DNA of 64,000 nt from an uncultured Candidatus Cloacimonadota bacterium (GTDB lineage: Bacteria > Cloacimonadota > Cloacimonadia > Cloacimonadales > TCS61), in the NCBI GenBank assembly GCA_964433675.1, contig CAYSSJ010000002.1:7471-71470 (forward strand). The letters run 5' to 3'. The position numbers were made by a program, and so were the translations under genes. The notes below the pieces were generated by a model that was not told the origin of the DNA, did no database searches, and was given only the letters and a program-made list of their open reading frames with translations. Of the stretch, positions 1 to 64,000 are shown in pieces. How positions within the stretch are numbered: position 1 is the first letter of the stretch; each line of letters starts with the position of its first letter.

Positions 1-2511
1 AAGCTAAAAGGAGAAGAAAACACCTACTTTTTGGTATGGACAACCACACCATGGACTTTGATATCTAATGTAGCATTGGCGGTTAATCCATGCGAATCTT
101 ATGTGAAAGTAAAATATCAGGATCATTATCTGATCTTGGCAAAGGCACTGCTCTCGGTACTGGGAGATGAATATGAAATTGTGGATGAATTCGTAGGTGA
201 AAAAATAAAAGGTGTGGAATACGAGCAATTATTCCCATTTATAAAGCCGAATAAGAAAGCATTTTATCTCATTACCGCAGATTTTGTATCGATGGAAGAC
301 GGTTCGGGAGTAGTACATATAGCTCCTGCTTTTGGTCAGGATGACTATGAACTTGGCAAGATATATGATTTGCCGATAATACAACCGGTAGATGATTCCG
401 GAAAATTCACCGCTGAAATTTCCGATTGGGCTGGCGTGTTCGTGAAAGATACAGATAAATCGATCATCAGGAATTTAAAAGAGCGAAAGCTATTGAACAA
501 TCGTAAACAGATAGTTCACAGCTATCCGTTCTGCTGGCGTTGCGATTCACCGCTCATCTATTATGCCCGTTCCGGTTGGTTTATAAAGACCAGTCAGTTC
601 AAAGAGCAGATGATGCAAAACAGTCGAGATATAAACTGGTATCCCCCGTTCGTGGGTGAAAAACGGTTTGGCTCTTGGCTGGAGAATAATGTAGATTGGG
701 CAATCTCCCGTGATCGTTTTTGGGGTACTCCTCTCAACATCTGGACCTGCGATTCTTGCGGAAAAATGGATAGCGCCGGTTCGATCGCAGAGTTGCGTGA
801 GAAAGGTAAGCTCAAGACCGGTGAATCTGTACCCGAAGATATCGAGCTGCATCGTCCTTATGTGGATGATATCGAATTCACTTGTTCGGATTGTAACTCG
901 AAAATGCACAGAACTCCTGAAGTTATAGACTGCTGGTTCGATAGTGGTTCGATGCCGTTCGCACAACATCACTATCCTTTCGAGAATGAAGATATTTTCC
1001 ACAGCGAACTTTTCCCCGCCGATTTCATCAGTGAAGGGATAGATCAAACCAGAGGTTGGTTCTATTCACTTTTGGCAATCTCAACATTGCTGACCGGCAA
1101 ATCAAGCTACAAAAATGTGTTGGTAAATGATCTTATCCTTGATAAAAAAGGCTTGAAAATGAGCAAGAGCCGTGGTAATTCTATCATCGGTAAAGACTTG
1201 CTTGATCTTATGTATAAATATGGAGCAGATTCTACTCGCTGGTACCTCCTTGCCGTTAGTCCACCTTGGATCCCGACTAAATTCAATGAAGCCGGTGTAC
1301 AGGAAGTGGTCAACAAATTCATCGGTACTCTGAAAAACGTGTATTCTTTCTTTGTTACCTATGCCAATATAGACAATTTCGATGCAACTACCTACGAATG
1401 GACTGACGAGAAATCCGCTCAATTGGATAGATGGATCGTATCGAGATTGAACAGTCTAATCTTAGATGTAAACGAAAACATGGAGAAATACGATCTCACC
1501 CGTTGCGTACGCTCGATTCAGAAATTCGTCTTGGATGATGTGAGTAACTGGTATGTACGTCGCTCACGCAGAAGATATTGGTCTTTGGAACTTACCGAAG
1601 ACAAAAAGGATGCCTATCTCACCCTGAACCACATATTGTTGACTGTATGCAAATTGATGGCACCTTTTGCACCATTCATCGCTGAGGATATTTATACCAA
1701 CCTCACCGGTGAGGAAAGTGTTCATCTGCAAGAGTATCCCCAAGCAAATACTTCGGTGCTAGATACAAACCTGGAAAAAGAGATGCAAACGATCATCGAT
1801 CTGGTCTCTCTTGGCAGAGCTGCCCGAAATAAATGTCAGATCAAAGTAAGGCAGACGCTTAGCTCTCTATATGTACCTGCAGAAGTGAAAGATATCATCT
1901 CCGGAAAAGAAGAGCTCATCAAAGAAGAGATCAATGTGAAGACGATCGAATATATCGAGAATAAAGATAGTTTCGTCGATTATGAGATAAAACCGAACTT
2001 CAAGGTTATGGGTCCAAAATATGGGAAGCATATGAAGAACATCTCTTCTGCATTGAATTCCATTGATGGTAGCCACATTGTTTCCGCTTTGCACGAGGGA
2101 AAAGATTATTATTTGGAGATAGACGGCAGTAGTTTCAAGATAACTCCGGAAGATCTGAATATCGACATTAAAGATAAAGAGGGCTTTGTTTTTGAATCGG
2201 ACAAAGAACTTTATGTAGCGTTGGATACCAATCTTACTCCTGAACTCATCGAAGAAGGAATGGCACGGGAATTGATCAATAAGATCCAGTATACGCGTAA
2301 GGAACTCGATTTCGACATCATGGATAGGATCTCACTATTCTATCATAGCGATGCTGAGATAGACAAAGTGATGGAAAATCATGGCGAATATATCAAACAG
2401 GAAACTTTAGCCGACAGTATCCAAAAGTTGGATTCCCCCACCGAAGATATGGAGAAGTGGGATATCAACGGTAAGACAGTTTATTATAAAATAAATAGAA
2501 ATAAGGAGTAG
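1..2511 (+). CDS. ileS: Isoleucyl-tRNA synthetase, type 2 (5'-truncated by the window)
   Basis: WTTTPWTL editing motif, DWAISRDRFWGTP, EGIDQTRGWFY, KMSKS; IleRS2-type C-terminus EGMARELINKIQ; frame is open from base 1. Confidence 0.96.
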   Translation, partial: KLKGEENTYFLVWTTTPWTLISNVALAVNPCESYVKVKYQDHYLILAKALLSVLGDEYEIVDEFVGEKIKGVEYEQLFPFIKPNKKAFYLITADFVSMEDGSGVVHIAPAFGQDDYELGKIYDLPIIQPVDDSGKFTAEISDWAGVFVKDTDKSIIRNLKERKLLNNRKQIVHSYPFCWRCDSPLIYYARSGWFIKTSQFKEQMMQNSRDINWYPPFVGEKRFGSWLENNVDWAISRDRFWGTPLNIWTCDSCGKMDSAGSIAELREKGKLKTGESVPEDIELHRPYVDDIEFTCSDCNSKMHRTPEVIDCWFDSGSMPFAQHHYPFENEDIFHSELFPADFISEGIDQTRGWFYSLLAISTLLTGKSSYKNVLVNDLILDKKGLKMSKSRGNSIIGKDLLDLMYKYGADSTRWYLLAVSPPWIPTKFNEAGVQEVVNKFIGTLKNVYSFFVTYANIDNFDATTYEWTDEKSAQLDRWIVSRLNSLILDVNENMEKYDLTRCVRSIQKFVLDDVSNWYVRRSRRRYWSLELTEDKKDAYLTLNHILLTVCKLMAPFAPFIAEDIYTNLTGEESVHLQEYPQANTSVLDTNLEKEMQTIIDLVSLGRAARNKCQIKVRQTLSSLYVPAEVKDIISGKEELIKEEINVKTIEYIENKDSFVDYEIKPNFKVMGPKYGKHMKNISSALNSIDGSHIVSALHEGKDYYLEIDGSSFKITPEDLNIDIKDKEGFVFESDKELYVALDTNLTPELIEEGMARELINKIQYTRKELDFDIMDRISLFYHSDAEIDKVMENHGEYIKQETLADSIQKLDSPTEDMEKWDINGKTVYYKINRNKE

Positions 2512-2513
2512 TT

Positions 2514-3761
2514 ATGGCTAAGATTCATCCATTCAAAGGATTACGTCCCCTACCCGATAAGGTGGAAAAGATCGCTTCTCCCCCCTATGATGTACTGAAT
2601 TCTACCGAAGCGAGAGAAATGGCAAAAGAGAATGAGTTTAGTTTTTTACATGTAGTAAAACCGGAGATAGACTTGCCTGAGAGTACTCACATCTATGATG
2701 ATGCGGTTTATCAGAAAGGTAAGGATAATTTGCAGAAGCTAATCTCTGAAGGACATATGAAACAAGATGAGAAACCTACCTATTACATTTACAAACAAAT
2801 CATGGGAGATTATGAACAGGTAGGATTGGTTGTCTGCGCATCTATAGAAGATTACGAAAACGATATCATCAAAAAACATGAACACACCCGTGCTGAGAAA
2901 GAAACCGACAGAGTGAAACATGTGGAAACCCTCAATGCCAACACCGGTCCGGTATTCCTCACTTACAAAGCAAGAAAGGATATTGATGATATGATCGCAG
3001 CATTCATCAGTCAGAATAAACCGACATACGACTTTACTGCAGATGATGAAGTGAAACATATTTTCTGGACGCTCGAAGATGATGCATTAGTAGAAAAGAT
3101 CACCCGGGAATTCGCAGAAATCGATTATCTCTATGTTGCCGATGGTCATCATCGCTCTGCTTCCGGAACCATAGTAGGACAGAAAAGGCGTTCTGCCAAT
3201 CCGAACCATACCGGCGAAGAGGAATACAATTTCTTCTTATCCGTGCTATTCCCACACGACCAATTACATATCATGGATTACAATCGCGTGGTGAAAGATC
3301 TAAACGGATTGAGCAAAGAAGAATTTTTGCAAAATGTGAAAAATGATTTCATCATTGAATCAGTATCCGATAATAAGCCATACAAACCGGAGGCAATGCA
3401 CAATTTCGGCATGTATTTGGATGGAAAATGGTACAAATTGACAGCAAAACCGGAAAGCTTCGATGCCAAGGATCCCGTTAGCTCATTGGATGTGGCTATC
3501 CTACAGAACAATCTACTCAGCCCGATTCTCGGTATCGGAGATCCGCGCAAAGATAACAGGATTGATTTCGTCGGTGGCATTCGTGGTTTGGAGCATCTTG
3601 CCAAACGAGTGGACGAAGGCGAAGCTGTGGCATTTTCTATGTATCCCACTACCATAGAGCAGCTTATGGCAATAGCAGATGCGGGTAAAGTTATGCCGCC
3701 CAAATCGACTTGGTTCGAGCCGAAACTTCGCTCCGGACTTATTGTTCATCTGTTGGATTAG
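2514..3761 (+). CDS. DUF1015 family protein
   Basis: N-terminal PFKGLRP..SPPYDV, IKKHEHT, YVADGHHRS, MPPKSTWFEPKLRSGL. Confidence 0.88.
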   Translation: MAKIHPFKGLRPLPDKVEKIASPPYDVLNSTEAREMAKENEFSFLHVVKPEIDLPESTHIYDDAVYQKGKDNLQKLISEGHMKQDEKPTYYIYKQIMGDYEQVGLVVCASIEDYENDIIKKHEHTRAEKETDRVKHVETLNANTGPVFLTYKARKDIDDMIAAFISQNKPTYDFTADDEVKHIFWTLEDDALVEKITREFAEIDYLYVADGHHRSASGTIVGQKRRSANPNHTGEEEYNFFLSVLFPHDQLHIMDYNRVVKDLNGLSKEEFLQNVKNDFIIESVSDNKPYKPEAMHNFGMYLDGKWYKLTAKPESFDAKDPVSSLDVAILQNNLLSPILGIGDPRKDNRIDFVGGIRGLEHLAKRVDEGEAVAFSMYPTTIEQLMAIADAGKVMPPKSTWFEPKLRSGLIVHLLD

Positions 3762-3832
3762 TAATGCCAAATGGATATCGAACATAAATCTTGCCAGGTG
3801 GGCGCTAAAAATGCCCACCTGTTCTTATCAAA

Positions 3833-5131
3833 ATGAAATACTATCTCATTAGTCTCGGTTGCCCAAAAAATCTGGTGGATAGTGAACGGTTTTCTGCTAT
3901 AATAGAAGCAGGTGGATATGAACTTACCACTGATCCGGTCGAGGCTGATACCATTATTATCAATACCTGCGGATTTATTCAGGATGCCAAAGTCGAAGCG
4001 GTTGATACTATTTTGGAGGCGGCTGAATATAAAAAAGATGGTGCTAATTTGATAGTAACCGGCTGTTTGGTGAGAAGATATTTTGAAGATATCCAAAAAA
4101 GTATTCCGGAGATAGATCACCTGGTTGATCTGCAAGATTTCGACAAGTTTGCTCAGATTTTTACTATCCCGACTGTTTCCAAGAAGCGGAAATTGATGAC
4201 CGCCGGACATTATGCATACTTGCGTATTACCGACGGATGCAACAATCTTTGTAGTTACTGCGCTATACCGTCCATACGAGGAAGTTTGTGCAGTAAACCT
4301 ATTGAAGAGTTGCTACAAGAAGCTGAGGAATTGGCAGCCGGTGGGGTGAAAGAGCTCATAATAATCGGTCAGGATATCGCTCAGTATGGCGTAGACCTTT
4401 ATGGAGAACAGAAATTGGCAAAACTCCTCAAACAAATCCATAAAATTGAAGCACTGAAGTGGATCAAATTATTGTATCTTCATCCTGCTCATATCACTAC
4501 CGAATTATTGGATACTATCTCCACACTTCCCAAAATCTGCCGCTATTTCGATATACCCATACAGCATATTAATGATGATATCCTGCACTCTATGAACCGG
4601 CATATCAGCAAAGCAGAGACCATAGCTTTATTAGATGATATCCGCTCCAAATTTCCCGAAGCGGTTATCAGAACGACGATTATCACCGGCTATCCCGGCG
4701 AGACAAAAGAGCATTTTGAAGAATTGAAAGAATTTATTATCGAGCAAAAGTTCGAGCGACTGGGTGTATTTGTCTATTCGCCGGAAGAGGATACTACCGC
4801 TTATGGACTCAAAAAAAGAGTGCCATCCAAACTTGCTTTAGCACGCAAAGATGAGTTGATGAGTATCCAACAGCAGATTTCCATCGCCTTTCTGGAAAAT
4901 TTCATAGGAAGCTATCTGCCGGTGATCATAGATGCCGAAAGTGATAGTGATGACTTTCACTATATTGGCAGAACTTATTTTGATGCTCCCGAAATCGATG
5001 GGATTGTATATCTGACCGGTAATGATTTGGGACCGGGAGATATTGTGAAGACTAACATAACCGATTCGACCGAATATGACCTGATCGGAGAATATAAACA
5101 AACGGAGGAAATCCAATGCCGTCAAAAATAG
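3833..5131 (+). CDS. rimO: Ribosomal protein S12 methylthiotransferase RimO
   Basis: SLGCPKNLVDSE, NTCGFI, radical-SAM CNNLCSYC, C-terminal DAPEIDG. Confidence 0.93.
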   Translation: MKYYLISLGCPKNLVDSERFSAIIEAGGYELTTDPVEADTIIINTCGFIQDAKVEAVDTILEAAEYKKDGANLIVTGCLVRRYFEDIQKSIPEIDHLVDLQDFDKFAQIFTIPTVSKKRKLMTAGHYAYLRITDGCNNLCSYCAIPSIRGSLCSKPIEELLQEAEELAAGGVKELIIIGQDIAQYGVDLYGEQKLAKLLKQIHKIEALKWIKLLYLHPAHITTELLDTISTLPKICRYFDIPIQHINDDILHSMNRHISKAETIALLDDIRSKFPEAVIRTTIITGYPGETKEHFEELKEFIIEQKFERLGVFVYSPEEDTTAYGLKKRVPSKLALARKDELMSIQQQISIAFLENFIGSYLPVIIDAESDSDDFHYIGRTYFDAPEIDGIVYLTGNDLGPGDIVKTNITDSTEYDLIGEYKQTEEIQCRQK

Positions 5132-6114
5132 CATGCACAGGAATCAAGCCGACAGGTATGCCCCATATCGGTAATTATCTCGGCGCTATAAAACCAGCTT
5201 TGGAATTGATGCAAAAATATGAAGCCAGATACTTCATCGCCGATTATCATGCCCTCAATTCCCTTAAAGATCCCCAGCAATTACGAGAAATGACCTACGA
5301 AGTAGCAGCTGCATGGCTTGCCTGTGGTCTCGATCCCGAAAGGTCGCTAGTTTACAAACAATCTCAGGTTCCCGAGATTTTTGAGCTAACGATAATGCTG
5401 CTTGCCTTCACGCCCAAAGGTTTGATGAACAGAGCACATGCCTACAAGGCATTAGTAGCACAAAATGAACAAATGCAGCGTGATCCCGACGATGGCGTCA
5501 ATATGGGGCTCTTTACCTATCCGGTGCTAATGGCAGCAGATATTTTGATGTTCGATACTGATGTGGTACCAATCGGTAAAGACCAAGCCCAGCATCTGGA
5601 AATGACCATCGATATCGCCCAGAGCTTCAACCATAACTACGGCAGAGAGCTTCTGAAGATACCTCAACCATCTTATAATGAAGCCAGTAAGACGGTGATC
5701 GGTTTGGATGGCAGGAAGATGAGCAAAAGCTATAACAACACCATTCCACTTTTTTGCGAAGAGAAAAAGTTGAGAAAAATGCTGATGAAAATAGTTACTA
5801 ATTCTCAGACGGTAGATGAGCCAAAAGATCCGGGAACTTGCAATATTTTCGCACTTTACAAACTTTTTGCCAATCAGGATCAGATAGAAAACTTAGCCGA
5901 AAGATACCGTCAAGGCGGTATGGGATGGGGACATGCCAAACAGGAGCTTTTCGAGGTGATGAACGAAGCTCTAAAACCGCTGCGCGAAAGATACAACCGG
6001 ATCATCAATGATAAGGTATATATAGATTCTGTACTGGCTAGCGGATCTACACAAGCGCGTGAATTTGCAGCCAAAAAGCTAAAATTTCTCAGAAGTGAAA
6101 TCGGAGTAGAGTAA
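5116..6114 (+). CDS. trpS: Tryptophanyl-tRNA synthetase
   Basis: TGIKPTG..HIGNYLG, YPVLMAADIL, GKDQAQH, KMSKSY. Confidence 0.96.
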   Translation: MPSKIACTGIKPTGMPHIGNYLGAIKPALELMQKYEARYFIADYHALNSLKDPQQLREMTYEVAAAWLACGLDPERSLVYKQSQVPEIFELTIMLLAFTPKGLMNRAHAYKALVAQNEQMQRDPDDGVNMGLFTYPVLMAADILMFDTDVVPIGKDQAQHLEMTIDIAQSFNHNYGRELLKIPQPSYNEASKTVIGLDGRKMSKSYNNTIPLFCEEKKLRKMLMKIVTNSQTVDEPKDPGTCNIFALYKLFANQDQIENLAERYRQGGMGWGHAKQELFEVMNEALKPLRERYNRIINDKVYIDSVLASGSTQAREFAAKKLKFLRSEIGVE

Positions 6115-6200
6115 ATAATGAGAGAGCCAAATAAAATCATTGACACCAACAGCGGTAGTCAATAAAAGTGCTTTCAATTTTAAATAGAGGTGATTAAGAT

Positions 6201-6566
6201 ATGTATTCTATATTAATGATATTGCATGTAATATTTTCAGTAGCATTGATCGTAGTGATTCTTTCCCAATCCGGGAAAGGCGGAGCTTTGGACGGTCTGG
6301 TCGGTGGAACTGCCTCCAATATGCTTGGCGGTCAGACTGCATCTGGTTTTCTAAAAAACGCTACCAAGACTTTGGCAGTACTTTTCATGGTAACTTCCAT
6401 CCTGCTGGCTTTTCAAGTTCGCGGCGGAAGACCAGGCAGAAGTGCTGTGGATAGAATGAGAAGCGAAACCGAAAGAACTCAACCGGTAGAGCAACCTACG
6501 CAGGAGACTCCTGCTGAAGTGCCGGCAGCTCCTTTCGGTGATGAATTCGAAACTGAAGAGGAATAG
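6201..6566 (+). CDS. secG: Preprotein translocase subunit SecG
   Basis: Two TM helices around a Q-x-GKGG glycine-rich loop; followed by tRNA-Leu (conserved synteny). Confidence 0.9.
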   Translation: MYSILMILHVIFSVALIVVILSQSGKGGALDGLVGGTASNMLGGQTASGFLKNATKTLAVLFMVTSILLAFQVRGGRPGRSAVDRMRSETERTQPVEQPTQETPAEVPAAPFGDEFETEEE

Positions 6567-6573
6567 AAATAAC

Positions 6574-6663
6574 GCAGAAGTGGTGGAATTGGCAGACACG
6601 CAAGACTAAGGATCTTGTGCCCATTTAACGGGTGTGCGGGTTCGAGTCCCGCCTTCTGCACCA
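6574..6663 (+). tRNA. tRNA-Leu, anticodon AAG (6608-6610)
   Basis: Acceptor GCAGAAG/CTTCTGC plus A73-CCA; anticodon stem CAAGA/TCTTG with loop CT-AAG-GA; long variable arm; T-arm GCGGG-TTCGAGT-CCCGC. Confidence 0.93.
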
Positions 6664-6696
6664 TAGTTATCCCGATAGATTTTCGTTAATAAAAAT

Positions 6697-7104
6697 CTAC
6701 CATTGTTGATTTCCGTAGATGCTCCATTCTCCATCTTCACGATAGAAATATGAGAATTCTCCCTGCTCATCGGGCGCGATGAATTTATCTTCATCCAAAT
6801 AGAAAACAAAAGAGGCAACCGCGTCGTAATTATCGACTTCGATATCAATGTCGGTGATATCCATCAAAATATAATCCATCAGTCTCAAAGTCCATAAATC
6901 CTCTACCTGAGGTGTCTCCATGCTATTGTGCAAGAAATCTTCATGGTAAAAAGACATTATAGTCTCCAAATCTCCCATATTGAATGCAGATTTGATATCA
7001 TCCAGAATCTCCCTGATCTTCTGTTCATGATATTCCACCTCTACCGGATCGGAAGCGCAAGAAAGCAGTATTAGTCCCAAAAGTGCAATAAAAAAAAATC
7101 TCAT
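6697..7104 (-). CDS. Lipoprotein, NTF2/SnoaL-like fold
   Basis: Signal peptide with lipobox LLSC; AFNMGDLETIMSFYHEDF and terminal EDGEWSI resemble NTF2-like domains. Confidence 0.55.
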   Translation of the reverse strand: MRFFFIALLGLILLSCASDPVEVEYHEQKIREILDDIKSAFNMGDLETIMSFYHEDFLHNSMETPQVEDLWTLRLMDYILMDITDIDIEVDNYDAVASFVFYLDEDKFIAPDEQGEFSYFYREDGEWSIYGNQQW

Positions 7105-8423
7105 GCTCTATCCATAATCACGACATTCTCGATGTGATAAGTATGAGGGAACATATCGAATGCTTTTCGCTTAGTTACTTGATAGCCATTTTCAATCAGG
7201 CTTTGGCAGTCACGAAATTGAGACATCGGATTGCAGCCCACATAGATCAGATGTGGGATATTATACATTGCGATCAAGGCTATCAGCTTGGAAGACAGAC
7301 CTTTTCTAGGCGGATCGAATATAATGGTATCTATTGTCTGACTACTGAGCACTTTTTCTATTTTCGCTTCTACATCTCCACTCAAGAACTCGGTGTTGTT
7401 CAAACCATTCAATTCTGCAGAGATGCGAGCATCTTGCAGAGCTTGTTCATTCTGCTCGATCCCGATGATCTTCTCAGCTTTATCTGCTATATAGATACCG
7501 ATAGCTCCTACTCCACAATAGGCATCCAATACCGTTTTCTGAGGAGCAATCTGCTCTTTGATATAAGCATAAAGATCGGCAGCAACACCGGCGTTGATCT
7601 GGAAGAAAGATTTGTAATTCAGTTTGTATTTAACATCATCGATGATTTCGGTAAAATCAGGTTTACCCATCAAAATCTTCTCATCATCACCTAAGATCGT
7701 ATTACCCGGTTTGGGATTGATGTTTTGCACGATACCTACCACATTATCATATTTTTCACCTATCATGCGGACTAATTGCTTGGTAAAGGGCATCTTCCTG
7801 GTTTTCGTTACGACTACCATGATGATCTCGCCGGCAGTGTTCATCCTGAAACCGAGATGCCGAACTCCCCCTGTATGTTTCTGCTCATCATAGATAGGCA
7901 CTTTGGCAGCATAGCAGTATCGGACAAAATCCTCTGCGATATTATCGAAGATTTCCGGATGAAGCCGGCAGGTTTTGTGCGGGATTACTTGGTGAGATTG
8001 TTTGGCAAACATACCGATTTTGATATCTCCCCCACTTTCGGTGAGCGGCATAAAGGTTTTGTTCCTATAGTGATGGATATCTTTAGATGAAGATATAAAA
8101 TCCATCCGGGGAGCTAGATGCAAAAAGATCTCATCTATTATAATTTGTTTTGCTTCAAGTTGGTGTTCATACTTCAAAGTGAGCCAATCGCAGCCGCCAC
8201 ACTTACCGAACAATTCACATTGGGATTTTATGCGCCGATTTGAGGACGATAGTATAGTCGAGACTTCAGCAAAGCGGATACTGCCCTTCTCGAAGATAAC
8301 CTTGGCATCTACTACATCTCCCGGATAAGCATGTTGGACAAATATCGTTTTGTCTTCATGATATGCCAATCCATAGCCTTTATAGACCAGTTTTTCGATT
8401 TTTAGTTCTTTAATAAGCCTCAT
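7101..8423 (-). CDS. rlmD: 23S rRNA (uracil-5)-methyltransferase RlmD (start placed at MRLIKEL, ATGA overlap with upstream gene)
   Basis: TRAM domain, CELFGKCGGCDW, SFFQIN, LDAYCGVG, DPPRKG, DMFPHTYHIE. Confidence 0.92.
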   Translation of the reverse strand: MRLIKELKIEKLVYKGYGLAYHEDKTIFVQHAYPGDVVDAKVIFEKGSIRFAEVSTILSSSNRRIKSQCELFGKCGGCDWLTLKYEHQLEAKQIIIDEIFLHLAPRMDFISSSKDIHHYRNKTFMPLTESGGDIKIGMFAKQSHQVIPHKTCRLHPEIFDNIAEDFVRYCYAAKVPIYDEQKHTGGVRHLGFRMNTAGEIIMVVVTKTRKMPFTKQLVRMIGEKYDNVVGIVQNINPKPGNTILGDDEKILMGKPDFTEIIDDVKYKLNYKSFFQINAGVAADLYAYIKEQIAPQKTVLDAYCGVGAIGIYIADKAEKIIGIEQNEQALQDARISAELNGLNNTEFLSGDVEAKIEKVLSSQTIDTIIFDPPRKGLSSKLIALIAMYNIPHLIYVGCNPMSQFRDCQSLIENGYQVTKRKAFDMFPHTYHIENVVIMDRA

Positions 8424-9136
8424 AGTTTCTTCACAATCTGCATAAATCTGAGTTTCCAAACCATATATATAGCTTCATAGACGATTTTTTTGGACATTTT
8501 GGAAATACCGCTCTTTCGTTCAGTAAACACGATCGGAATCTCCTTCATCTTCCCTTTTCTCACCCAAATTCTGTATTTCATTTCTATCTGAAAAGAATAT
8601 CCATCCGAATAGATCTTCTTGTCCATGATCTGTTGCAGGATCTCCCGTCTGTAACCCACAAAACCGCTGGTAGGATCGTCGATCGTCATGCCGGTGATCA
8701 GTTTCACATAGCGGGAAGCCAGATAGCTCAGGAGCAAGCGTTTCATCGTCCAATGGATCACATTCACCGTGCCGCCTATATAGCGGGAACCGATAACGGC
8801 ATCATGATCTGTGAGTATTTCGATCATTTCGGGTAATCTGGCGGGATTATGAGAGAAATCGGCATCCATCTCGAATATGTTTTGATAATCTCGCTCGAGC
8901 GCCCAGGCGAAACCTTGCAGATAGGCAGAACCCAATCCGAGTTTCCCCTCTCTCTCGATCAGATGTATCCTATGATTATCTTGCATGAGCGATTTCACGA
9001 TCTGAGCTGTCTTATCAGGCGAATTATCGTCCACGATCAGAATCTCAATTTGCTCATCCTGTTTTAGCGTCACATCGATAATCGCTGCGATATTATCCTT
9101 TTCGTTATATGTCGGAATTATGATTAGGCTTTTCAT
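8420..9136 (-). CDS. Polyprenol monophosphomannose synthase-like GT2 glycosyltransferase
   Basis: IIPTYNE, DDNSPD, GKLGLGSAY, EMDADFSH, GYSFQIEM. Confidence 0.88.
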   Translation of the reverse strand: MKSLIIIPTYNEKDNIAAIIDVTLKQDEQIEILIVDDNSPDKTAQIVKSLMQDNHRIHLIEREGKLGLGSAYLQGFAWALERDYQNIFEMDADFSHNPARLPEMIEILTDHDAVIGSRYIGGTVNVIHWTMKRLLLSYLASRYVKLITGMTIDDPTSGFVGYRREILQQIMDKKIYSDGYSFQIEMKYRIWVRKGKMKEIPIVFTERKSGISKMSKKIVYEAIYMVWKLRFMQIVKKL

Positions 9137-9885
9137 TCGTCTTTATCCCTATTATTGACAAGTAGTTGAGCTTCGGGCACGGTTTTATATTTCTTTGCGG
9201 GAGCGCCGACCCAGATCTCTTTTGACGGGATATCATGCGTTATCACACTAGCAGCAGCAGCCACACCATCCGATTCGATCGTCTTACCCGGTAATATGGT
9301 AGAGTTCACCCCGATTCTACCACCGGTTTTCACCACTACGCCTTTGAAATGCTTGAATCTCTCCTTATCTCTTCCCAAATAGTTATCGTTACTGGTCAAG
9401 ACTCCCGGAGCGATGAAGCAATAATCTTCGATCTGCGAATAGGCAGTGATATACGAATTAGTCTCCAATTTATTCCTGGAGCCGATAGTGCAAAAATTCT
9501 CTATAGTTACATTCCTACCGATTATATTCAACTCACCGATCTTCACATTCTCTCTGATAGTTGCCATATCTGCGATCAGGTTTTTTGCTCCGATCTCTGC
9601 TTGGGCATAGATTATCACATTGGTTCCAATCTGACACTTATCCCCGATTTTAGCAGGTTGCAGCTCCTTTTGCGGTTTGAATATACTACGCGGTGAGCTC
9701 AGCGGCATCTTGCCGATAACGCTGTTAGCATCTATCCTCACATGATCTCCGATAACGCTACCCGGATGAATAACTACATTATGACCGATCTTGCAGTTCT
9801 GGCCTATAACGACTTCATCCGAGATCACGCAATTGTACCCGATCTCTGAATCTTTTCCTATTTTGGCTGAATCAGATATATGCAT
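9133..9885 (-). CDS. Hexapeptide-repeat (LbH) acetyltransferase
   Basis: Many [IV]GxxxxIG hexapeptide repeats, FIAPGVLTSND, WVGAPAK. Confidence 0.8.
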   Translation of the reverse strand: MHISDSAKIGKDSEIGYNCVISDEVVIGQNCKIGHNVVIHPGSVIGDHVRIDANSVIGKMPLSSPRSIFKPQKELQPAKIGDKCQIGTNVIIYAQAEIGAKNLIADMATIRENVKIGELNIIGRNVTIENFCTIGSRNKLETNSYITAYSQIEDYCFIAPGVLTSNDNYLGRDKERFKHFKGVVVKTGGRIGVNSTILPGKTIESDGVAAAASVITHDIPSKEIWVGAPAKKYKTVPEAQLLVNNRDKDE

Positions 9886-9956
9886 TTTTCCTCCTGCTGT
9901 CTAGTATAGAAGTGCATTTTTTTTCAGATAGCAAAGAATCGTAAAGTATTTTTTTT

Positions 9957-9995
9957 GGAAAGAGAAACGGCTGACCATTTTTCGCCAGCCGTTTC
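9957..9995 (-). terminator. Intrinsic terminator after gdh
   Basis: Stem GAAACGGCTG/CAGCCGTTTC followed by TCTTTCC on the minus strand. Confidence 0.65.
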
Positions 9996-10016
9996 GTATC
10001 TAAGTTCCGTCTGTTT

Positions 10017-11351
10017 TTAGACAGCGCCTTGGTCTATCATAGCGTTTGCCACTTTCATAAAACCGCCGATATTAGCGCCTTTTACATAGTCTATATAATC
10101 ACCGTCGGTCTTGCCGTAAGTGGTACATTGCTCGTGAATATTTTTCATGATCTGTTTCAGTTTTTCATCCACTTCTTCTCTCGTCCAGGAAATTCTGAGA
10201 CTGTTTTGTGACATTTCCAAACCGGAAGTAGAAACACCGCCTGCGTTGGCAGCTTTACCCGGTGCATACAGTACTTTTGCTTCTTGCAAAGCTTTGGCTG
10301 CTTCGGGAGTACATGGCATATTAGCACCTTCGGTAAGGCAGGTACAACCGTTTTTGATCAGATTCTTAGCATCTTCGAGATTGAGTTCGTTTTCGGTAGC
10401 ACAAGGTAGCGCCACGTCACATTTCACTTCCCAAGGTCGTTTGCCGGCATAGAAAGGCACACCGTATTCATCGGCATAATCCTGAACCATATCACGATTG
10501 CTGGCTCGCATCTGCAGGAGGAAATCAACCTTATCGCCTGTGATACCATCTTTGTCGTAAATATAACCATCCGGACCGGAGAGAGTAACTACCTTTCCGC
10601 CAAGTTCGTTCACTTTTTGGATAGCTCCCCAGGAAACATTACCGAAGCCGGAGACTGCTACGGTCTTACCTTCGAAATCTTCGTTGACGGTTTTCAACAT
10701 TTCCTGTGCGAAATAAACAGTGCCGAAACCGGTAGCTTCCGGTCTGATGAGACTGCCACCCCAATTCAATCCTTTACCGGTAAAGACGCCGGTAAATTCG
10801 TTCTTCAGTTTCTTATACATACCGAACATATAGCCGATCTCTCTACCACCGACACCAATATCACCGGCTGGTATATCGGTGTTTGGACCGATATGACGAT
10901 AAAGTTCAGACATGAATGAATGACAGAATTTCATGATCTCGCTATCTGATTTACCTTTGGCATTGAAATCACTACCACCTTTTCCGCCGCCCATGGGCAG
11001 GGTTGTCAGACTGTTTTTGAAGATCTGTTCGAATCCCAAGAATTTCAAAATGCTCAATGTAACGCTAGGATGAAAACGGATACCACCTTTGTATGGTCCG
11101 AGTGCGCTATTGAACTGAACTCGGTAGCCTCTGTTTACCTGATGCTCACCACGATCATCTACCCAAGGCACTCTGAAGATAATGATACGTTCTGGTTCTA
11201 CCATACGGTGTAAAATTTTTGCTTCTTTGAATCTCGGATTGGATTCATATACATCCCAAATAGATTCCACTACTTCCTGTACAGCTTGAAGATATTCTCT
11301 TTCTCCCGGGTTTTTGGACGCTACATGGTCCAAAAATGCCTGCATAGTCAT
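10017..11351 (-). CDS. gdh: Glutamate dehydrogenase, NAD-type signature
   Basis: GPYKGGIRFH, GGGKGG, DIPAGDIG, RPEATG; SGFGNVSWG and TLSGPDG as in the Clostridium symbiosum NAD-GDH type; GGAGG RBS before MTMQ. Confidence 0.92.
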   Translation of the reverse strand: MTMQAFLDHVASKNPGEREYLQAVQEVVESIWDVYESNPRFKEAKILHRMVEPERIIIFRVPWVDDRGEHQVNRGYRVQFNSALGPYKGGIRFHPSVTLSILKFLGFEQIFKNSLTTLPMGGGKGGSDFNAKGKSDSEIMKFCHSFMSELYRHIGPNTDIPAGDIGVGGREIGYMFGMYKKLKNEFTGVFTGKGLNWGGSLIRPEATGFGTVYFAQEMLKTVNEDFEGKTVAVSGFGNVSWGAIQKVNELGGKVVTLSGPDGYIYDKDGITGDKVDFLLQMRASNRDMVQDYADEYGVPFYAGKRPWEVKCDVALPCATENELNLEDAKNLIKNGCTCLTEGANMPCTPEAAKALQEAKVLYAPGKAANAGGVSTSGLEMSQNSLRISWTREEVDEKLKQIMKNIHEQCTTYGKTDGDYIDYVKGANIGGFMKVANAMIDQGAV

Positions 11352-11428
11352 AACGACCTCCATTTATTTATTCTTTTGAGTGCCTTTTAAAAAGAATTCA
11401 TTAAATTGTCAAGCTTAGTTAATTGGAT

Positions 11429-11462
11429 AAAAAAAAGAGTCTCAGCAATACTGAGACTCTTT
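11429..11462 (-). terminator. Intrinsic terminator between the two gdh genes
   Basis: AGAGTCTCAG-caata-CTGAGACTCT stem with a T-tract on the minus strand. Confidence 0.8.
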
Positions 11463-11483
11463 CTACTATAGAATCAGTCGAGT

Positions 11484-12866
<1,383 letters not shown>

Positions 12867-12926
12867 TCAACAACTTTTTACCTTGTAGGAGCATTTGATT
12901 GTATCTGTATGCATTGTCCTTGTTGA

Positions 12927-13856
12927 TTATTGGTCGATCTTTAAATGTTTTCTAATAAAATCGACTATTTCACTCATAGCCTCTGTAGCCTCTTTAAACA
13001 TTGGAGCCAATAGAGGATAGCAGTGAATCATATCTTTTCCGGGTCTGAACATTATATCAACAGCGGCTTCTTTTGCTTTTTGGTAGAATTTTTCTCCATC
13101 CTCATACAGTTCATCATCAACACCGGAATTTATTAAAATCGGTGGCAATCCTTTCAAATCTCCATATAATGGCGAGATTAGAGGGGATGTTGCATCGTTG
13201 TTTCCAACATAATAACGGCTGAAAACTGTCCATGAATTCAACGGTGCCGGCGACAACTTGTTTTTCGTTCTATATGACTCACTGGAACAAGTCAGATCTG
13301 TCCAAGGAGAAATTGCAACAGCAGCTGCCGGTAATGGGATATCCTTCTCTTTCAATGCGAGTAGAGTTGCCAAACACAAACCACCTCCGGCAGATTCGCC
13401 GGCAATAATAATATTTTCAGGTTCATAGCCGGAAGCTAGTAACCACCGATATACAGTAACCGAATCCTCTACTGCCGCAGGGGAAGGATTTTCCGGAGCA
13501 AGTCTGTATTCATATAGTAGATTTGTGACCAGAGTGAACATAGCGAATTTTGATATAATTCCTCTATGATCACTACAAGAACCGGCTACATATCCCCCAC
13601 CATGCACATACAAGATCATCTTCTCCGAATCAGCATTTTGTGGTATTATCCATTCGGCATTCATATCCTGTATTGATTCTTTTTTGATGGTTATTTCCTT
13701 GGGTAAATTACCAAATCTTTTTGCCCCTTGCTCACAACTTTCCCTAAATTTTGGGATAGAAGTATTGAAATCAAACACTTCTTTTCTTAACTTCCCTTGA
13801 AATATATGTCCATTCCTTATCATAAAGTTGAACATCTTACTTTTTAAACTTGTCAT
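12927..13856 (-). CDS. Alpha/beta hydrolase, HSL-family esterase
   Basis: YVHGGGY oxyanion motif, YRLAPE, GESAGG nucleophile, C-terminal His in MIHCY. Confidence 0.88.
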   Translation of the reverse strand: MTSLKSKMFNFMIRNGHIFQGKLRKEVFDFNTSIPKFRESCEQGAKRFGNLPKEITIKKESIQDMNAEWIIPQNADSEKMILYVHGGGYVAGSCSDHRGIISKFAMFTLVTNLLYEYRLAPENPSPAAVEDSVTVYRWLLASGYEPENIIIAGESAGGGLCLATLLALKEKDIPLPAAAVAISPWTDLTCSSESYRTKNKLSPAPLNSWTVFSRYYVGNNDATSPLISPLYGDLKGLPPILINSGVDDELYEDGEKFYQKAKEAAVDIMFRPGKDMIHCYPLLAPMFKEATEAMSEIVDFIRKHLKIDQ

Positions 13857-13889
13857 TGATTTCCTTTCTTGGCAATATTTTTTGTATTA

Positions 13890-14021
13890 CCGATAACGTT
13901 CGGCGTGTATGTGCAGTAGCGGATTAGACCTGTACTGAGCTTACCGAAGTAAGCACTTTTATGTTCGTTTAGCACAATGTTTTTCAGAAGCACAACGATT
14001 CACCTATCCCTCTGTTAGCAT
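13890..14021 (-). repeat. Degenerate attC-like cassette junction
   Basis: Minus strand: GCTAAC just after the S41 stop ... GTTATCGG before the esterase gene; arms pair poorly. Confidence 0.4.
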
Positions 14022-14029
14022 CTGAATAT

Positions 14030-15385
14030 TTAATTTTTGTTGATTATCATATCAATTGTGAAATCCAAGGCTTTTTCTTTTGACACGTTATAATCAGGTA
14101 ATGTTCCGTGATCATTTGCATCAGTTGCACCATAATGATAAAACTTCTTGTGTGAAACACCATAATAAAGTCCCGTATTGGGAAGTTTCTGGGTGATAAT
14201 ATCTCCAAAACAGACTGCTATTCCACCTGATTCTTCGCCAATGACAGTTCCCATGTTAAAATGATTGAAAGCCCATGAAAAACTTGCTGCCGAAGAAAAT
14301 GTATAATGACTGATCAGTAAATAAATATTGCCATTGTAGCGAAGACTATTTTCTCGAAGTTCAATCAACTCCGGATTTTCATTTAGAATTTCAATTCCAT
14401 TAGGATTTGTAACTTCCCGATCGTAATTTTCTTTATAATAGTGCTTTTGAATATCTGAAAATTTTACAATAGTTTTGCCGAATTGTGCAAATGGAACAGG
14501 AGAAATGTATTGAAACAGTTCATCGCCCAACCTTGAATTTCCACCGCCATTTTCGCGCATATCAATAATCAAGTTTTCAATGTTTTCTTTCTGTAAAACC
14601 TGAAAAGTAGAATCTAAAAACAATTTAAATTCATCTAAATCGCGAAACATTTTTATCTCAATAATGCCGATATTTTTGTCCGCTAAAATCCTGAAGGAAT
14701 GTGGCTCAAAAGATTCATGATCATTATTTTGCGAACTTTTTTCGTACCTTTCTTTATGTGGAATTCCATCTACTTGTACCGAATGCTTTTTCTGCTCAAA
14801 TTCATACTCAATATCAAAAAATCTCTCTCTATACAAGGCATAAAGCAGTGGTGTGAATAAAACTTCTAAACGCTCAGTTTTAAAAAAATCTTTTTCGCCA
14901 CTCACACAATTCATCATCTCTTGTACTATCTCTTCTGCCGGGCGATTGTTGATCTTTGTTATATGCCCTCCGATTGGTATTGCATTTTGTGATTGGGTAA
15001 AATCATTTTGGACAAAGATGGCTTTATCCGGGTATGTTACTTTTACATGAAAAGGAAATAGGACTATGTTTGCATCTTTTCCCAAATATTCGTCTGGGAA
15101 ATATGCACTAGTATGTCCATCGCCGAGTCTTACAATCAAAGGATTTATCTTTTTATAAAAGTAAAAAATGTCAGCCTCAGCTTTAAGCTCAGTTTTTAAC
15201 CTTTCAATCTCTTTTCCCAGTTTATGCATTGGATACTCTGCATAAATATTCACATGTACTTTCTCAATCGTAGAAAAAAGGATGTCAATATCCTGAATCA
15301 TTTTTTCTTTTGAAATACTTTTTATCTGTCCGAAAACATTTGTTATGAACAGAAATAAACTTAAACAAATAAATAGTCGTTTCAT
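14030..15385 (-). CDS. Secreted S41-family peptidase
   Basis: Signal peptide, LGDGHT, LIIDMRENGGG, TFSSAASF, GEESGG. Confidence 0.85.
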   Translation of the reverse strand: MKRLFICLSLFLFITNVFGQIKSISKEKMIQDIDILFSTIEKVHVNIYAEYPMHKLGKEIERLKTELKAEADIFYFYKKINPLIVRLGDGHTSAYFPDEYLGKDANIVLFPFHVKVTYPDKAIFVQNDFTQSQNAIPIGGHITKINNRPAEEIVQEMMNCVSGEKDFFKTERLEVLFTPLLYALYRERFFDIEYEFEQKKHSVQVDGIPHKERYEKSSQNNDHESFEPHSFRILADKNIGIIEIKMFRDLDEFKLFLDSTFQVLQKENIENLIIDMRENGGGNSRLGDELFQYISPVPFAQFGKTIVKFSDIQKHYYKENYDREVTNPNGIEILNENPELIELRENSLRYNGNIYLLISHYTFSSAASFSWAFNHFNMGTVIGEESGGIAVCFGDIITQKLPNTGLYYGVSHKKFYHYGATDANDHGTLPDYNVSKEKALDFTIDMIINKN

Positions 15386-15453
15386 ATAATTCTGTCTTTT
15401 GATTTTACTATCATCTTTGACTCCGATAATCTTTATTTTTAACTATCTAAAAA

Positions 15454-15526
15454 TTATCCCCAAATCAGTCAAGTTAATAAAACCTCATCGGCAAATTATT
15501 TTTAGAATGATTTTACCACCGAGAGC
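15454..15526 (-). repeat. Promoter-containing direct repeat, copy 1 of 3
   Basis: ccaaatcagtcaa..atcggcaaattatt..gaatgattttaccaccgagagc also at ~17437 and ~20889; minus strand reads TTGACT. Confidence 0.85.
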
Positions 15527-15845
15527 ATACTACTACGCCAAGGCTTCGTAGCACATGCAGAGAGAGTGAGAAGTTGAGAAAATGTGAATATGAGAGAGTT
15601 AGGATGCAAAAAGTGGTTAGGAGTATGGGAAGATAGGTTTGATTTTATCCACGAATTACACGAATTTTCACGAATATTCTTTTTTTTATTAACCACCGAG
15701 TTTCACCGAAGAGCACCGAGTTTTATTTATGTTTTAATCCTCTGTGCTCTCTGCGTTCTCTGTGGTTTTTCTATTTTAACAAAACTCCTGTATTCTGTTT
15801 TCTCAACTTCTCATCTTCCACCGATAAGATCTTGATATTCTTCAT

Positions 15846-17312
15846 CTAAACCCTCACATTATTTAAATCATGTTCAAAGGTTATATGCCAATGCAGTCCT
15901 GCTTTACAATAATACTCGATCTTCCCATTCAATTGATATTCGGTGAGGGCGAAAGCATTTTGCAAACCCATAGATTTTGATTGGCGCAGATCGACATCCG
16001 CAGGTAATCCCACCCCATTATCTTCCAATTTTAGAACGACTTTTTCATCCGATTGTTCAAACAATTTTATCTTGATTTGACCTTTGCCGCCGTTGGGAAA
16101 GGCATGTTTATAGATATTGGAGATCAATTCTGTGATGACCAAACTGAGTGGAATCGCCGTATCAATGGTTACATGTATTTTTTGCAGTTCATATTTCAAT
16201 TCCAGTTCGGAATTTGCATTTCGATAGCTACGCTGCAAATGACGAGTAACTTCCACAATATAATCTCCCAGATTTATCTGTGAAAGGTTTTGCGCTTCGT
16301 AGAGCATTTGATGGACGATCGCCATCGATTTTATCTTAGCGATGACTTCCCGATAAGTCTCGAATAATTTTTTATCATCTAACTGCTGTGCCTGTATCCT
16401 CAGCATGGAAGCGATCACCTGCATGTTGTTTTTGGTGCGATGATAAAGCTCTTTGAGCAACAGATTTTTTTCTTTAAGATTTTGATGGATTTTTTCTTCT
16501 GCTACTTTTATTCTGATAATATCAGCTTCCAATTCTTTGGTTTTTTCTTTTACTTTTGTTTCCAGCACTTCATTCATATTTTCTATTGTATTTCTTTCCT
16601 GATGGAGTTGATAACGAAAATAAAATTCCTTTCTTGTATAGAATTCCAAACAATAACCGCCGAACATCCCAAGCAAATTTGCACTTATCAAAAAGAAAAT
16701 GTTAATTTGAAAAACACTTGGATCTCCTGCATAACCAGCGATGTATGTTGCCAGATAAGATAACATAATTATAAGTCCTGCTAATGAACTCCAAATAAAA
16801 CGAAGTTTAATGAGAAGATAGCAGTAGATAAGCACAATGATAATTCCCACATAATAGGTTTGTTTACCAATTTCCGGTGCGATGATGATCATAAGTATTA
16901 TTCCAATTCCGGCAACACAGGAGGTCAAAAAAGCTGCAAACTGCCACCATTTTTGGAAATTTTTTGTGAATGACAGACTGAATAGGATCAGAATAATAGG
17001 AGAAACAATAAAGAACCTGATGATGTAAAGTTGCTCTTTTATCTGCGGTAAGGCATAAGCATCTAAAATAGCAAATAAAAAGTAATAAGTAATTCCCAAT
17101 AAAAAAGAAATCCTTAGAAATCCGAGAGATGAGTGATAATAATCTTTTTGAAATTCACCTTCCAGTTCGTCAGGAAAGCTCAATGTTATTGGGTTCAGTT
17201 TTACATCAAAAATCCCTTCCTGCAATTTATTGAAGACTAAATAAAATAAATTAAATTCCTTAATTTTATGATTCATCCTTTGAAGAATTCCCAAAATTTT
17301 TTTCATTATCAC
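15846..17312 (-). CDS. Membrane sensor histidine kinase, HisKA_2 family (start uncertain)
   Basis: About six TM helices, coiled coil, H-box ELYHRTKNN, ELISNIYKHAF, EDNGVG, GLQ. Confidence 0.85.
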   Translation of the reverse strand: MIMKKILGILQRMNHKIKEFNLFYLVFNKLQEGIFDVKLNPITLSFPDELEGEFQKDYYHSSLGFLRISFLLGITYYFLFAILDAYALPQIKEQLYIIRFFIVSPIILILFSLSFTKNFQKWWQFAAFLTSCVAGIGIILMIIIAPEIGKQTYYVGIIIVLIYCYLLIKLRFIWSSLAGLIIMLSYLATYIAGYAGDPSVFQINIFFLISANLLGMFGGYCLEFYTRKEFYFRYQLHQERNTIENMNEVLETKVKEKTKELEADIIRIKVAEEKIHQNLKEKNLLLKELYHRTKNNMQVIASMLRIQAQQLDDKKLFETYREVIAKIKSMAIVHQMLYEAQNLSQINLGDYIVEVTRHLQRSYRNANSELELKYELQKIHVTIDTAIPLSLVITELISNIYKHAFPNGGKGQIKIKLFEQSDEKVVLKLEDNGVGLPADVDLRQSKSMGLQNAFALTEYQLNGKIEYYCKAGLHWHITFEHDLNNVRV

Positions 17313-17436
17313 TACTTCTCAGTTAGCTGCGCTGAAGAGCTACCTTCGAAAAAGAGCAAATGCGCAAGATTTTGCATAATTACTATTACATCTACTATAA
17401 AATATTACTGCCATAATTTATCTATTTATAAATACT

Positions 17437-17524
17437 CCCAAATCAGTCAAGTGAATAAAACCTCATCGGCAAATTATTTTTAGAATGATTTTACCACCGA
17501 GAGCTCCGAATACACCGAGTTTTT
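17437..17524 (-). repeat. Promoter-containing direct repeat, copy 2 of 3
   Basis: Near-identical to 15458-15526 and 20893-20986. Confidence 0.85.
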
Positions 17525-17585
17525 TGTTTAATGACCTCTTTTGTGTCGGATATGGCATAATTTCTCTTGTTCATTTTGGCATGAA

Positions 17586-17715
17586 GTCTAACATCCTGAA
17601 ATATATGCAGTTGCCGATTGCGGAGTGCTTTCCTGTCGAACCCCACTGCAGTTGTTGCAGGCGGCGAACTTCCAATTCAGCACGGAAACGGCAATTGATA
17701 TATTTTTTGTTGGCA
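17586..17715 (-). repeat. attC-like site
   Basis: Minus strand: GCCAAC-aaaaaatatat-caattgccg ... cggcaactg-c-atatatttcaggat-GTTAGAC; imperfect hairpin with extrahelical bases; GTTAGAC fits GTTRRRY. Confidence 0.6.
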
Positions 17716-17734
17716 ACAGTATTTCCTTTCATCA

Positions 17735-18292
17735 TCAAAATTTTACTGTTAATTTTTCCGCTAGTTCTTCTGGTATAGAAGAATTCGCTTTTATTAACGT
17801 CTCTTTGTCAATGAGTGAGATAGTTGGTATAATATTTCTTACCTTTTTGATAATATCATTGTCGATAGCAAATAATTCTTCAACTAATTTGCTTGCAGCG
17901 GTATATTTAGGATCGCTGGATGTCCAGATACCGTGGCGATTATCTCTTGTATATTCAATGGAAAATAAGTTTGCAAGTCCTTCTTCTAGACAATTTGCCG
18001 ATTTTATTCCAGTTGGACTTAAACAATGAATTAACTCGTGGGAGACTTGAAAAACAGCTCGATTTAAGTCATTGATACAGCTTAACGATATTTGGATAAC
18101 GATATTCTTACAATCTCCAGGATACCAAATTCTAGGATGTCCATCTTGGTTAAACTCGACCCCTAATATTGAATATGATTTGTCCCGTTCTCCAAATCTT
18201 TTTTCTGCTTCTTGCAGTATATGTCCTATTTTAGACGTAATTGTCCAAGTGTAGCCATTCTGAAAAGGATGAGAAGTAAAAATTGAACTCAT
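17735..18292 (-). CDS. Putative Zn-metallopeptidase (HExxH...E)
   Basis: FQVSHELIHCL followed by LEEGLA; no signal peptide. Confidence 0.65.
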   Translation of the reverse strand: MSSIFTSHPFQNGYTWTITSKIGHILQEAEKRFGERDKSYSILGVEFNQDGHPRIWYPGDCKNIVIQISLSCINDLNRAVFQVSHELIHCLSPTGIKSANCLEEGLANLFSIEYTRDNRHGIWTSSDPKYTAASKLVEELFAIDNDIIKKVRNIIPTISLIDKETLIKANSSIPEELAEKLTVKF

Positions 18293-18301
18293 AGATTTAT
18301 G

Positions 18302-18883
18302 CTAATTAATTAGTAATGTTATGATTGCACCTAAGATTGCACCAATTATACCGCTAATGAAATGATCGCGTAATTTAGACTTCCAACTATTTGAGTTTTT
18401 AATTTCATCCCGCAATTCGTTAATTGTCTTTGACTGTTTTTCAATTGTGTTTGCTAAAACATCTAGAGATTTACTACTCGAAGATATTGTTGTGAGCTTT
18501 AGCTTAATCCCTTCTGCAGTCATTGGTCGAATTTGCTCTCCAATTCGTTGGAAAACTGAACCTGCTGAAAAGACCATTTCATTAGATTTTTCAACATTGA
18601 TTATGAAAACATTTTTATTATCAATAGCTATAACTTCAGTGTTAATATTCGGAATTGGTTTTAATGCAGTTCTTGCCCTTTCAATTATGGATTGAATTCT
18701 TTCGGTGTCTACTCCAACAATTTCTATTGGTTCTCTTACCCCAACTACAATCTGACCGCCTTTGTTGTTTGCGAATGAACCAATAATTTTAGATAATAAA
18801 ATTGGGTCACGGAGGTCAGCTTTAAGTTCAAAAGTTTCGCTTTCTCCTTGGTTTATTTTTTCAATTAATTGTTCTGCTGTCAT
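18302..18883 (-). CDS. Schlafen/AlbA_2-domain protein with coiled coil and C-terminal TM helix
   Basis: GESETFELKA, SFANNKGGQIVVGV, FQRIGEQ; C-terminal FISGIIGAILGAIITLLI. Confidence 0.82.
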   Translation of the reverse strand: MTAEQLIEKINQGESETFELKADLRDPILLSKIIGSFANNKGGQIVVGVREPIEIVGVDTERIQSIIERARTALKPIPNINTEVIAIDNKNVFIINVEKSNEMVFSAGSVFQRIGEQIRPMTAEGIKLKLTTISSSSKSLDVLANTIEKQSKTINELRDEIKNSNSWKSKLRDHFISGIIGAILGAIITLLIN

Positions 18884-18901
18884 TGTAGATGTCGTTTTGT
18901 T

Positions 18902-18942
18902 AATATTGCTGCCAAACGTTTTATATACATCATGTTACCGGC
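18902..18942 (-). repeat. Internally deleted attC-like junction
   Basis: Minus strand: GCCGGTAAC, then 16 nt, then GTTTGGCAGCAATATT, between the REase stop and the AlbA start. Confidence 0.5.
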
Positions 18943-18949
18943 TGGGCTT

Positions 18950-19702
18950 CTATTTTTCAGTCTTTGGATCAATTATCGCTGAGTTAAAACGAACTAATTT
19001 TTCCCAATCAATTTCTCCGTTGTCTTTGCAAAAATTGTTCGAAAATTCTCTTGTAAATATGTTTATCATTTGAGAATACGATTCTACAAATTCTTCATTC
19101 TTTTCTTTTGCTTTATGACCCAATGGTTCAATGATTTTAGTGTAAAGTTCTGTGTTACCTGAAATGAACTTCCAAAATCTTTGCCCACAATATTTGAAGT
19201 AATCTCCTTTGTCGGGTTTGTTATCTCTGCCGTAGCAACAGCCATTAACTGCAACAACATTAAGTTGCGAACAGCTTGTTCTTAACGTCCTTTTGGCTGT
19301 TTTGAAATCGGCAACCATTTTAGCAATTTGTGAACTGTTGCCCCAGTTCGGACCTGATTTAATTGTTACAATGTTTCTCGCACCATTGTTGTCAAATTCC
19401 AAGTCAATACCTATAATACCTGATTTATAACCACCATAAACTTTACCGTTTATGAAAATTGCAAGTCCTTCAAGCCAATCGCCAAAAATTGTTTCTTCGT
19501 TTGACGAAATGTGTGCATCAGCAATGCCACGAATAATTTGTTCAGCTGTTAATACATACTTTGCTTTGAATAAATATGGGTTCTTGCGTTTTAGAACTTG
19601 TGAGAGCTTCAATGCTTTAAGGCTTTGAATACGTTTTTGGTGAAATATTCCTATATTATGCTCAACGTATTGCGATACGTCTTTAAGGTTTAGCTTTTTC
19701 AT
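18950..19702 (-). CDS. Type II restriction endonuclease, PmeII-like family
   Basis: RKNPYLF, SSNEETIFG, GIDLE..IKSGPNWGNSSQ (PD-(D/E)xK-like), YCGQRFW; overlaps the MTase gene. Confidence 0.78.
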   Translation of the reverse strand: MKKLNLKDVSQYVEHNIGIFHQKRIQSLKALKLSQVLKRKNPYLFKAKYVLTAEQIIRGIADAHISSNEETIFGDWLEGLAIFINGKVYGGYKSGIIGIDLEFDNNGARNIVTIKSGPNWGNSSQIAKMVADFKTAKRTLRTSCSQLNVVAVNGCCYGRDNKPDKGDYFKYCGQRFWKFISGNTELYTKIIEPLGHKAKEKNEEFVESYSQMINIFTREFSNNFCKDNGEIDWEKLVRFNSAIIDPKTEK

Positions 19703-20540
19703 ACTTTGCTTTCGGTTCAAATAAATACAGTTCAACAGGTTTTAATTGTTGCCTTACCATTTCGTAGTATTCTGGAACAATGTCAATACCGATTGAATTT
19801 CTTTCCATTCTGTTTGCAACTACTAATGTTGTTCCTGAACCCATAAATGGGTCAAGAACTGTGTCGTTTACTTTAGTGAATAATTTGATAAACCATTCAG
19901 GAAGTTCTTCGGGAAATGTAGCACTATGATTTTTATTATTACATTCTGTTGCCAAGTGTAAAACATTGGTTGGATATGCTTTGTCCCTGTTTAACCAATT
20001 TGAAATGTTTTTACCAAACCCACTTCCAACTTTTGAATTATAACGGATTTTATCTGTGTCAGAAAGGTTTTTAAGTCTTGATTTTGTCCAATTACCCATT
20101 GGAACCCTAACTTCGTCCTGATACATATTGAATTTACGGTCTTTGTTGAATTGCAAAAGTCGTTCCCAAGCGTCACGGAAACGATTTGGCCACTTTCCTG
20201 GATAACAGTTTTTCTTATGCCAAATAAATTCTTCAGTCCAAAGCCAACCTTGTTTTCTCATTTCAAGAATGAGTTCAATTACGTAGGTGCTACGCTCTCC
20301 TTTAACTACTCTTTCTTTAATGTTAAGAATAAAAGTTCCAGTTGGTTTAAGAACGCGTAAGAGTTGCTCTGAGATAGGTAAAAACCATTGAACGTATTTG
20401 TCGGGATGAATACCACCGTAAGTGTTTTTTCGTTGGTCGGCATAGGGTGGGGAAGTTACAATTAAGTCCACTGATTTGTCGGGCAGTAACTTTAATTGCT
20501 CTTTGCTGTCACCCAAGTATAAGTCCGTTTTTATCTCCAT
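19683..20540 (-). CDS. Beta-class N4-C/N6-A DNA methyltransferase
   Basis: Motif IV TSPPY near the N-terminus, HSATFP, motif I DPFMGSGTT near the C-terminus. Confidence 0.92.
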   Translation of the reverse strand: MEIKTDLYLGDSKEQLKLLPDKSVDLIVTSPPYADQRKNTYGGIHPDKYVQWFLPISEQLLRVLKPTGTFILNIKERVVKGERSTYVIELILEMRKQGWLWTEEFIWHKKNCYPGKWPNRFRDAWERLLQFNKDRKFNMYQDEVRVPMGNWTKSRLKNLSDTDKIRYNSKVGSGFGKNISNWLNRDKAYPTNVLHLATECNNKNHSATFPEELPEWFIKLFTKVNDTVLDPFMGSGTTLVVANRMERNSIGIDIVPEYYEMVRQQLKPVELYLFEPKAKYEKAKP

Positions 20541-20654
20541 TTTTTTATTGTCCTAAGTAATTTAGCAAATTAACTTTTTTATTCGTTTCAATCTTCCGAA
20601 AATATCCCAAAGTTGTCAACGGTCTGCACCAGTCGGGATTGTTTTTTTAGCCTT

Positions 20655-20765
20655 GCCGGTAACTTCCACATATACGCCATATGTCGTATATTCTGCCATA
20701 TTGGCATATAACACGAATGTTTTATTCTGTTATTTTTCATATATCCGAAAAAACGGGTTACCGGT
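20655..20765 (-). repeat. attC-like site upstream of the R-M cassette
   Basis: CCGGTAAC ... GTTACCGG terminal inverted repeat around ~95 nt. Confidence 0.5.
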
Positions 20766-20888
20766 AATTTAATGGTTGTTTGAATACTATTTGCGATAAA
20801 TTGACCTCCTCGCTTTGCTTCACATAGCCTTCCTTTTGTTTTTACCATCACCTTTTCTCCAATAACTTAATCATAGGCAATTTAAATA

Positions 20889-21058
20889 TTATCCCCAAAT
20901 CAGTCAAACGAAAAAAAACTAATCGGCAAATTATTCTATTCTCCGGAATGATTTTACCACCGAGAGCTCCGAATACACCGAGTTTTATTTATGTTTTAAT
21001 CCTCTGTGTTCTCTGTGGTTTTTCTATTTTGACAAAACTCCTGTATTCCGTATTCTGT
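20889..21058 (-). repeat. Promoter-containing direct repeat, copy 3, plus accaccgag..ctctgtggtt element
   Basis: Matches copies 1 and 2; minus strand TTGACT-N17-TAAATT; 20955-21058 also matches ~15692-15800. Confidence 0.85.
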
Positions 21059-21690
21059 ATCCTGCTCTCTAAACCCTAAACATCTCCCTTGTCCTCCGAA
21101 GCCTGTAAGGTGAAGGGGGATTGCTACTCTTGCACCAACTCACAGTTCGGTTCAATGGGGTTAAAACCCCGAGAGTAGTTGAGATAACCACACCCACGAG
21201 CTAAAGCTCGTGGCTATTCATCCGGCATTGACACCAATCAACCAATAAACTAATCAACTTCATCCTGCTATTCTTTCACCAACTCACACTTCGATACGCT
21301 CCGGCTTGCGCCGAAGCTACTCAGTGTGACAAGCTTATGACCGTTGATCTCTAAACTATCACTCTAAACTGCATATTGCATTATTCATTATACATTGTTC
21401 ATTTACTTACATTCTCACCTTCTCCAATCTGATTTCTGCTTACTGCCTACTGTCTTCTGTTTTCCGTATTCCGTCTTCTGACCTCTAAACCCTAAACTGC
21501 TTCTTACATTGTTCATTAACCATTAACCATTATACATTCACAATAAAATTACTCTGCTTACCGTCTCCTGTTTCTCGTATTCCGTCTTCTCCCAAAACCA
21601 ATCTTCCTATCCACCTAACTTCCCATCTTCTGTGTTCTCCGCTTGTGCTACGAAGCCTTGGCGAAGTAGTACATCCTCTGTGGTTATTTT
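21040..21690. repeat. Patchwork of short tandem repeats and REP-like palindromes
   Basis: Units tattccg/tattctg, ctaaacc, cattatt/cattaac, ctgccta, aactaatc; palindromes ccacgagc-taaa-gctcgtgg (21194-21213) and ggggtt-aa-aacccc. Confidence 0.8.
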
Positions 21691-21694
21691 GCCC

Positions 21695-24664
21695 TCATTT
21701 TTTCGGTTTGTAGATCACTGCTCTGCCGGATTGTCCGTCTATCTTTACAGTAGCGGCAGCAGGCATACGGACATGATAGAGGTAGTTTGTTTTGTTTTGC
21801 GGATTTTGCTGTTTGAGCCAGTCCCAGTTCACAAATTCATACTCGGTAGAGTTTGTAACGGTGAGGTAGCCCACTTCCAGAGCTACGAGGTTATGGAAGA
21901 AGTGACTACCCTGGGAAGCATCGACGGTGAAATTTTCGAAATTAGTCTCCACTACGACTTTGGCGTGGTTTATCTGTGCCCATCTAACCGGAATACCGAG
22001 AAACCGATCGCTTGTACCCCAGCGTCCCGGTCCGATCAGGATATACTTGCGTCCTTCTTTTTGTAATATTTTATTCAATTCTTCCAATTCTTCGGCTATT
22101 TCTATCGTTTTGGTATTATCAAAATTATCCGGATCCACGAAGACAATATCGCGGATATTATTTATAACACCGTTACCCATCCCCTTGTTGGTAGCCAGGA
22201 TTACATTCTCTCTGCTCACCTCGTCGAACTTTACCTGCACAAATTCTTTGTTCACCGAGAGCGGTCTGATCTGCAGCAGGAAGAAGGTAGGATAGCCGCC
22301 GTTCTTATCCAGATTCACAGAAAATTCTATCTCCACCGGCACACCCAGACAGAGTTTGCCAATTTCCAAAATACGCTTCAGGATCTCGGGAAGCGGGAAT
22401 TTATCGTAATGAGTGAGATTGCGAAAGGAGAGCACGCGCGGTCCTTTCACATGTATGCCATCCAAAAATTCGAAATGCTCATAATCCCAAACGGAGGTTA
22501 GCAGCTTAAATTCATCTCGCTTGTGAGAATTCTTTATCCGCAACTTTGCCAGATATTTATCTTCGGACATGATCTCTTCTTCTGCAGGCGATTCCATACT
22601 GACAGCATAGAATTCGCGTTGAGCGTTTTCCACTATATCTTCGGGTGGCAGCATATCCACTTTGGGTGCATTGGGCGAAAAGTGGAAGCATCTCTCTCCG
22701 TCCACGACAGCTTTACCCAGTCCTACTGCCAGAGATGCTATACCATCCTCATGCTGCATTCCGGCTGCCGGATAGAAATTGTAAGACTGTGCCGTACCGG
22801 AGAAATGGGGATAATAGTAGTTTTCCTCATGCATAGAGCCGCAGACTTCTTGGATGATCACCGCCATCTTCTCCTCTTCTGTTTTGAAATTTATACTTTC
22901 GATATACTGACGGGCATTTTTACGGAACGGTGAGGCAAACACACATTTGATCGCATCTGCGAGCCTTTTGAGACGAATTTGAAAATCAGGGTGATTGCTG
23001 GGTATCATAAAAGTTCTGTAGATCCCGGCAAAAGGTTGGGATTGGGAATCTTCCAGCAATCCGGAAGACCGGATCGCCAAGGGAGATTTATGATTGTTTA
23101 ACAATACCTGCAGTTTAGCTAATAGTTCGTCGGAGAGCTTCCCTTTCATAAAAGCTTTATCTATCTCAACATCATCCATCTTGCTTATCTTTAGCGGATT
23201 CAGTGCGTTTCTCTCCAGAAACCGGTCAAATTCGTCCGTACCGATGATAGCGGTTTTGGGCAGCTTGATATTTACTGCCTCGAATTCCTTATCGAGATCC
23301 ATGGTAACCAAGAGACTGTTCAAAAATGCCAGTCCTCTCCCCTTGCCGCCCAGAGAACCTTCTGCGAGTTGGACTATCTTCTCTTCTTCAGTAAAGATTG
23401 AGGGACTGAATTTGACAACTTTCCCTTTATTTTGCTTTTCCCTGACCTTTTTGATCGTATTTACCAGAAATTTTCTGATATCATCGACAGATAGGAAGTC
23501 GGAAGCCACCACATGCCGAATCTGCTGGGCAATCTGGATCTCACCATGTGCCATCAGCCAGGCGGAAAAATGGTTCCGCTCGGCATGGTAGAGCAACGAC
23601 TCTTCGGGAACCCTCATAATGAGCTTTTCGAAATGGTACATCGATTTAGCGCGCGCTATCTCTTCACCTTTGGTATTGCGAAATACAAAATCACCAAAGC
23701 CGATATTATTCACCAAAAATAGTCTGAGTTCCTGAAACAATTGCTTCGAATCTTTGTTGACGAAATCGGCGTTCAGTTTACGCGCTTCCTTTCGATTCTC
23801 AACATCGGCAGATTGCATAAGGATGGGAAGTTCAGTCCTATCCTTTCTGATCTCGCGTACGAGTTTGATACCACCATGCAGATCGTGTTCGTTTCCTACT
23901 CTCAGGTTTACATTGCTCACCATGCAGATGATATGATGCTTGTACTTTTGATAGAGCTCCAGTGCAGTCTCATAATCATGTGCCATGAGGATCTTCGGCC
24001 GAGCGCGCATCTTCAGATGTTTGTTCACATCGGTCAATTCCGATTCGATCAACTCCTGTGTCAATTTCATCACCTCATTATAAAAGAGCGGCACAAAGAG
24101 CGAATAGTAGTCTATGGAGCTTTCGACCAAGAGTATCACCCTTACGTGTCCTTGATTAATGTCGTGATCTGCGTTCAGCCTATCTTCCACAGTTTTTATC
24201 ATTGCGATAAATAGTTTGGGATCACCATGCCACAAAAACACATCGTCGAAAGCCTTCAGCATATCTGGGTCGCTAGTAACGATATCAATATAAGATTGCT
24301 TGTTCAATAGAAGCAGAATCGGCAGGTCAGGTTGCTTTTGTTTCAGATTTTTACATAGTTCAAATGGCGTCATATTACCGATCCTCATCATGATGAAGAC
24401 CATATCGAATTCGCGCTCTTCTATCAGAGAGTAGATATCCTCTGTGAATGGTACGGTCGTGATGCGCGGTGCCATACTGAGATCGAGGGTACGGTATTCG
24501 CCGTAGATCTGTTCGGAAAGTCGTCCGTCCATTTCCAGCGTATAAGCATCGAAGAAGCTGGAGATCAGCAGAATCTCCTTCACCCTATGTTGCATAAGGC
24601 TATGAAGATTATCTTCACCATATTTGAACTTGTTATAATAATAGGTAAGTTCTTGATGATCCAT
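21695..24664 (-). CDS. Receiver-domain / PPDK_N (ATP-grasp) / phospho-His-like protein, paralog B
   Basis: Two REC-like domains, NHFSAWL domain, GSLGGKGRGL, PLAIRSSGLLEDS..FAGIY, LLQIRP, C-terminal SQGSHFFHNL. Confidence 0.82.
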   Translation of the reverse strand: MDHQELTYYYNKFKYGEDNLHSLMQHRVKEILLISSFFDAYTLEMDGRLSEQIYGEYRTLDLSMAPRITTVPFTEDIYSLIEEREFDMVFIMMRIGNMTPFELCKNLKQKQPDLPILLLLNKQSYIDIVTSDPDMLKAFDDVFLWHGDPKLFIAMIKTVEDRLNADHDINQGHVRVILLVESSIDYYSLFVPLFYNEVMKLTQELIESELTDVNKHLKMRARPKILMAHDYETALELYQKYKHHIICMVSNVNLRVGNEHDLHGGIKLVREIRKDRTELPILMQSADVENRKEARKLNADFVNKDSKQLFQELRLFLVNNIGFGDFVFRNTKGEEIARAKSMYHFEKLIMRVPEESLLYHAERNHFSAWLMAHGEIQIAQQIRHVVASDFLSVDDIRKFLVNTIKKVREKQNKGKVVKFSPSIFTEEEKIVQLAEGSLGGKGRGLAFLNSLLVTMDLDKEFEAVNIKLPKTAIIGTDEFDRFLERNALNPLKISKMDDVEIDKAFMKGKLSDELLAKLQVLLNNHKSPLAIRSSGLLEDSQSQPFAGIYRTFMIPSNHPDFQIRLKRLADAIKCVFASPFRKNARQYIESINFKTEEEKMAVIIQEVCGSMHEENYYYPHFSGTAQSYNFYPAAGMQHEDGIASLAVGLGKAVVDGERCFHFSPNAPKVDMLPPEDIVENAQREFYAVSMESPAEEEIMSEDKYLAKLRIKNSHKRDEFKLLTSVWDYEHFEFLDGIHVKGPRVLSFRNLTHYDKFPLPEILKRILEIGKLCLGVPVEIEFSVNLDKNGGYPTFFLLQIRPLSVNKEFVQVKFDEVSRENVILATNKGMGNGVINNIRDIVFVDPDNFDNTKTIEIAEELEELNKILQKEGRKYILIGPGRWGTSDRFLGIPVRWAQINHAKVVVETNFENFTVDASQGSHFFHNLVALEVGYLTVTNSTEYEFVNWDWLKQQNPQNKTNYLYHVRMPAAATVKIDGQSGRAVIYKPKK

Positions 24665-24675
24665 TTTTTTATCCT

Positions 24676-27633
24676 TTATTTATAAATGAATGAGATCCCT
24701 TTTCTACCGTCCATTTTTACCACAGTCGCATGGTCGAGTTCCAGATGGATGCAATGTTCGGTTCGCTCTGTCACAGGTTGTTTTTTCAGCCATTCCCAGT
24801 TGATAAAATCCTCATCCGAATCGTATGGCACGGTGAAATATCCTACATTCATAGAGATCAGGTTATGAAAGAAATGAGTTCCTTGCGAAGATTCTACCGA
24901 GAAACCTTCCAATCCGGTTTCTACGATGATCTTCGCTTTGTTTATCTCGTGCCATTTCACCGGAATACCCAAGAATTTATCGCGCGAGCCCCATCTCCCC
25001 GGTCCGATCAGGATATACGGCACTTTGTCCTCTTTCATCTTTTCATTGAAATACGCTATCTCTCTTCTGATCTCTTCTGTTTTTATCCGGTCGAATTTTT
25101 CGGGATCTACAAAGACAATATCATTAATATCGGAGATCACGCCGTTACCCATACCACTCTGAGTGTAGAGAAAGAGATCGTCCTTATCCAAATCATCCGA
25201 ATCTATATAGATCTCTTCTGTGTTGATGGTCAGCGGTCTGATCTGCAACAGATAGAAAGTAGGATATTTTTTGTTTTTGGGATCTTTGTTCAGATCGACG
25301 GCAAATTCCAGTTCGACCGGTACACCCATAGCATTCTCACCGATCTCGAGGATCTCTCTGATTATTTTTGCAAGCGGAAAGTAATTGTATTTGAGCACAT
25401 CAGCGAAGGTAAGCAGGCGGGGTCCTTTTCCTTGCAATCCATCTATGATACGATTGTTTTCATAATCCCACACCGAGACGAGGTGGTTGATAGTTCCGTG
25501 CGTTTCCGCATCTTTGAGTTTCAGATTTTTCAGGGTGCTGTTAACTTGCAGTTCAAATTCGGGATTGGTAGTGTCAATGGCATAAAACTTTTTTTGAGAT
25601 TCCCGCATCAGCTCTTCGGGTGGGACGATCTCCATTTTTGGATAGACCGGACAGAATCGGAATATGCTCTCTCCTTCTACGACAGCCGTTCCTAAACCCA
25701 AAGCCAATGTACATATTCCATCACTGTTTTTCAGATAAGAGGTAGGATAGTAGTTGTAAGACTGAGCTACTCCGGAGATGTGTGGGTAGAAATATCCGGA
25801 GAAATTGTCTCCAACCGCCTCTTGGATGATGACTGCCATTTTCTCTTCTTCCAGTTTATAGTTGATGCTTTCGATATAATTTTTGGCATTTTCCAGATAA
25901 ACCGAGGCGAACACCAATTTGATAGCATTCATCAGCTGTTCTGCTCTTTTCATCATATCGGGATGGTTATTGGGCAGCATATAGGTAAGATAGATACCTG
26001 CAAAAGGTTGGGATTGGGAATCTTCCAGCAATCCGGACGACCTCACAGCCAAGGGATAATCTATCTTTTCCAGAAAATTACTGAGCATATTCATCAAACC
26101 GGGAGAGAGCGAACCATGCAGAAAAATCTCTTTGATCTCCGTATCACCTTTATCTCTGATCCATTCTCCGATATTCAAATTATCGATAAAATAATCGTAT
26201 TCACTCGTACCGATGATAAAGGTTTTGGGTATCTTTATCTTCACATCGGCAAATCTCTTTTCGAATTCCATGGAGACCAGCAGCGAATTCAGAAAAGCCA
26301 AGCCACGCCCTTTGCCACCGAGCGAACCTTCGCGCATCTGGATCACCACTTCCTCTGCACTCAAAAAGAGCGGATCATAATGGATGATCTTGCCACGATT
26401 TTTGGTCAGTCGCACTTCTTTGAACACATTTATCAGATAATCTCGCATCTCTGAGGTAGATTCAAAATCTTCCACATTGAAAGTTCTGACCCGTTTGGCG
26501 AAGATAAATTCACCGTGTGCAGTAAGCCAAGCGGAGAAACTGTTGTGTATCCCATGCCACTCCAGAGATTCATCGGGGATAACTTTTAGTAGTTCTTCAA
26601 ATTCGGCTAATGTGCGGGCACGAGCGATCTCCTTACCATCTCTGCTTCTGAAGACAAAATCACCGAAACCGAGCTTCTCGATGATGAACCTTCTCAGATC
26701 ATTCAGCAGTGTTTTGGAATTCTTATGTAGGAAGGATACCCCCAGTTTTTCCGCATCTTTTTTATTCTCGAGCTCTGAAGATTGCAAGAGGATCGGACAT
26801 CCGACATGATGATATTGCAAATGCTTGATAAGCTTGACTCCTGCTTTGGGATGCTCTTTCCCTTTGTAATCGTAACGGATATCGGAGATAATGGCGATGA
26901 TGTACTCTTTGTATTTCTCATAAATCTCCAGTGCTTCATCGAATGAATGGCAAAGGAGCACTTTGGGTCTACCCCGCATACGCAGACGTTTATTAACATC
27001 GTTTAGCTCTTCGGTTATCAATCTCTGAGTTTGCTTCAGGATCTCCGAATATAACAGCGGGTGAAAAACGGAATAGTAATGAATAGAATCTTCTACCAGC
27101 AGTATTACTCTGACCAGACCGACTTTGGTATCGTTCTCCACATTCCATTTATCTTCCACATATTTTACCATCGAGAGGAATATCTTGCTGTCTCCATACC
27201 ATACGAAGACATTGTCTATATATTTCATCTCATCGCTTCTCTTGTCTATCATGCCTACATCGCTGGAAACATTGAGAAGAAGCAGCACCGGTATCTCCGG
27301 ATGCATATCTTTGATCTTGCGACTCAGTTTGTAAGGACTCATCTCCCCGATCCTCATCATCGTGATCACCAGATCGAATTTTTTGTCTTCCAAAAGATCT
27401 AATGCCTGTTCGCCGGTGGGCACACTGGTTATGCGTGGTGCAGTACTAAGATTGAGCTGCATATATTCACCAAATATCTGTTCGGATAATCTGCCGTCCT
27501 GTTCAAAAATGAAAGCATCATAAAAAGTGGAAACCAATAAAATCTCCCTCACCCGATGCTTCATCAGATTATGAAAGTTATCCTCACCAAATTTGAATTT
27601 TGTATAATAATAGTTCAGTTCCTTTACATCCAT
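24676..27633 (-). CDS. Receiver-domain / PPDK_N (ATP-grasp) / phospho-His-like protein, paralog A
   Basis: Same architecture; LLVEDS...IISDIRY receiver, PLAVRSSGLLEDS, SQGTHFFHNL. Confidence 0.82.
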   Translation of the reverse strand: MDVKELNYYYTKFKFGEDNFHNLMKHRVREILLVSTFYDAFIFEQDGRLSEQIFGEYMQLNLSTAPRITSVPTGEQALDLLEDKKFDLVITMMRIGEMSPYKLSRKIKDMHPEIPVLLLLNVSSDVGMIDKRSDEMKYIDNVFVWYGDSKIFLSMVKYVEDKWNVENDTKVGLVRVILLVEDSIHYYSVFHPLLYSEILKQTQRLITEELNDVNKRLRMRGRPKVLLCHSFDEALEIYEKYKEYIIAIISDIRYDYKGKEHPKAGVKLIKHLQYHHVGCPILLQSSELENKKDAEKLGVSFLHKNSKTLLNDLRRFIIEKLGFGDFVFRSRDGKEIARARTLAEFEELLKVIPDESLEWHGIHNSFSAWLTAHGEFIFAKRVRTFNVEDFESTSEMRDYLINVFKEVRLTKNRGKIIHYDPLFLSAEEVVIQMREGSLGGKGRGLAFLNSLLVSMEFEKRFADVKIKIPKTFIIGTSEYDYFIDNLNIGEWIRDKGDTEIKEIFLHGSLSPGLMNMLSNFLEKIDYPLAVRSSGLLEDSQSQPFAGIYLTYMLPNNHPDMMKRAEQLMNAIKLVFASVYLENAKNYIESINYKLEEEKMAVIIQEAVGDNFSGYFYPHISGVAQSYNYYPTSYLKNSDGICTLALGLGTAVVEGESIFRFCPVYPKMEIVPPEELMRESQKKFYAIDTTNPEFELQVNSTLKNLKLKDAETHGTINHLVSVWDYENNRIIDGLQGKGPRLLTFADVLKYNYFPLAKIIREILEIGENAMGVPVELEFAVDLNKDPKNKKYPTFYLLQIRPLTINTEEIYIDSDDLDKDDLFLYTQSGMGNGVISDINDIVFVDPEKFDRIKTEEIRREIAYFNEKMKEDKVPYILIGPGRWGSRDKFLGIPVKWHEINKAKIIVETGLEGFSVESSQGTHFFHNLISMNVGYFTVPYDSDEDFINWEWLKKQPVTERTEHCIHLELDHATVVKMDGRKGISFIYK

Positions 27634-27820
27634 CTTCCCTCCAATATCTCTATATTAAGATATAATACTGACAAGTTGCTATTCTTGTCAAGAATTCAAA
27701 TTATCATCATGTTTTGCAAAACTATCTGCCAATATGACAGAAACGTACGGAATCGGTAATTTTGCTTGACAGCTACCGCCTTTCTCAGAGAAAAAATTAT
27801 TTCAAAAAAAGGATGATAGT

Positions 27821-29374
27821 ATGAGAGTAGTGAAAATAATTATTGGATCGGTACTGATATTTCTGGCTACAGGTTTGTCTGCCTTGAGGCAAGCAGATAT
27901 GAGCTGGACAAGTCCTGAGATAAAATCGAAGGTAAATCTAACTTTTGTGCAGGACTATATCGAAGAATCCGAAATCCTGCTTCCCAAGTTACCAACTATC
28001 AGAAAGGGATCTTCTCTATCCTTTGCATTAAGCTCATTTAACCGGTTTAAGCATTCATTTCAAAACTTTGTAGGCAAATCCGAGCCAGATAATCTCTTTT
28101 TCAGATACGATACTACCCAAAACAGACTCAGCCCGCACCGACCGGTAAGATCCAGCCTGCTCATGCGCTTGCATAGCGGTTTCGAATCCCAATTTTCCAC
28201 TTCCGATTATGAAAATGTTTTCCTTTATAACGGTATCTATATATCCGGGACAGTGGAAGATAATCTCCAATTCTATACTTATTGGTGGGATGGGCACTTC
28301 AGAGGAGATCACGAATATGCTCTGCAATCTTCACCGATAGTAAGAGGTTGGTACAAAAGTCCCAAACATCATGGACGGTTATACATGAACGAGCTTTGGG
28401 CAAAATTATCATATGTCTCTCCGCATGCCAAATTGTCTGTCGGTAGAAGCAGACATGAGATTGGCAGCAATATCGGCGGTAGCATCATTCTGAACAATGA
28501 AAGTACAAACTACGGTTATTTTAGTGCGGAATTCGCATTGGGTCATTTCGAGCTTTCGCTTCTGCATGCCACTTTGATACCGGACAGTACTTTAGCTGAG
28601 ATGGAAGATTATTCACTCTATTATGCCAATATGCTGTATGATAACAAATATCTCGTTACCCATAAATTGGACTGGTATCCATCTGACAAATTGCATTTAT
28701 TTGCCGGTGAAGTAATAACTTACGGAAACAGATCCTTAGATATTAACTACCTAATCCCGCACACTTTCTGGCGTATCATCGAGCATCGGCAACATGATAG
28801 AGACAAGGTAATGATCTACTCCGGGATGACTTATAAAGCGAATGAGAATTGGACTATTTACGGAAACTTTTCTCTCGATGATTTTAGTAGTTCCGAGATC
28901 TTCGGTAATTGGTGGGGAAATAAATATGCTATTCAGATCGGAAATGCATTTAAGCTCAAAGATATCCGAACTGTCTTCGAATTCACTGCCGTGCGCCCTT
29001 GGATGTACACTCATAAGACACTCACAACGAAATACACCCACGACTCTATTGCACTCGGTTTTCCAGCAGGTGCAAATTTGATCCAATTTGCCAACGAAAT
29101 GAATATCCCCATCTCGGCTGCATTATCTTTGGATATTCTCAATTCATTCACAAGACAGGGTAGTCTGGGAGCTGATCCGCATGAAAACTATGCTGACAGA
29201 CCAAAGGATACTGCTAACTGGCTGGAAGGTGAGAAACATAATTACTGGCAGACTACGGTTGCTGCCACCTGTATCCTCTCGCCCCATCATCGTTTCAAGA
29301 TCGGATACTCTTACAATGAGTTCATGCCGGGTTATCGTAATCGGCTCTTCCTTGCCTATCAAGCGAGTTATTGA
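27821..29374 (+). CDS. Outer-membrane beta-barrel, capsule-assembly Wzi-like
   Basis: Signal peptide, GRSRHEIGS..SIILN, KYLVTHKLDW, VRPWMYTH, terminal aromatic residue. Confidence 0.55.
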   Translation: MRVVKIIIGSVLIFLATGLSALRQADMSWTSPEIKSKVNLTFVQDYIEESEILLPKLPTIRKGSSLSFALSSFNRFKHSFQNFVGKSEPDNLFFRYDTTQNRLSPHRPVRSSLLMRLHSGFESQFSTSDYENVFLYNGIYISGTVEDNLQFYTYWWDGHFRGDHEYALQSSPIVRGWYKSPKHHGRLYMNELWAKLSYVSPHAKLSVGRSRHEIGSNIGGSIILNNESTNYGYFSAEFALGHFELSLLHATLIPDSTLAEMEDYSLYYANMLYDNKYLVTHKLDWYPSDKLHLFAGEVITYGNRSLDINYLIPHTFWRIIEHRQHDRDKVMIYSGMTYKANENWTIYGNFSLDDFSSSEIFGNWWGNKYAIQIGNAFKLKDIRTVFEFTAVRPWMYTHKTLTTKYTHDSIALGFPAGANLIQFANEMNIPISAALSLDILNSFTRQGSLGADPHENYADRPKDTANWLEGEKHNYWQTTVAATCILSPHHRFKIGYSYNEFMPGYRNRLFLAYQASY

Positions 29375-30402
29375 TGATCTTTTTCTTTTACCTTATAAAC
29401 GCTTTTATCTTATTGCTGGCAGTAGGTGTGCTGTTGAACAAAGCCGGAAAAGAGAAACAACTATCTTTTTCCATAATAGTTCCCTTCAGAAATGAAGAAA
29501 GCAACTTATCTGCATTATTCTCTGCTCTGATGCAAATTGATTACTCGGTTGAACTATTCGAAATTCTGCTGATAGATGACAACTCTACTGACAATTCCGC
29601 TGCTTTAGCCAAACAATTTGCAGATAAACACTCGCATATACATTTCTTTAGCTTGGAATTTGAAACAGGTGAATTGGGTAAAAAAGCAGCACTCACACTG
29701 GGAGCAGAAAAAGCTCAGAATGAGTTTATCGTCTTTACCGATGCTGATTGTCAACCTCCATCAACTTGGTTGCGAAATTACACCCGTTTTATTGATCAAA
29801 AGACAGGAATGGTTGTCGGTTATAAAACCCAAAATGAAAAAAAATTGTTTTCACGTTTTATTTTGCAAGCTTCTGCCGCCATTAATTCAGCTACTATTGG
29901 ACTTCATTGGCCCTTCGGTGCTACCGGTAGCAATATTGTTCTCAGAAAATCAGCTTTTGTAGAAGTAGGTGGGTTTCATAAGGTTAAGCATCATATAGCC
30001 GGTGATGATATGCTGATGGTAAAATTGATCAATAAAACCAAATGGAAAATCAGATACAATTATCTCGATAGTGTGCAGACTAGTTCGTTAACTACTCAAA
30101 AAAAGGTTTATGAACAACAGAAGAGAAAATTTAGCAAACTTCATATGTACTCTTTCGCTTTCTTAATAGTAGCCCTGATAATGTTATTCTATTTCGTCAG
30201 TTTACCGTTTTACATTATACAAAACAATGATTTCATCATTCTGATTACATATACAATTGCGCTTTTATTATTTTGGCTAGCTTTTTTGTATAAACACAAA
30301 GAGCGGTTTTATATGATTCATATTATCTATCTTCTCATTTATCCCTATTATGTCATGATATTTTCAGCTTTGGGGTATGTTTTCGGTTGGAAATGGAAAT
30401 GA
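29371..30402 (+). CDS. GT2 glycosyltransferase with TM segments
   Basis: IVPFRNEE, DDNSTD, GKKAAL, FTDADC, GDD, QQKRK. Confidence 0.85.
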   Translation: MMIFFFYLINAFILLLAVGVLLNKAGKEKQLSFSIIVPFRNEESNLSALFSALMQIDYSVELFEILLIDDNSTDNSAALAKQFADKHSHIHFFSLEFETGELGKKAALTLGAEKAQNEFIVFTDADCQPPSTWLRNYTRFIDQKTGMVVGYKTQNEKKLFSRFILQASAAINSATIGLHWPFGATGSNIVLRKSAFVEVGGFHKVKHHIAGDDMLMVKLINKTKWKIRYNYLDSVQTSSLTTQKKVYEQQKRKFSKLHMYSFAFLIVALIMLFYFVSLPFYIIQNNDFIILITYTIALLLFWLAFLYKHKERFYMIHIIYLLIYPYYVMIFSALGYVFGWKWK

Positions 30403-31298
30403 AATTTAGCGATAACAAAAGCGCTTGGTTGATTCTCAAAAGAACAGTGATAGTAATAATTACAGTATCGCTCCTTTATCTGATTTTCAGACAGATAGAA
30501 CTCATTGAAATACTCAAACATCTAAGAAATATTTCTCCCTTTATACTATCAATAATTCTAATTACTGCTATCATCAAAACCTGCTTTGAGATAAGAAACT
30601 GGTACACCTATGTCATCATCTTAGCCAATGTGAAACCGAGTATATCAGAAACAGTTCGCTCACATCTAATCGGAAGAGCGCTACAATTGGCTTTCCCCGG
30701 CGGATATGGTGTGGTTGGGAAAGCTCTGTTTATCAACAATTCCAAAAAAAAATCTTTAGTCTCGATTGGAATTGAGAAATTTTTCCAATCTTGGTTGATT
30801 TTTCTTTTTGCTTCTATTGCCGGTTTTTTTTATTTTCACAATATTTCAGTAATTATTAGACTATCAGTCTTATTGTTGGTGTTGATAGCTCCATTGTTGG
30901 TATACTACCTCAAATTTATCTTCAAACGAAAAGACCAATACTTCAAGAAATACGTTTCATATATTCCCGAAATTGGGCTGATTCAACTGTTTTATATGTT
31001 AATTACAATTTCCCAGTATTATTTGATATTGAACCAAATCGGCAATATTTCTTTTTATCACACTTTCATCTCTGTGCCATTGATCCTGTTTGCCAATACA
31101 ATTCCGATAACTTATGGTGGCTTGGGGCTTAGAGAAGCCTTTGCAATTACAGTTTTACAAAGATATGCCTATGAACCTTCCCAAGCTGTTACTGCATCTC
31201 TCACGATTTTTTTCATCAATACTGTTCTTCCCTCACTTGTCGGTGCCATCATGCTGATGTTCCACAAAAAAAAGCCCCACCTAAATAGCGGGGCTTAG
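30399..31298 (+). CDS. Lysylphosphatidylglycerol synthase-TM / UPF0104 flippase-like protein
   Basis: Multiple TM helices, FPGG, IPITYGGLGLRE signature. Confidence 0.78.
   Translation: MKFSDNKSAWLILKRTVIVIITVSLLYLIFRQIELIEILKHLRNISPFILSIILITAIIKTCFEIRNWYTYVIILANVKPSISETVRSHLIGRALQLAFPGGYGVVGKALFINNSKKKSLVSIGIEKFFQSWLIFLFASIAGFFYFHNISVIIRLSVLLLVLIAPLLVYYLKFIFKRKDQYFKKYVSYIPEIGLIQLFYMLITISQYYLILNQIGNISFYHTFISVPLILFANTIPITYGGLGLREAFAITVLQRYAYEPSQAVTASLTIFFINTVLPSLVGAIMLMFHKKKPHLNSGA
31266..31296. terminator. Hairpin between convergent genes
   Basis: AAGCCCC..GGGGCTT stem with an adjacent A-tract. Confidence 0.6.
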
Positions 31299-31309
31299 TT
31301 TATAGATCT

Positions 31310-32215
31310 TTAGAATAGATATCCTAACTGAACAGTCAGGCTATCATCGAAATCATCATGCGAATCCATATTATATTCTATCTTGAAATAGGAATTTTCA
31401 TAGGATTCGAAGTTTATACCGACAAGAATATTATTCTCTTCCTGATGTTCTCTGGTCACATAACCTACATAAGGTCTGAACAGACCATAGAGAACTCTAC
31501 CGAACCTCTTGCTCACATAGGGCATCTCGAATCCGGGAGCATGGCTGATTAGTGCATAGAAGTCGTAATCATCGAATTCTTTGGCAGAGCCTGTCACACT
31601 CTCCAGTTGGAGGGCAAGATTTAATACACCGAAGGCAGTCACTTCTGCATCGAGAGCAGCTTGCCAATTTCTGTTATCAGAACTTCTGAAATCTTCCCAG
31701 CGAGCCGAAGCTCCGATATTTACATTTTCAGTTTGAACTAAATAACCTTTGCCGCCAACATCCCAAGATCCGGATAATGGCATACCTGCGTAGAGATCAA
31801 ATTCTAAAAACAGTAATTCGTTATTATACACACCCAGCCATTCTGTTGGCGCTGTGTATAGTCTATGGATAGTCATAGTGTTCGAACCTTTGGCAGATAA
31901 GAGTCTTCCAAAAGGCATCGGTTGTTTACCAAGATGGAGATCACCCAATCCCCAGAGATCAAAATGTTTCCAAGCATGGGATATCTTCACTCCACCTTGA
32001 CCTTCCAATCTGCTGGAATGGTCATCGATAATATCGGTTAGATTGAGATCAACACGCCAATCTTCTCCCTGCCACCAGAGGTTTAGCATGTTCAGATACA
32101 TACCTCTTCCCTGTGGCTGTCCATCTTGAATCATCGACAGATTTACACTGACCTCATGACTTGCCAGAATGGAAAATGTCATTACCATAACGAGAATCAA
32201 AAAAGTTTTTTTCAT
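31310..32215 (-). CDS. Putative outer-membrane beta-barrel protein
   Basis: RBS and signal peptide MKKTFLILV, GKQPMPFG, terminal VQLGYLF beta-signal. Confidence 0.6.
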   Translation of the reverse strand: MKKTFLILVMVMTFSILASHEVSVNLSMIQDGQPQGRGMYLNMLNLWWQGEDWRVDLNLTDIIDDHSSRLEGQGGVKISHAWKHFDLWGLGDLHLGKQPMPFGRLLSAKGSNTMTIHRLYTAPTEWLGVYNNELLFLEFDLYAGMPLSGSWDVGGKGYLVQTENVNIGASARWEDFRSSDNRNWQAALDAEVTAFGVLNLALQLESVTGSAKEFDDYDFYALISHAPGFEMPYVSKRFGRVLYGLFRPYVGYVTREHQEENNILVGINFESYENSYFKIEYNMDSHDDFDDSLTVQLGYLF

Positions 32216-32301
32216 ACCTCTCTCCTTTATTGTTTTGTTGTACACATATTTACTGCTATTATCTGAGCGCACTAATAAATTTCTCACTAATAAATGTCAA
32301 G

Positions 32302-32337
32302 AAAAAAAACTCCGCAGGTGAATTTTGCGGAGTTTTT
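32302..32337 (-). terminator. Intrinsic terminator
   Basis: AAAAACTCCGCA..TGCGGAGTTTTT stem with flanking tracts. Confidence 0.75.
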
Positions 32338-32360
32338 GTTTACTAAATCTACGAAAAACA

Positions 32361-33716
32361 TTATCTAAACAGCTTCCAATCGAAACCGAAACCAAAAGCT
32401 AAAGATTCTTTTTGATATTCTTCTTCGGCATAAATGTTCCCTTCTTCATCATAAAGAGTTTTATCGGTATCGGTATATTTTGTATAGATAAAACCGATAT
32501 TGAAGTCCACAGTCGGAGACAGCATAAACTTTCCACCCAAAGCACCGGAATTGGAACTGAGGATAAAGTCCATATCACTGTTATACTGTTCTTCCACTCC
32601 CATAGCAGTGTGCAAATATCCCGAGCTTAAAGTTATCATCTCATTCACTACATATTCCAAGCCAAAACCTAATTCATAGCTATTGGTATCGATAAGCTCT
32701 TCTCTACCATCCCAATCTACATCTTTATCGAAATAATAATGCAGAGAAGTGGAAAGCGTCAGCATCGGCAGAGCTTTGTATGATACACCCATAGCTAATA
32801 GCGCGGGGATATCGGCACTTGTCTTCTCACCATCGGGAAACATACCGACATCATCTTTGGTTGTGTCGTTTTCCAATTCCAACGGAGTCTTGAATTCATA
32901 TTTCAAGCCAATATTCAATTGTTCGTTTGGTGAGAAGTTAAATCCGAAGATAGGAGAAAACCCGGAGCCGGTTTGTTTGGCATCCACTTCTTTATCTGCT
33001 ACCTGAGCAGCCTGAGCTTCCATGCCGGCAGCCATGAAAAAATCATAAGCAAGCATCATTTCACCTTCAGGATTGATTTGTGGATGTTGGGGATCGATCA
33101 TCACATCTTTGATATAGCCGTCGTAATCATTTTGAGCATAGATAAATCTTCCTCCCAAATAGGTAGAGAACATAGGATTCATCTCATAGGTTATGCCGGT
33201 CTGAAATCCCCAGTAAACCGAACTACCCTCAAAATAAAGATCCACATCATAATTATTGGTCGGGATCCCCTGCTGCGTAAGCATAGTGGGCAGACCGGAG
33301 ATATCGATCTCGAAAGAGGGTAAGCCCTTCGCATACTCGGCGCTGCCACCTCCACCAAGCGGATTCATCCCAATAGAATAAACAAAACTGCCTTGTTTGT
33401 AGGCTGCATAGATCCCCGGAAATAGCGGCGCGGAGACATCTCCGTTATACTCGTTGCTGTTCAACAATGGATAATCATTGTTAATCGTCTCATCCTGTAC
33501 GATAGTTTGGTTGTTGAAAGAAAAATAAAAACCGTCATAACCCAGTTTTGCTAAGCCAGCCGGATTATAGTACACAGCATCAATATCTGTGGATGCAATT
33601 CGCGATAGCATACGTGTGTAAGCAGCACTATGATTAGTGTTCGTTACTATACCACCGGCAAAACTCAAAGTTACAATAAACATCAACATACTTAAGACCA
33701 AAATAATTCTCTTCAT
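32361..33716 (-). CDS. OmpP1/FadL-family outer-membrane transporter
   Basis: Signal peptide, AVYYNPAGL hatch motif, amphipathic beta strands. Confidence 0.8.
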   Translation of the reverse strand: MKRIILVLSMLMFIVTLSFAGGIVTNTNHSAAYTRMLSRIASTDIDAVYYNPAGLAKLGYDGFYFSFNNQTIVQDETINNDYPLLNSNEYNGDVSAPLFPGIYAAYKQGSFVYSIGMNPLGGGGSAEYAKGLPSFEIDISGLPTMLTQQGIPTNNYDVDLYFEGSSVYWGFQTGITYEMNPMFSTYLGGRFIYAQNDYDGYIKDVMIDPQHPQINPEGEMMLAYDFFMAAGMEAQAAQVADKEVDAKQTGSGFSPIFGFNFSPNEQLNIGLKYEFKTPLELENDTTKDDVGMFPDGEKTSADIPALLAMGVSYKALPMLTLSTSLHYYFDKDVDWDGREELIDTNSYELGFGLEYVVNEMITLSSGYLHTAMGVEEQYNSDMDFILSSNSGALGGKFMLSPTVDFNIGFIYTKYTDTDKTLYDEEGNIYAEEEYQKESLAFGFGFDWKLFR

Positions 33717-33853
33717 ACTCACTCCTTTTTTCATAGTCTTATGTATAAATGATCAATCTTATTCTGAAGGTCAAGTATAATTTGTATATTTACTATAATT
33801 TATGTAATAATTCCGTACTGGGGAAACATCCCATCTTCTTATTATATAATGGT

Positions 33854-35140
33854 TTAACGTACTATCGGGATAAAAAGCAGCTCTTCGAATTTTTCCAGTT
33901 GGTTAGCACTGGGATCGAGAGCATTTATATGCAAAGTGTAAGAGACATAATTCCGAAGCGGTTCTTTCGGTTTGAATTTATAGAGCTCAGAGTTATATTG
34001 AACCATTTCCATCTCTACATGCCTTCCGGTATCCGTTTCGCTTAATCTCGCCTCTAGATCATCTCGCAGTATAATCTCCGAAAATTCGATCTCGATTGTC
34101 GGCGTTTGGTTATTCACCGTAGAGCCATGCCGTGGAAAAGTCCTAATAACTCTGGGTGGGATGGAATCACGCACAGCAGTTCCCTCGACTATGAGTGAAC
34201 AAATCGGATTGAGATTGTCCTTTTTATCCAACAAATCTCGCACGATGATGTTGTATTCTTTGCTCTCCATTGGTTCGGTTACGACAGCTGCTTTTTGCAG
34301 CTTCAGCGAATATGCCAGCGCCTCGAGTGGATAACGCATCGAATCCGCCGTAACGATCTCCAGATCACCAAAAGAAACGACTTCCTTGGAAAACTGTAAT
34401 TCAATTTGATTGGCAGAGCGCACCAAAGCAGTTCTCAGATCAGGTTTGATCGTATCCTGATAAGTCATTTCAATATCTATATGAGCGATTTTGGCGCTAT
34501 CAGCTTCGGTAAAATGAAAAGGTTCGGTAGCCAAATCTAATCTTCTATTATTATTCTTGTCAATATAAGCTTGGAGAAGATGTGGTTGTGGATTGAGATT
34601 CGTGATCTCATAATGATCACCGCGAACAAATCTAGAGAATACCCGCACTGAATCTGTCGTGAGCACATTTATGGTAACCGTCTTACCTTTATCTTCCTCT
34701 TCTTCATAAGAAATATTTCCGGAAATTCTATTCTCATGCAATTTGCCGGTATGATAAACGAAGGTATAATGCTTATCAAGTTCGTTACCACGTTCACATC
34801 TTATTTGTGGAGAGAAGCTAAAATAGTAGTTGGTGTCTTCCTCCAGATCCTCTGTTATACGGATAATTAGCGTATTTCTGTCCCATCTGATTCTTCTGCC
34901 GTAGATGGGGGGATAGATATACAATCCATTCACAAGCGTAGTTCTGTCTAATGATTTGGAGAATGTTACTTCCAGATCTTTATCATGAATATCGCTGAAT
35001 TGTTCGGGACTGACCGCTACAATTTCCGGTTTTTCCGTGTCTTTCTCTCCCCCTGTCGGACTTTTGCGGCTACCGCAGGATAAAAGGAATCCTCCCAATA
35101 GCAATAAACTAAGCAGAATGTACAGGTTATACCGCATCAA
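33854..35140 (-). CDS. Lipoprotein with Big_5 Ig-like domains
   Basis: Lipobox LLSC, PTGGEKDTEKP, DSIPPRVIRTFP..IEFSE repeats. Confidence 0.75.
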   Translation of the reverse strand: MMRYNLYILLSLLLLGGFLLSCGSRKSPTGGEKDTEKPEIVAVSPEQFSDIHDKDLEVTFSKSLDRTTLVNGLYIYPPIYGRRIRWDRNTLIIRITEDLEEDTNYYFSFSPQIRCERGNELDKHYTFVYHTGKLHENRISGNISYEEEEDKGKTVTINVLTTDSVRVFSRFVRGDHYEITNLNPQPHLLQAYIDKNNNRRLDLATEPFHFTEADSAKIAHIDIEMTYQDTIKPDLRTALVRSANQIELQFSKEVVSFGDLEIVTADSMRYPLEALAYSLKLQKAAVVTEPMESKEYNIIVRDLLDKKDNLNPICSLIVEGTAVRDSIPPRVIRTFPRHGSTVNNQTPTIEIEFSEIILRDDLEARLSETDTGRHVEMEMVQYNSELYKFKPKEPLRNYVSYTLHINALDPSANQLEKFEELLFIPIVR

Positions 35141-35745
35141 TGATTATCCTTCTCGATCTGATAGCGCCGCTTGAGTGCCGTACCCAGAGTAAGTGGATTG
35201 GTGTATTCGATATCTCCACCGAGCGGAATACCGGTAGATAGGCGGGTAATATTCTTCACTTCAGCTTCCAATTGATTAGCCAAGAAATTGATCGTAGCCT
35301 CTCCTTCGGCAGACGGATTCAGAGCTAGGATCAATTCTTCTATCTCTCTATCCTTGATTAAATTTAGCAATTTTGGGAAATTTATTTCTACCGGACCTAT
35401 TCCATCCAGAGGTGAAAGCAAACTATTCAGCACAAAATATTTTCCCCGATACTGATGTGTCTCTTCTATCAGGTAAACATCTTGCGTACTTTGCACTACA
35501 CAGAGCTGAGCTTCATCTCTGGCAGGATCGGAACAAAACAAGCAGGGATCGGATTCGGTGAGCATATTACAATGGGAGCAATAACCGAAGCTCTCTATTG
35601 CTATGGCTATGCTGTCCGAAAGATTGCGCGCCGAATCTTTTTCCATTGCTATGATATACATAGCCAATCTACGGGCAGATTTGGCGCCGATGCCGGGCAG
35701 TTTCTTCAGATTTTGTTCCAGCTCGGCTAATAGACCGGAAAACAT
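35137..35745 (-). CDS. recR: Recombination mediator RecR
   Basis: LPGIGAKSA HhH, C4 zinc finger, Toprim EGEAT, GIPLGGDIEY. Confidence 0.95.
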   Translation of the reverse strand: MFSGLLAELEQNLKKLPGIGAKSARRLAMYIIAMEKDSARNLSDSIAIAIESFGYCSHCNMLTESDPCLFCSDPARDEAQLCVVQSTQDVYLIEETHQYRGKYFVLNSLLSPLDGIGPVEINFPKLLNLIKDREIEELILALNPSAEGEATINFLANQLEAEVKNITRLSTGIPLGGDIEYTNPLTLGTALKRRYQIEKDNH

Positions 35746-35749
35746 GTTT

Positions 35750-36076
35750 TTAGAACAATCCGGGGATATTCATCCCACCGGTATATTTGCTCATCTCAGA
35801 TTCACTTTTTTCCGCTACTTTTTCCTGTGCTTCTTTTACAGCAGCAATGATAAGATCTTCCAACATTTCGATATCGTCCGGATCTACCACTTCAGGAGAT
35901 ATTTTTACTGAGATTAGTTCATTCTTACCATTCATCTCTACAGTAACCATGCCACCGCCGGAAGAAGCTTCTACTACCATGTTACTCAGCTCTTCCTGAG
36001 CTTTCATAATATCTTGCTGCATCTTTTGCGCTTGTTTCATCAAGTCTTTCATGCCTTTTTTTCCACCAGGATTCAT
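35750..36076 (-). CDS. ybaB: YbaB/EbfC nucleoid-associated protein
   Basis: [23 protein letters not shown]; adjacent to recR. Confidence 0.93.
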
Positions 36077-36136
36077 TTCATTCTCCTTATTTTCATTATT
36101 TATTTCAAAGATATATTACTTTTATCAGAAGTCAAT

Positions 36137-36964
36137 TCATTTCTCTTCTTTATGTACCAAATCGTAAACTCTATTCTTTGCGACTTTATCCTGTTTGGAT
36201 ATTTGTGCTGCTATATCTTTGTTTGACAGACCATTTCGCTTCAACCCACGAATCTTTTCCATCAGCTCTTCATCGGAGAAATCTCTTTCTTCCGCTGCTT
36301 CTACTACTACGACAAATTCACCTTTCAAAACGATTTTCTCCGGATTTTGTATTAGAACATTCAATGTTTCTCTTTGTTGTGTTTCAAACTTTTTGCTGAT
36401 CTCTCGTGCCAAGCATACTCTTCTGTTTCCCAGATTTTTTCTTAATAATTTCAGGAATTCAACCAATCTATGAGGTGCTTCGTAAAATACCAATGTCATT
36501 TTCAGATCTTTCAATTCTGCAAACAGGTTATCACGATCTTTTTTCTTTTCCGGTACAAATCCGACAAAAGCGAATCTTTGGGTCGAAAATCCGGAGCTAA
36601 CCAATGCCGGTATCAGCGCTGTAGCACCTGGTAAAGTTTGAACTTCCACCCCATTATCCAGAGCAGCTTTGATGATAAAAGCTGCCGGATCGGAGATCCC
36701 CGGCGTTCCCGCATCGGAGATCAAAGCTACATCCTTACCTTGATTCAGTTTGTCCAATAGCTCTTCTACTCGCTTCTTTTCATTGAATTTATGATAGCTG
36801 ATCATTTTTGTGTCGATTTGGTAATGTTTTAGAAGTTTACCCGAAACTCTGGTATCTTCAGCTGCGATAATATCCGCCTGTTTGAGCACTTCCACGGCTC
36901 TGTAAGTAATATCCGCAAGATTTCCTATCGGAGTGGGGACTAAAAATAAAGTTCCTTTTTTCAT
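36137..36964 (-). CDS. rsmI: 16S rRNA (cytidine1402-2'-O)-methyltransferase
   Basis: TPIGNLADIT, AEDTR, SDAGTPGISDP, YEAPHR, REISKKFE. Confidence 0.94.
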   Translation of the reverse strand: MKKGTLFLVPTPIGNLADITYRAVEVLKQADIIAAEDTRVSGKLLKHYQIDTKMISYHKFNEKKRVEELLDKLNQGKDVALISDAGTPGISDPAAFIIKAALDNGVEVQTLPGATALIPALVSSGFSTQRFAFVGFVPEKKKDRDNLFAELKDLKMTLVFYEAPHRLVEFLKLLRKNLGNRRVCLAREISKKFETQQRETLNVLIQNPEKIVLKGEFVVVVEAAEERDFSDEELMEKIRGLKRNGLSNKDIAAQISKQDKVAKNRVYDLVHKEEK

Positions 36965-36998
36965 ATTTTCCTTAGTAGAAGTACAGATAGTTTTTTTA

Positions 36999-38192
36999 CT
37001 ATGCTTGTAAAACTCCCAGTTCTCTCCCGACTTTTTGGAAAGCTTCCACAGTGAAGTCTATATCTTCTCGAGAGTGGGCAGCGGAAAGCTGCACCCGGAT
37101 GCGAGCTTGTCCTTTGGGTACCACCGGATAAGCAAAGCCAATCACATAGACTCCTTCTTCCAAGAGCTTATCTGCCATTTCCAGAGCTAAAGGCTCATTA
37201 TAGAGCATTACCGGCACTATGGCAGTGCTGCCCGGACTGAGGATAAATCCGGCACGGTTCATTTTATGCCGAAAATAGATAGCATTATCGATCACCTTAT
37301 CGCGTAATTCATTTGAATCGGAAAGCATCTCCAATACTTTCAGAGTAGTACCCGCAACCACAGGCGGCATCGAATTGGAGAAAAGATAGGGTCGAGATTT
37401 CTGCCGCAGCATTTCGATGATCTCTTTTCTTCCCGAAGTACATCCGCCACAAGCTCCGCCCAAGGCTTTACCAAATGTAGTTGTGATGATATCTACTCTA
37501 CCCATCACATCGCAATACTCGATAGAACCTCTGCCTGTTTTTCCTATATAGCCGGTAGCGTGAGAATCATCCACCATCACCAAAGCATTATATTTCTCCG
37601 CCAGATCACAAATTGCGTTCAGCTTGGCAATATCGCCGTCCATGCTGAAAACACCATCTGTAACGATAAGTCTGTGTTTAGCATCTTCTGCCTGTTTCAG
37701 GCAGCGGATCAGATCTTCCATATTGGAATGTTCATAGCGGTAACGCTGTGCCTTACACAGGCGTACACCATCTATAATAGAAGCATGATTGAGTGAATCG
37801 GAAATGATAGCAGAGTATTTGCCCAAAAGTGGTTCAAACACGCCACCATTGGCATCGAAAGCTGCTATGTATAGAATAGTATCTTCAGTGCCGAGAAATT
37901 CAGACATCTTTCGTTCCAGTTCTTTATGCACTTCCTGAGTTCCACAGATAAATCGAACAGAAGAGAGACCATATCCCCATTTATCCAGACTATCCTTTGC
38001 TGCTTGGATTACAGCCGGATGATCCGATAAGCCGAGATAGTTGTTGGCACAGAAATTTAAAACAGTTTTACCATCGGAAGTGGTAATGCGAGCTCCCTGT
38101 GGAGTAGAGATTATCCGTTCTTGTTTATACAAACCTTTTTTTTGTGCTTCATTAAGCTTCTTTCGCAATTCTTTCTTTAATTCCTTATACAT
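36999..38192 (-). CDS. kbl: Glycine C-acetyltransferase (2-amino-3-ketobutyrate CoA ligase), canonical copy
   Basis: [50 protein letters not shown]. Confidence 0.93.
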
Positions 38193-38241
38193 ATTTTCCT
38201 CACTCTTCTATTGCCAATTTCAGCGCTATAGTTTTCATGTC

Positions 38242-38277
38242 AAAAAAAAACCTGCCGAATTTTTTAGATCCGGCAGG
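38242..38277 (-). terminator. Intrinsic terminator ending the tdh-satP operon
   Basis: CCTGCCG..CGGCAGG stem plus T9 on the minus strand, running into TTGACA. Confidence 0.8.
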
Positions 38278-38303
38278 ATTATGATAATCAGCCGCTAACA
38301 TTA

Positions 38304-38870
38304 TCAGCTTTTTCTCTCACCAATCGGAAGGACAGTCTTACCATGAGCTTCGTTGACTATCTCAGCCATTGCCAGATAAACTGCAGATAAGCCACAGATG
38401 ATTCCTTCCCAACCCGCGATTTTACCGATCAACTCACTACCGGTCCAATCTCTGATCGCCAATAGCCAGAAGAGAATGGTAAGAGAAAGAAAGACAAATT
38501 GCAGATTTCTGTTCTTATGGAAAGTTCCGATCCACATGAAGAAGGTAAACAATCCCCACATAAATAGATACCAACCCATAAAAGCAAGTGAGGTTTCTTG
38601 ACCCCATCCTATTTCGGGAAAAACCCATAAGAATACCAGCGATATCCAGAACAAACCATAAGATGTGAAAGCTGTCATGCCGAAAGTATTGCCCTTCTTA
38701 AATTCAGAGAGACCGGCAAATATCTGAGCCAGTCCACCATAAAATATCCCCATGCTCAAAAGCATGGCGCTAACCGGGAAAAAACCTGCATTATGGATAT
38801 TCAACAGAACCGTTGTCATCCCGAAACCCATTAACCCCAGCGGAGCAGGATTTGCTAGTTTATTTTCCAT
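38304..38870 (-). CDS. satP: Acetate uptake transporter, SatP/YaaH family
   Basis: LANPAPLGLMGFG signature, GGLAQ, GNTFG..AFTSYG. Confidence 0.92.
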   Translation of the reverse strand: MENKLANPAPLGLMGFGMTTVLLNIHNAGFFPVSAMLLSMGIFYGGLAQIFAGLSEFKKGNTFGMTAFTSYGLFWISLVFLWVFPEIGWGQETSLAFMGWYLFMWGLFTFFMWIGTFHKNRNLQFVFLSLTILFWLLAIRDWTGSELIGKIAGWEGIICGLSAVYLAMAEIVNEAHGKTVLPIGERKS

Positions 38871-38886
38871 TTTCACTCCTACTATT

Positions 38887-40134
38887 TTATAATCCGTACA
38901 TTTCTATGATCTCTTGTTTTGTCTTACCAAGAATTTCATATTTTTTACCCACTTTTATAAAAGCATCCAAAGCTTTATCCAAGTGGTGAATTTCATGTCC
39001 GGCAGATATTTGTGTTCTAATTCGTGCTTTACCATTTGGAACTACCGGGAAGAAGAACCCAATAGCATAAATACCTTCATCATAAAGGTCTTTAGAAACA
39101 TCTTGAGATAATTTGGCATTGAATAGCATTACCGGTACGATCGGAGTATCGCCGGGTTGCAATACAAAACCGGCATCGGTAAGCCCTTTACGCCAATATT
39201 CCGTATTGGTCTCCAATTTATCCCTACGCTCAGTACTCTCAGAGAGAATATCCAATACTTTTAATACGCCACTAACTACTACCGGTGCGATAGTGTTCGA
39301 GAACAAATATGGGCGCGCTTTTTGACGACACATCTCCACCAACTCTCGGCGACCGGAAACACAACCACCGGAAGCTCCACCCAGAGCTTTTCCGAAAGTA
39401 GTGGTAATGATATCTACTTTGCCCAGCACACCACAATGTTCGTGTGTGCCTCTACCCTTTTTTCCTATAAAGCCGGTAGCATGGGAATCATCCAAAAAAA
39501 GCATGGCGTCGTATTTTTCACAAAGTTCAACCATCTCATCCAATTTGGCAATATCCCCGTCCATACTGAAAACGCCATCGGTGATGACTACTTTTAATCT
39601 TCTATCCGAATGCAATTGCAGTTTTTTCTCCAAATGTTTCATGTTGGAATGTTTGAATGTATCGTGAATAGCACTACAGAGCCGAATCCCATCGATGATA
39701 GATGCATGAACCAGCCGATCGGAGATCATTACATCATCTTCGGTAAGAATAGCTTCGAAAACTCCCGCATTGGCATCCATGCAACTGGGAAAGAGGATGG
39801 TGTCTTCCGTTCCCAAAAATTCTGTAACTTTACTCTCCAATTCTTTGTGAATATCCTGTGTGCCACATATAAAACGAACCGAGGACATTCCGTAACCTCT
39901 GGTATCCAGTCCTTCATGTGCAGCTTTAACCACTTCCGGATGGCTGGATAAACCGAGATAATTGTTGGCACACATATTGATAACTTTTTTCAGCGAAGAG
40001 CCCTCGGGAAACTCGACCTCGATGTCGGCAGCTTGAGCGGAGTGGATAAACCGCTCAACTTTGAAAATACCGGCGTCTTTTACGTTCTGCAACTCTTCTT
40101 GATAGATCTTGCGCACCTTATCGCTAAAACTCAT
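38887..40134 (-). CDS. kbl: Glycine C-acetyltransferase-like PLP enzyme, second copy
   Basis: [39 protein letters not shown]; short N-terminal insertion and C-terminal extension. Confidence 0.85.
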   Translation of the reverse strand: MSFSDKVRKIYQEELQNVKDAGIFKVERFIHSAQAADIEVEFPEGSSLKKVINMCANNYLGLSSHPEVVKAAHEGLDTRGYGMSSVRFICGTQDIHKELESKVTEFLGTEDTILFPSCMDANAGVFEAILTEDDVMISDRLVHASIIDGIRLCSAIHDTFKHSNMKHLEKKLQLHSDRRLKVVITDGVFSMDGDIAKLDEMVELCEKYDAMLFLDDSHATGFIGKKGRGTHEHCGVLGKVDIITTTFGKALGGASGGCVSGRRELVEMCRQKARPYLFSNTIAPVVVSGVLKVLDILSESTERRDKLETNTEYWRKGLTDAGFVLQPGDTPIVPVMLFNAKLSQDVSKDLYDEGIYAIGFFFPVVPNGKARIRTQISAGHEIHHLDKALDAFIKVGKKYEILGKTKQEIIEMYGL

Positions 40135-40230
40135 AATAAACTCCTTTCCTTGATCTTACAAAACGATCATTTTGCAAGAAGCGATTGAGCTCGATCATTG
40201 CAAGTTGATCAAGCATTATCCCATCCTTTT

Positions 40231-40476
40231 TTACTTTACAAACTCTTTTACCAAATCAGTAATTTTGTTAACGCTATCGAAAGCTTCGGGAGTTGCTTTT
40301 TCGTCCGGTATAGAGATTTTGTACTTTGCTTCCAAAAATCTCTTCAGCGATACCATAGAAAAAGAGTCCACGATTCCACCGGAAATAAGCGGCGTATCAT
40401 ATGATATCTCATCATCTTCATCTTCCAGATACTCATCGATCACGTATTCCAATACAATTTCTTTCATGTCTTCCAT
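40231..40476 (-). CDS. Acyl carrier protein
   Basis: 81 aa, highly acidic, GIVDSF phosphopantetheine serine motif, FDSVNKI. Confidence 0.88.
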   Translation of the reverse strand: MEDMKEIVLEYVIDEYLEDEDDEISYDTPLISGGIVDSFSMVSLKRFLEAKYKISIPDEKATPEAFDSVNKITDLVKEFVK

Positions 40477-40493
40477 TTTTTTTCTCCTTATAT

Positions 40494-42197
40494 TTAATCA
40501 TCTTCCAAAGTGGATGTATCACCGATCTCCTCACCCCATTCTTTGGCGTGCAGAAGTCGGCGCATTATCTTACCGCTACGTGTTTTGGGTAGTTTCTCCA
40601 CATATTCGATCTCCTGAGGCATAGCCAACGGTGATAGCTTTTTACGGATGAAATTCATAATGCTAAGCTCGAGCATATCATCAATCTCATAACCGGGTTT
40701 CAGCATTACAAATGCCTTTACTACTTCCATATTGACTTCATCCGGTTTGGAAACTACTGCGCTCTCTGCCACTGCCTCATGTTCCAAGAGAGCCGATTCT
40801 ACTTCAAACGGACTGACCAGATGCCCACCGGTATTGATAATATCATCATCCCGACCTACGAACCAGAAATATCCATCCTGATCGATATAAGCTCTGTCAC
40901 CCGGTAGATACCAACCGTTCTTGAATTTTGCCTGATAGGTTTCTTCATTGTTCCAATAAGTTCTCATCATTGCGGGCCAACCGGGACGGAAAGCGATCAG
41001 GCCGATCTTCCCATGTTCACTGTAGGGTTCGAATGTCTTGGGATCAACAATTGCAGCGGTGATGCCGGGAAATGGTTTGCCCATCGAACCGGGTTTGATT
41101 TTCATGCCCGGAAAATTAGTCAGCATCATCGAGCCGGTCTCGGTCTGCCAATAGGTATCCAAGAAAGGATGTCCATATACCTTCTCACTCCAGACTACTG
41201 CTTCGGCATTCAGTGGTTCACCTACACTGGCAAGATGGCGCAAAGAGGAAAGATCGAATTTCTTGATGATCTCATCTCCGGCTTTCATGAGAGAACGAAT
41301 AGCCGTAGGTGCAGAGTACCAGACTGTAACCTTATACTTTTCGATGAATTTGTACCAACTCTCGGCACTGAATCCGACATCCAAAACACATTGGGTTGTG
41401 CCCAGACTCCATGGTCCGATAATACCATAAGAAGTTCCGGTTACCCAGCCCGGATCGGCAGTACACCAATAAATATCATCATCTTGTAAGTCCAATACCC
41501 ATTTTGTAGTTAGATACTGAGATATGAGAGAATAATGAACATGTTTCACCCCTTTGGGCTGACCGGTAGTTCCGGAAGTGTAATGCAGTACAGAAGGAGA
41601 TTCAGCTTTAGTAGGATGGATCCGGAAGTTTTTAGGCTCGGGATAAGATTCCAAATCGAAGGCAACTTCTCGCTCTCTGAGCGGTTTTCTCTCATCAGAA
41701 TCTACAACTATGATATGCTTTAGATAAGGGCTTTTGTCTAACAACCTACGTACTTTGGCAATATGTTTACGCTGAGTGATGATAGCCTTAGTCTCGGCAT
41801 TCTCCAAGCGTACATGCAAGGATTCATCTCCAAAAGCGGAAAATAAAGGCTGGACTATAGCACCGATCTTGAGACCACCCAAAAAACTGATGTATAGTTC
41901 GGGGATCTTGTCCATAAACAAACAGACACGGTCTTCCGCTTGAATACCCAAACTACGCAAGAAATCTCCTACTTTGTTACTGTTGATGCGTATTTGGTCG
42001 AAAGTATATCGTTTCGTCTTTCCTCCCATACCTTCCCAATGCAAAGCAACTTTATCTGCTTTTCCCATATCGCAGATACGGTCGGAACAATACCACCCGA
42101 TATTGATCACATCTCCATCTTTGTAGTCGAGTTCTTTCTCAGCAATCGACCAACCAAAATTCTTAACTCTCTCTTCGTATGAGCCAATGTTCGACAT
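40494..42197 (-). CDS. acsA: Acetate-CoA ligase-like adenylating enzyme (AcsA-type)
   Basis: YTSGTTGQPKG, TADPGWVTG, DTYWQTETG (acetate-pocket Trp), PKTRSGKIMRR. Confidence 0.88.
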   Translation of the reverse strand: MSNIGSYEERVKNFGWSIAEKELDYKDGDVINIGWYCSDRICDMGKADKVALHWEGMGGKTKRYTFDQIRINSNKVGDFLRSLGIQAEDRVCLFMDKIPELYISFLGGLKIGAIVQPLFSAFGDESLHVRLENAETKAIITQRKHIAKVRRLLDKSPYLKHIIVVDSDERKPLREREVAFDLESYPEPKNFRIHPTKAESPSVLHYTSGTTGQPKGVKHVHYSLISQYLTTKWVLDLQDDDIYWCTADPGWVTGTSYGIIGPWSLGTTQCVLDVGFSAESWYKFIEKYKVTVWYSAPTAIRSLMKAGDEIIKKFDLSSLRHLASVGEPLNAEAVVWSEKVYGHPFLDTYWQTETGSMMLTNFPGMKIKPGSMGKPFPGITAAIVDPKTFEPYSEHGKIGLIAFRPGWPAMMRTYWNNEETYQAKFKNGWYLPGDRAYIDQDGYFWFVGRDDDIINTGGHLVSPFEVESALLEHEAVAESAVVSKPDEVNMEVVKAFVMLKPGYEIDDMLELSIMNFIRKKLSPLAMPQEIEYVEKLPKTRSGKIMRRLLHAKEWGEEIGDTSTLEDD

Positions 42198-42218
42198 AAC
42201 TTCTCTCCTTTTAACTGC

Positions 42219-42614
42219 TCAGATTTTATCTTTCTGCCGGGCAGATTTCTCTATTATCACCACTGCACCAGCATAATGTTTAAGATGAGTCAAAGATACC
42301 TGAATATTGTCAAGTCCTTTTTTTGAGGCAAACTCTTTTGCTTTTCCCCAGAGCTTGATCTCCGGTCTGCCCAATTCATCGTTGATGATCTCGACCTCAT
42401 CGAAGGATAGTCCACCCCGCCAACCTGTACCGATTGCCTTGAAAAAAGCCTCTTTGGCGGCGAAACGAGCTGCGAAGCTTTCCGCATAATTTTTTCTAGC
42501 TTGGCAGTATTCTATTTCTCCTGCGGTAAATATCTTTTCTTTGAAACCATTCTTTTCCAATTGCTTCTCTACCCTTTCTACTTCTATATTATCTATTCCG
42601 ATACCGAATATCAT
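42219..42614 (-). CDS. acpS: Holo-ACP synthase (phosphopantetheinyl transferase)
   Basis: GIGIDN, FAARFAAKEAFFKA, GRP, VSLTH. Confidence 0.93.
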   Translation of the reverse strand: MIFGIGIDNIEVERVEKQLEKNGFKEKIFTAGEIEYCQARKNYAESFAARFAAKEAFFKAIGTGWRGGLSFDEVEIINDELGRPEIKLWGKAKEFASKKGLDNIQVSLTHLKHYAGAVVIIEKSARQKDKI

Positions 42615-43561
42615 CTTTTCAGTTTTTTCCCTAAAACCTTCAGCATATCTTCAGTCATTTCGGGCAGATTGTATTCATGTTTCCAACCCCATTCTTCTCG
42701 GGCTACCGAATCATCCATTTTGTTGGGCCAGCTATCTGCTATTGCCTGCCGTACCGTATCGATCTCGTAGGATATTTTGAACTCCGGAATATGCTTACGA
42801 ATCTCGGCTGCAATTTCTTCCGGTTCGAAACTCATAGCTGCTACATTATAACAATTCCTATGTTGCAGTTTGGCAGGATCTGCTTCCATCAACTCAATAG
42901 CAGCTCTGAGACAATCCGGCATATACATCATATCCAGATAAGTCCCTGCCTTTAAGTTGCAGAGAAACGACTTCTCTTGAATTGCCTTGTAGTAGATATC
43001 TACAGCATAGTCGGTAGTTCCGCCACCGGGAAGAGTAACATTGGATATGATGCCCGGATAGCGTACCCCTCGTGTATCAACACCAAACCTCATATGATAA
43101 TAATCGCAGAGCAACTCACCGGAAACTTTGGTGACTCCATACATGGTTTTGGGACGCATTATCGTATTTTGTGGAGTATTATCGGGCGGTGTGGTAGGTC
43201 CGAATGCTCCGATAGAACTCGGTGTAAATAGTGCGAATTTGAATTCGATTGCCAATTCGAGTAGATTCATCAAGCCACCCACATTGACTTTCCACGAGAG
43301 CTGAGGTTTTTGCTCCCCCACTGCCGATAGAAATGCTACCAAATTATAGACAGTATCAATTCTATATTTTTTTAAAATCTCTTTTATCTTGTTTGCATCC
43401 AGACAATCGATGATCTCATAAGGACCGGATCTCAAGATTTCTGGGGGATCAGTTCGAATATCGGAAGCAACCACATTATCGTCACCATATAGGCGGCGCA
43501 ATTCAGGAACAAGTTCAGAACCTATCTGTCCGGCAGCACCCATAACCAAAATCCTCTTCAT
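42611..43561 (-). CDS. tdh: L-threonine 3-dehydrogenase, SDR type
   Basis: GAAGQIG, LSAVGE, PSSIGAFG, YGVTK, GGGTTDYAV, MMYMPD, RQAIADSWP. Confidence 0.88.
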   Translation of the reverse strand: MKRILVMGAAGQIGSELVPELRRLYGDDNVVASDIRTDPPEILRSGPYEIIDCLDANKIKEILKKYRIDTVYNLVAFLSAVGEQKPQLSWKVNVGGLMNLLELAIEFKFALFTPSSIGAFGPTTPPDNTPQNTIMRPKTMYGVTKVSGELLCDYYHMRFGVDTRGVRYPGIISNVTLPGGGTTDYAVDIYYKAIQEKSFLCNLKAGTYLDMMYMPDCLRAAIELMEADPAKLQHRNCYNVAAMSFEPEEIAAEIRKHIPEFKISYEIDTVRQAIADSWPNKMDDSVAREEWGWKHEYNLPEMTEDMLKVLGKKLKR

Positions 43562-43659
43562 ATAATATCTCCTTGTAAAATTTTTTGGGATATAACTGCG
43601 AAGTTCCTGATTTTGTCAACTACAAATCTGGAAAAACCGTAGCGAAGTAAAATCCGTGT

Positions 43660-43865
43660 TCTGATGATTTCTGCCTACTGCCTACTGTATTCTGTCTTCT
43701 GTATTCCGTTTTCTGACCTCTAAACTTCTAAACCCTCAACCCTAAACTCCCAAACATCTCCCTTGTCCTCCGTAGCTTTAGCGAAGGAGGATTGCTTCTC
43801 TCACACCACTTTTCACTTCTCACTCTTTCACTTTTCACCGAAATTTCTTCCTGCTTCTCTCCATG
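43660..43865. repeat. Short-repeat patchwork homologous to 21040-21500
   Basis: tgatttctgcctactgcctactg..tctgacctctaaac and aaacatctcccttgtcctccg..ggattgct shared with the 21-kb locus. Confidence 0.8.
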
Positions 43866-43866
43866 C

Positions 43867-46152
43867 TTATTTCAAAAGCATCATCTTCCTCGTAACCACC
43901 TCATAATCTGTTGCTAACTTATACAGATAAATCCCCGATGGCAATTGTCTGCCCTTATCATCTTTACCGTTCCATATAATCCTGTGCTCTCCCGATAACA
44001 TCTCTTCATTCACCAGTGTTTTCACTTTCTGACCGCGAATGTTGAAAATTTCGATAGTGACATACCCACAATGAGATAGTGAAAACTCTATCGTTGTAGA
44101 AGGATTGAACGGATTGGGATAATTGTAGATATCCACATCCGGTTGGAAGATGACAAGGTCGTCTTCTGCTGACACATGAGGTGTATCCTGCAAGTAAGGA
44201 TAGCCGTTATTGACCGTATAATCCTCATCAACAGCCCAGATTTCATCAAAATCCCAATTCACATAAGTATTGTCAGCATAGGGATAAGTCATCTCTTCGG
44301 TGGTTCTGCCTTCACCACTAGCACTTGTAGTTTGCCCGGATGTTTCGATATCCCAATAACTATTATTAGCATTGCCATCTCCAGCCCCAATTAATCCGCC
44401 GACATGGGTGTCTCCACTTACGCTTCTTGTGCTGTAGCTATTACTGATATTGGAACTCTCTTGCCGACCCACAAGGCCTCCTACATACCATGGTCCATTC
44501 ACACTTCCCATACTGAAACTGTTTATGATGGTGGAATTATCAAATTGCCTGCCCACCAACCCGCCGACATATTCTTCTCCATTAACTCCCCCAATGCTGA
44601 AGCAGTTGGCGATGGTAGATCCCCATTGATCCCCAACTATGCCACTAACAGACCATGACCCACTCGTACTTCCCGAGCTATAGCTGTTGCTTATGATGGA
44701 AGACCGTTGTATTCCCGCGATACCACCAACATACCTATCTCCGGTTATGTCAACATTTGATACTCCAAGGTTTTCAATTATTGATTCAAATGTATAACCA
44801 AATAAACCGATGAAACTAAGAAAATCAATATTGAGCGTTAATTTATCAATTATAAAGCCATCTCCATCAAAACTTCCTGAAAAGTAAGGGATATAGAAAT
44901 TAGGATAGTCTTCTAAATCTAAATCAGTTGTTAATTTATAAGAGTATTCCTCAAATTGTCCAAACGCAAGAAGCTTTTTAAAGTCATTAACTGAGTTGAT
45001 CAGATAACTGTTTCCATCGTAAGAGAGATAATCGTCAATATTCAAATATAGATCATTATCAAGCCAGGTGTTAAAGATTTCGCTTCCCAGAGCACCAATT
45101 GTTATAACATTTTGATCGTTGATTAAAACCTCTTCATAATTATAATAACTATTGATGATTGTGGTTGTCCAATGTTGCCCCACCAGACCACCGACACGCT
45201 CATTTCCACTCACACAACCCATGCTATAGCTGTTGCTGATAGAGGAAGTATCATTATGCCCTACCAATCCGCCAACAAGAACTTCTCCACATACATTACC
45301 CGTGCTATAGCTGTTGCTGATGGTGGAAATATATTGCTTTCCTATTAGACCGCCAACGACATTATCTCCATTCACACTACCTGTGCTGTAGCTGTCGGTG
45401 ATTGTAGCTCCCCATTGAGACCCCACCAGGCCTCCGGCACTTCTTACTCCGTACACACTAGCCGTGCTGTAACTGTCGATAATGGTAGAATCTACCGACT
45501 GATATCCCAGCAACCCACCAACATACTCACTATGCCCATTTACATTCCCATTGCTGTAGCTGTTGCTGATTGTAGAATTATTGCCTTGTTCCCCCACCAA
45601 ACCGCCGACAGTATAATTTCCATTCACACTACCCGTGCTTAAGCTGTTGCTAACTGTGGAATTATTGTCTTGTCTCCCTACAATACCGCCGACGTAACCA
45701 TATCCGCTTATATCAATATTAGTTATGCGAAGGTTTTCGATAGTTGATCCGTAAGTATAACCAAATAAACCAATATACCTAGTATTTGGCCGATTGATGA
45801 AAATAGCGTCAATAGTATGATCTTGACCATTGAAAACCCCGGTAAAAGGCAAGTTATTAGGGTTACTCCATTCGTAAAAACCTATAGGATTCCATCCTTC
45901 TCCATCAAACCAATTTTCCGTATCAGTTGCATCGATATCAGCTATCTGGATATAATGGCTTGACCAGCGAGATTCCTGGTTTGGATATGGTATGATATCA
46001 TTACTAGCAGCGAACCAATACAGATTCTCCAAAGAAGCTATCTGATAAGGATCATCTTCTGTTCCTAAACCCTCAGCAGGTGGTATGGCGTTCTGGGCAA
46101 AAAGTGTGGTTATTCCCAACACTATTATCGTAATTAAGTATAACTTATTCAT
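43867..46152 (-). CDS. Secreted GLUG-repeat protein with C-terminal FlgD-Ig / T9SS-like sorting domain
   Basis: Signal peptide, GTEDDPYQI, ~28-aa VGGLVG..ISNSYSTGSV repeats, NYPNPFNP..SGIYLY..KMMLLK tail. Confidence 0.85.
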   Translation of the reverse strand: MNKLYLITIIVLGITTLFAQNAIPPAEGLGTEDDPYQIASLENLYWFAASNDIIPYPNQESRWSSHYIQIADIDATDTENWFDGEGWNPIGFYEWSNPNNLPFTGVFNGQDHTIDAIFINRPNTRYIGLFGYTYGSTIENLRITNIDISGYGYVGGIVGRQDNNSTVSNSLSTGSVNGNYTVGGLVGEQGNNSTISNSYSNGNVNGHSEYVGGLLGYQSVDSTIIDSYSTASVYGVRSAGGLVGSQWGATITDSYSTGSVNGDNVVGGLIGKQYISTISNSYSTGNVCGEVLVGGLVGHNDTSSISNSYSMGCVSGNERVGGLVGQHWTTTIINSYYNYEEVLINDQNVITIGALGSEIFNTWLDNDLYLNIDDYLSYDGNSYLINSVNDFKKLLAFGQFEEYSYKLTTDLDLEDYPNFYIPYFSGSFDGDGFIIDKLTLNIDFLSFIGLFGYTFESIIENLGVSNVDITGDRYVGGIAGIQRSSIISNSYSSGSTSGSWSVSGIVGDQWGSTIANCFSIGGVNGEEYVGGLVGRQFDNSTIINSFSMGSVNGPWYVGGLVGRQESSNISNSYSTRSVSGDTHVGGLIGAGDGNANNSYWDIETSGQTTSASGEGRTTEEMTYPYADNTYVNWDFDEIWAVDEDYTVNNGYPYLQDTPHVSAEDDLVIFQPDVDIYNYPNPFNPSTTIEFSLSHCGYVTIEIFNIRGQKVKTLVNEEMLSGEHRIIWNGKDDKGRQLPSGIYLYKLATDYEVVTRKMMLLK

Positions 46153-46699
46153 TATTTCCTCCTACTTTTTTTATTTTGCTCCCTATCTTGTCCATATTAT
46201 TTTGGATTTAGACAAGATAAGACACTTCTTCTCCCCACGTCGGAGCATTACGCAGGGAGAAAGAGCCGAATAAACTTATTAACACAACATATTAATATAA
46301 TCTCCAGCGCAAAGTTGCGACCGGAGTTTGAAACAGGACACGATATTGTGAAACCCACTGTAAAACAAAGAGTTGTGCAGTTGGGGGGGGGTAGCGTATC
46401 AGGACGTATTTTGCCTATCCGGTTCAGGTAAATAACAAATTCTTGGGCAACTTTCTTTATATTCCCTCCTAGTCAAACCGGAGCCGGTGAAGCAAATGCT
46501 CTCATTAGTTTTTCATTCATCGTTCGACCGAGAACCGATCCAACATCAATGCAAAAGTTATAGATACAGTTTTCTTTGTCAAATACTTTTTCCCGAGATC
46601 CGTAAGGTAAGTTGCCAACTTGCCCTACTTTACTCTATCATCCACCTTCCATCATCTATCTTCTTGCTTTGGCATCGTAAATTCCCGACTTTACCTTAT

Positions 46700-47220
46700 A
46701 AACGCCGTGAACGGCGTAAAGATGCTATATTTATAAACAAATACCAGCCCTGAAGGACTGGTCTATTTTTGTGGAGACTAATCAACAAATAAACCAATTA
46801 ACTAATCAACATCTCCCCCTTTGCCATTCACCATTCATAAATGAGATTTCTCGACTCCATCCCGAAAAGTCGGGATTCCGCTCGAAATGACGGTTTTTTC
46901 CATTCTGGCATACCCCCTAAACCCTCAACCCTAAACTCTAAACTGCATATTGCTTCTCTTCCAATAAAAGTCCATGAGTACCAGCGAATAAATTCCTCAA
47001 TTCATTTCTTTGTATTTTTTCGAAGACAAGATGACATCTTGTCCTACGCTCTATGCTCTTTGCCAAAAATTCCGTGAGCGCAGCGAACAAATTCCTATAA
47101 ATTCCCATCAACACCTTCTCCCTAAACCTCTAAACTACATTAACCATTATACATTGCTCATTTTCTCACATCCCCCTCTCCGAGTCCCTTCGTCCTTAGT
47201 CCTTGATCCTTATCCCTAAT
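46700..47220. repeat. Short-repeat / REP-like palindrome patchwork
   Basis: acgccgt-ga-acggcgt, ccagcc..ggactgg, gagatttctcgactcc..gctcgaaatgac, units ctaaacc, aactaatc, ctatgct, tccttag. Confidence 0.75.
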
Positions 47221-47223
47221 ATA

Positions 47224-49017
47224 CTACTCCCACTCGATCGTCCCCGGTGGTTTGGTAGTAATGTCATAAAAAATCATACCGACATTATATTCATCTCTCA
47301 GTGTTCGTTCGATCTTTTGCAACAGCCGACTATCCATCTGATATACATCGGCTGTCATTGCATCTTTGGAGCATATTGGACGGATAACGAAGATGAATTT
47401 ATCGTCTATTTTCAGAGGTAGCATCACTACCGGCATCTGCCAGATCTCATCTATATCTGCTATTTCTTCGCGCAGATAAGCATCTACATCTCTGAGCTGA
47501 TCTAAGTTGGTTTTTTCTAAAAATAATTTTGTCATTTGTGGCTCTTTGGGCAAAGGTAGCAGTGACAAGACAACTCTATTCACCGTTCTCAGTCTGTTTA
47601 TAACGAGAGCGGAGACTTCTTTTAGAACTTCCCAATCCAAATCTAACTTTTGATCTGACCAGATCACAGCCGGATGGTTATAGGTTCTAAAATCACCTTG
47701 AACACCCACACTTTTGATCGGCAATATCATACCGCTCATATTACATGCTGTCAAAATTTGATTTAGCTCATCTGCTTCTTTTTGGTAATCATCTTCCGGT
47801 TTATCCTTATCGGAAGCGATAAGACGGATAGCCAAGCCGGGTCCGGGAAATGGATGTCTGTGTACCAGATGATGAGGTAGTCCGAGTTCTTCTCCCAAGA
47901 GTCGCACCTCATCTTTGTAAAGGTCTTTCAGAGGTTCTATCACTTTGCCGGCTTTGATCAGCTCATCTATCTCCATCACTCGGTTATGGTGAGTTTTGAT
48001 AGTAGCGGCTTTCTGAGCGTCGCCACTTTCTATTGTATCAGGATAGATCGTACCCTGCACAAGCATCCAATTATCGGATAGCTTCTTATCACGCAGAGCA
48101 TCATTGACTATATCGACAAACAAGCGTCCGATAATAAGCCGCTTCTCTTCGGGATCTGTTACACCGTGCAGTTCTTTTAGAAAACGCTTTTCAGCATTTA
48201 CAATATCGATATTTTCGAAACCGAGTTTTTTGAAGTGTTCCACCAGCTCTTTAGTCTCGTTCAATCTCATCAAGCCGGTATCCACATGGATAGAATAAAC
48301 CGCTTCTTTGCCCAGAGCATCTATACAAAGTCTGAGCGCAACCATAGAATCCACTCCGCCTGAAAGCAGCAATATCAAATGTCTCCCCTCTGCTTTTTCC
48401 CGGATTTGCTCTATAAGTTCTTCTTTATAGTTTCTGATCTTCCAGTTTCGCCCACAATTGCAGATAGTCAGAAAGTTATCCAATATCTTCATCCCATCGG
48501 TGGTATGAGTTACCTCGGGGTGAAATTGCAAACCAAACAAATCTCTCTCTTCCGCTTCGAACGCTGCAATGGGCACACTCCGACTGCGGGCAATGACCAT
48601 GATCCCTTCCGGCAAATCAGCTACATGGTCACCATGGCTCATCCAAACGGTTGATTCTTCTTTTAGATTATGAAACAATCTTCTCTTAGTTTCAAAACTC
48701 ACTTTGGTATAACCATATTCATTGTTATTACCACTTTCAATTCTACCACCCAGCATAGAAGCCAAGAGCTGATGACCGTAGCATATACCTAAAACCGGGA
48801 TATTAATACTTTCGATATCCAGGTCTATTCTATACGCATCTTCCAGGTTAACGGATCTCGGTCCTCCCGAGAGTACGATCCCGGCAATTTCATCGGTTAG
48901 TTCAAAGCTCTCGGGTTGAACTATATCACTAAACACATTCAATTGCCGTATTCTCCTTGCTATCAGATGAGTATATTGCCCGCCGAAATCTATTATCGCT
49001 ATCTTTTTCATAATCAT
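47224..49017 (-). CDS. guaA: GMP synthase (glutamine-hydrolysing), long form
   Basis: DFGGQYTHLIARR, GICYGHQ, FHPEV, SGGVDS, KTHHN, PFPGPGL, KPPGTIEWE. Confidence 0.95.
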   Translation of the reverse strand: MIMKKIAIIDFGGQYTHLIARRIRQLNVFSDIVQPESFELTDEIAGIVLSGGPRSVNLEDAYRIDLDIESINIPVLGICYGHQLLASMLGGRIESGNNNEYGYTKVSFETKRRLFHNLKEESTVWMSHGDHVADLPEGIMVIARSRSVPIAAFEAEERDLFGLQFHPEVTHTTDGMKILDNFLTICNCGRNWKIRNYKEELIEQIREKAEGRHLILLLSGGVDSMVALRLCIDALGKEAVYSIHVDTGLMRLNETKELVEHFKKLGFENIDIVNAEKRFLKELHGVTDPEEKRLIIGRLFVDIVNDALRDKKLSDNWMLVQGTIYPDTIESGDAQKAATIKTHHNRVMEIDELIKAGKVIEPLKDLYKDEVRLLGEELGLPHHLVHRHPFPGPGLAIRLIASDKDKPEDDYQKEADELNQILTACNMSGMILPIKSVGVQGDFRTYNHPAVIWSDQKLDLDWEVLKEVSALVINRLRTVNRVVLSLLPLPKEPQMTKLFLEKTNLDQLRDVDAYLREEIADIDEIWQMPVVMLPLKIDDKFIFVIRPICSKDAMTADVYQMDSRLLQKIERTLRDEYNVGMIFYDITTKPPGTIEWE

Positions 49018-49583
49018 TCCTTACAAAGCTCATAGATAACTTCGCTGTAGAGTTTATGCTCTACTGCCAATCCTTTAGCCTCAGCTTGAGCGACAGTTTC
49101 ACAATCGCTGATGTCAACTTCCCGCTGAGCGATGATCTCTCCCCCATCCAAGGTATTATCCACATAATGAACTGTTATCTTGGTCTTATCCAACCCATTC
49201 TCAAATGCCCATTTATAACCATGTAGTCCTTTATGTTTTTTAGTATCGGCAGGATGGATATTGATTATTTTCTTGGGAACAGCATCCACAATTAGAGGTG
49301 AGAGTATTTTCATGTAGCCGGCAAGTACGATCAGATCGATTTCATAACTCAGTAATAGTTCTAGAAGTTGAGATTCATAATAATCTTTTTTCTTACCTTT
49401 AGAGGATATTGTTTCAGTATGAAATCCCATCTTATCCGCTTTTTCCAGACCGTGAGCATCCGGATTATTGGAAAAAACCAACTCAATCCGGCAGACATCT
49501 TTCAGAAATCCATCTTTCACATTTCTCAGGATAGCTTCCATATTACTGCCCCGACCGGATATCAATATTGCCAGCTTTTTCAT
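49014..49583 (-). CDS. purN: Phosphoribosylglycinamide formyltransferase
   Basis: ISGRGSN, LAGYMKIL, NIHP, TVHYV..LDGG. Confidence 0.93.
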   Translation of the reverse strand: MKKLAILISGRGSNMEAILRNVKDGFLKDVCRIELVFSNNPDAHGLEKADKMGFHTETISSKGKKKDYYESQLLELLLSYEIDLIVLAGYMKILSPLIVDAVPKKIINIHPADTKKHKGLHGYKWAFENGLDKTKITVHYVDNTLDGGEIIAQREVDISDCETVAQAEAKGLAVEHKLYSEVIYELCKE

Positions 49584-50821
49584 CTTCCCCTCTGAGCTAT
49601 ATCTTTTCGGTAGGTTTTCCCTTCGAATCCCACCTTCTCACAATTGCGATATACCTTCTCGACCGCATTGTCCAAATCATCGGCAGAGGCAACTATATTC
49701 AAAACGCGTCCACCATTGGTAAAGAGCTTATCATCTTTTATTTTTGTGCCTGCATGAAAGACGAGGATATCCTTGTCCAGCTTATCTAATCCATCGATCT
49801 CGTATCCTTTTTCATATTTATAAGGATAACCCTTAGAAACCAACACTACATCTACGAAGTAACCATCATTGAAGTCTATAGATTGTTTCTCCAGACTACC
49901 GTCGAAACAGGCTAAGATGATCTCGAGCAAATCAGTTTTCAAAGCCGGTAAGATAACCTCCGCTTCCGGATCGCCCATTCGCACATTATACTCCAATACT
50001 TTGGGCCCATTATCCGTTAGCATCAAACCGAAATAGAGCACACCCTTATAATTAAGAGCTTCCTTTTTGATACCTATCATTGTCGGTTTGATGACATCTT
50101 CTTCTATGCGGTCAAGCATTTTAGCATCACAAAATTCTACCGGACAATATGCGCCCATACCACCTGTGTTGGGACCTTTATCTCCTTCCAAGAGTTGCTT
50201 ATGATCCTGAGAAGGTTGCAGCAGTTTAATCGCTGCACCATCAGTAAAGCCGATGATGGAAAGCTCCCTGCCGATCAAGCGCTCTTCTATCAAATGCGGA
50301 AACGTATTACCGAATTTTTGGCATAATTCATCATAGGCTTTGTGTACTTCAGACATTCCGGAACAGACAAACACACCTTTGCCACCGGCTAAGCCGTCAT
50401 ATTTAATCACGCACTTACCATTTAACTTTTGGGCTATTTTTAGTCCATCGTCTCTGCTTTCCGGCTGCCAAGATTCCGCTGTGGCAACTTGGTGATTATG
50501 CATAAACTGTTTTGCCCAAATTTTGGAGCTTTCCAGCAGTGACGCTTTCTTATCCGGTCCGAAAACTTTGATATCGCTTGTTGCAAAGTAATCAACAATC
50601 CCTTCTGCCAGAGGCATCTCCGGTCCCACGATTATCAATTCGACTTTATTTTGCCGGCAAAATCTGCTCAGTTCTTCAAAGTCATTTATCGCTAGCTCCA
50701 CATTATTCGGTGTTCCACCATTCCCCGGTATAGTGAAGATGTGGTCACACTTTCTACTTTTACTCAATTCCCAAGCGATGGCATGTTCTCTTCCACCGGA
50801 GCCGAGCACAGCAACATTCAT
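49580..50821 (-). CDS. purD: Phosphoribosylamine-glycine ligase
   Basis: GSGGREHA, GLAGGKGV, QDHK..GPNTGGMG, EYNVRMGDPE, TNGGRVL. Confidence 0.96.
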   Translation of the reverse strand: MNVAVLGSGGREHAIAWELSKSRKCDHIFTIPGNGGTPNNVELAINDFEELSRFCRQNKVELIIVGPEMPLAEGIVDYFATSDIKVFGPDKKASLLESSKIWAKQFMHNHQVATAESWQPESRDDGLKIAQKLNGKCVIKYDGLAGGKGVFVCSGMSEVHKAYDELCQKFGNTFPHLIEERLIGRELSIIGFTDGAAIKLLQPSQDHKQLLEGDKGPNTGGMGAYCPVEFCDAKMLDRIEEDVIKPTMIGIKKEALNYKGVLYFGLMLTDNGPKVLEYNVRMGDPEAEVILPALKTDLLEIILACFDGSLEKQSIDFNDGYFVDVVLVSKGYPYKYEKGYEIDGLDKLDKDILVFHAGTKIKDDKLFTNGGRVLNIVASADDLDNAVEKVYRNCEKVGFEGKTYRKDIAQRGR

Positions 50822-52206
50822 TTGCCACTCCTGATCTTTAGGTCTGCTTCTATTAGATCGGATTTCACTTTCTCTATTTCTTCTGTAAACCTTGCTTTCA
50901 GTCTGGGGATATTCAAGCTCCGCAGGGAAAATTGTGTCGCATTGGAAACATCAACCACAGTTGCTGCCGGAGTTTTAGAGGGCATCATAAGCGAGGAATT
51001 GATATTCACCGTCATATCGACCTTATCTTTGAAAGGTGGGCAATTGATCACCGGCACAGCCATATTTGCCGACAATGCACCGCCGAGCCCGTTTGACCGC
51101 CCAGCTACAGCTATCACAGCACCGGGTTCTATAGATTGATTGTATTCTGCGGCAATCCCACCTATCCTCTCACCATTTTTATGAGCGGAAACTACTCTCA
51201 TATCCACAAAAATATCATATTTTTCAAGCTTGTCTCTAATAGAGTTACAATGCTCTATATCGGCAGGAGAACCCATTATTATAGCCACATAACCATCTTT
51301 TATAATACCATGTTTAACCAGATTGGCAAGCATTCTACTGTTTGGATCGGTTTCCAAACCCGGCAATTCCGAACCTGTGATACTCCGATAAATTTCCAGA
51401 TAGCGTTTGGAAGTCTCGGCTATCACATCCTCAGGTAGTGCATCGTGGTAACCATGTTCGGTTTTGTTGTTTATCAGCCATTGCCTTACAAATTCTTTAT
51501 CGATCTGCTCCACTTTTTCGGGATTTTTTTGATAATCATCTACATACCAGAAACGTGAAGAGTCAGGTGTATGTATCTCATCTATGAGAATCAGTTTATC
51601 TTCCACAAGCCCGAATTCATATTTCGTATCCACCAAGACAATCCCTTTTTCAGCCAGATACTTACTACCGAACTCAAAAAGCTGCAAAGAGATTTTTTCC
51701 ATCTCATCATACAACTCGGCAGTAGTCCAACCTTCTTTGACAATATCTTCCGGAGTTATTTCCCGGTCGCTCTCTTCTTTGGTAGTTGGGGTAACCAAAG
51801 GCTGTTCAAATTTTTGATTTTTTGTCAGCCCTTCTCCTACTTTGATACCGGAAAATTCACGTTTACCTTTGGAATAATTTCGCCACATCGAGCCGGTGAG
51901 ATAGCCACGCACGATCATCTCTATCTTGATCGGTTTTGCTTCTTTTACCAGTGAAATATTAGGATCGATAAGCTTCTTCATATGATTGTCAATTATGCCG
52001 CCGGTCTTTTCGAACCAAAAATCTGCCAATGCATTCAAAACCGCACCTTTGTATGGGATGCGGCTTTTTAAGACCTTATCGAAACTGGATATCTTATCGG
52101 TTACCAGGATCATTCGTGTCTTATCATCGATACGGAAACTCTCCCTTACCTTACCACTATGAATATTCTTTAACTGCGGACTAATTAGCGTTTTAACCGT
52201 TTTCAT
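50818..52206 (-). CDS. purC: Bifunctional SAICAR synthetase / class II AIR carboxylase (PurC-PurE fusion)
   Basis: GKVRE, DTKYEFG, DEIHTPDSSRFW, DKEFVRQWL; C-terminal IMGS..D, SAHK, AVAGRSNGLG, PVINCPP. Confidence 0.9.
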   Translation of the reverse strand: MKTVKTLISPQLKNIHSGKVRESFRIDDKTRMILVTDKISSFDKVLKSRIPYKGAVLNALADFWFEKTGGIIDNHMKKLIDPNISLVKEAKPIKIEMIVRGYLTGSMWRNYSKGKREFSGIKVGEGLTKNQKFEQPLVTPTTKEESDREITPEDIVKEGWTTAELYDEMEKISLQLFEFGSKYLAEKGIVLVDTKYEFGLVEDKLILIDEIHTPDSSRFWYVDDYQKNPEKVEQIDKEFVRQWLINNKTEHGYHDALPEDVIAETSKRYLEIYRSITGSELPGLETDPNSRMLANLVKHGIIKDGYVAIIMGSPADIEHCNSIRDKLEKYDIFVDMRVVSAHKNGERIGGIAAEYNQSIEPGAVIAVAGRSNGLGGALSANMAVPVINCPPFKDKVDMTVNINSSLMMPSKTPAATVVDVSNATQFSLRSLNIPRLKARFTEEIEKVKSDLIEADLKIRSGK

Positions 52207-52223
52207 CTTCTTTCTCCTTCTAT

Positions 52224-53831
52224 TTAATGTTTAAAGTGTCTTCTTTGGGTAAAGATCATTGCAACTTCAAGTTCATCGCAGGTTTTGATCACAGATTTAT
52301 CTCTGATAGAGCCACCGGGTTGAACTACCAGCTCTATCCCCTCTTTTGCCACTGCTTCTATCGAATCGGCAAAAGGGAAGAATGCATCTGAGACTAAAAT
52401 TGCCTTCTTCATCTCTTGCAGATAATAGCTTTCAAAATCTTCGCCATCATACTCTGCTTGCAGATTTTCTTTTGCTTTCTCTATTGCCAGTTTCACCGAA
52501 GCTACCCGGTTTGGCTGTCCTGCTCCCATACCCAATAATTGCAATGCATTATCTTTTGTCTCTCTCACCAAGACAATTGCATTTGATTTTATATGTTTGC
52601 TGGCTGCTATGCCGAATTCTATCAATCTCACCCTTTTGTCCAAATCGATAGCTTTTCGGGTAACTACTCTCAACTCTTCATAAAGCTCCGCATCTCTGTT
52701 TTGTACCAATAGACCACCTTGGACCGGTTTCATTTGGTACGGATCGATAAATTCGGAAGGGTCATATTTGATGATCCTGAGATTCTTGCTCTTTTGCAAA
52801 TATTCGAGAGCTTCTTTTTCATAGCCAGGTGCTATTATCACCTCTACGAACTTCCGTTTGCTCTTGTTCGGATTATCCAGATCCAAATAACCTACCGTCT
52901 CATATTTGAGCGGTGTATTGAATGCGATTATCGAACCGAAAGCTGAGATGGGATCACCCTCCCAGGCGGTTTTGAATACTTCAGCTTGGATATCACCTTG
53001 CGCATAGCCGCAGGGATTTGTATGTTTGATAATAACGCACCCGTTTGGCTGCAAATCATGCACAGCTTGGATGGCACCGTCTATATCTACTATGTTGTTG
53101 TAAGAAAGCTCTTTACCATGCAGTATCTTCATATCGTGAATAGAATTGACCGATAATGACCTTTTGAAGAATACACCATTCTGATGCGGGTTTTCACCAT
53201 AACGCATCTCTCTGCCATGTTCATAGCTCAACCTGATGCTGTTTATATCGGCGAATTTATCCAGCGTAGTAGCAATATCAGCCTCATAATCTGCCGAGTA
53301 ATTAAATGCCTGTCGCATCAAATTGAATCGTGTCTCTTCCGAGATATGCCCGTCATTATCCGATAATTCTTCCATTAGTTGCTTGTATTGATTTGGGTCT
53401 GTCAAGACAGTTACATATTTATAATTCTTAGCTGCAGCGCGGATCATCGTAGGACCTCCGATATCAATATACTCGATCAGATCTGTCAGCTCTGCTTCGC
53501 TATCTTTCATCTGATCAAATGGGTAGAAATTGCATACTACCAGGTCGATGTTCTGAATGTTATGCTTCTCGGCTTCCTGAGCATCTTTTCCTCGATCACC
53601 CAATATTCCTGCTGCTATCTGATAAGAGATCGTTTTCACTCTTCCGCCAAAAATTTCCGGATTTCCCGTATAAGCAGAGATCTCGATAGCCGGGATATTA
53701 GCTTCCCGTAAGGTTTTCAATGTGCCGCCCGAGGCAATTATTTCACAATCGAGTTTATGTAATAAATTGGCTAAATCCACTATATCGGTCTTGTCATAAA
53801 CACTCAATAGTGCCCGTCTTATGCGTGTCAT
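52224..53831 (-). CDS. purH: Bifunctional AICAR transformylase / IMP cyclohydrolase
   Basis: ALLSVYDKT, GRVKT, IDIGGPTM, RYGENPHQ, KHTNPCG, SDAFFPF, RHFKH. Confidence 0.96.
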   Translation of the reverse strand: MTRIRRALLSVYDKTDIVDLANLLHKLDCEIIASGGTLKTLREANIPAIEISAYTGNPEIFGGRVKTISYQIAAGILGDRGKDAQEAEKHNIQNIDLVVCNFYPFDQMKDSEAELTDLIEYIDIGGPTMIRAAAKNYKYVTVLTDPNQYKQLMEELSDNDGHISEETRFNLMRQAFNYSADYEADIATTLDKFADINSIRLSYEHGREMRYGENPHQNGVFFKRSLSVNSIHDMKILHGKELSYNNIVDIDGAIQAVHDLQPNGCVIIKHTNPCGYAQGDIQAEVFKTAWEGDPISAFGSIIAFNTPLKYETVGYLDLDNPNKSKRKFVEVIIAPGYEKEALEYLQKSKNLRIIKYDPSEFIDPYQMKPVQGGLLVQNRDAELYEELRVVTRKAIDLDKRVRLIEFGIAASKHIKSNAIVLVRETKDNALQLLGMGAGQPNRVASVKLAIEKAKENLQAEYDGEDFESYYLQEMKKAILVSDAFFPFADSIEAVAKEGIELVVQPGGSIRDKSVIKTCDELEVAMIFTQRRHFKH

Positions 53832-53832
53832 C

Positions 53833-54657
53833 TCATCTCCTTTCTTGTTTTATATGTTCTACTATGTTTCTAAAAATTTTCAGTCCATCTCCTTCATGAG
53901 AGATGTGCGGATCTTTTTGGATAAGAGCATGCCAATCGGGATGATTGAACAGCGATAAATATGCTTCCGGATGTGGCATCATGCCGAGGATATGACCACT
54001 CCTATCTGTTAGTGCTGCACAGTTTAGGTCGGAACCGTTCGGATTTGCCGGATAGTTGGAAGTGACATTGGACTTCTCATCAGCATAGCTCATACAGTTG
54101 AGATTGTTATCCAATATTTGCCTTCTAACCATTTCATCGGAAATCACCAGTTTACCCTCACCATGCCTGACAGGTAGATGCAAAAGAGCCAACTCTTTTA
54201 AAAACGGCGTATTCGTTTGCTCAATTTTACAATAACACCATCTATCTTCAAATTTGGACGAATCATTGTAAGTAAGCGTCACTTCCCGGGTATAATCACC
54301 ACTTAGATTGGGAAGTAATCCCATCTTGACCAAAAACTGAAATCCGTTGCAAACTCCGAGGATATATTTCCCGTCAGAGATGAAATCTTCCAATTCTTTG
54401 AAGAAAAGCTTACCGTTTATCAATTTCTTATACTTCATCTTATTAGCCAACACTTTTCCGGAGCCAAGGTCATCTCCGAAGGAGAAACCACCCGGAAAAT
54501 TACAGATATCATAGCCATGGATGGATACCTTTTGCATAAAAATATCGTTTAGATGTACAATCTCAGCGGTAGCGCCTACCAAGCGATAAGCCGCTGCCAT
54601 TTCCTCTTCGCAATTTATGCCAAACCCTGTGATAATCAAAGCTCTGACATCTTTCAT
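53833..54657 (-). CDS. purQ: FGAM synthase glutaminase subunit
   Basis: GINCEEE, PGGFSFGD, GVCNGFQ, HGEG, MMPHPE. Confidence 0.93.
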   Translation of the reverse strand: MKDVRALIITGFGINCEEEMAAAYRLVGATAEIVHLNDIFMQKVSIHGYDICNFPGGFSFGDDLGSGKVLANKMKYKKLINGKLFFKELEDFISDGKYILGVCNGFQFLVKMGLLPNLSGDYTREVTLTYNDSSKFEDRWCYCKIEQTNTPFLKELALLHLPVRHGEGKLVISDEMVRRQILDNNLNCMSYADEKSNVTSNYPANPNGSDLNCAALTDRSGHILGMMPHPEAYLSLFNHPDWHALIQKDPHISHEGDGLKIFRNIVEHIKQERR

Positions 54658-57641
54658 CTTAGCTCCAATCCAGATTCCCAACTCATCTGTAATTCAGATA
54701 CAGGACAGTTTATGATTAACTTATTTTTATAGGAGACAGAGAAATTTTTATCGGAAGTCACTTTTCCAATTCTGAAAGCATCATTTTCAAATATCTTCTC
54801 CAGCATATCCGCATCCTTTTCTTTTACTGAGATAATAAAGCGTGAATGCGATTCGGAGAATAGTATTTGAAACAGCTCATCAAATTGATCGAGATGTATT
54901 TTCACGCCCAGATCAGTTCCGATCACCGATTCTGCTAATGCTACAATCATCCCACCATCGGAGATATCATGAGCAGAGCGTAGCAGTTGCTTTCTGTGCG
55001 CCTCTGTCATGTTCAGATAGCGCTTCTTTGCATCCTCTTTGCGCACAACAGGTACATTTTTACCCAAATGACCGAGCAGTTTGTAAAATTCCGAACCACC
55101 CATTTCATTATAGGTTTTTCCTATGATATAGATCAGATCATCGGCTTGTTTGAAATTGCTACTGGTCGTCTTTCGCACATCATCTAGCTTTGCAACAATC
55201 GAATATAACACTGTTGGTGGCACAGAGATCTTCACATCGCCGGATTTGAAGTCGTTTTTCATACTATCCTTCCCACTGGTAAGTGGGATATCGAAGTGAG
55301 TTGCCATATCATACAATGCCATATTCATCTGTACGAGTTTAGCCAGTTTGATCTTACCGTCCGGATTGGTTTTCTCGTCATAAACCGAATCTGGCACACA
55401 GAAATTATCGTTCACCGTCCAAAATCTGTTTGAGCTATCTTTCACATCGGGCAATTGACCACCAACGGAGATGATCTGCCTGATAGCTTCGTCAAATGCG
55501 CCGGCAGACATCTGATAAGCATCTATATCACCATAACGTGGAATTATACCATTTGAGATAGCAATCCCCTCATAGGAATCGTGTGTCAATCTCATCACTG
55601 CCGCATCTTGCGGAGTCTTACCATATCTACCCATCAAAGGTTTGAGTATAGTTTTACCCTTTACCTCATGATCGTATTGGCGAATCACCCACTCACGCGA
55701 GCATATGTTATAACTCGACAAGAGCTTTATCAGTGTCTCTTGAAAATTCAGATGCTTGGGTAATACCGGTTCTTTGAGTTCAGGTCGTTTCCACTGGGCT
55801 TGCAATCTTTTTCTCGGAACTCCATCGTGTAGAAATTTTAACTTGAGATACGCTACTTTTTGATCATCATAACGAACATCGAGATAGCCATCATCAGTGA
55901 AATACCCGATATGAGCAAGCTCAACTTCACGCAATTTTGCCAGTTCATAAAGCTCAGGGATATTATTCTCTTCCACCACCAGCGTCATCCTCTCTTGAGA
56001 TTCGGAAACGAATATCTCCCAAGGTCTCAGATTAAGATATTTCAACGGCACTTTTTCCAGATTGACAAGTGCGCCACCGCTTATCTGTGCCAGTTCTCCC
56101 ACTGATGAGGATAGTCCGCCGGCACCGTTATCGGTACTGCATTTTATCAAGCCTTTCTCAGCTGCTTCCTGCATAAAATCGGAGAGCAACTTCTGCGTGA
56201 TCGGGCTTCCTATCTGAACGGCGGATTGGGGCGAATGCTCATCTATCTCTGCTGAGGAGAAGGTGGCACCATGAATACCATCTTTACCTACCCGTCCACC
56301 TGCCATAATGATCAGATCACCCGCATCTATCCGCTTCTCCCATGATTTCCTACCTTTAAACTTATATGGCATCACACCGCCGGTTCCGCAGTAGACAAGT
56401 GGCTTGCCACTATAGCGCTCATCAAAGATAATAGAACCATTCACAGTAGGGATCCCCGATTTATTGCCTCCATCCTCGATTCCATGCCTGACTCCCATAA
56501 ATACCTGCCTCGGATGTAATTGCCCGGGAAGCAAAGGTTTATCATAATCCGGCGGACCGAAGCAGAGTACATTTGTGTTAAAAAGCAGCTTGCCACCACC
56601 GATACCGGTTCCCAACGGATCGCGATTGTTTCCCAAAATTCCGGTGATCGCTCCGCCATAAGGATCGATCGCCGAAGGTGAGTTGTGAGTCTCCACTTTC
56701 CAGACGAAGACTGATTTATCGTCTATTTTGACTACACCGGCATTATCGCTGAAAACTTTCAATAGCCAGTTATTACCATATTTCTGCAGCCTTTTTTGGA
56801 TTATCTTTGTCGAAGCCTTGATATAAGAATCAAAAAGAGAATCTACTACAAATGTTTCTCTGGTATCTATATCATTGTACTCTATGATCGCATTGAATTC
56901 TTTGTGTTTGCAATGCTCACTCCAAGTTTGAGCTAAAATCTCCAATTCACAGTCTGTCGGGTCTTTAGGCAGATTTTGTGACTCTCGCTTAGATTGCGTT
57001 TGCTTATTCACATAATGATTTCGAATCGCTTGCATTTCAGCAAGATTCAGGGAAAGAAGCTTTTCTTTGGAGATTTGCATAAGTTCATCATCATTAACAG
57101 CCAAAGAAACTACTTCATACATCTGTGGTTTCTCGATCTTCACATCAGGCAGATAAAATATCTTCTCACCGGTTTTCCCATACTCGAAATGATTGATGAG
57201 CGGATTTCCCAAAACCTCTTTGGCGATCAGATTCAGTTGTTTTGTATTCAACTGTTTTTCAAAAAGATAAAGCTCTTGTGAGTAAATATGTTGAGTATTG
57301 GTTTCAAGTTCCAGATCAAGAATATCATTCAAGGTTTTCTGAGCAGACATGCCTTCATCATCGGTCACACCCGGGAGTTTGGCTACCAGAATATAAGAAG
57401 CATAGCGGGGATCATGGCTCGTCGAGTCGATCTCGATATTATGGATGACAGGATCACACAGTCCCAGCTGCGCAAATTTCTCCAGATGTTCTTCAGAAAG
57501 CTTATGATCAAGCATGAATATTTTCCCGCACTTCACATTCCCAACCTGAAGGTTCAGATAATCGGAGATCATGGTAGCGACTTTGGCTCCATGACTATCT
57601 TTCACGCCGTCTTTTAGTTTTAGATAAATCTGATGCATCAA
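54654..57641 (-). CDS. purL: FGAM synthase subunit PurL with fused N-terminal PurS-like region
   Basis: PGVTDDEG and NPLIN PurS-like motifs; QTWSEHCKH, KVETHNSPS, DNGAGGL, SESQERM, HDISDGG. Confidence 0.93.
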   Translation of the reverse strand: MMHQIYLKLKDGVKDSHGAKVATMISDYLNLQVGNVKCGKIFMLDHKLSEEHLEKFAQLGLCDPVIHNIEIDSTSHDPRYASYILVAKLPGVTDDEGMSAQKTLNDILDLELETNTQHIYSQELYLFEKQLNTKQLNLIAKEVLGNPLINHFEYGKTGEKIFYLPDVKIEKPQMYEVVSLAVNDDELMQISKEKLLSLNLAEMQAIRNHYVNKQTQSKRESQNLPKDPTDCELEILAQTWSEHCKHKEFNAIIEYNDIDTRETFVVDSLFDSYIKASTKIIQKRLQKYGNNWLLKVFSDNAGVVKIDDKSVFVWKVETHNSPSAIDPYGGAITGILGNNRDPLGTGIGGGKLLFNTNVLCFGPPDYDKPLLPGQLHPRQVFMGVRHGIEDGGNKSGIPTVNGSIIFDERYSGKPLVYCGTGGVMPYKFKGRKSWEKRIDAGDLIIMAGGRVGKDGIHGATFSSAEIDEHSPQSAVQIGSPITQKLLSDFMQEAAEKGLIKCSTDNGAGGLSSSVGELAQISGGALVNLEKVPLKYLNLRPWEIFVSESQERMTLVVEENNIPELYELAKLREVELAHIGYFTDDGYLDVRYDDQKVAYLKLKFLHDGVPRKRLQAQWKRPELKEPVLPKHLNFQETLIKLLSSYNICSREWVIRQYDHEVKGKTILKPLMGRYGKTPQDAAVMRLTHDSYEGIAISNGIIPRYGDIDAYQMSAGAFDEAIRQIISVGGQLPDVKDSSNRFWTVNDNFCVPDSVYDEKTNPDGKIKLAKLVQMNMALYDMATHFDIPLTSGKDSMKNDFKSGDVKISVPPTVLYSIVAKLDDVRKTTSSNFKQADDLIYIIGKTYNEMGGSEFYKLLGHLGKNVPVVRKEDAKKRYLNMTEAHRKQLLRSAHDISDGGMIVALAESVIGTDLGVKIHLDQFDELFQILFSESHSRFIISVKEKDADMLEKIFENDAFRIGKVTSDKNFSVSYKNKLIINCPVSELQMSWESGLELR

Positions 57642-58729
57642 TTCTCCGTATTCTGATAAACCAAATCTTGAGGTTGGATCCCCATGCTACGGATTTTAAT
57701 GGTGTTCTCAGAAACAGCTTTGCCGGCAACCACAGCTTCGTAACCCATTCCGGAAGCCTTTAGCAGAATATCTTGCGTATGATCAGGATTCGTGGTTATC
57801 AGCATGCCATTACCCATATTCCAGATAGAATAAGCCTGAGTTTCGGAGATATTGCCTATTTTTTGAATTTCAGACATAAACCTTCGGGGAGCATGTAGTG
57901 TATCCAGCTCTGCTCCTAGTTTATTTGCTTTCAATACTCTGCCTAGATTGTCTGCTATACCACCGCCGGTAATATGAGCTATCCCCGATGGGATGAGATT
58001 TTCTTCTATCAGAGCAGTGATCAAAGGTGCATAGATCAAAGATGGAGTAAGAAGCTTCTCACCCCAACTTGTCCCTTCCTCATAGGTCTGATTATGCCAA
58101 TTTGTTCCGAAGTTATTTTCCATGATAGTTCTAATCAACGAATAACCATTACTTCTGAACCCTCTGCTTCTAAAAGAGATAATCTCATCTCCGACTTCGA
58201 TATCGGAACCGTCGATCGGCTTTTGCAACTTATCTGGTAACAGACCGATAGCAGTAGAACACCAGTTGAAATGCATCTTTTCGCCATAACCTCCAATTCT
58301 GTCACCTAATTCTGCAATCTCACCACCGGTTATCGATACTTTGGCAAAACCGGCAGCATCGTGCAATCCATGCATCAGTTCGTCAACGATATCAGTATCG
58401 AGAAAATCCACATCGAGAATGTTCGAAATATTCGTCGGTTCAAAACCATTGGCTACCAAATCATCGGTAACCATAGCCAGCAAATCACTTCCAATGGTTC
58501 TGTAGTTATTAGTTCGCTCCGCCAGCTCGATCTTTGTACCGATCCCATCGGATGATATACCGATACGAGAGTTTCCGAACCTGATAATATTTGAAAAAGT
58601 TCCATCGGTAGTTTTGAGCATTTCACCCGCTAGTTCATCTCGATTGGCAAATGTCTTTTTTGCCCAATTATATGCTATCTGTGAACATTTGTTACCCAAG
58701 TCTATATCTATACCACTTTTATTTACCAT
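57638..58729 (-). CDS. purM: Phosphoribosylformylglycinamidine cyclo-ligase
   Basis: DGIGTK, GGEIAEL, GFRSNGYSL, AHITGGG, NMGNGM. Confidence 0.92.
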   Translation of the reverse strand: MVNKSGIDIDLGNKCSQIAYNWAKKTFANRDELAGEMLKTTDGTFSNIIRFGNSRIGISSDGIGTKIELAERTNNYRTIGSDLLAMVTDDLVANGFEPTNISNILDVDFLDTDIVDELMHGLHDAAGFAKVSITGGEIAELGDRIGGYGEKMHFNWCSTAIGLLPDKLQKPIDGSDIEVGDEIISFRSRGFRSNGYSLIRTIMENNFGTNWHNQTYEEGTSWGEKLLTPSLIYAPLITALIEENLIPSGIAHITGGGIADNLGRVLKANKLGAELDTLHAPRRFMSEIQKIGNISETQAYSIWNMGNGMLITTNPDHTQDILLKASGMGYEAVVAGKAVSENTIKIRSMGIQPQDLVYQNTEN

Positions 58730-58743
58730 ACTCTTCCCTTTTT

Positions 58744-60237
58744 TTACTTATCGGATATATAATAATCGTGTTGTTCCGTCTCCTCGTTTGGCATATAAAT
58801 ATCATGCACTCTACCTTCGCGAATCGAGAGGGCTGAGATGAGTTCAACTTCAGCTTTCTCATGCAATTCTTTTATACTATTCACCCCGACGGTGGACATG
58901 GATGATTTTATCTTAGCCAATGTCTCTTCCAAATTATCGCGTAGTCTTCCAGAATACTCTACCAAACCTTCCACACCTTCGACGAATTTATTCTGATAAT
59001 AGCGATTTTCTTTCCAATCTCTTGCTCTGGCAGAACCCTCACCCCAATATGGCTTCATCACCCGGTTGTTTACGACCATCTTTTCTGTAGGTGATTCTTC
59101 CATACGGGCGAAATATCTGCCCATCATCACATAATCAGCTCCCAAAGCCAAAGCGATCGTGATATCTTTGGTACTGGTGACACCTCCGTCTGCAACTAGC
59201 GGAATATATTTTCCGCTTTCTTTATAGTACTTATCCCGTTCTTCTGCTACTTTTATGATCGTAGTAGCCAAACCTCGGCCGGTTCCTTTTTGTTCCTGAG
59301 TGATGCAGATAGAACCGCCACCCATTCCGACCTTTACAGCACCTGCTCCCAGATCAACCAAAAATCTGAATCCCTTTTTCGTGATAACATTTCCGCCGAT
59401 AACCGGAAGCTCGGGATATTTAGACTTGATCCATCTAATCGATTCTTCCTGATAGCTGGAGTGCCCATCTGATGAATCTACTGCGATCACATCCACCTCG
59501 GCTTCTACAAGAGCAGGCACGCGCTCTTTATAGTCGTGAGTATTCACTGCTGCCGCAGCTAAGAGACGCTTCTTCTCATCATGAACTTCATCGGGATTTT
59601 GCAATTGATCGATAATATCTTTACGGAACACTATCGCTTGTAAGATACCATGATCATCCAAAATTGGTAATACCGATTTATGACTCTCCAAGAGAATATT
59701 ATTCGCTTCCTTTAGATTGGTGATATCAACGCCGACTTCCACGTTCTCTTTCGGAATCATCCTCTGGCTTACCTTCATCTTGTCATGCAAGGAAAGGTCA
59801 TAGTCCCATTTAGTTATCAATCCTTTGAAAACTCCTTTATCATCTACCACGGGAAAAGTGGAATGACCGGTTTCCTGACGCAGTTTATACATATCTGATA
59901 TCGTTGTATCGGGGTGAACGGTTTTCGGTTTCACAAAACCGGCTTTATGTTTTTTTATCTTACGTATCATTTTTGCCTGAGATTCTATCGTCTGAGACGA
60001 ATATATGAAAGCAACTCCACCCAACTTTGCCAATTCTACCGCCATTTTTACACCCGAGACAGACTGCATTGCTGCCGAGACCATCGGGATGTTCAGATTG
60101 TATTTATCACTTTCGGTATAAACCAAAGGTGTGCGTAGCGAAATGTTATCCGCTTTGTGTTCCTCTGTAGTATAGCCTGGTAACAGACGAAATTCCATCA
60201 ATGTACGTGATGGTTCGAACATGATATTCTTAGCCAT
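58744..60237 (-). CDS. guaB: IMP dehydrogenase with CBS pair
   Basis: SAAMQSVS, DSSDG, GMGGGSICIT catalytic Cys, ADGG, MMGRYF, YWGEGS. Confidence 0.94.
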   Translation of the reverse strand: MAKNIMFEPSRTLMEFRLLPGYTTEEHKADNISLRTPLVYTESDKYNLNIPMVSAAMQSVSGVKMAVELAKLGGVAFIYSSQTIESQAKMIRKIKKHKAGFVKPKTVHPDTTISDMYKLRQETGHSTFPVVDDKGVFKGLITKWDYDLSLHDKMKVSQRMIPKENVEVGVDITNLKEANNILLESHKSVLPILDDHGILQAIVFRKDIIDQLQNPDEVHDEKKRLLAAAAVNTHDYKERVPALVEAEVDVIAVDSSDGHSSYQEESIRWIKSKYPELPVIGGNVITKKGFRFLVDLGAGAVKVGMGGGSICITQEQKGTGRGLATTIIKVAEERDKYYKESGKYIPLVADGGVTSTKDITIALALGADYVMMGRYFARMEESPTEKMVVNNRVMKPYWGEGSARARDWKENRYYQNKFVEGVEGLVEYSGRLRDNLEETLAKIKSSMSTVGVNSIKELHEKAEVELISALSIREGRVHDIYMPNEETEQHDYYISDK

Positions 60238-60248
60238 AAATCCTCCCG

Positions 60249-60698
60249 TTATATTCTGATCTTGACTTCATCTACCTTATATTTTCTCTCACAATAGACG
60301 CAGCGAACTTGCGCCGGTTCGCTATTGGTAACTTTGAATTTTGACTCTATATTCTCTATAGAAGTTATACATTTCGGATTTGGACAGACGATCAAGTTTT
60401 TGATAAATTCCGGCATTTTGAGAGATATCTTTTTTTCCACCTGATAATCCTTGATAATGATAAGACTGGCATTAGGAGCGATGAGGGCAATGCTGTTCAC
60501 CTCATCGGCAGAAAGCACCCTGTTTTCTATCTTGAGGATATCTTTTTTCCCCAATTTATTACTGGCAAGATTCATGCCCATCATCACCACATTATCTCCT
60601 TTTAGATTCAAAATCTCTGCGACTTTGAGAATCTTACCCGAAGTTATGTGATCTATCACAGTCCCATCTTTGATCGCTGTTACCTTGATCTGTCTCAT
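60249..60698 (-). CDS. pyrI: Aspartate carbamoyltransferase regulatory subunit
   Basis: IKDGTVIDHI, KKDILKIE, CPNPKCIT, CVYCE. Confidence 0.95.
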   Translation of the reverse strand: MRQIKVTAIKDGTVIDHITSGKILKVAEILNLKGDNVVMMGMNLASNKLGKKDILKIENRVLSADEVNSIALIAPNASLIIIKDYQVEKKISLKMPEFIKNLIVCPNPKCITSIENIESKFKVTNSEPAQVRCVYCERKYKVDEVKIRI

Positions 60699-61600
60699 CT
60701 CTCACCTCCCAATAGTATATTGATCAGCGCCTGACGAACATATACGCCATTCTTTGCCTGCTGAAAATAGTAAGCATATTTTGTCTCGTCCACATCGGTG
60801 GCGATTTCTTTTACTCTAGGAAGCGGATGTAACACTCTGAAATTCTCTTTGACATCTCCTAACATTGCAGAATTTATAGAATAAGAATCTTTTACTTTTT
60901 CATATTCTTCCGGATCGGCAAATCTTTCTCGCTGAATACGGGTTACATACATCAGATCAAGCTTACTGATCTCTGCCTCAATCTCGTCCATCTCGTTATA
61001 TTTTATATTCTTTTCACTCAGATCTTCGAGGATATAATGTGGCATTTTGAGATGCTCAGGTGATGCAAAGTAAAATGTTGGTGAGAAATCGGACAAAGCT
61101 TGAACGAGCGAATGTACGGTTCTACCGAATCTCAGATCGCCAACCACACCGATATGCAAATTCTCGAGTGTGCCTTGCGTTTTCACGATAGAATACAGAT
61201 CCAATAGCGCTTGCGTTGGATGCTGATTTGATCCATCTCCCGCATTTATCACGGGATTCTCCACAGTTTCGGCTGCGTATCTGGCAGCTCCTTCAATCGC
61301 TGTTCGGATCACGATCAGATCGGAATACATACTGATAGTTTTAAGTGTATCGGCAAAAGTTTCACCTTTACTTACTGAAGTGGAACTGGTCTGACTCATT
61401 GTGAGTGTAGCTCCGCCCATTCTTTTCATCGCCGTATCAAAAGAAAAATGTGTCCGCGTGGATGGTTCATAGAATAGTAAGGCAGCAAGTCTACCCCGCA
61501 TATCCGGCTTCAGTTCGCCAGAATCAATCAATTTGGTCATATCCATGATCTGAGTGATCTCCGCTTTGGAAAGATCACGCATAGAAATCAAATTCTTCAT
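60695..61600 (-). CDS. pyrB: Aspartate carbamoyltransferase catalytic subunit
   Basis: FYEPSTRT, NAGDG..HPTQ, TRIQRER, HPLPR. Confidence 0.96.
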   Translation of the reverse strand: MKNLISMRDLSKAEITQIMDMTKLIDSGELKPDMRGRLAALLFYEPSTRTHFSFDTAMKRMGGATLTMSQTSSTSVSKGETFADTLKTISMYSDLIVIRTAIEGAARYAAETVENPVINAGDGSNQHPTQALLDLYSIVKTQGTLENLHIGVVGDLRFGRTVHSLVQALSDFSPTFYFASPEHLKMPHYILEDLSEKNIKYNEMDEIEAEISKLDLMYVTRIQRERFADPEEYEKVKDSYSINSAMLGDVKENFRVLHPLPRVKEIATDVDETKYAYYFQQAKNGVYVRQALINILLGGER

Positions 61601-61602
61601 AA

Positions 61603-62976
61603 TTATCTCCTCCGATTATTTTTATAAATTGCCCAAGCTTTTTTTCTATAAGTTTTGGCAATCTGCTTGGGATGGGGATTTTCGTATATCCCTCTGCCAA
61701 CTATGATACAATCTGCACCGCCGCCGATCGCATCTTCTACAGTAATATACTGTTGTCCGATAGTATCGCTTCCCTTCTCCAGCTTTACACCCGGCATCAG
61801 CAACAGCATATTTTCCGGTATAAGAGAGCGGAAACGTTTGATATCGTCCACACTCTCTCCATGCCCGATAAATCCGGAAACGACAGTATCGTATTTCCTG
61901 CCCATCTCGATTGTTTTTCTAGTATAGTAATCTGTGATCAGATTCCCCTTGGAAGACATTCTCGCCAGCAGAAAGGAACTACGCTTTTCCACAGATTCAA
62001 AAAGCCCCTGCAAGATTCCTTCGCCCGGTAAAGAGTGTACGGTTACGAATTCTGCCCATTTAGAAATGTGATATATCCCACTATTATATTGCTTTCGTAC
62101 CGTGCTACCGATATCGGCGAATTTTCTGTCTTCAAATATCATAAATTCATATTTTTGAGAATACTCTACCAATTTATCCAAAAAAAATCGATCATAATCT
62201 TTGATGATATCAACATGCGTTTTCAACATCACGATCTCTTCTGCTACTTGATCCAGGATTTCAAAAAACATCTCTTGTTCGTCCACATCGAGTGATAAGA
62301 CAAGGTTTGATTCCTTCTTTTCTATCAAATCACAAAGCTTGGCTGTCATCTCATTCTCGCTGACTGGCTCCTCTTTTTTTACGATCGAAGTGGTAAACTC
62401 CCTTACCTTATGCACTTGATCTTTTGTAATCTTGCCAGCTTGGGAGAGAACGGACAAAATCTCGTCCAAGGTTATAATACTATGGAGCTTAAATCCCTGC
62501 TCTGCCAATTCGGAAACAGCATTTTGGCTTCTATCTATGATTACGAAAAAATCCTTTATCTCTATTCCCTCACTCTGATATTTATGGGCTGTCTCTATCT
62601 TGCTCAAACCGGTGGTAACAAGGTCATCGATAACCAAGCAGCGGCTATCTTCAGCATAACTACCAACTACATTTTTACCCGTCCCATAAGCTTTCTCTTC
62701 TTTTCTGATATAAACCAAGGGCTTATTCAACTTCGTCGATACCAGAGTAGCTAGTGGAAGCGCTGTATATGGAATTCCGGTAATAATATCGAACTTTAGA
62801 TTTTTTACCTTGTCTGCGATTAACTCACATACTTGGTCCATTAGCTTCGGATAGCTTATCAATTCCCTCAAATCGATATAGAATGGAGACGTTAAGCCAC
62901 TTTTCAGAATAAACGAACCGAATTTGATCGCTCCGATCCTTTCGAGTTCCAAAATAAATTCTTTTTTACTGATCAT
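61603..62976 (-). CDS. pyrE: Bifunctional UMP synthase (orotate PRTase + OMP decarboxylase)
   Basis: LKSG..SPFY, RKEEKAYG, VIDDLVTTG; then KTHVDI, FEDRKFADIG, GQQY, IIVGRGI. Confidence 0.92.
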   Translation of the reverse strand: MISKKEFILELERIGAIKFGSFILKSGLTSPFYIDLRELISYPKLMDQVCELIADKVKNLKFDIITGIPYTALPLATLVSTKLNKPLVYIRKEEKAYGTGKNVVGSYAEDSRCLVIDDLVTTGLSKIETAHKYQSEGIEIKDFFVIIDRSQNAVSELAEQGFKLHSIITLDEILSVLSQAGKITKDQVHKVREFTTSIVKKEEPVSENEMTAKLCDLIEKKESNLVLSLDVDEQEMFFEILDQVAEEIVMLKTHVDIIKDYDRFFLDKLVEYSQKYEFMIFEDRKFADIGSTVRKQYNSGIYHISKWAEFVTVHSLPGEGILQGLFESVEKRSSFLLARMSSKGNLITDYYTRKTIEMGRKYDTVVSGFIGHGESVDDIKRFRSLIPENMLLLMPGVKLEKGSDTIGQQYITVEDAIGGGADCIIVGRGIYENPHPKQIAKTYRKKAWAIYKNNRRR

Positions 62977-64000
62977 TGTTTTCTACTCCCACTAAGTTAT
63001 ATATTTTCCCGTTCACAATAGTCATTACTATCTTTCCCTTCAGGATTCTGTTTTGAAATGGCGAATATTTTGCCTTTGATTTGAATTTTTGCGGTTCTAC
63101 CTTCCCATTACTATCCCGATCGATTATAATAAGATCAGCATAATAACCTGCAGCTATTCTCCCCCGCTTTGATGCTCCAAAAATATGAGCCGGGTTTGCT
63201 GCTGTCAGTTCGGCGACCTTCTCATAAGCTATCGTTCCTTTCAGATAGGCGTCAATCAGAAGTGGCATAGTAGTCTCCAATCCTGGGAAACCTGATGGTG
63301 CTTGCTGATATGGTCTTTTCTTCTCCTCCACTGTGTGTGGTGCATGATCTGAGCCGATAGTATCTACACTTCCGTCGATAATTCCCCGCCAGAGAGCTTC
63401 GTTATCTGCTTGCGTTCTAAGAGGTGGGTTTACTTTACCGAAATTGCCTACTTCGTCTAGTATTGTCTTATCCAAAAATAGATGATGAGGGGTAACTTCA
63501 CTATAGATTTCGTTATCATCTTTGAAAGCTCTGATCAAATCCAATTCCTCTTTAGTAGATACATGGGCAATATAAAGCTTGTTTTTGATCTCGTTGCAGA
63601 GGGTAAGTACGAGTTTGGTACCCTGTATAGTGCATTCACGAGCTCTGATGAGATCATGGTTGGAAAGGGTGGCTTCAAGATTAGACTTGTCTATACAAGA
63701 CTGTAATTCCGTATGAACAGCTACCGGCACATCATGTTCTTTGACTATTGAGAATATTTTGCGAAGGTCTTCTTTGCGTTCTATTATGGCATTTGTGCTC
63801 GATTCTGCTAAAAAGATTTTAATGCCAACCACATCTTTAGGTTCGGATTTGAGCAGTTTATCCAAATTTGCCCATGAATCTTCGGCAATGCCGAGATAAT
63901 AGCCTCTATTTATCTTTGCCTTTTTTGCTGCATTACGCTTTAAATACAGTGAATCCAGATCAATAGTTGGAGGGATTGTATTGGGCATATCGAAAATGGT
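62966..64000 (-). CDS. pyrC: Dihydroorotase (5'-truncated by the window)
   Basis: DMPNT, HVST, EVTPHHL, KVNPPLR, GSDHAPH, SGFPGLET; open to the window edge. Confidence 0.92.
   Translation of the reverse strand, partial: TIFDMPNTIPPTIDLDSLYLKRNAAKKAKINRGYYLGIAEDSWANLDKLLKSEPKDVVGIKIFLAESSTNAIIERKEDLRKIFSIVKEHDVPVAVHTELQSCIDKSNLEATLSNHDLIRARECTIQGTKLVLTLCNEIKNKLYIAHVSTKEELDLIRAFKDDNEIYSEVTPHHLFLDKTILDEVGNFGKVNPPLRTQADNEALWRGIIDGSVDTIGSDHAPHTVEEKKRPYQQAPSGFPGLETTMPLLIDAYLKGTIAYEKVAELTAANPAHIFGASKRGRIAAGYYADLIIIDRDSNGKVEPQKFKSKAKYSPFQNRILKGKIVMTIVNGKIYNLVGVENNDQ

What the first reader, a model, noticed from the sequence alone, without database searches (positions are those of the whole stretch)
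38304..43561. Candidate carrier-protein-linked threonine/glycine/acetate pathway: tdh-acpS-acsA-ACP-kbl-satP operon
Seen: six co-oriented, closely spaced genes (tdh/acpS overlap by ATGA), closed by a terminator at 38242-38277. They encode an SDR threonine dehydrogenase, a PPTase, an acetate-type adenylating enzyme (TYWQTE pocket), a stand-alone ACP (GIVDSF), a Kbl-family PLP enzyme and a SatP acetate channel. Established: Tdh plus Kbl convert threonine to glycine and acetyl-CoA using CoA, with no need for ACP or PPTase. Inference: here the acetyl group may ride on a dedicated ACP. Either acetate -> acetyl-ACP + Gly -> 2-amino-3-ketobutyrate -> Thr (aspartate-independent threonine synthesis), or the reverse, Thr -> Gly + acetyl-ACP -> acetate + ATP via AMP/PPi with acetate export. 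I know of no description of this system, but could not search for one.
Basis: partly seen in the sequence, partly recalled or inferred. Interest (0 to 1): 0.85.

Follow-up and report, generated by a model that had tools for sequence, protein, structure and literature searches.

The report
Carrier-protein-linked acetate, glycine, threonine operon
An uncultured anaerobe keeps the ordinary threonine-to-glycine-plus-acetate enzymes together with a small private carrier protein, in a gene set held almost unchanged across many bacterial phyla, which suggests an undescribed way of handling acetyl groups on a protein instead of on coenzyme A.

Summary
The six co-oriented genes, the ATGA overlap and the terminator are all present as described. 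They encode an SDR-type threonine dehydrogenase, AcpS, an AcsA-type acetate ligase, an 81-aa carrier protein, a Kbl paralog (Kbl1) and SatP.

The conserved unit is Acs-ACP-Kbl1:
- It occurs in 11 of 41 relatives' genomes.
- It has the same gene order in loci from many phyla, at 69-90% protein identity while synonymous sites are saturated.
- Both non-homologous Tdh types occur beside it.

AcpS is not dedicated. It is the genome's only PPTase, and tdh-acpS adjacency predates the module in this order. The predicted anticorrelation with thrC or ackA was not found.

Best reading (0.55) is a carrier-protein version of the Tdh/Kbl/Acs link, with acetyl carried on the ACP. The direction is unresolved and no biochemistry exists.

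A real rival is that both enzymes simply use CoA. The module ligase never co-occurs with canonical Acs and tracks a Pat-like acetyltransferase.

My five paper searches found no description. This scan has reported the same module before in at least 15 other genomes.

The parts
42611..43561 (-). tdh: L-threonine 3-dehydrogenase, SDR/GalE-like type (316 aa)
   Evidence: phmmer against PDB: 18 solved or designed TDH-family chains at E 4e-128 to 2e-71, including 2yy7 at 1e-107; the next hit, a UDP-glucose epimerase, is at 5e-12. Pfam Epimerase. Single copy in 38 of 41 relatives.
42219..42614 (-). acpS: holo-ACP synthase (131 aa); the genome's only PPTase, so housekeeping rather than dedicated
   Evidence: TIGR00516 109 bits against cut-off 59.8. 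Only PF01648 match in G000. ATGA overlap with tdh. It lies between tdh and a Kbl-like gene also in relatives without the module.
40494..42197 (-). acs: AcsA-type (short) acetate adenylating ligase (567 aa); proposed to load or unload the carrier protein
   Evidence: NF003313 766.5 bits against cut-off 729. Best PDB hit 9g79, a 572-aa acetyl-CoA synthetase, E 1e-173. Only Acs-like gene in the genome. Leu460 replaces the A8-motif Arg in 75 of 75 module ligases.
40231..40476 (-). acp: stand-alone 81-aa carrier protein, net charge -12, invariant D37-S38
   Evidence: No Pfam hit. Sub-threshold NCBIfam hits to carrier proteins: NF052616 63.6 bits against cut-off 130, AmcB, DltC. AlphaFold2 model pLDDT 88. 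Foldseek TM 0.80-0.82 to PigG, PltL, DltC and CcbZ carriers. D37 and S38 invariant in 79 sequences. The housekeeping AcpP is elsewhere, on contig C3.
38887..40134 (-). kbl1: specialised paralog of glycine C-acetyltransferase (415 aa) with a clade-specific C-terminal helix
   Evidence: TIGR01822 577 bits against cut-off 493. E 2e-136 to 5e-132 to five solved Kbl sequences, which align only to residues 11-402. One clade with SH-aLRT 99. 22 clade-specific residues. Mean column identity 87% over 79 sequences.
38304..38876 (-). satP: acetate channel/transporter of the GPR1/FUN34/YaaH family (190 aa)
   Evidence: NF038013 280.9 bits against cut-off 50; PF01184. Present at 60% identity or more in 13 of 64 full-flank loci.
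38242..38277 (-). intrinsic-terminator-like hairpin plus T-run closing the six-gene unit
   Evidence: 10-bp stem, 6 GC pairs, 7-nt loop, run of nine T.
   Evidence: TIGR01822 650.5 bits against cut-off 493. 55-56% identical to Kbl1. A second Kbl-type gene accompanies the module in 36 of 64 full-flank loci.

Best explanation
The locus is a carrier-protein version of the link between threonine, glycine and acetate.

Shown:
- A real operon tdh-acpS-acs-acp-kbl1-satP.
- The triad Acs-ACP-Kbl1 is an ancient unit under very strong selection.

Inferred:
- The housekeeping AcpS makes the 81-aa carrier holo.
- The AcsA-type ligase forms acetyl-AMP and passes the acetyl group to the carrier's phosphopantetheine thiol, or does the reverse.
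- Kbl1 interconverts acetyl-S-carrier + glycine with 2-amino-3-ketobutyrate + holo-carrier.
- Tdh links that ketoacid to threonine with NAD(H).
- SatP moves acetate across the membrane.

The result would be a small acetyl pool kept apart from acetyl-CoA. The canonical Kbl2 next door would serve the CoA pool.

Direction is not resolved. My split within this reading:
- Threonine breakdown to glycine + acetate, with ATP made from AMP + PPi: about 0.45.
- Acetate activation feeding 2-amino-3-ketobutyrate and threonine: about 0.3.
- The rest for a freely reversible system.
For: Gene identities.

Operon structure.

Carrier protein:
- The ACP has a carrier fold nearest to stand-alone carriers that adenylating enzymes load: PigG and PltL at TM 0.80-0.82, DltC at about 0.75.
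- Its Asp-Ser is invariant.
- It is distinct from AcpP.

Conservation:
- The module is in 11 of 41 relatives.
- The best 80 loci carry titles naming Bacteroidota, Zixibacteria, Delongbacteria, Aminicenantes, KSB1, Chloroflexota, Bipolaricaulota and others.
- Over 91 loci, Kbl1 follows the ACP in 86 of 87, Acs precedes it in 77 of 83, and acpS is upstream on the same strand in 50 of 74.

Selection: Kbl1 is 78-90% identical across phyla while fourfold-degenerate sites are 24-46% identical. Mean pairwise distances are Kbl1 0.19, Acs 0.23 and ACP 0.25, against co-located canonical Kbl 0.35 and AcpS 0.48.

Kbl1 is specialised:
- It forms one clade nested in Kbl.
- It has 22 diagnostic residues, including R140 and V142 flanking the PLP-stacking His143; that position is Asn in 43 of 43 other Kbl-family copies.
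- It has a conserved extra C-terminal helix.
- It coexists with a canonical Kbl in 36 of 64 loci, so the two copies are unlikely to do the same job.

Threonine link:
- Both non-homologous Tdh types occur beside the module.
- All 5 large genomes checked have an SDR-Tdh.
- In relatives the module occupies the slot of the Kbl-like partner of tdh.

Precedent: AasR-AcpR-SPT (PMC9386255, abstract and sections 14-15 read) and SulA (PMC9304779, abstract and passages read).
Against: No biochemical, expression or structural evidence shows that the ACP is acetylated or that either enzyme uses it.

- Acs passes the equivalog cut-off for acetate--CoA ligase. It keeps the acetate-pocket Trp, the catalytic Lys and the residue aligned to the S. 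enterica CoA-contacting Arg584 (residue roles recalled).
- Kbl1 passes the Kbl equivalog cut-off and keeps all catalytic motifs.
- The module ligase never co-occurs with the long canonical Acs: 0 of 11 module genomes against 9-10 of 30 others.
- A Pat-like Acd+GNAT protein is found only where one or the other Acs is present. This is what one expects if the module ligase is simply the cell's acetyl-CoA synthetase.
- Kbl1 shows no overall gain of positive charge that would mark an ACP landing surface.
- One closed genome has Acs-ACP without any Kbl1- or Kbl2-type gene.
- AcpS is housekeeping, so its adjacency is weaker evidence than it looks.
Confidence: 0.55

Rival explanations
1. Ordinary CoA chemistry. 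The ligase is the cell's acetyl-CoA synthetase and Kbl1 is a CoA-dependent Kbl isoenzyme. The small carrier protein has some other role, such as regulator, sensor of acetylation state, or substrate of a third enzyme.
For: - Both enzymes exceed NCBIfam equivalog cut-offs: 766 against 729 and 577 against 493.
- The acetate pocket, the catalytic Lys and the Arg584-equivalent are kept (roles recalled).
- The ligase is the only Acs in the genome and is mutually exclusive with the long Acs in relatives.
- A Pat-like protein co-occurs with either Acs type: 6 of 11 module genomes, 8 of the 9-10 long-Acs genomes, and none with a full-length form among the rest.
- That protein lies directly downstream of the module in 13 of 91 loci.
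Against: - This reading leaves the most conserved feature unexplained: a carrier protein with an invariant Ser fixed between the two genes in 86 of 87 loci.
- It does not explain why a specialised, slower-evolving Kbl clade is kept beside a canonical Kbl in 36 of 64 loci.
- The A8-motif Arg conserved in all five solved Acs sequences shown is Leu in 75 of 75 module ligases. This is not diagnostic, though.
Confidence: 0.2
2. Convergent feeding of a private acetyl-carrier pool. Acs (from acetate) and Tdh/Kbl1 (from threonine) both run in their usual physiological directions and both produce acetyl-S-carrier. An enzyme not encoded in the locus then consumes it.
For: - It lets both enzymes work in their normal directions.
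- It fits Pat-type control of the ligase and SatP, which NCBIfam names an uptake transporter.
- The Acs-ACP pair persists at 71% and 82% identity in a closed genome that lacks any Kbl1- or Kbl2-type gene.
Against: - No candidate consumer is conserved near the module in 91 loci.
- The recurrent neighbours are acpS, a second Kbl, SatP, Tdh, a Pat-like protein, a thioredoxin-like protein, MntP and a porin-like protein.
- Only 1 of 87 loci lacks Kbl1, so that genome may be decaying.
Confidence: 0.15
3. A biosynthetic cassette for a sphingoid-like lipid base or a small aminoketone or pyrazine natural product, in the manner of ligase-ACP-alpha-oxoamine synthase-reductase systems.
For: The architecture of ligase + ACP + alpha-oxoamine synthase + SDR is that of the Caulobacter sphingolipid genes (PMC9386255, abstract).
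Against: - The ligase has the acetate-size pocket and is 50% or more identical to a short acetyl-CoA synthetase, not FadD-like.
- Kbl1 scores far below the serine palmitoyltransferase cut-offs (325 against 640) and above the Kbl cut-off.
- The SDR is a threonine dehydrogenase by homology to 18 solved TDH chains.
- Conservation of 78-90% across phyla with saturated silent sites is that of central metabolism.
Confidence: 0.05

Closest known systems
Tdh-Kbl threonine cleavage pair plus AMP-forming acetyl-CoA synthetase (solved Kbls 1fc4, 7bxp, 7v58, 3tqx; solved short Acs 9g79)
   Same: The enzyme families and catalytic motifs are the same. Tdh, Kbl and Acs each score as members. Chemistry by established knowledge: threonine to 2-amino-3-ketobutyrate to glycine + acetyl thioester; acetate + ATP to acetyl thioester.
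   Different: - A dedicated carrier protein is inserted between acs and kbl.
- Kbl1 is a separate clade with 22 diagnostic residues and an extra C-terminal helix.
- The ligase lacks the A8 Arg.
- A canonical Kbl is often kept alongside.
- No ACP is known to take part in the textbook pathway (my knowledge; paper searches found none).
AasR-AcpR-serine palmitoyltransferase of Caulobacter and other Rhodobacteria (PMC9386255; abstract and sections 14-15 read)
   Same: The logic is the same: a specialised ACP, an adenylating enzyme that acylates that ACP, and an alpha-oxoamine synthase that prefers the acyl-ACP, encoded together. A housekeeping AcpP exists separately.
   Different: - There the acyl group is a long-chain fatty acid, the ligase is FadD-like, the amino acid is serine, the condensation is decarboxylative and the product is a lipid base.
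- Here the ligase is Acs-like with an acetate pocket, and the synthase is a Kbl (glycine, non-decarboxylative).
- The components are not orthologous, and the biochemistry here is untested.
SulA, cysteate acyl-ACP transferase of Alistipes finegoldii (PMC9304779; abstract and passages read)
   Same: An alpha-oxoamine synthase shown to use acyl-ACP and to use acyl-CoA poorly, with an electropositive ACP-binding patch at the dimer interface.
   Different: - SulA uses the housekeeping ACP with long acyl chains and makes a sulfonolipid precursor.
- I found no overall charge shift in Kbl1 and could not map a surface patch.
Stand-alone carrier proteins loaded by free adenylating enzymes (PltF-PltL, PigI-PigG, DltA-DltC)
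   Same: These are the nearest solved folds to the ACP model: TM 0.80-0.82 for PigG and PltL, about 0.75 for DltC. A 38-39% identical paralog of the ACP in two relatives lies beside DltB/MBOAT-like genes.
   Different: Those carriers hold aminoacyl groups (prolyl, D-alanyl) for natural products or teichoic acids. Here the neighbouring ligase has an acetate pocket.

Membership tests
L-threonine 3-dehydrogenase, SDR/GalE-like type | Full-length homology to solved TDHs of this type, clearly above sugar epimerases | tested here: met
   18 TDH-family PDB sequences at E 4e-128 to 2e-71; the first epimerase is at 5e-12.
L-threonine 3-dehydrogenase, SDR/GalE-like type | N-terminal Gly-rich NAD site and catalytic Tyr-x-x-x-Lys (motifs recalled) | tested here: met
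   GAAGQIG at residues 8-14 and YGVTK in the translation; both align with identical residues in 7cgv.
Glycine C-acetyltransferase (Kbl, EC 2.3.1.29) | Score above the curated equivalog cut-off | tested here: met
   Kbl1 scores 577.4 on TIGR01822 against cut-off 493, and 576 on NF005394 against 460. Kbl2 scores 650.5.
Glycine C-acetyltransferase (Kbl, EC 2.3.1.29) | PLP lysine and the conserved HAS, DDSH and RPYLFSN blocks | tested here: met
   Identical blocks in alignments to 7bxp and 7v58. K249, H143, D215, H218 and R371 are invariant in 79 sequences.
Glycine C-acetyltransferase (Kbl, EC 2.3.1.29) | Uses acetyl-CoA/CoA as the thioester partner | not testable with these tools
   Needs an enzyme assay. 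Indirect signs of a different partner: the adjacent ACP, 22 clade-specific residues, and Asn-to-Val next to the PLP-stacking His.
Acetate--CoA ligase, short AcsA type (NF003313) | Score above the curated equivalog cut-off | tested here: met
   766.5 against 729. E 1e-173 to 9g79.
Acetate--CoA ligase, short AcsA type (NF003313) | Acetate-size pocket (Val-Thr, Val, Trp) and catalytic Lys of motif A10 (residue roles recalled from work on S. enterica and Methanothermobacter Acs) | tested here: met
   GWVTG, SVGEP, YWQTE and SGK543 align with the S. enterica enzyme 2p2f.
Acetate--CoA ligase, short AcsA type (NF003313) | Arg of the A8 motif (G-x-R; S. enterica Arg526, recalled) | tested here: not met
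   Leu460 in 75 of 75 module ligases; Arg in all 5 solved Acs sequences shown. Leu also occurs in at least 20 of 87 other Acs-like representatives, so its meaning is unclear.
Acetate--CoA ligase, short AcsA type (NF003313) | CoA is the acyl acceptor | not testable with these tools
   Needs an assay with CoA against the holo-carrier.
Phosphopantetheine carrier protein | Match to the Pfam PP-binding model or to a curated ACP model above cut-off | tested here: not met
   No Pfam family at E 0.001 or below. The best NCBIfam hits are all below cut-off: 63.6 against 130, 39.8 against 80, 26.7 against 68.
Phosphopantetheine carrier protein | Helical-bundle carrier fold with the Asp-Ser attachment site at the start of helix 2 | tested here: met
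   AlphaFold2 pLDDT 88, with helix 2 starting at residue 38. Foldseek probability 1.00 and TM 0.8 to PigG, PltL and others. D37 and S38 invariant.
Specialised ACP + acyl-ACP synthetase + alpha-oxoamine synthase system (AasR-AcpR-SPT kind) | A second ACP distinct from AcpP, encoded with an adenylating enzyme and an alpha-oxoamine synthase | tested here: met
   AcpP is on another contig. The gene order is conserved.
Specialised ACP + acyl-ACP synthetase + alpha-oxoamine synthase system (AasR-AcpR-SPT kind) | The ligase acylates the special ACP and not CoA, and the synthase prefers the acyl-ACP | not testable with these tools
   These are the defining experiments of PMC9386255 and have not been done for this module.
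Dedicated (pathway-specific) PPTase | A PPTase additional to the housekeeping one | tested here: not met
   One PF01648 match in G000. In 5 other module genomes there is only one AcpS-size match each, and in 3 of them it is not next to the module.
SatP/AceTr acetate transporter | Score above the curated cut-off | tested here: met
   NF038013 280.9 against 50. NF007941 scores 278.9 against 297, just below.

The most novel reading that the evidence does not exclude
A CoA-independent acetyl shuttle in central metabolism. Three proteins (ligase, carrier, Kbl1), together with Tdh, reversibly couple threonine + NAD+ + AMP + PPi to glycine + acetate + NADH + ATP. The acetyl group never enters the acetyl-CoA pool. 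Protein-degrading anaerobes of many phyla could then gain ATP from threonine through an AMP-forming ligase run backwards, without a futile cycle against Pta-AckA or Acs.
Probability: 0.25. Interest if true: 0.85.

Novelty: new variant of a known kind. Interest (0 to 1): 0.7.

Why it matters
Annotation pipelines label these genes as plain acetyl-CoA synthetase, acyl carrier protein and glycine C-acetyltransferase. Metabolic reconstructions of many uncultured anaerobes (Cloacimonadota, Bacteroidales, Aminicenantes, Zixibacteria and others) therefore read them as ordinary CoA chemistry.

If the acetyl group rides on a private carrier, three things follow:
- It would be the first carrier-protein-dependent Kbl and the first Acs-type acetyl-ACP synthetase.
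- A two-carbon unit of central metabolism would be insulated from the CoA pool.
- The energy and carbon budgets assumed for amino-acid fermentation in digesters and sediments might change.

Kbl1 is 78-90% identical across phyla with saturated silent sites. That says the function is important wherever the module is kept. The claim can be tested directly with three purified proteins.

Tried and rejected
1. Complex prediction with a Kbl1 dimer plus the ACP, using my own alignments, gave no support (score 0.02 against mark 0.32) and the controls were not run. This is no evidence either way. The cap left no job for ligase + ACP.

2. The look-up of sequencing runs, kind rna: no RNA holder was listed.

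3. A8-motif Arg-to-Leu in the ligase as a marker of ACP use: invariant in the module, but Leu also occurs in at least 20 of 87 other Acs-like representatives whose context I cannot see. Not diagnostic.

4. Electropositive landing pad: median net core charge is -5 for Kbl1 (82 sequences) and -4 for the other Kbl-family copies (43), so no difference. Kbl1 does have more His, 14 against 8.

5. Mirror-tree correlation: r = 0.54-0.79 for every pair, housekeeping AcpS included. There is no specific co-evolution signal. It does argue for mostly vertical descent.

6. Anticorrelation with thrC or ackA: not found.

7. Co-occurrence with SDR-Tdh in a sample of 151 genomes of another order: 14 of 16 ACP-bearing genomes against 99 of 135 others. 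Tdh is too common there to discriminate.

8. Lipid or sphingoid reading: rejected on the ligase pocket and the family scores.

9. OlsHI ornithine-lipid ACP, the best NCBIfam name for the carrier: the score is far below cut-off. The passages I found in PMC12493201 say OlsH needs no ACP. This is only a distant family resemblance.

10. Paper searches found no description of an ACP-dependent Kbl or an acetyl-ACP-forming Acs. The library lacks most subscription journals, and supplements were closed.

11. Mapping CoA-nucleotide contacts (S. enterica Arg191 and Arg194, recalled) failed, because the short AcsA type aligns poorly in that stretch.

Full report
**Observation.**
- The stop of tdh and the start of acpS overlap as ATGA.
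- The next gaps are 21, 17, 96 and 10 nt, and AGGAG-type ribosome sites precede acs, acp and kbl1.
- A hairpin with a 10-bp stem (6 GC pairs) followed by nine T lies at 38277-38251, right after satP.
- The motifs TYWQTE and GIVDSF are in the translations.

**What the genes are.**
- The 316-aa SDR is an L-threonine 3-dehydrogenase. Eighteen solved or designed TDH sequences match at E 4e-128 to 2e-71, and the first sugar epimerase is at 5e-12.
- The 131-aa protein is AcpS (TIGR00516 109 bits against cut-off 59.8).
- The 567-aa ligase passes the equivalog cut-off for the short form of acetate--CoA ligase (NF003313, 766.5 against 729). Its best solved relative is a 572-aa acetyl-CoA synthetase, 9g79 (E 1e-173).
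- Aligned to the S. enterica enzyme, the ligase keeps the acetate-pocket residues, the Arg584-equivalent and the catalytic Lys. The roles of these residues are recalled, not taken from a call.
- The 81-aa protein has no Pfam hit and only sub-threshold NCBIfam hits to carrier proteins.
- Its AlphaFold2 model (pLDDT 88) is a carrier-protein bundle. The nearest solved folds are stand-alone carriers that free adenylating enzymes load: PigG and PltL at TM 0.80-0.82, DltC at about 0.75.
- Asp37-Ser38 is invariant in 79 sequences, and the protein's net charge is -12.
- Both Kbl-family proteins exceed the Kbl cut-off of 493 bits: Kbl1 577, Kbl2 650.
- Kbl1 matches five solved Kbl sequences at E 2e-136 to 5e-132 with all catalytic blocks intact.
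- SatP scores 280.9 against cut-off 50 on the acetate transporter model.

**Place in its own genome.**
The genome is 2.45 Mb and 99.6% complete.
- The acpS of the operon is the only PF01648 match, so it is the housekeeping PPTase and not a dedicated one.
- The housekeeping AcpP is on another contig.
- The ligase is the only Acs-like gene; the next best match is 27% identical.
- There are three alpha-oxoamine synthases: Kbl1, Kbl2 and a 35-37% identical one elsewhere.

**Relatives.**
I searched 41 genomes of the same order, the window's own included.
- The carrier at 75-88% identity, the module ligase at 77-89% and Kbl1 occur together in 11 of 41.
- Tdh is single-copy in 38 of 41, and in all 35 genomes of good quality.
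- In 19 genomes without the module, tdh lies within 2.7 kb of a different, diverged Kbl-like gene that is 36-40% identical to Kbl2. Its best NCBIfam score is 342 against 460.
- In 3 of the 5 such loci I fetched, the order is tdh-acpS-AOS-rsmI-ybaB-recR. A fourth has the same order but its contig ends after rsmI, and the fifth ends after the AOS.
- The window has the same frame, with acs-acp-kbl1-satP-kbl2 in place of that gene.
- So the module took the slot of the Kbl-like partner of tdh, and tdh-acpS adjacency is older than the module here.

**Other phyla.**
Of these, 403 encode a relative, and I examined only the 80 best.
- Their record titles name Bacteroidota, Zixibacteria, Delongbacteria, Ignavibacteriales, Aminicenantes/Acidobacteria, KSB1, Chloroflexota, Bipolaricaulota, Cloacimonadota and others. 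All are metagenome-assembled genomes.
- I counted over these 80, the 10 relatives and the window, 91 loci in all, using only loci with enough flanking sequence for each count.
  - Kbl1 directly downstream of the carrier: 86 of 87.
  - The ligase upstream within 2.6 kb: 77 of 83.
  - acpS upstream on the same strand: 50 of 74.
  - A second Kbl-type gene: 36 of 64.
  - SatP: 13 of 64.
  - SDR-Tdh: 12 of 64.
- The six ligase misses:
  - Two have 2.6-kb and 6-kb insertions between acs and acp.
  - Two have the ligase in several frames, probably assembly errors.
  - Two have no ligase in the stretch held.
- Four loci carry a Zn-ADH-family ORF. The one I scanned passes both Tdh equivalog cut-offs, 540 against 380 and 479 against 458. 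Two non-homologous threonine dehydrogenases therefore occur beside the module.
- In five large genomes reached through named loci, each has one AcpS-size PPTase. It is adjacent to the module in two of them and not in three. All five have an SDR-Tdh.

**Selection.**
- Kbl1 is 78-90% identical between the window and seven genomes, five of them from other phyla. At fourfold-degenerate sites the identity is only 24-46%.
- The likeness is therefore long-term purifying selection, not recent transfer.
- Mean pairwise protein distances over the loci are Kbl1 0.19, ligase 0.23 and carrier 0.25. The co-located canonical Kbl is at 0.35 and AcpS at 0.48.
- I built a quick IQ-TREE tree of 76 rows: 31 of the 82 Kbl1 copies, all 43 other copies and two outgroups. 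The careful search did not finish.
- In that tree Kbl1 is one clade (SH-aLRT 99) nested within ordinary Kbls. Its sister is seven tandem copies from Delongbacteria-type loci.

**What is special in the proteins.**
- Twenty-two positions carry a residue shared by at least 90% of 82 Kbl1 copies and at most 10% of the 43 other copies.
- Among them are Arg140 and Val142 flanking the PLP-stacking His143. That second position is Asn in all 43 others.
- The others include Met119, Pro116, His167, Cys269 and Ala273.
- There is also a conserved C-terminal extension (K404, K406 and Y413). It is predicted as a confident short helix at residues 406-413. The solved Kbls do not cover it, since their alignments end at residue 399-402.
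- In the ligase the Arg of the A8 motif is Leu460 in 75 of 75 full-length module sequences; 6 shorter ones were dropped. All five solved Acs sequences shown have Arg there.
- At least 20 of 87 other Acs-like representatives also have Leu, so I cannot use it as a marker.

- thrC is above cut-off in 9 of 11 module genomes and in 19 of 30 others, and the window's genome has it.
- ackA is above cut-off in 9 of 11 and in 23 of 30.
- There is no anticorrelation, which weakens the idea of a replacement threonine synthesis and shows that ordinary acetate formation is present.

Two observations cut the other way and are given in full.
- The module ligase never co-occurs with the long canonical Acs: 0 of 11 module genomes, against 9 genomes with a 660-680-aa form plus one with a 549-aa form among the other 30.
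- A roughly 900-aa Pat-like protein (Acd domains plus GNAT) is found in 6 of 11 module genomes and in 8 of the long-Acs genomes. Otherwise only two shortened forms occur. It also lies directly downstream of the module in 13 of 91 loci.
- Both facts fit a ligase that behaves in the cell like an acetyl-CoA synthetase.

**Mechanism.**
Shown:
- The operon.
- The conserved triad.
- Its tie to threonine dehydrogenase.
- The carrier fold with its invariant Ser.
- The specialisation of Kbl1.

Inferred:
- AcpS makes the carrier holo.
- The ligase moves acetyl between acetate and the carrier thiol through acetyl-AMP.
- Kbl1 moves it between the carrier and glycine or 2-amino-3-ketobutyrate.
- Tdh connects that ketoacid to threonine.
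- SatP moves acetate across the membrane.
- Kbl2 serves the CoA pool.

I give this 0.55. Its strongest support is that it explains two things at once: why a carrier gene is fixed between the two enzymes, and why a distinct, slowly evolving Kbl is kept next to a normal one.

Direction is open.
- Breakdown (threonine to glycine + acetate with ATP from AMP + PPi) fits the usual direction of Tdh/Kbl and the amino-acid-fermenting habit I assume for such anaerobes (my assumption, not from a call).
- Pat-type control and an 'uptake' transporter fit acetate activation.

Rivals:
- Plain CoA chemistry with an unexplained carrier (0.2).
- A private acetyl-carrier pool fed from both sides and drained by an unknown enzyme (0.15). 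It is favoured by one closed genome that keeps ligase and carrier but has no Kbl1- or Kbl2-type gene.
- A lipid or natural-product cassette (0.05).

**Comparison with what is known.**
- The nearest system in logic is AasR-AcpR-serine palmitoyltransferase. There a special ACP is acylated by its own ligase, which does not use CoA, and the synthase prefers that acyl-ACP (PMC9386255; abstract and sections 14-15 read).
- SulA shows an alpha-oxoamine synthase that uses acyl-ACP and uses acyl-CoA poorly (PMC9304779; abstract and passages read).
- The present module differs from both. It has an acetate-pocket Acs-type ligase, a Kbl (glycine, no decarboxylation), a two-carbon unit and central-metabolism enzymes.
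- Five full-text searches found no paper on an ACP-dependent Kbl or an acetyl-ACP-forming Acs. Most subscription journals are not in the library, and supplements were closed.
- This scan has already reported the same module in at least 15 other genomes with the same general reading. Those notes are not independent evidence.
- What I add here:
  - The locus replacement in this order.
  - The housekeeping status of AcpS.
  - The absence of the predicted anticorrelations.
  - The exclusivity with the canonical Acs, and the Pat link.
  - The silent-site saturation.
  - The genome that lacks Kbl.

**Dead ends.**
- The complex prediction gave no support.
- No RNA run was listed.
- The charge, mirror-tree and A8 analyses did not discriminate.

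**Verdict.**
- The kind of system (special carrier + ligase + alpha-oxoamine synthase) is known, but this acetate/Kbl form is not described in what I could search.
- I rate it a new variant of a known kind with interest 0.7. It needs three-protein biochemistry to be settled.

Noticed in passing
L108:2014-3240 (-); same arrangement in L109-L112: In 19 relatives without the module, tdh lies within 2.7 kb of a diverged Kbl-like alpha-oxoamine synthase (408 aa). In the five loci fetched, acpS lies between them. The synthase is 36-40% identical to Kbl2 and scores below every NCBIfam cut-off (342 against 460 for Kbl). Its substrate is unknown, and it looks like the ancestral partner of Tdh in this order.
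   Followed up: partly
L036:5006-7237 and flanks: A closed genome carries ligase (71% identity) and carrier (82% identity) but no Kbl1 next to them. The whole genome has no Kbl1- or Kbl2-type gene; its best alpha-oxoamine synthase is 36% identical with an internal TGA. A thioredoxin-like fragment, a GNAT and a multihaem cytochrome follow the carrier gene.
   Followed up: partly
L026:8015-11923 (+); L027:7976-8203 (-): A 38-39% identical paralog of the carrier protein occurs in two relatives. In L026 it is followed by two DltB/MBOAT-like genes (TIGR04091 191 and 172 bits, below cut-off). This looks like a Dlt-like acylation system in a Gram-negative-type lineage.
   Followed up: partly
own genome C5:116628-117965 and onward; L105:5108-7784: A roughly 900-aa Pat-like protein (NDP-forming acyl-CoA synthetase domains plus a C-terminal GNAT) occurs in relatives only where an Acs of either type is present. 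It lies just downstream of the module in 13 of 91 loci.
   Followed up: partly
L106:2937-4256 (-), and 16 further loci: A 439-aa protein with a signal peptide and a C-terminal aromatic end (YYFF) has no Pfam or NCBIfam hit. It lies about 3 kb downstream of the carrier gene on the opposite strand in 17 loci. It looks like an outer-membrane porin, possibly for small anions.
   Followed up: no
L028, L030, L034, L035, L037, L048, L080 (gene directly after Kbl1): These seven loci, five of which titles Delongbacteria, carry a tandem second copy about 61% identical to Kbl1. The copies form the sister clade of Kbl1 (SH-aLRT 99) and none of these loci has acpS upstream.
   Followed up: no
window 43867-46152 (-): The gene upstream of the operon encodes a 761-aa protein with GLUG repeats and a type IX secretion C-terminal sorting domain.
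   Followed up: no
window 14001-20000: GC content drops to 0.34 against about 0.42 in the rest of the window, which may mark a foreign island. I did not examine it.
   Followed up: no
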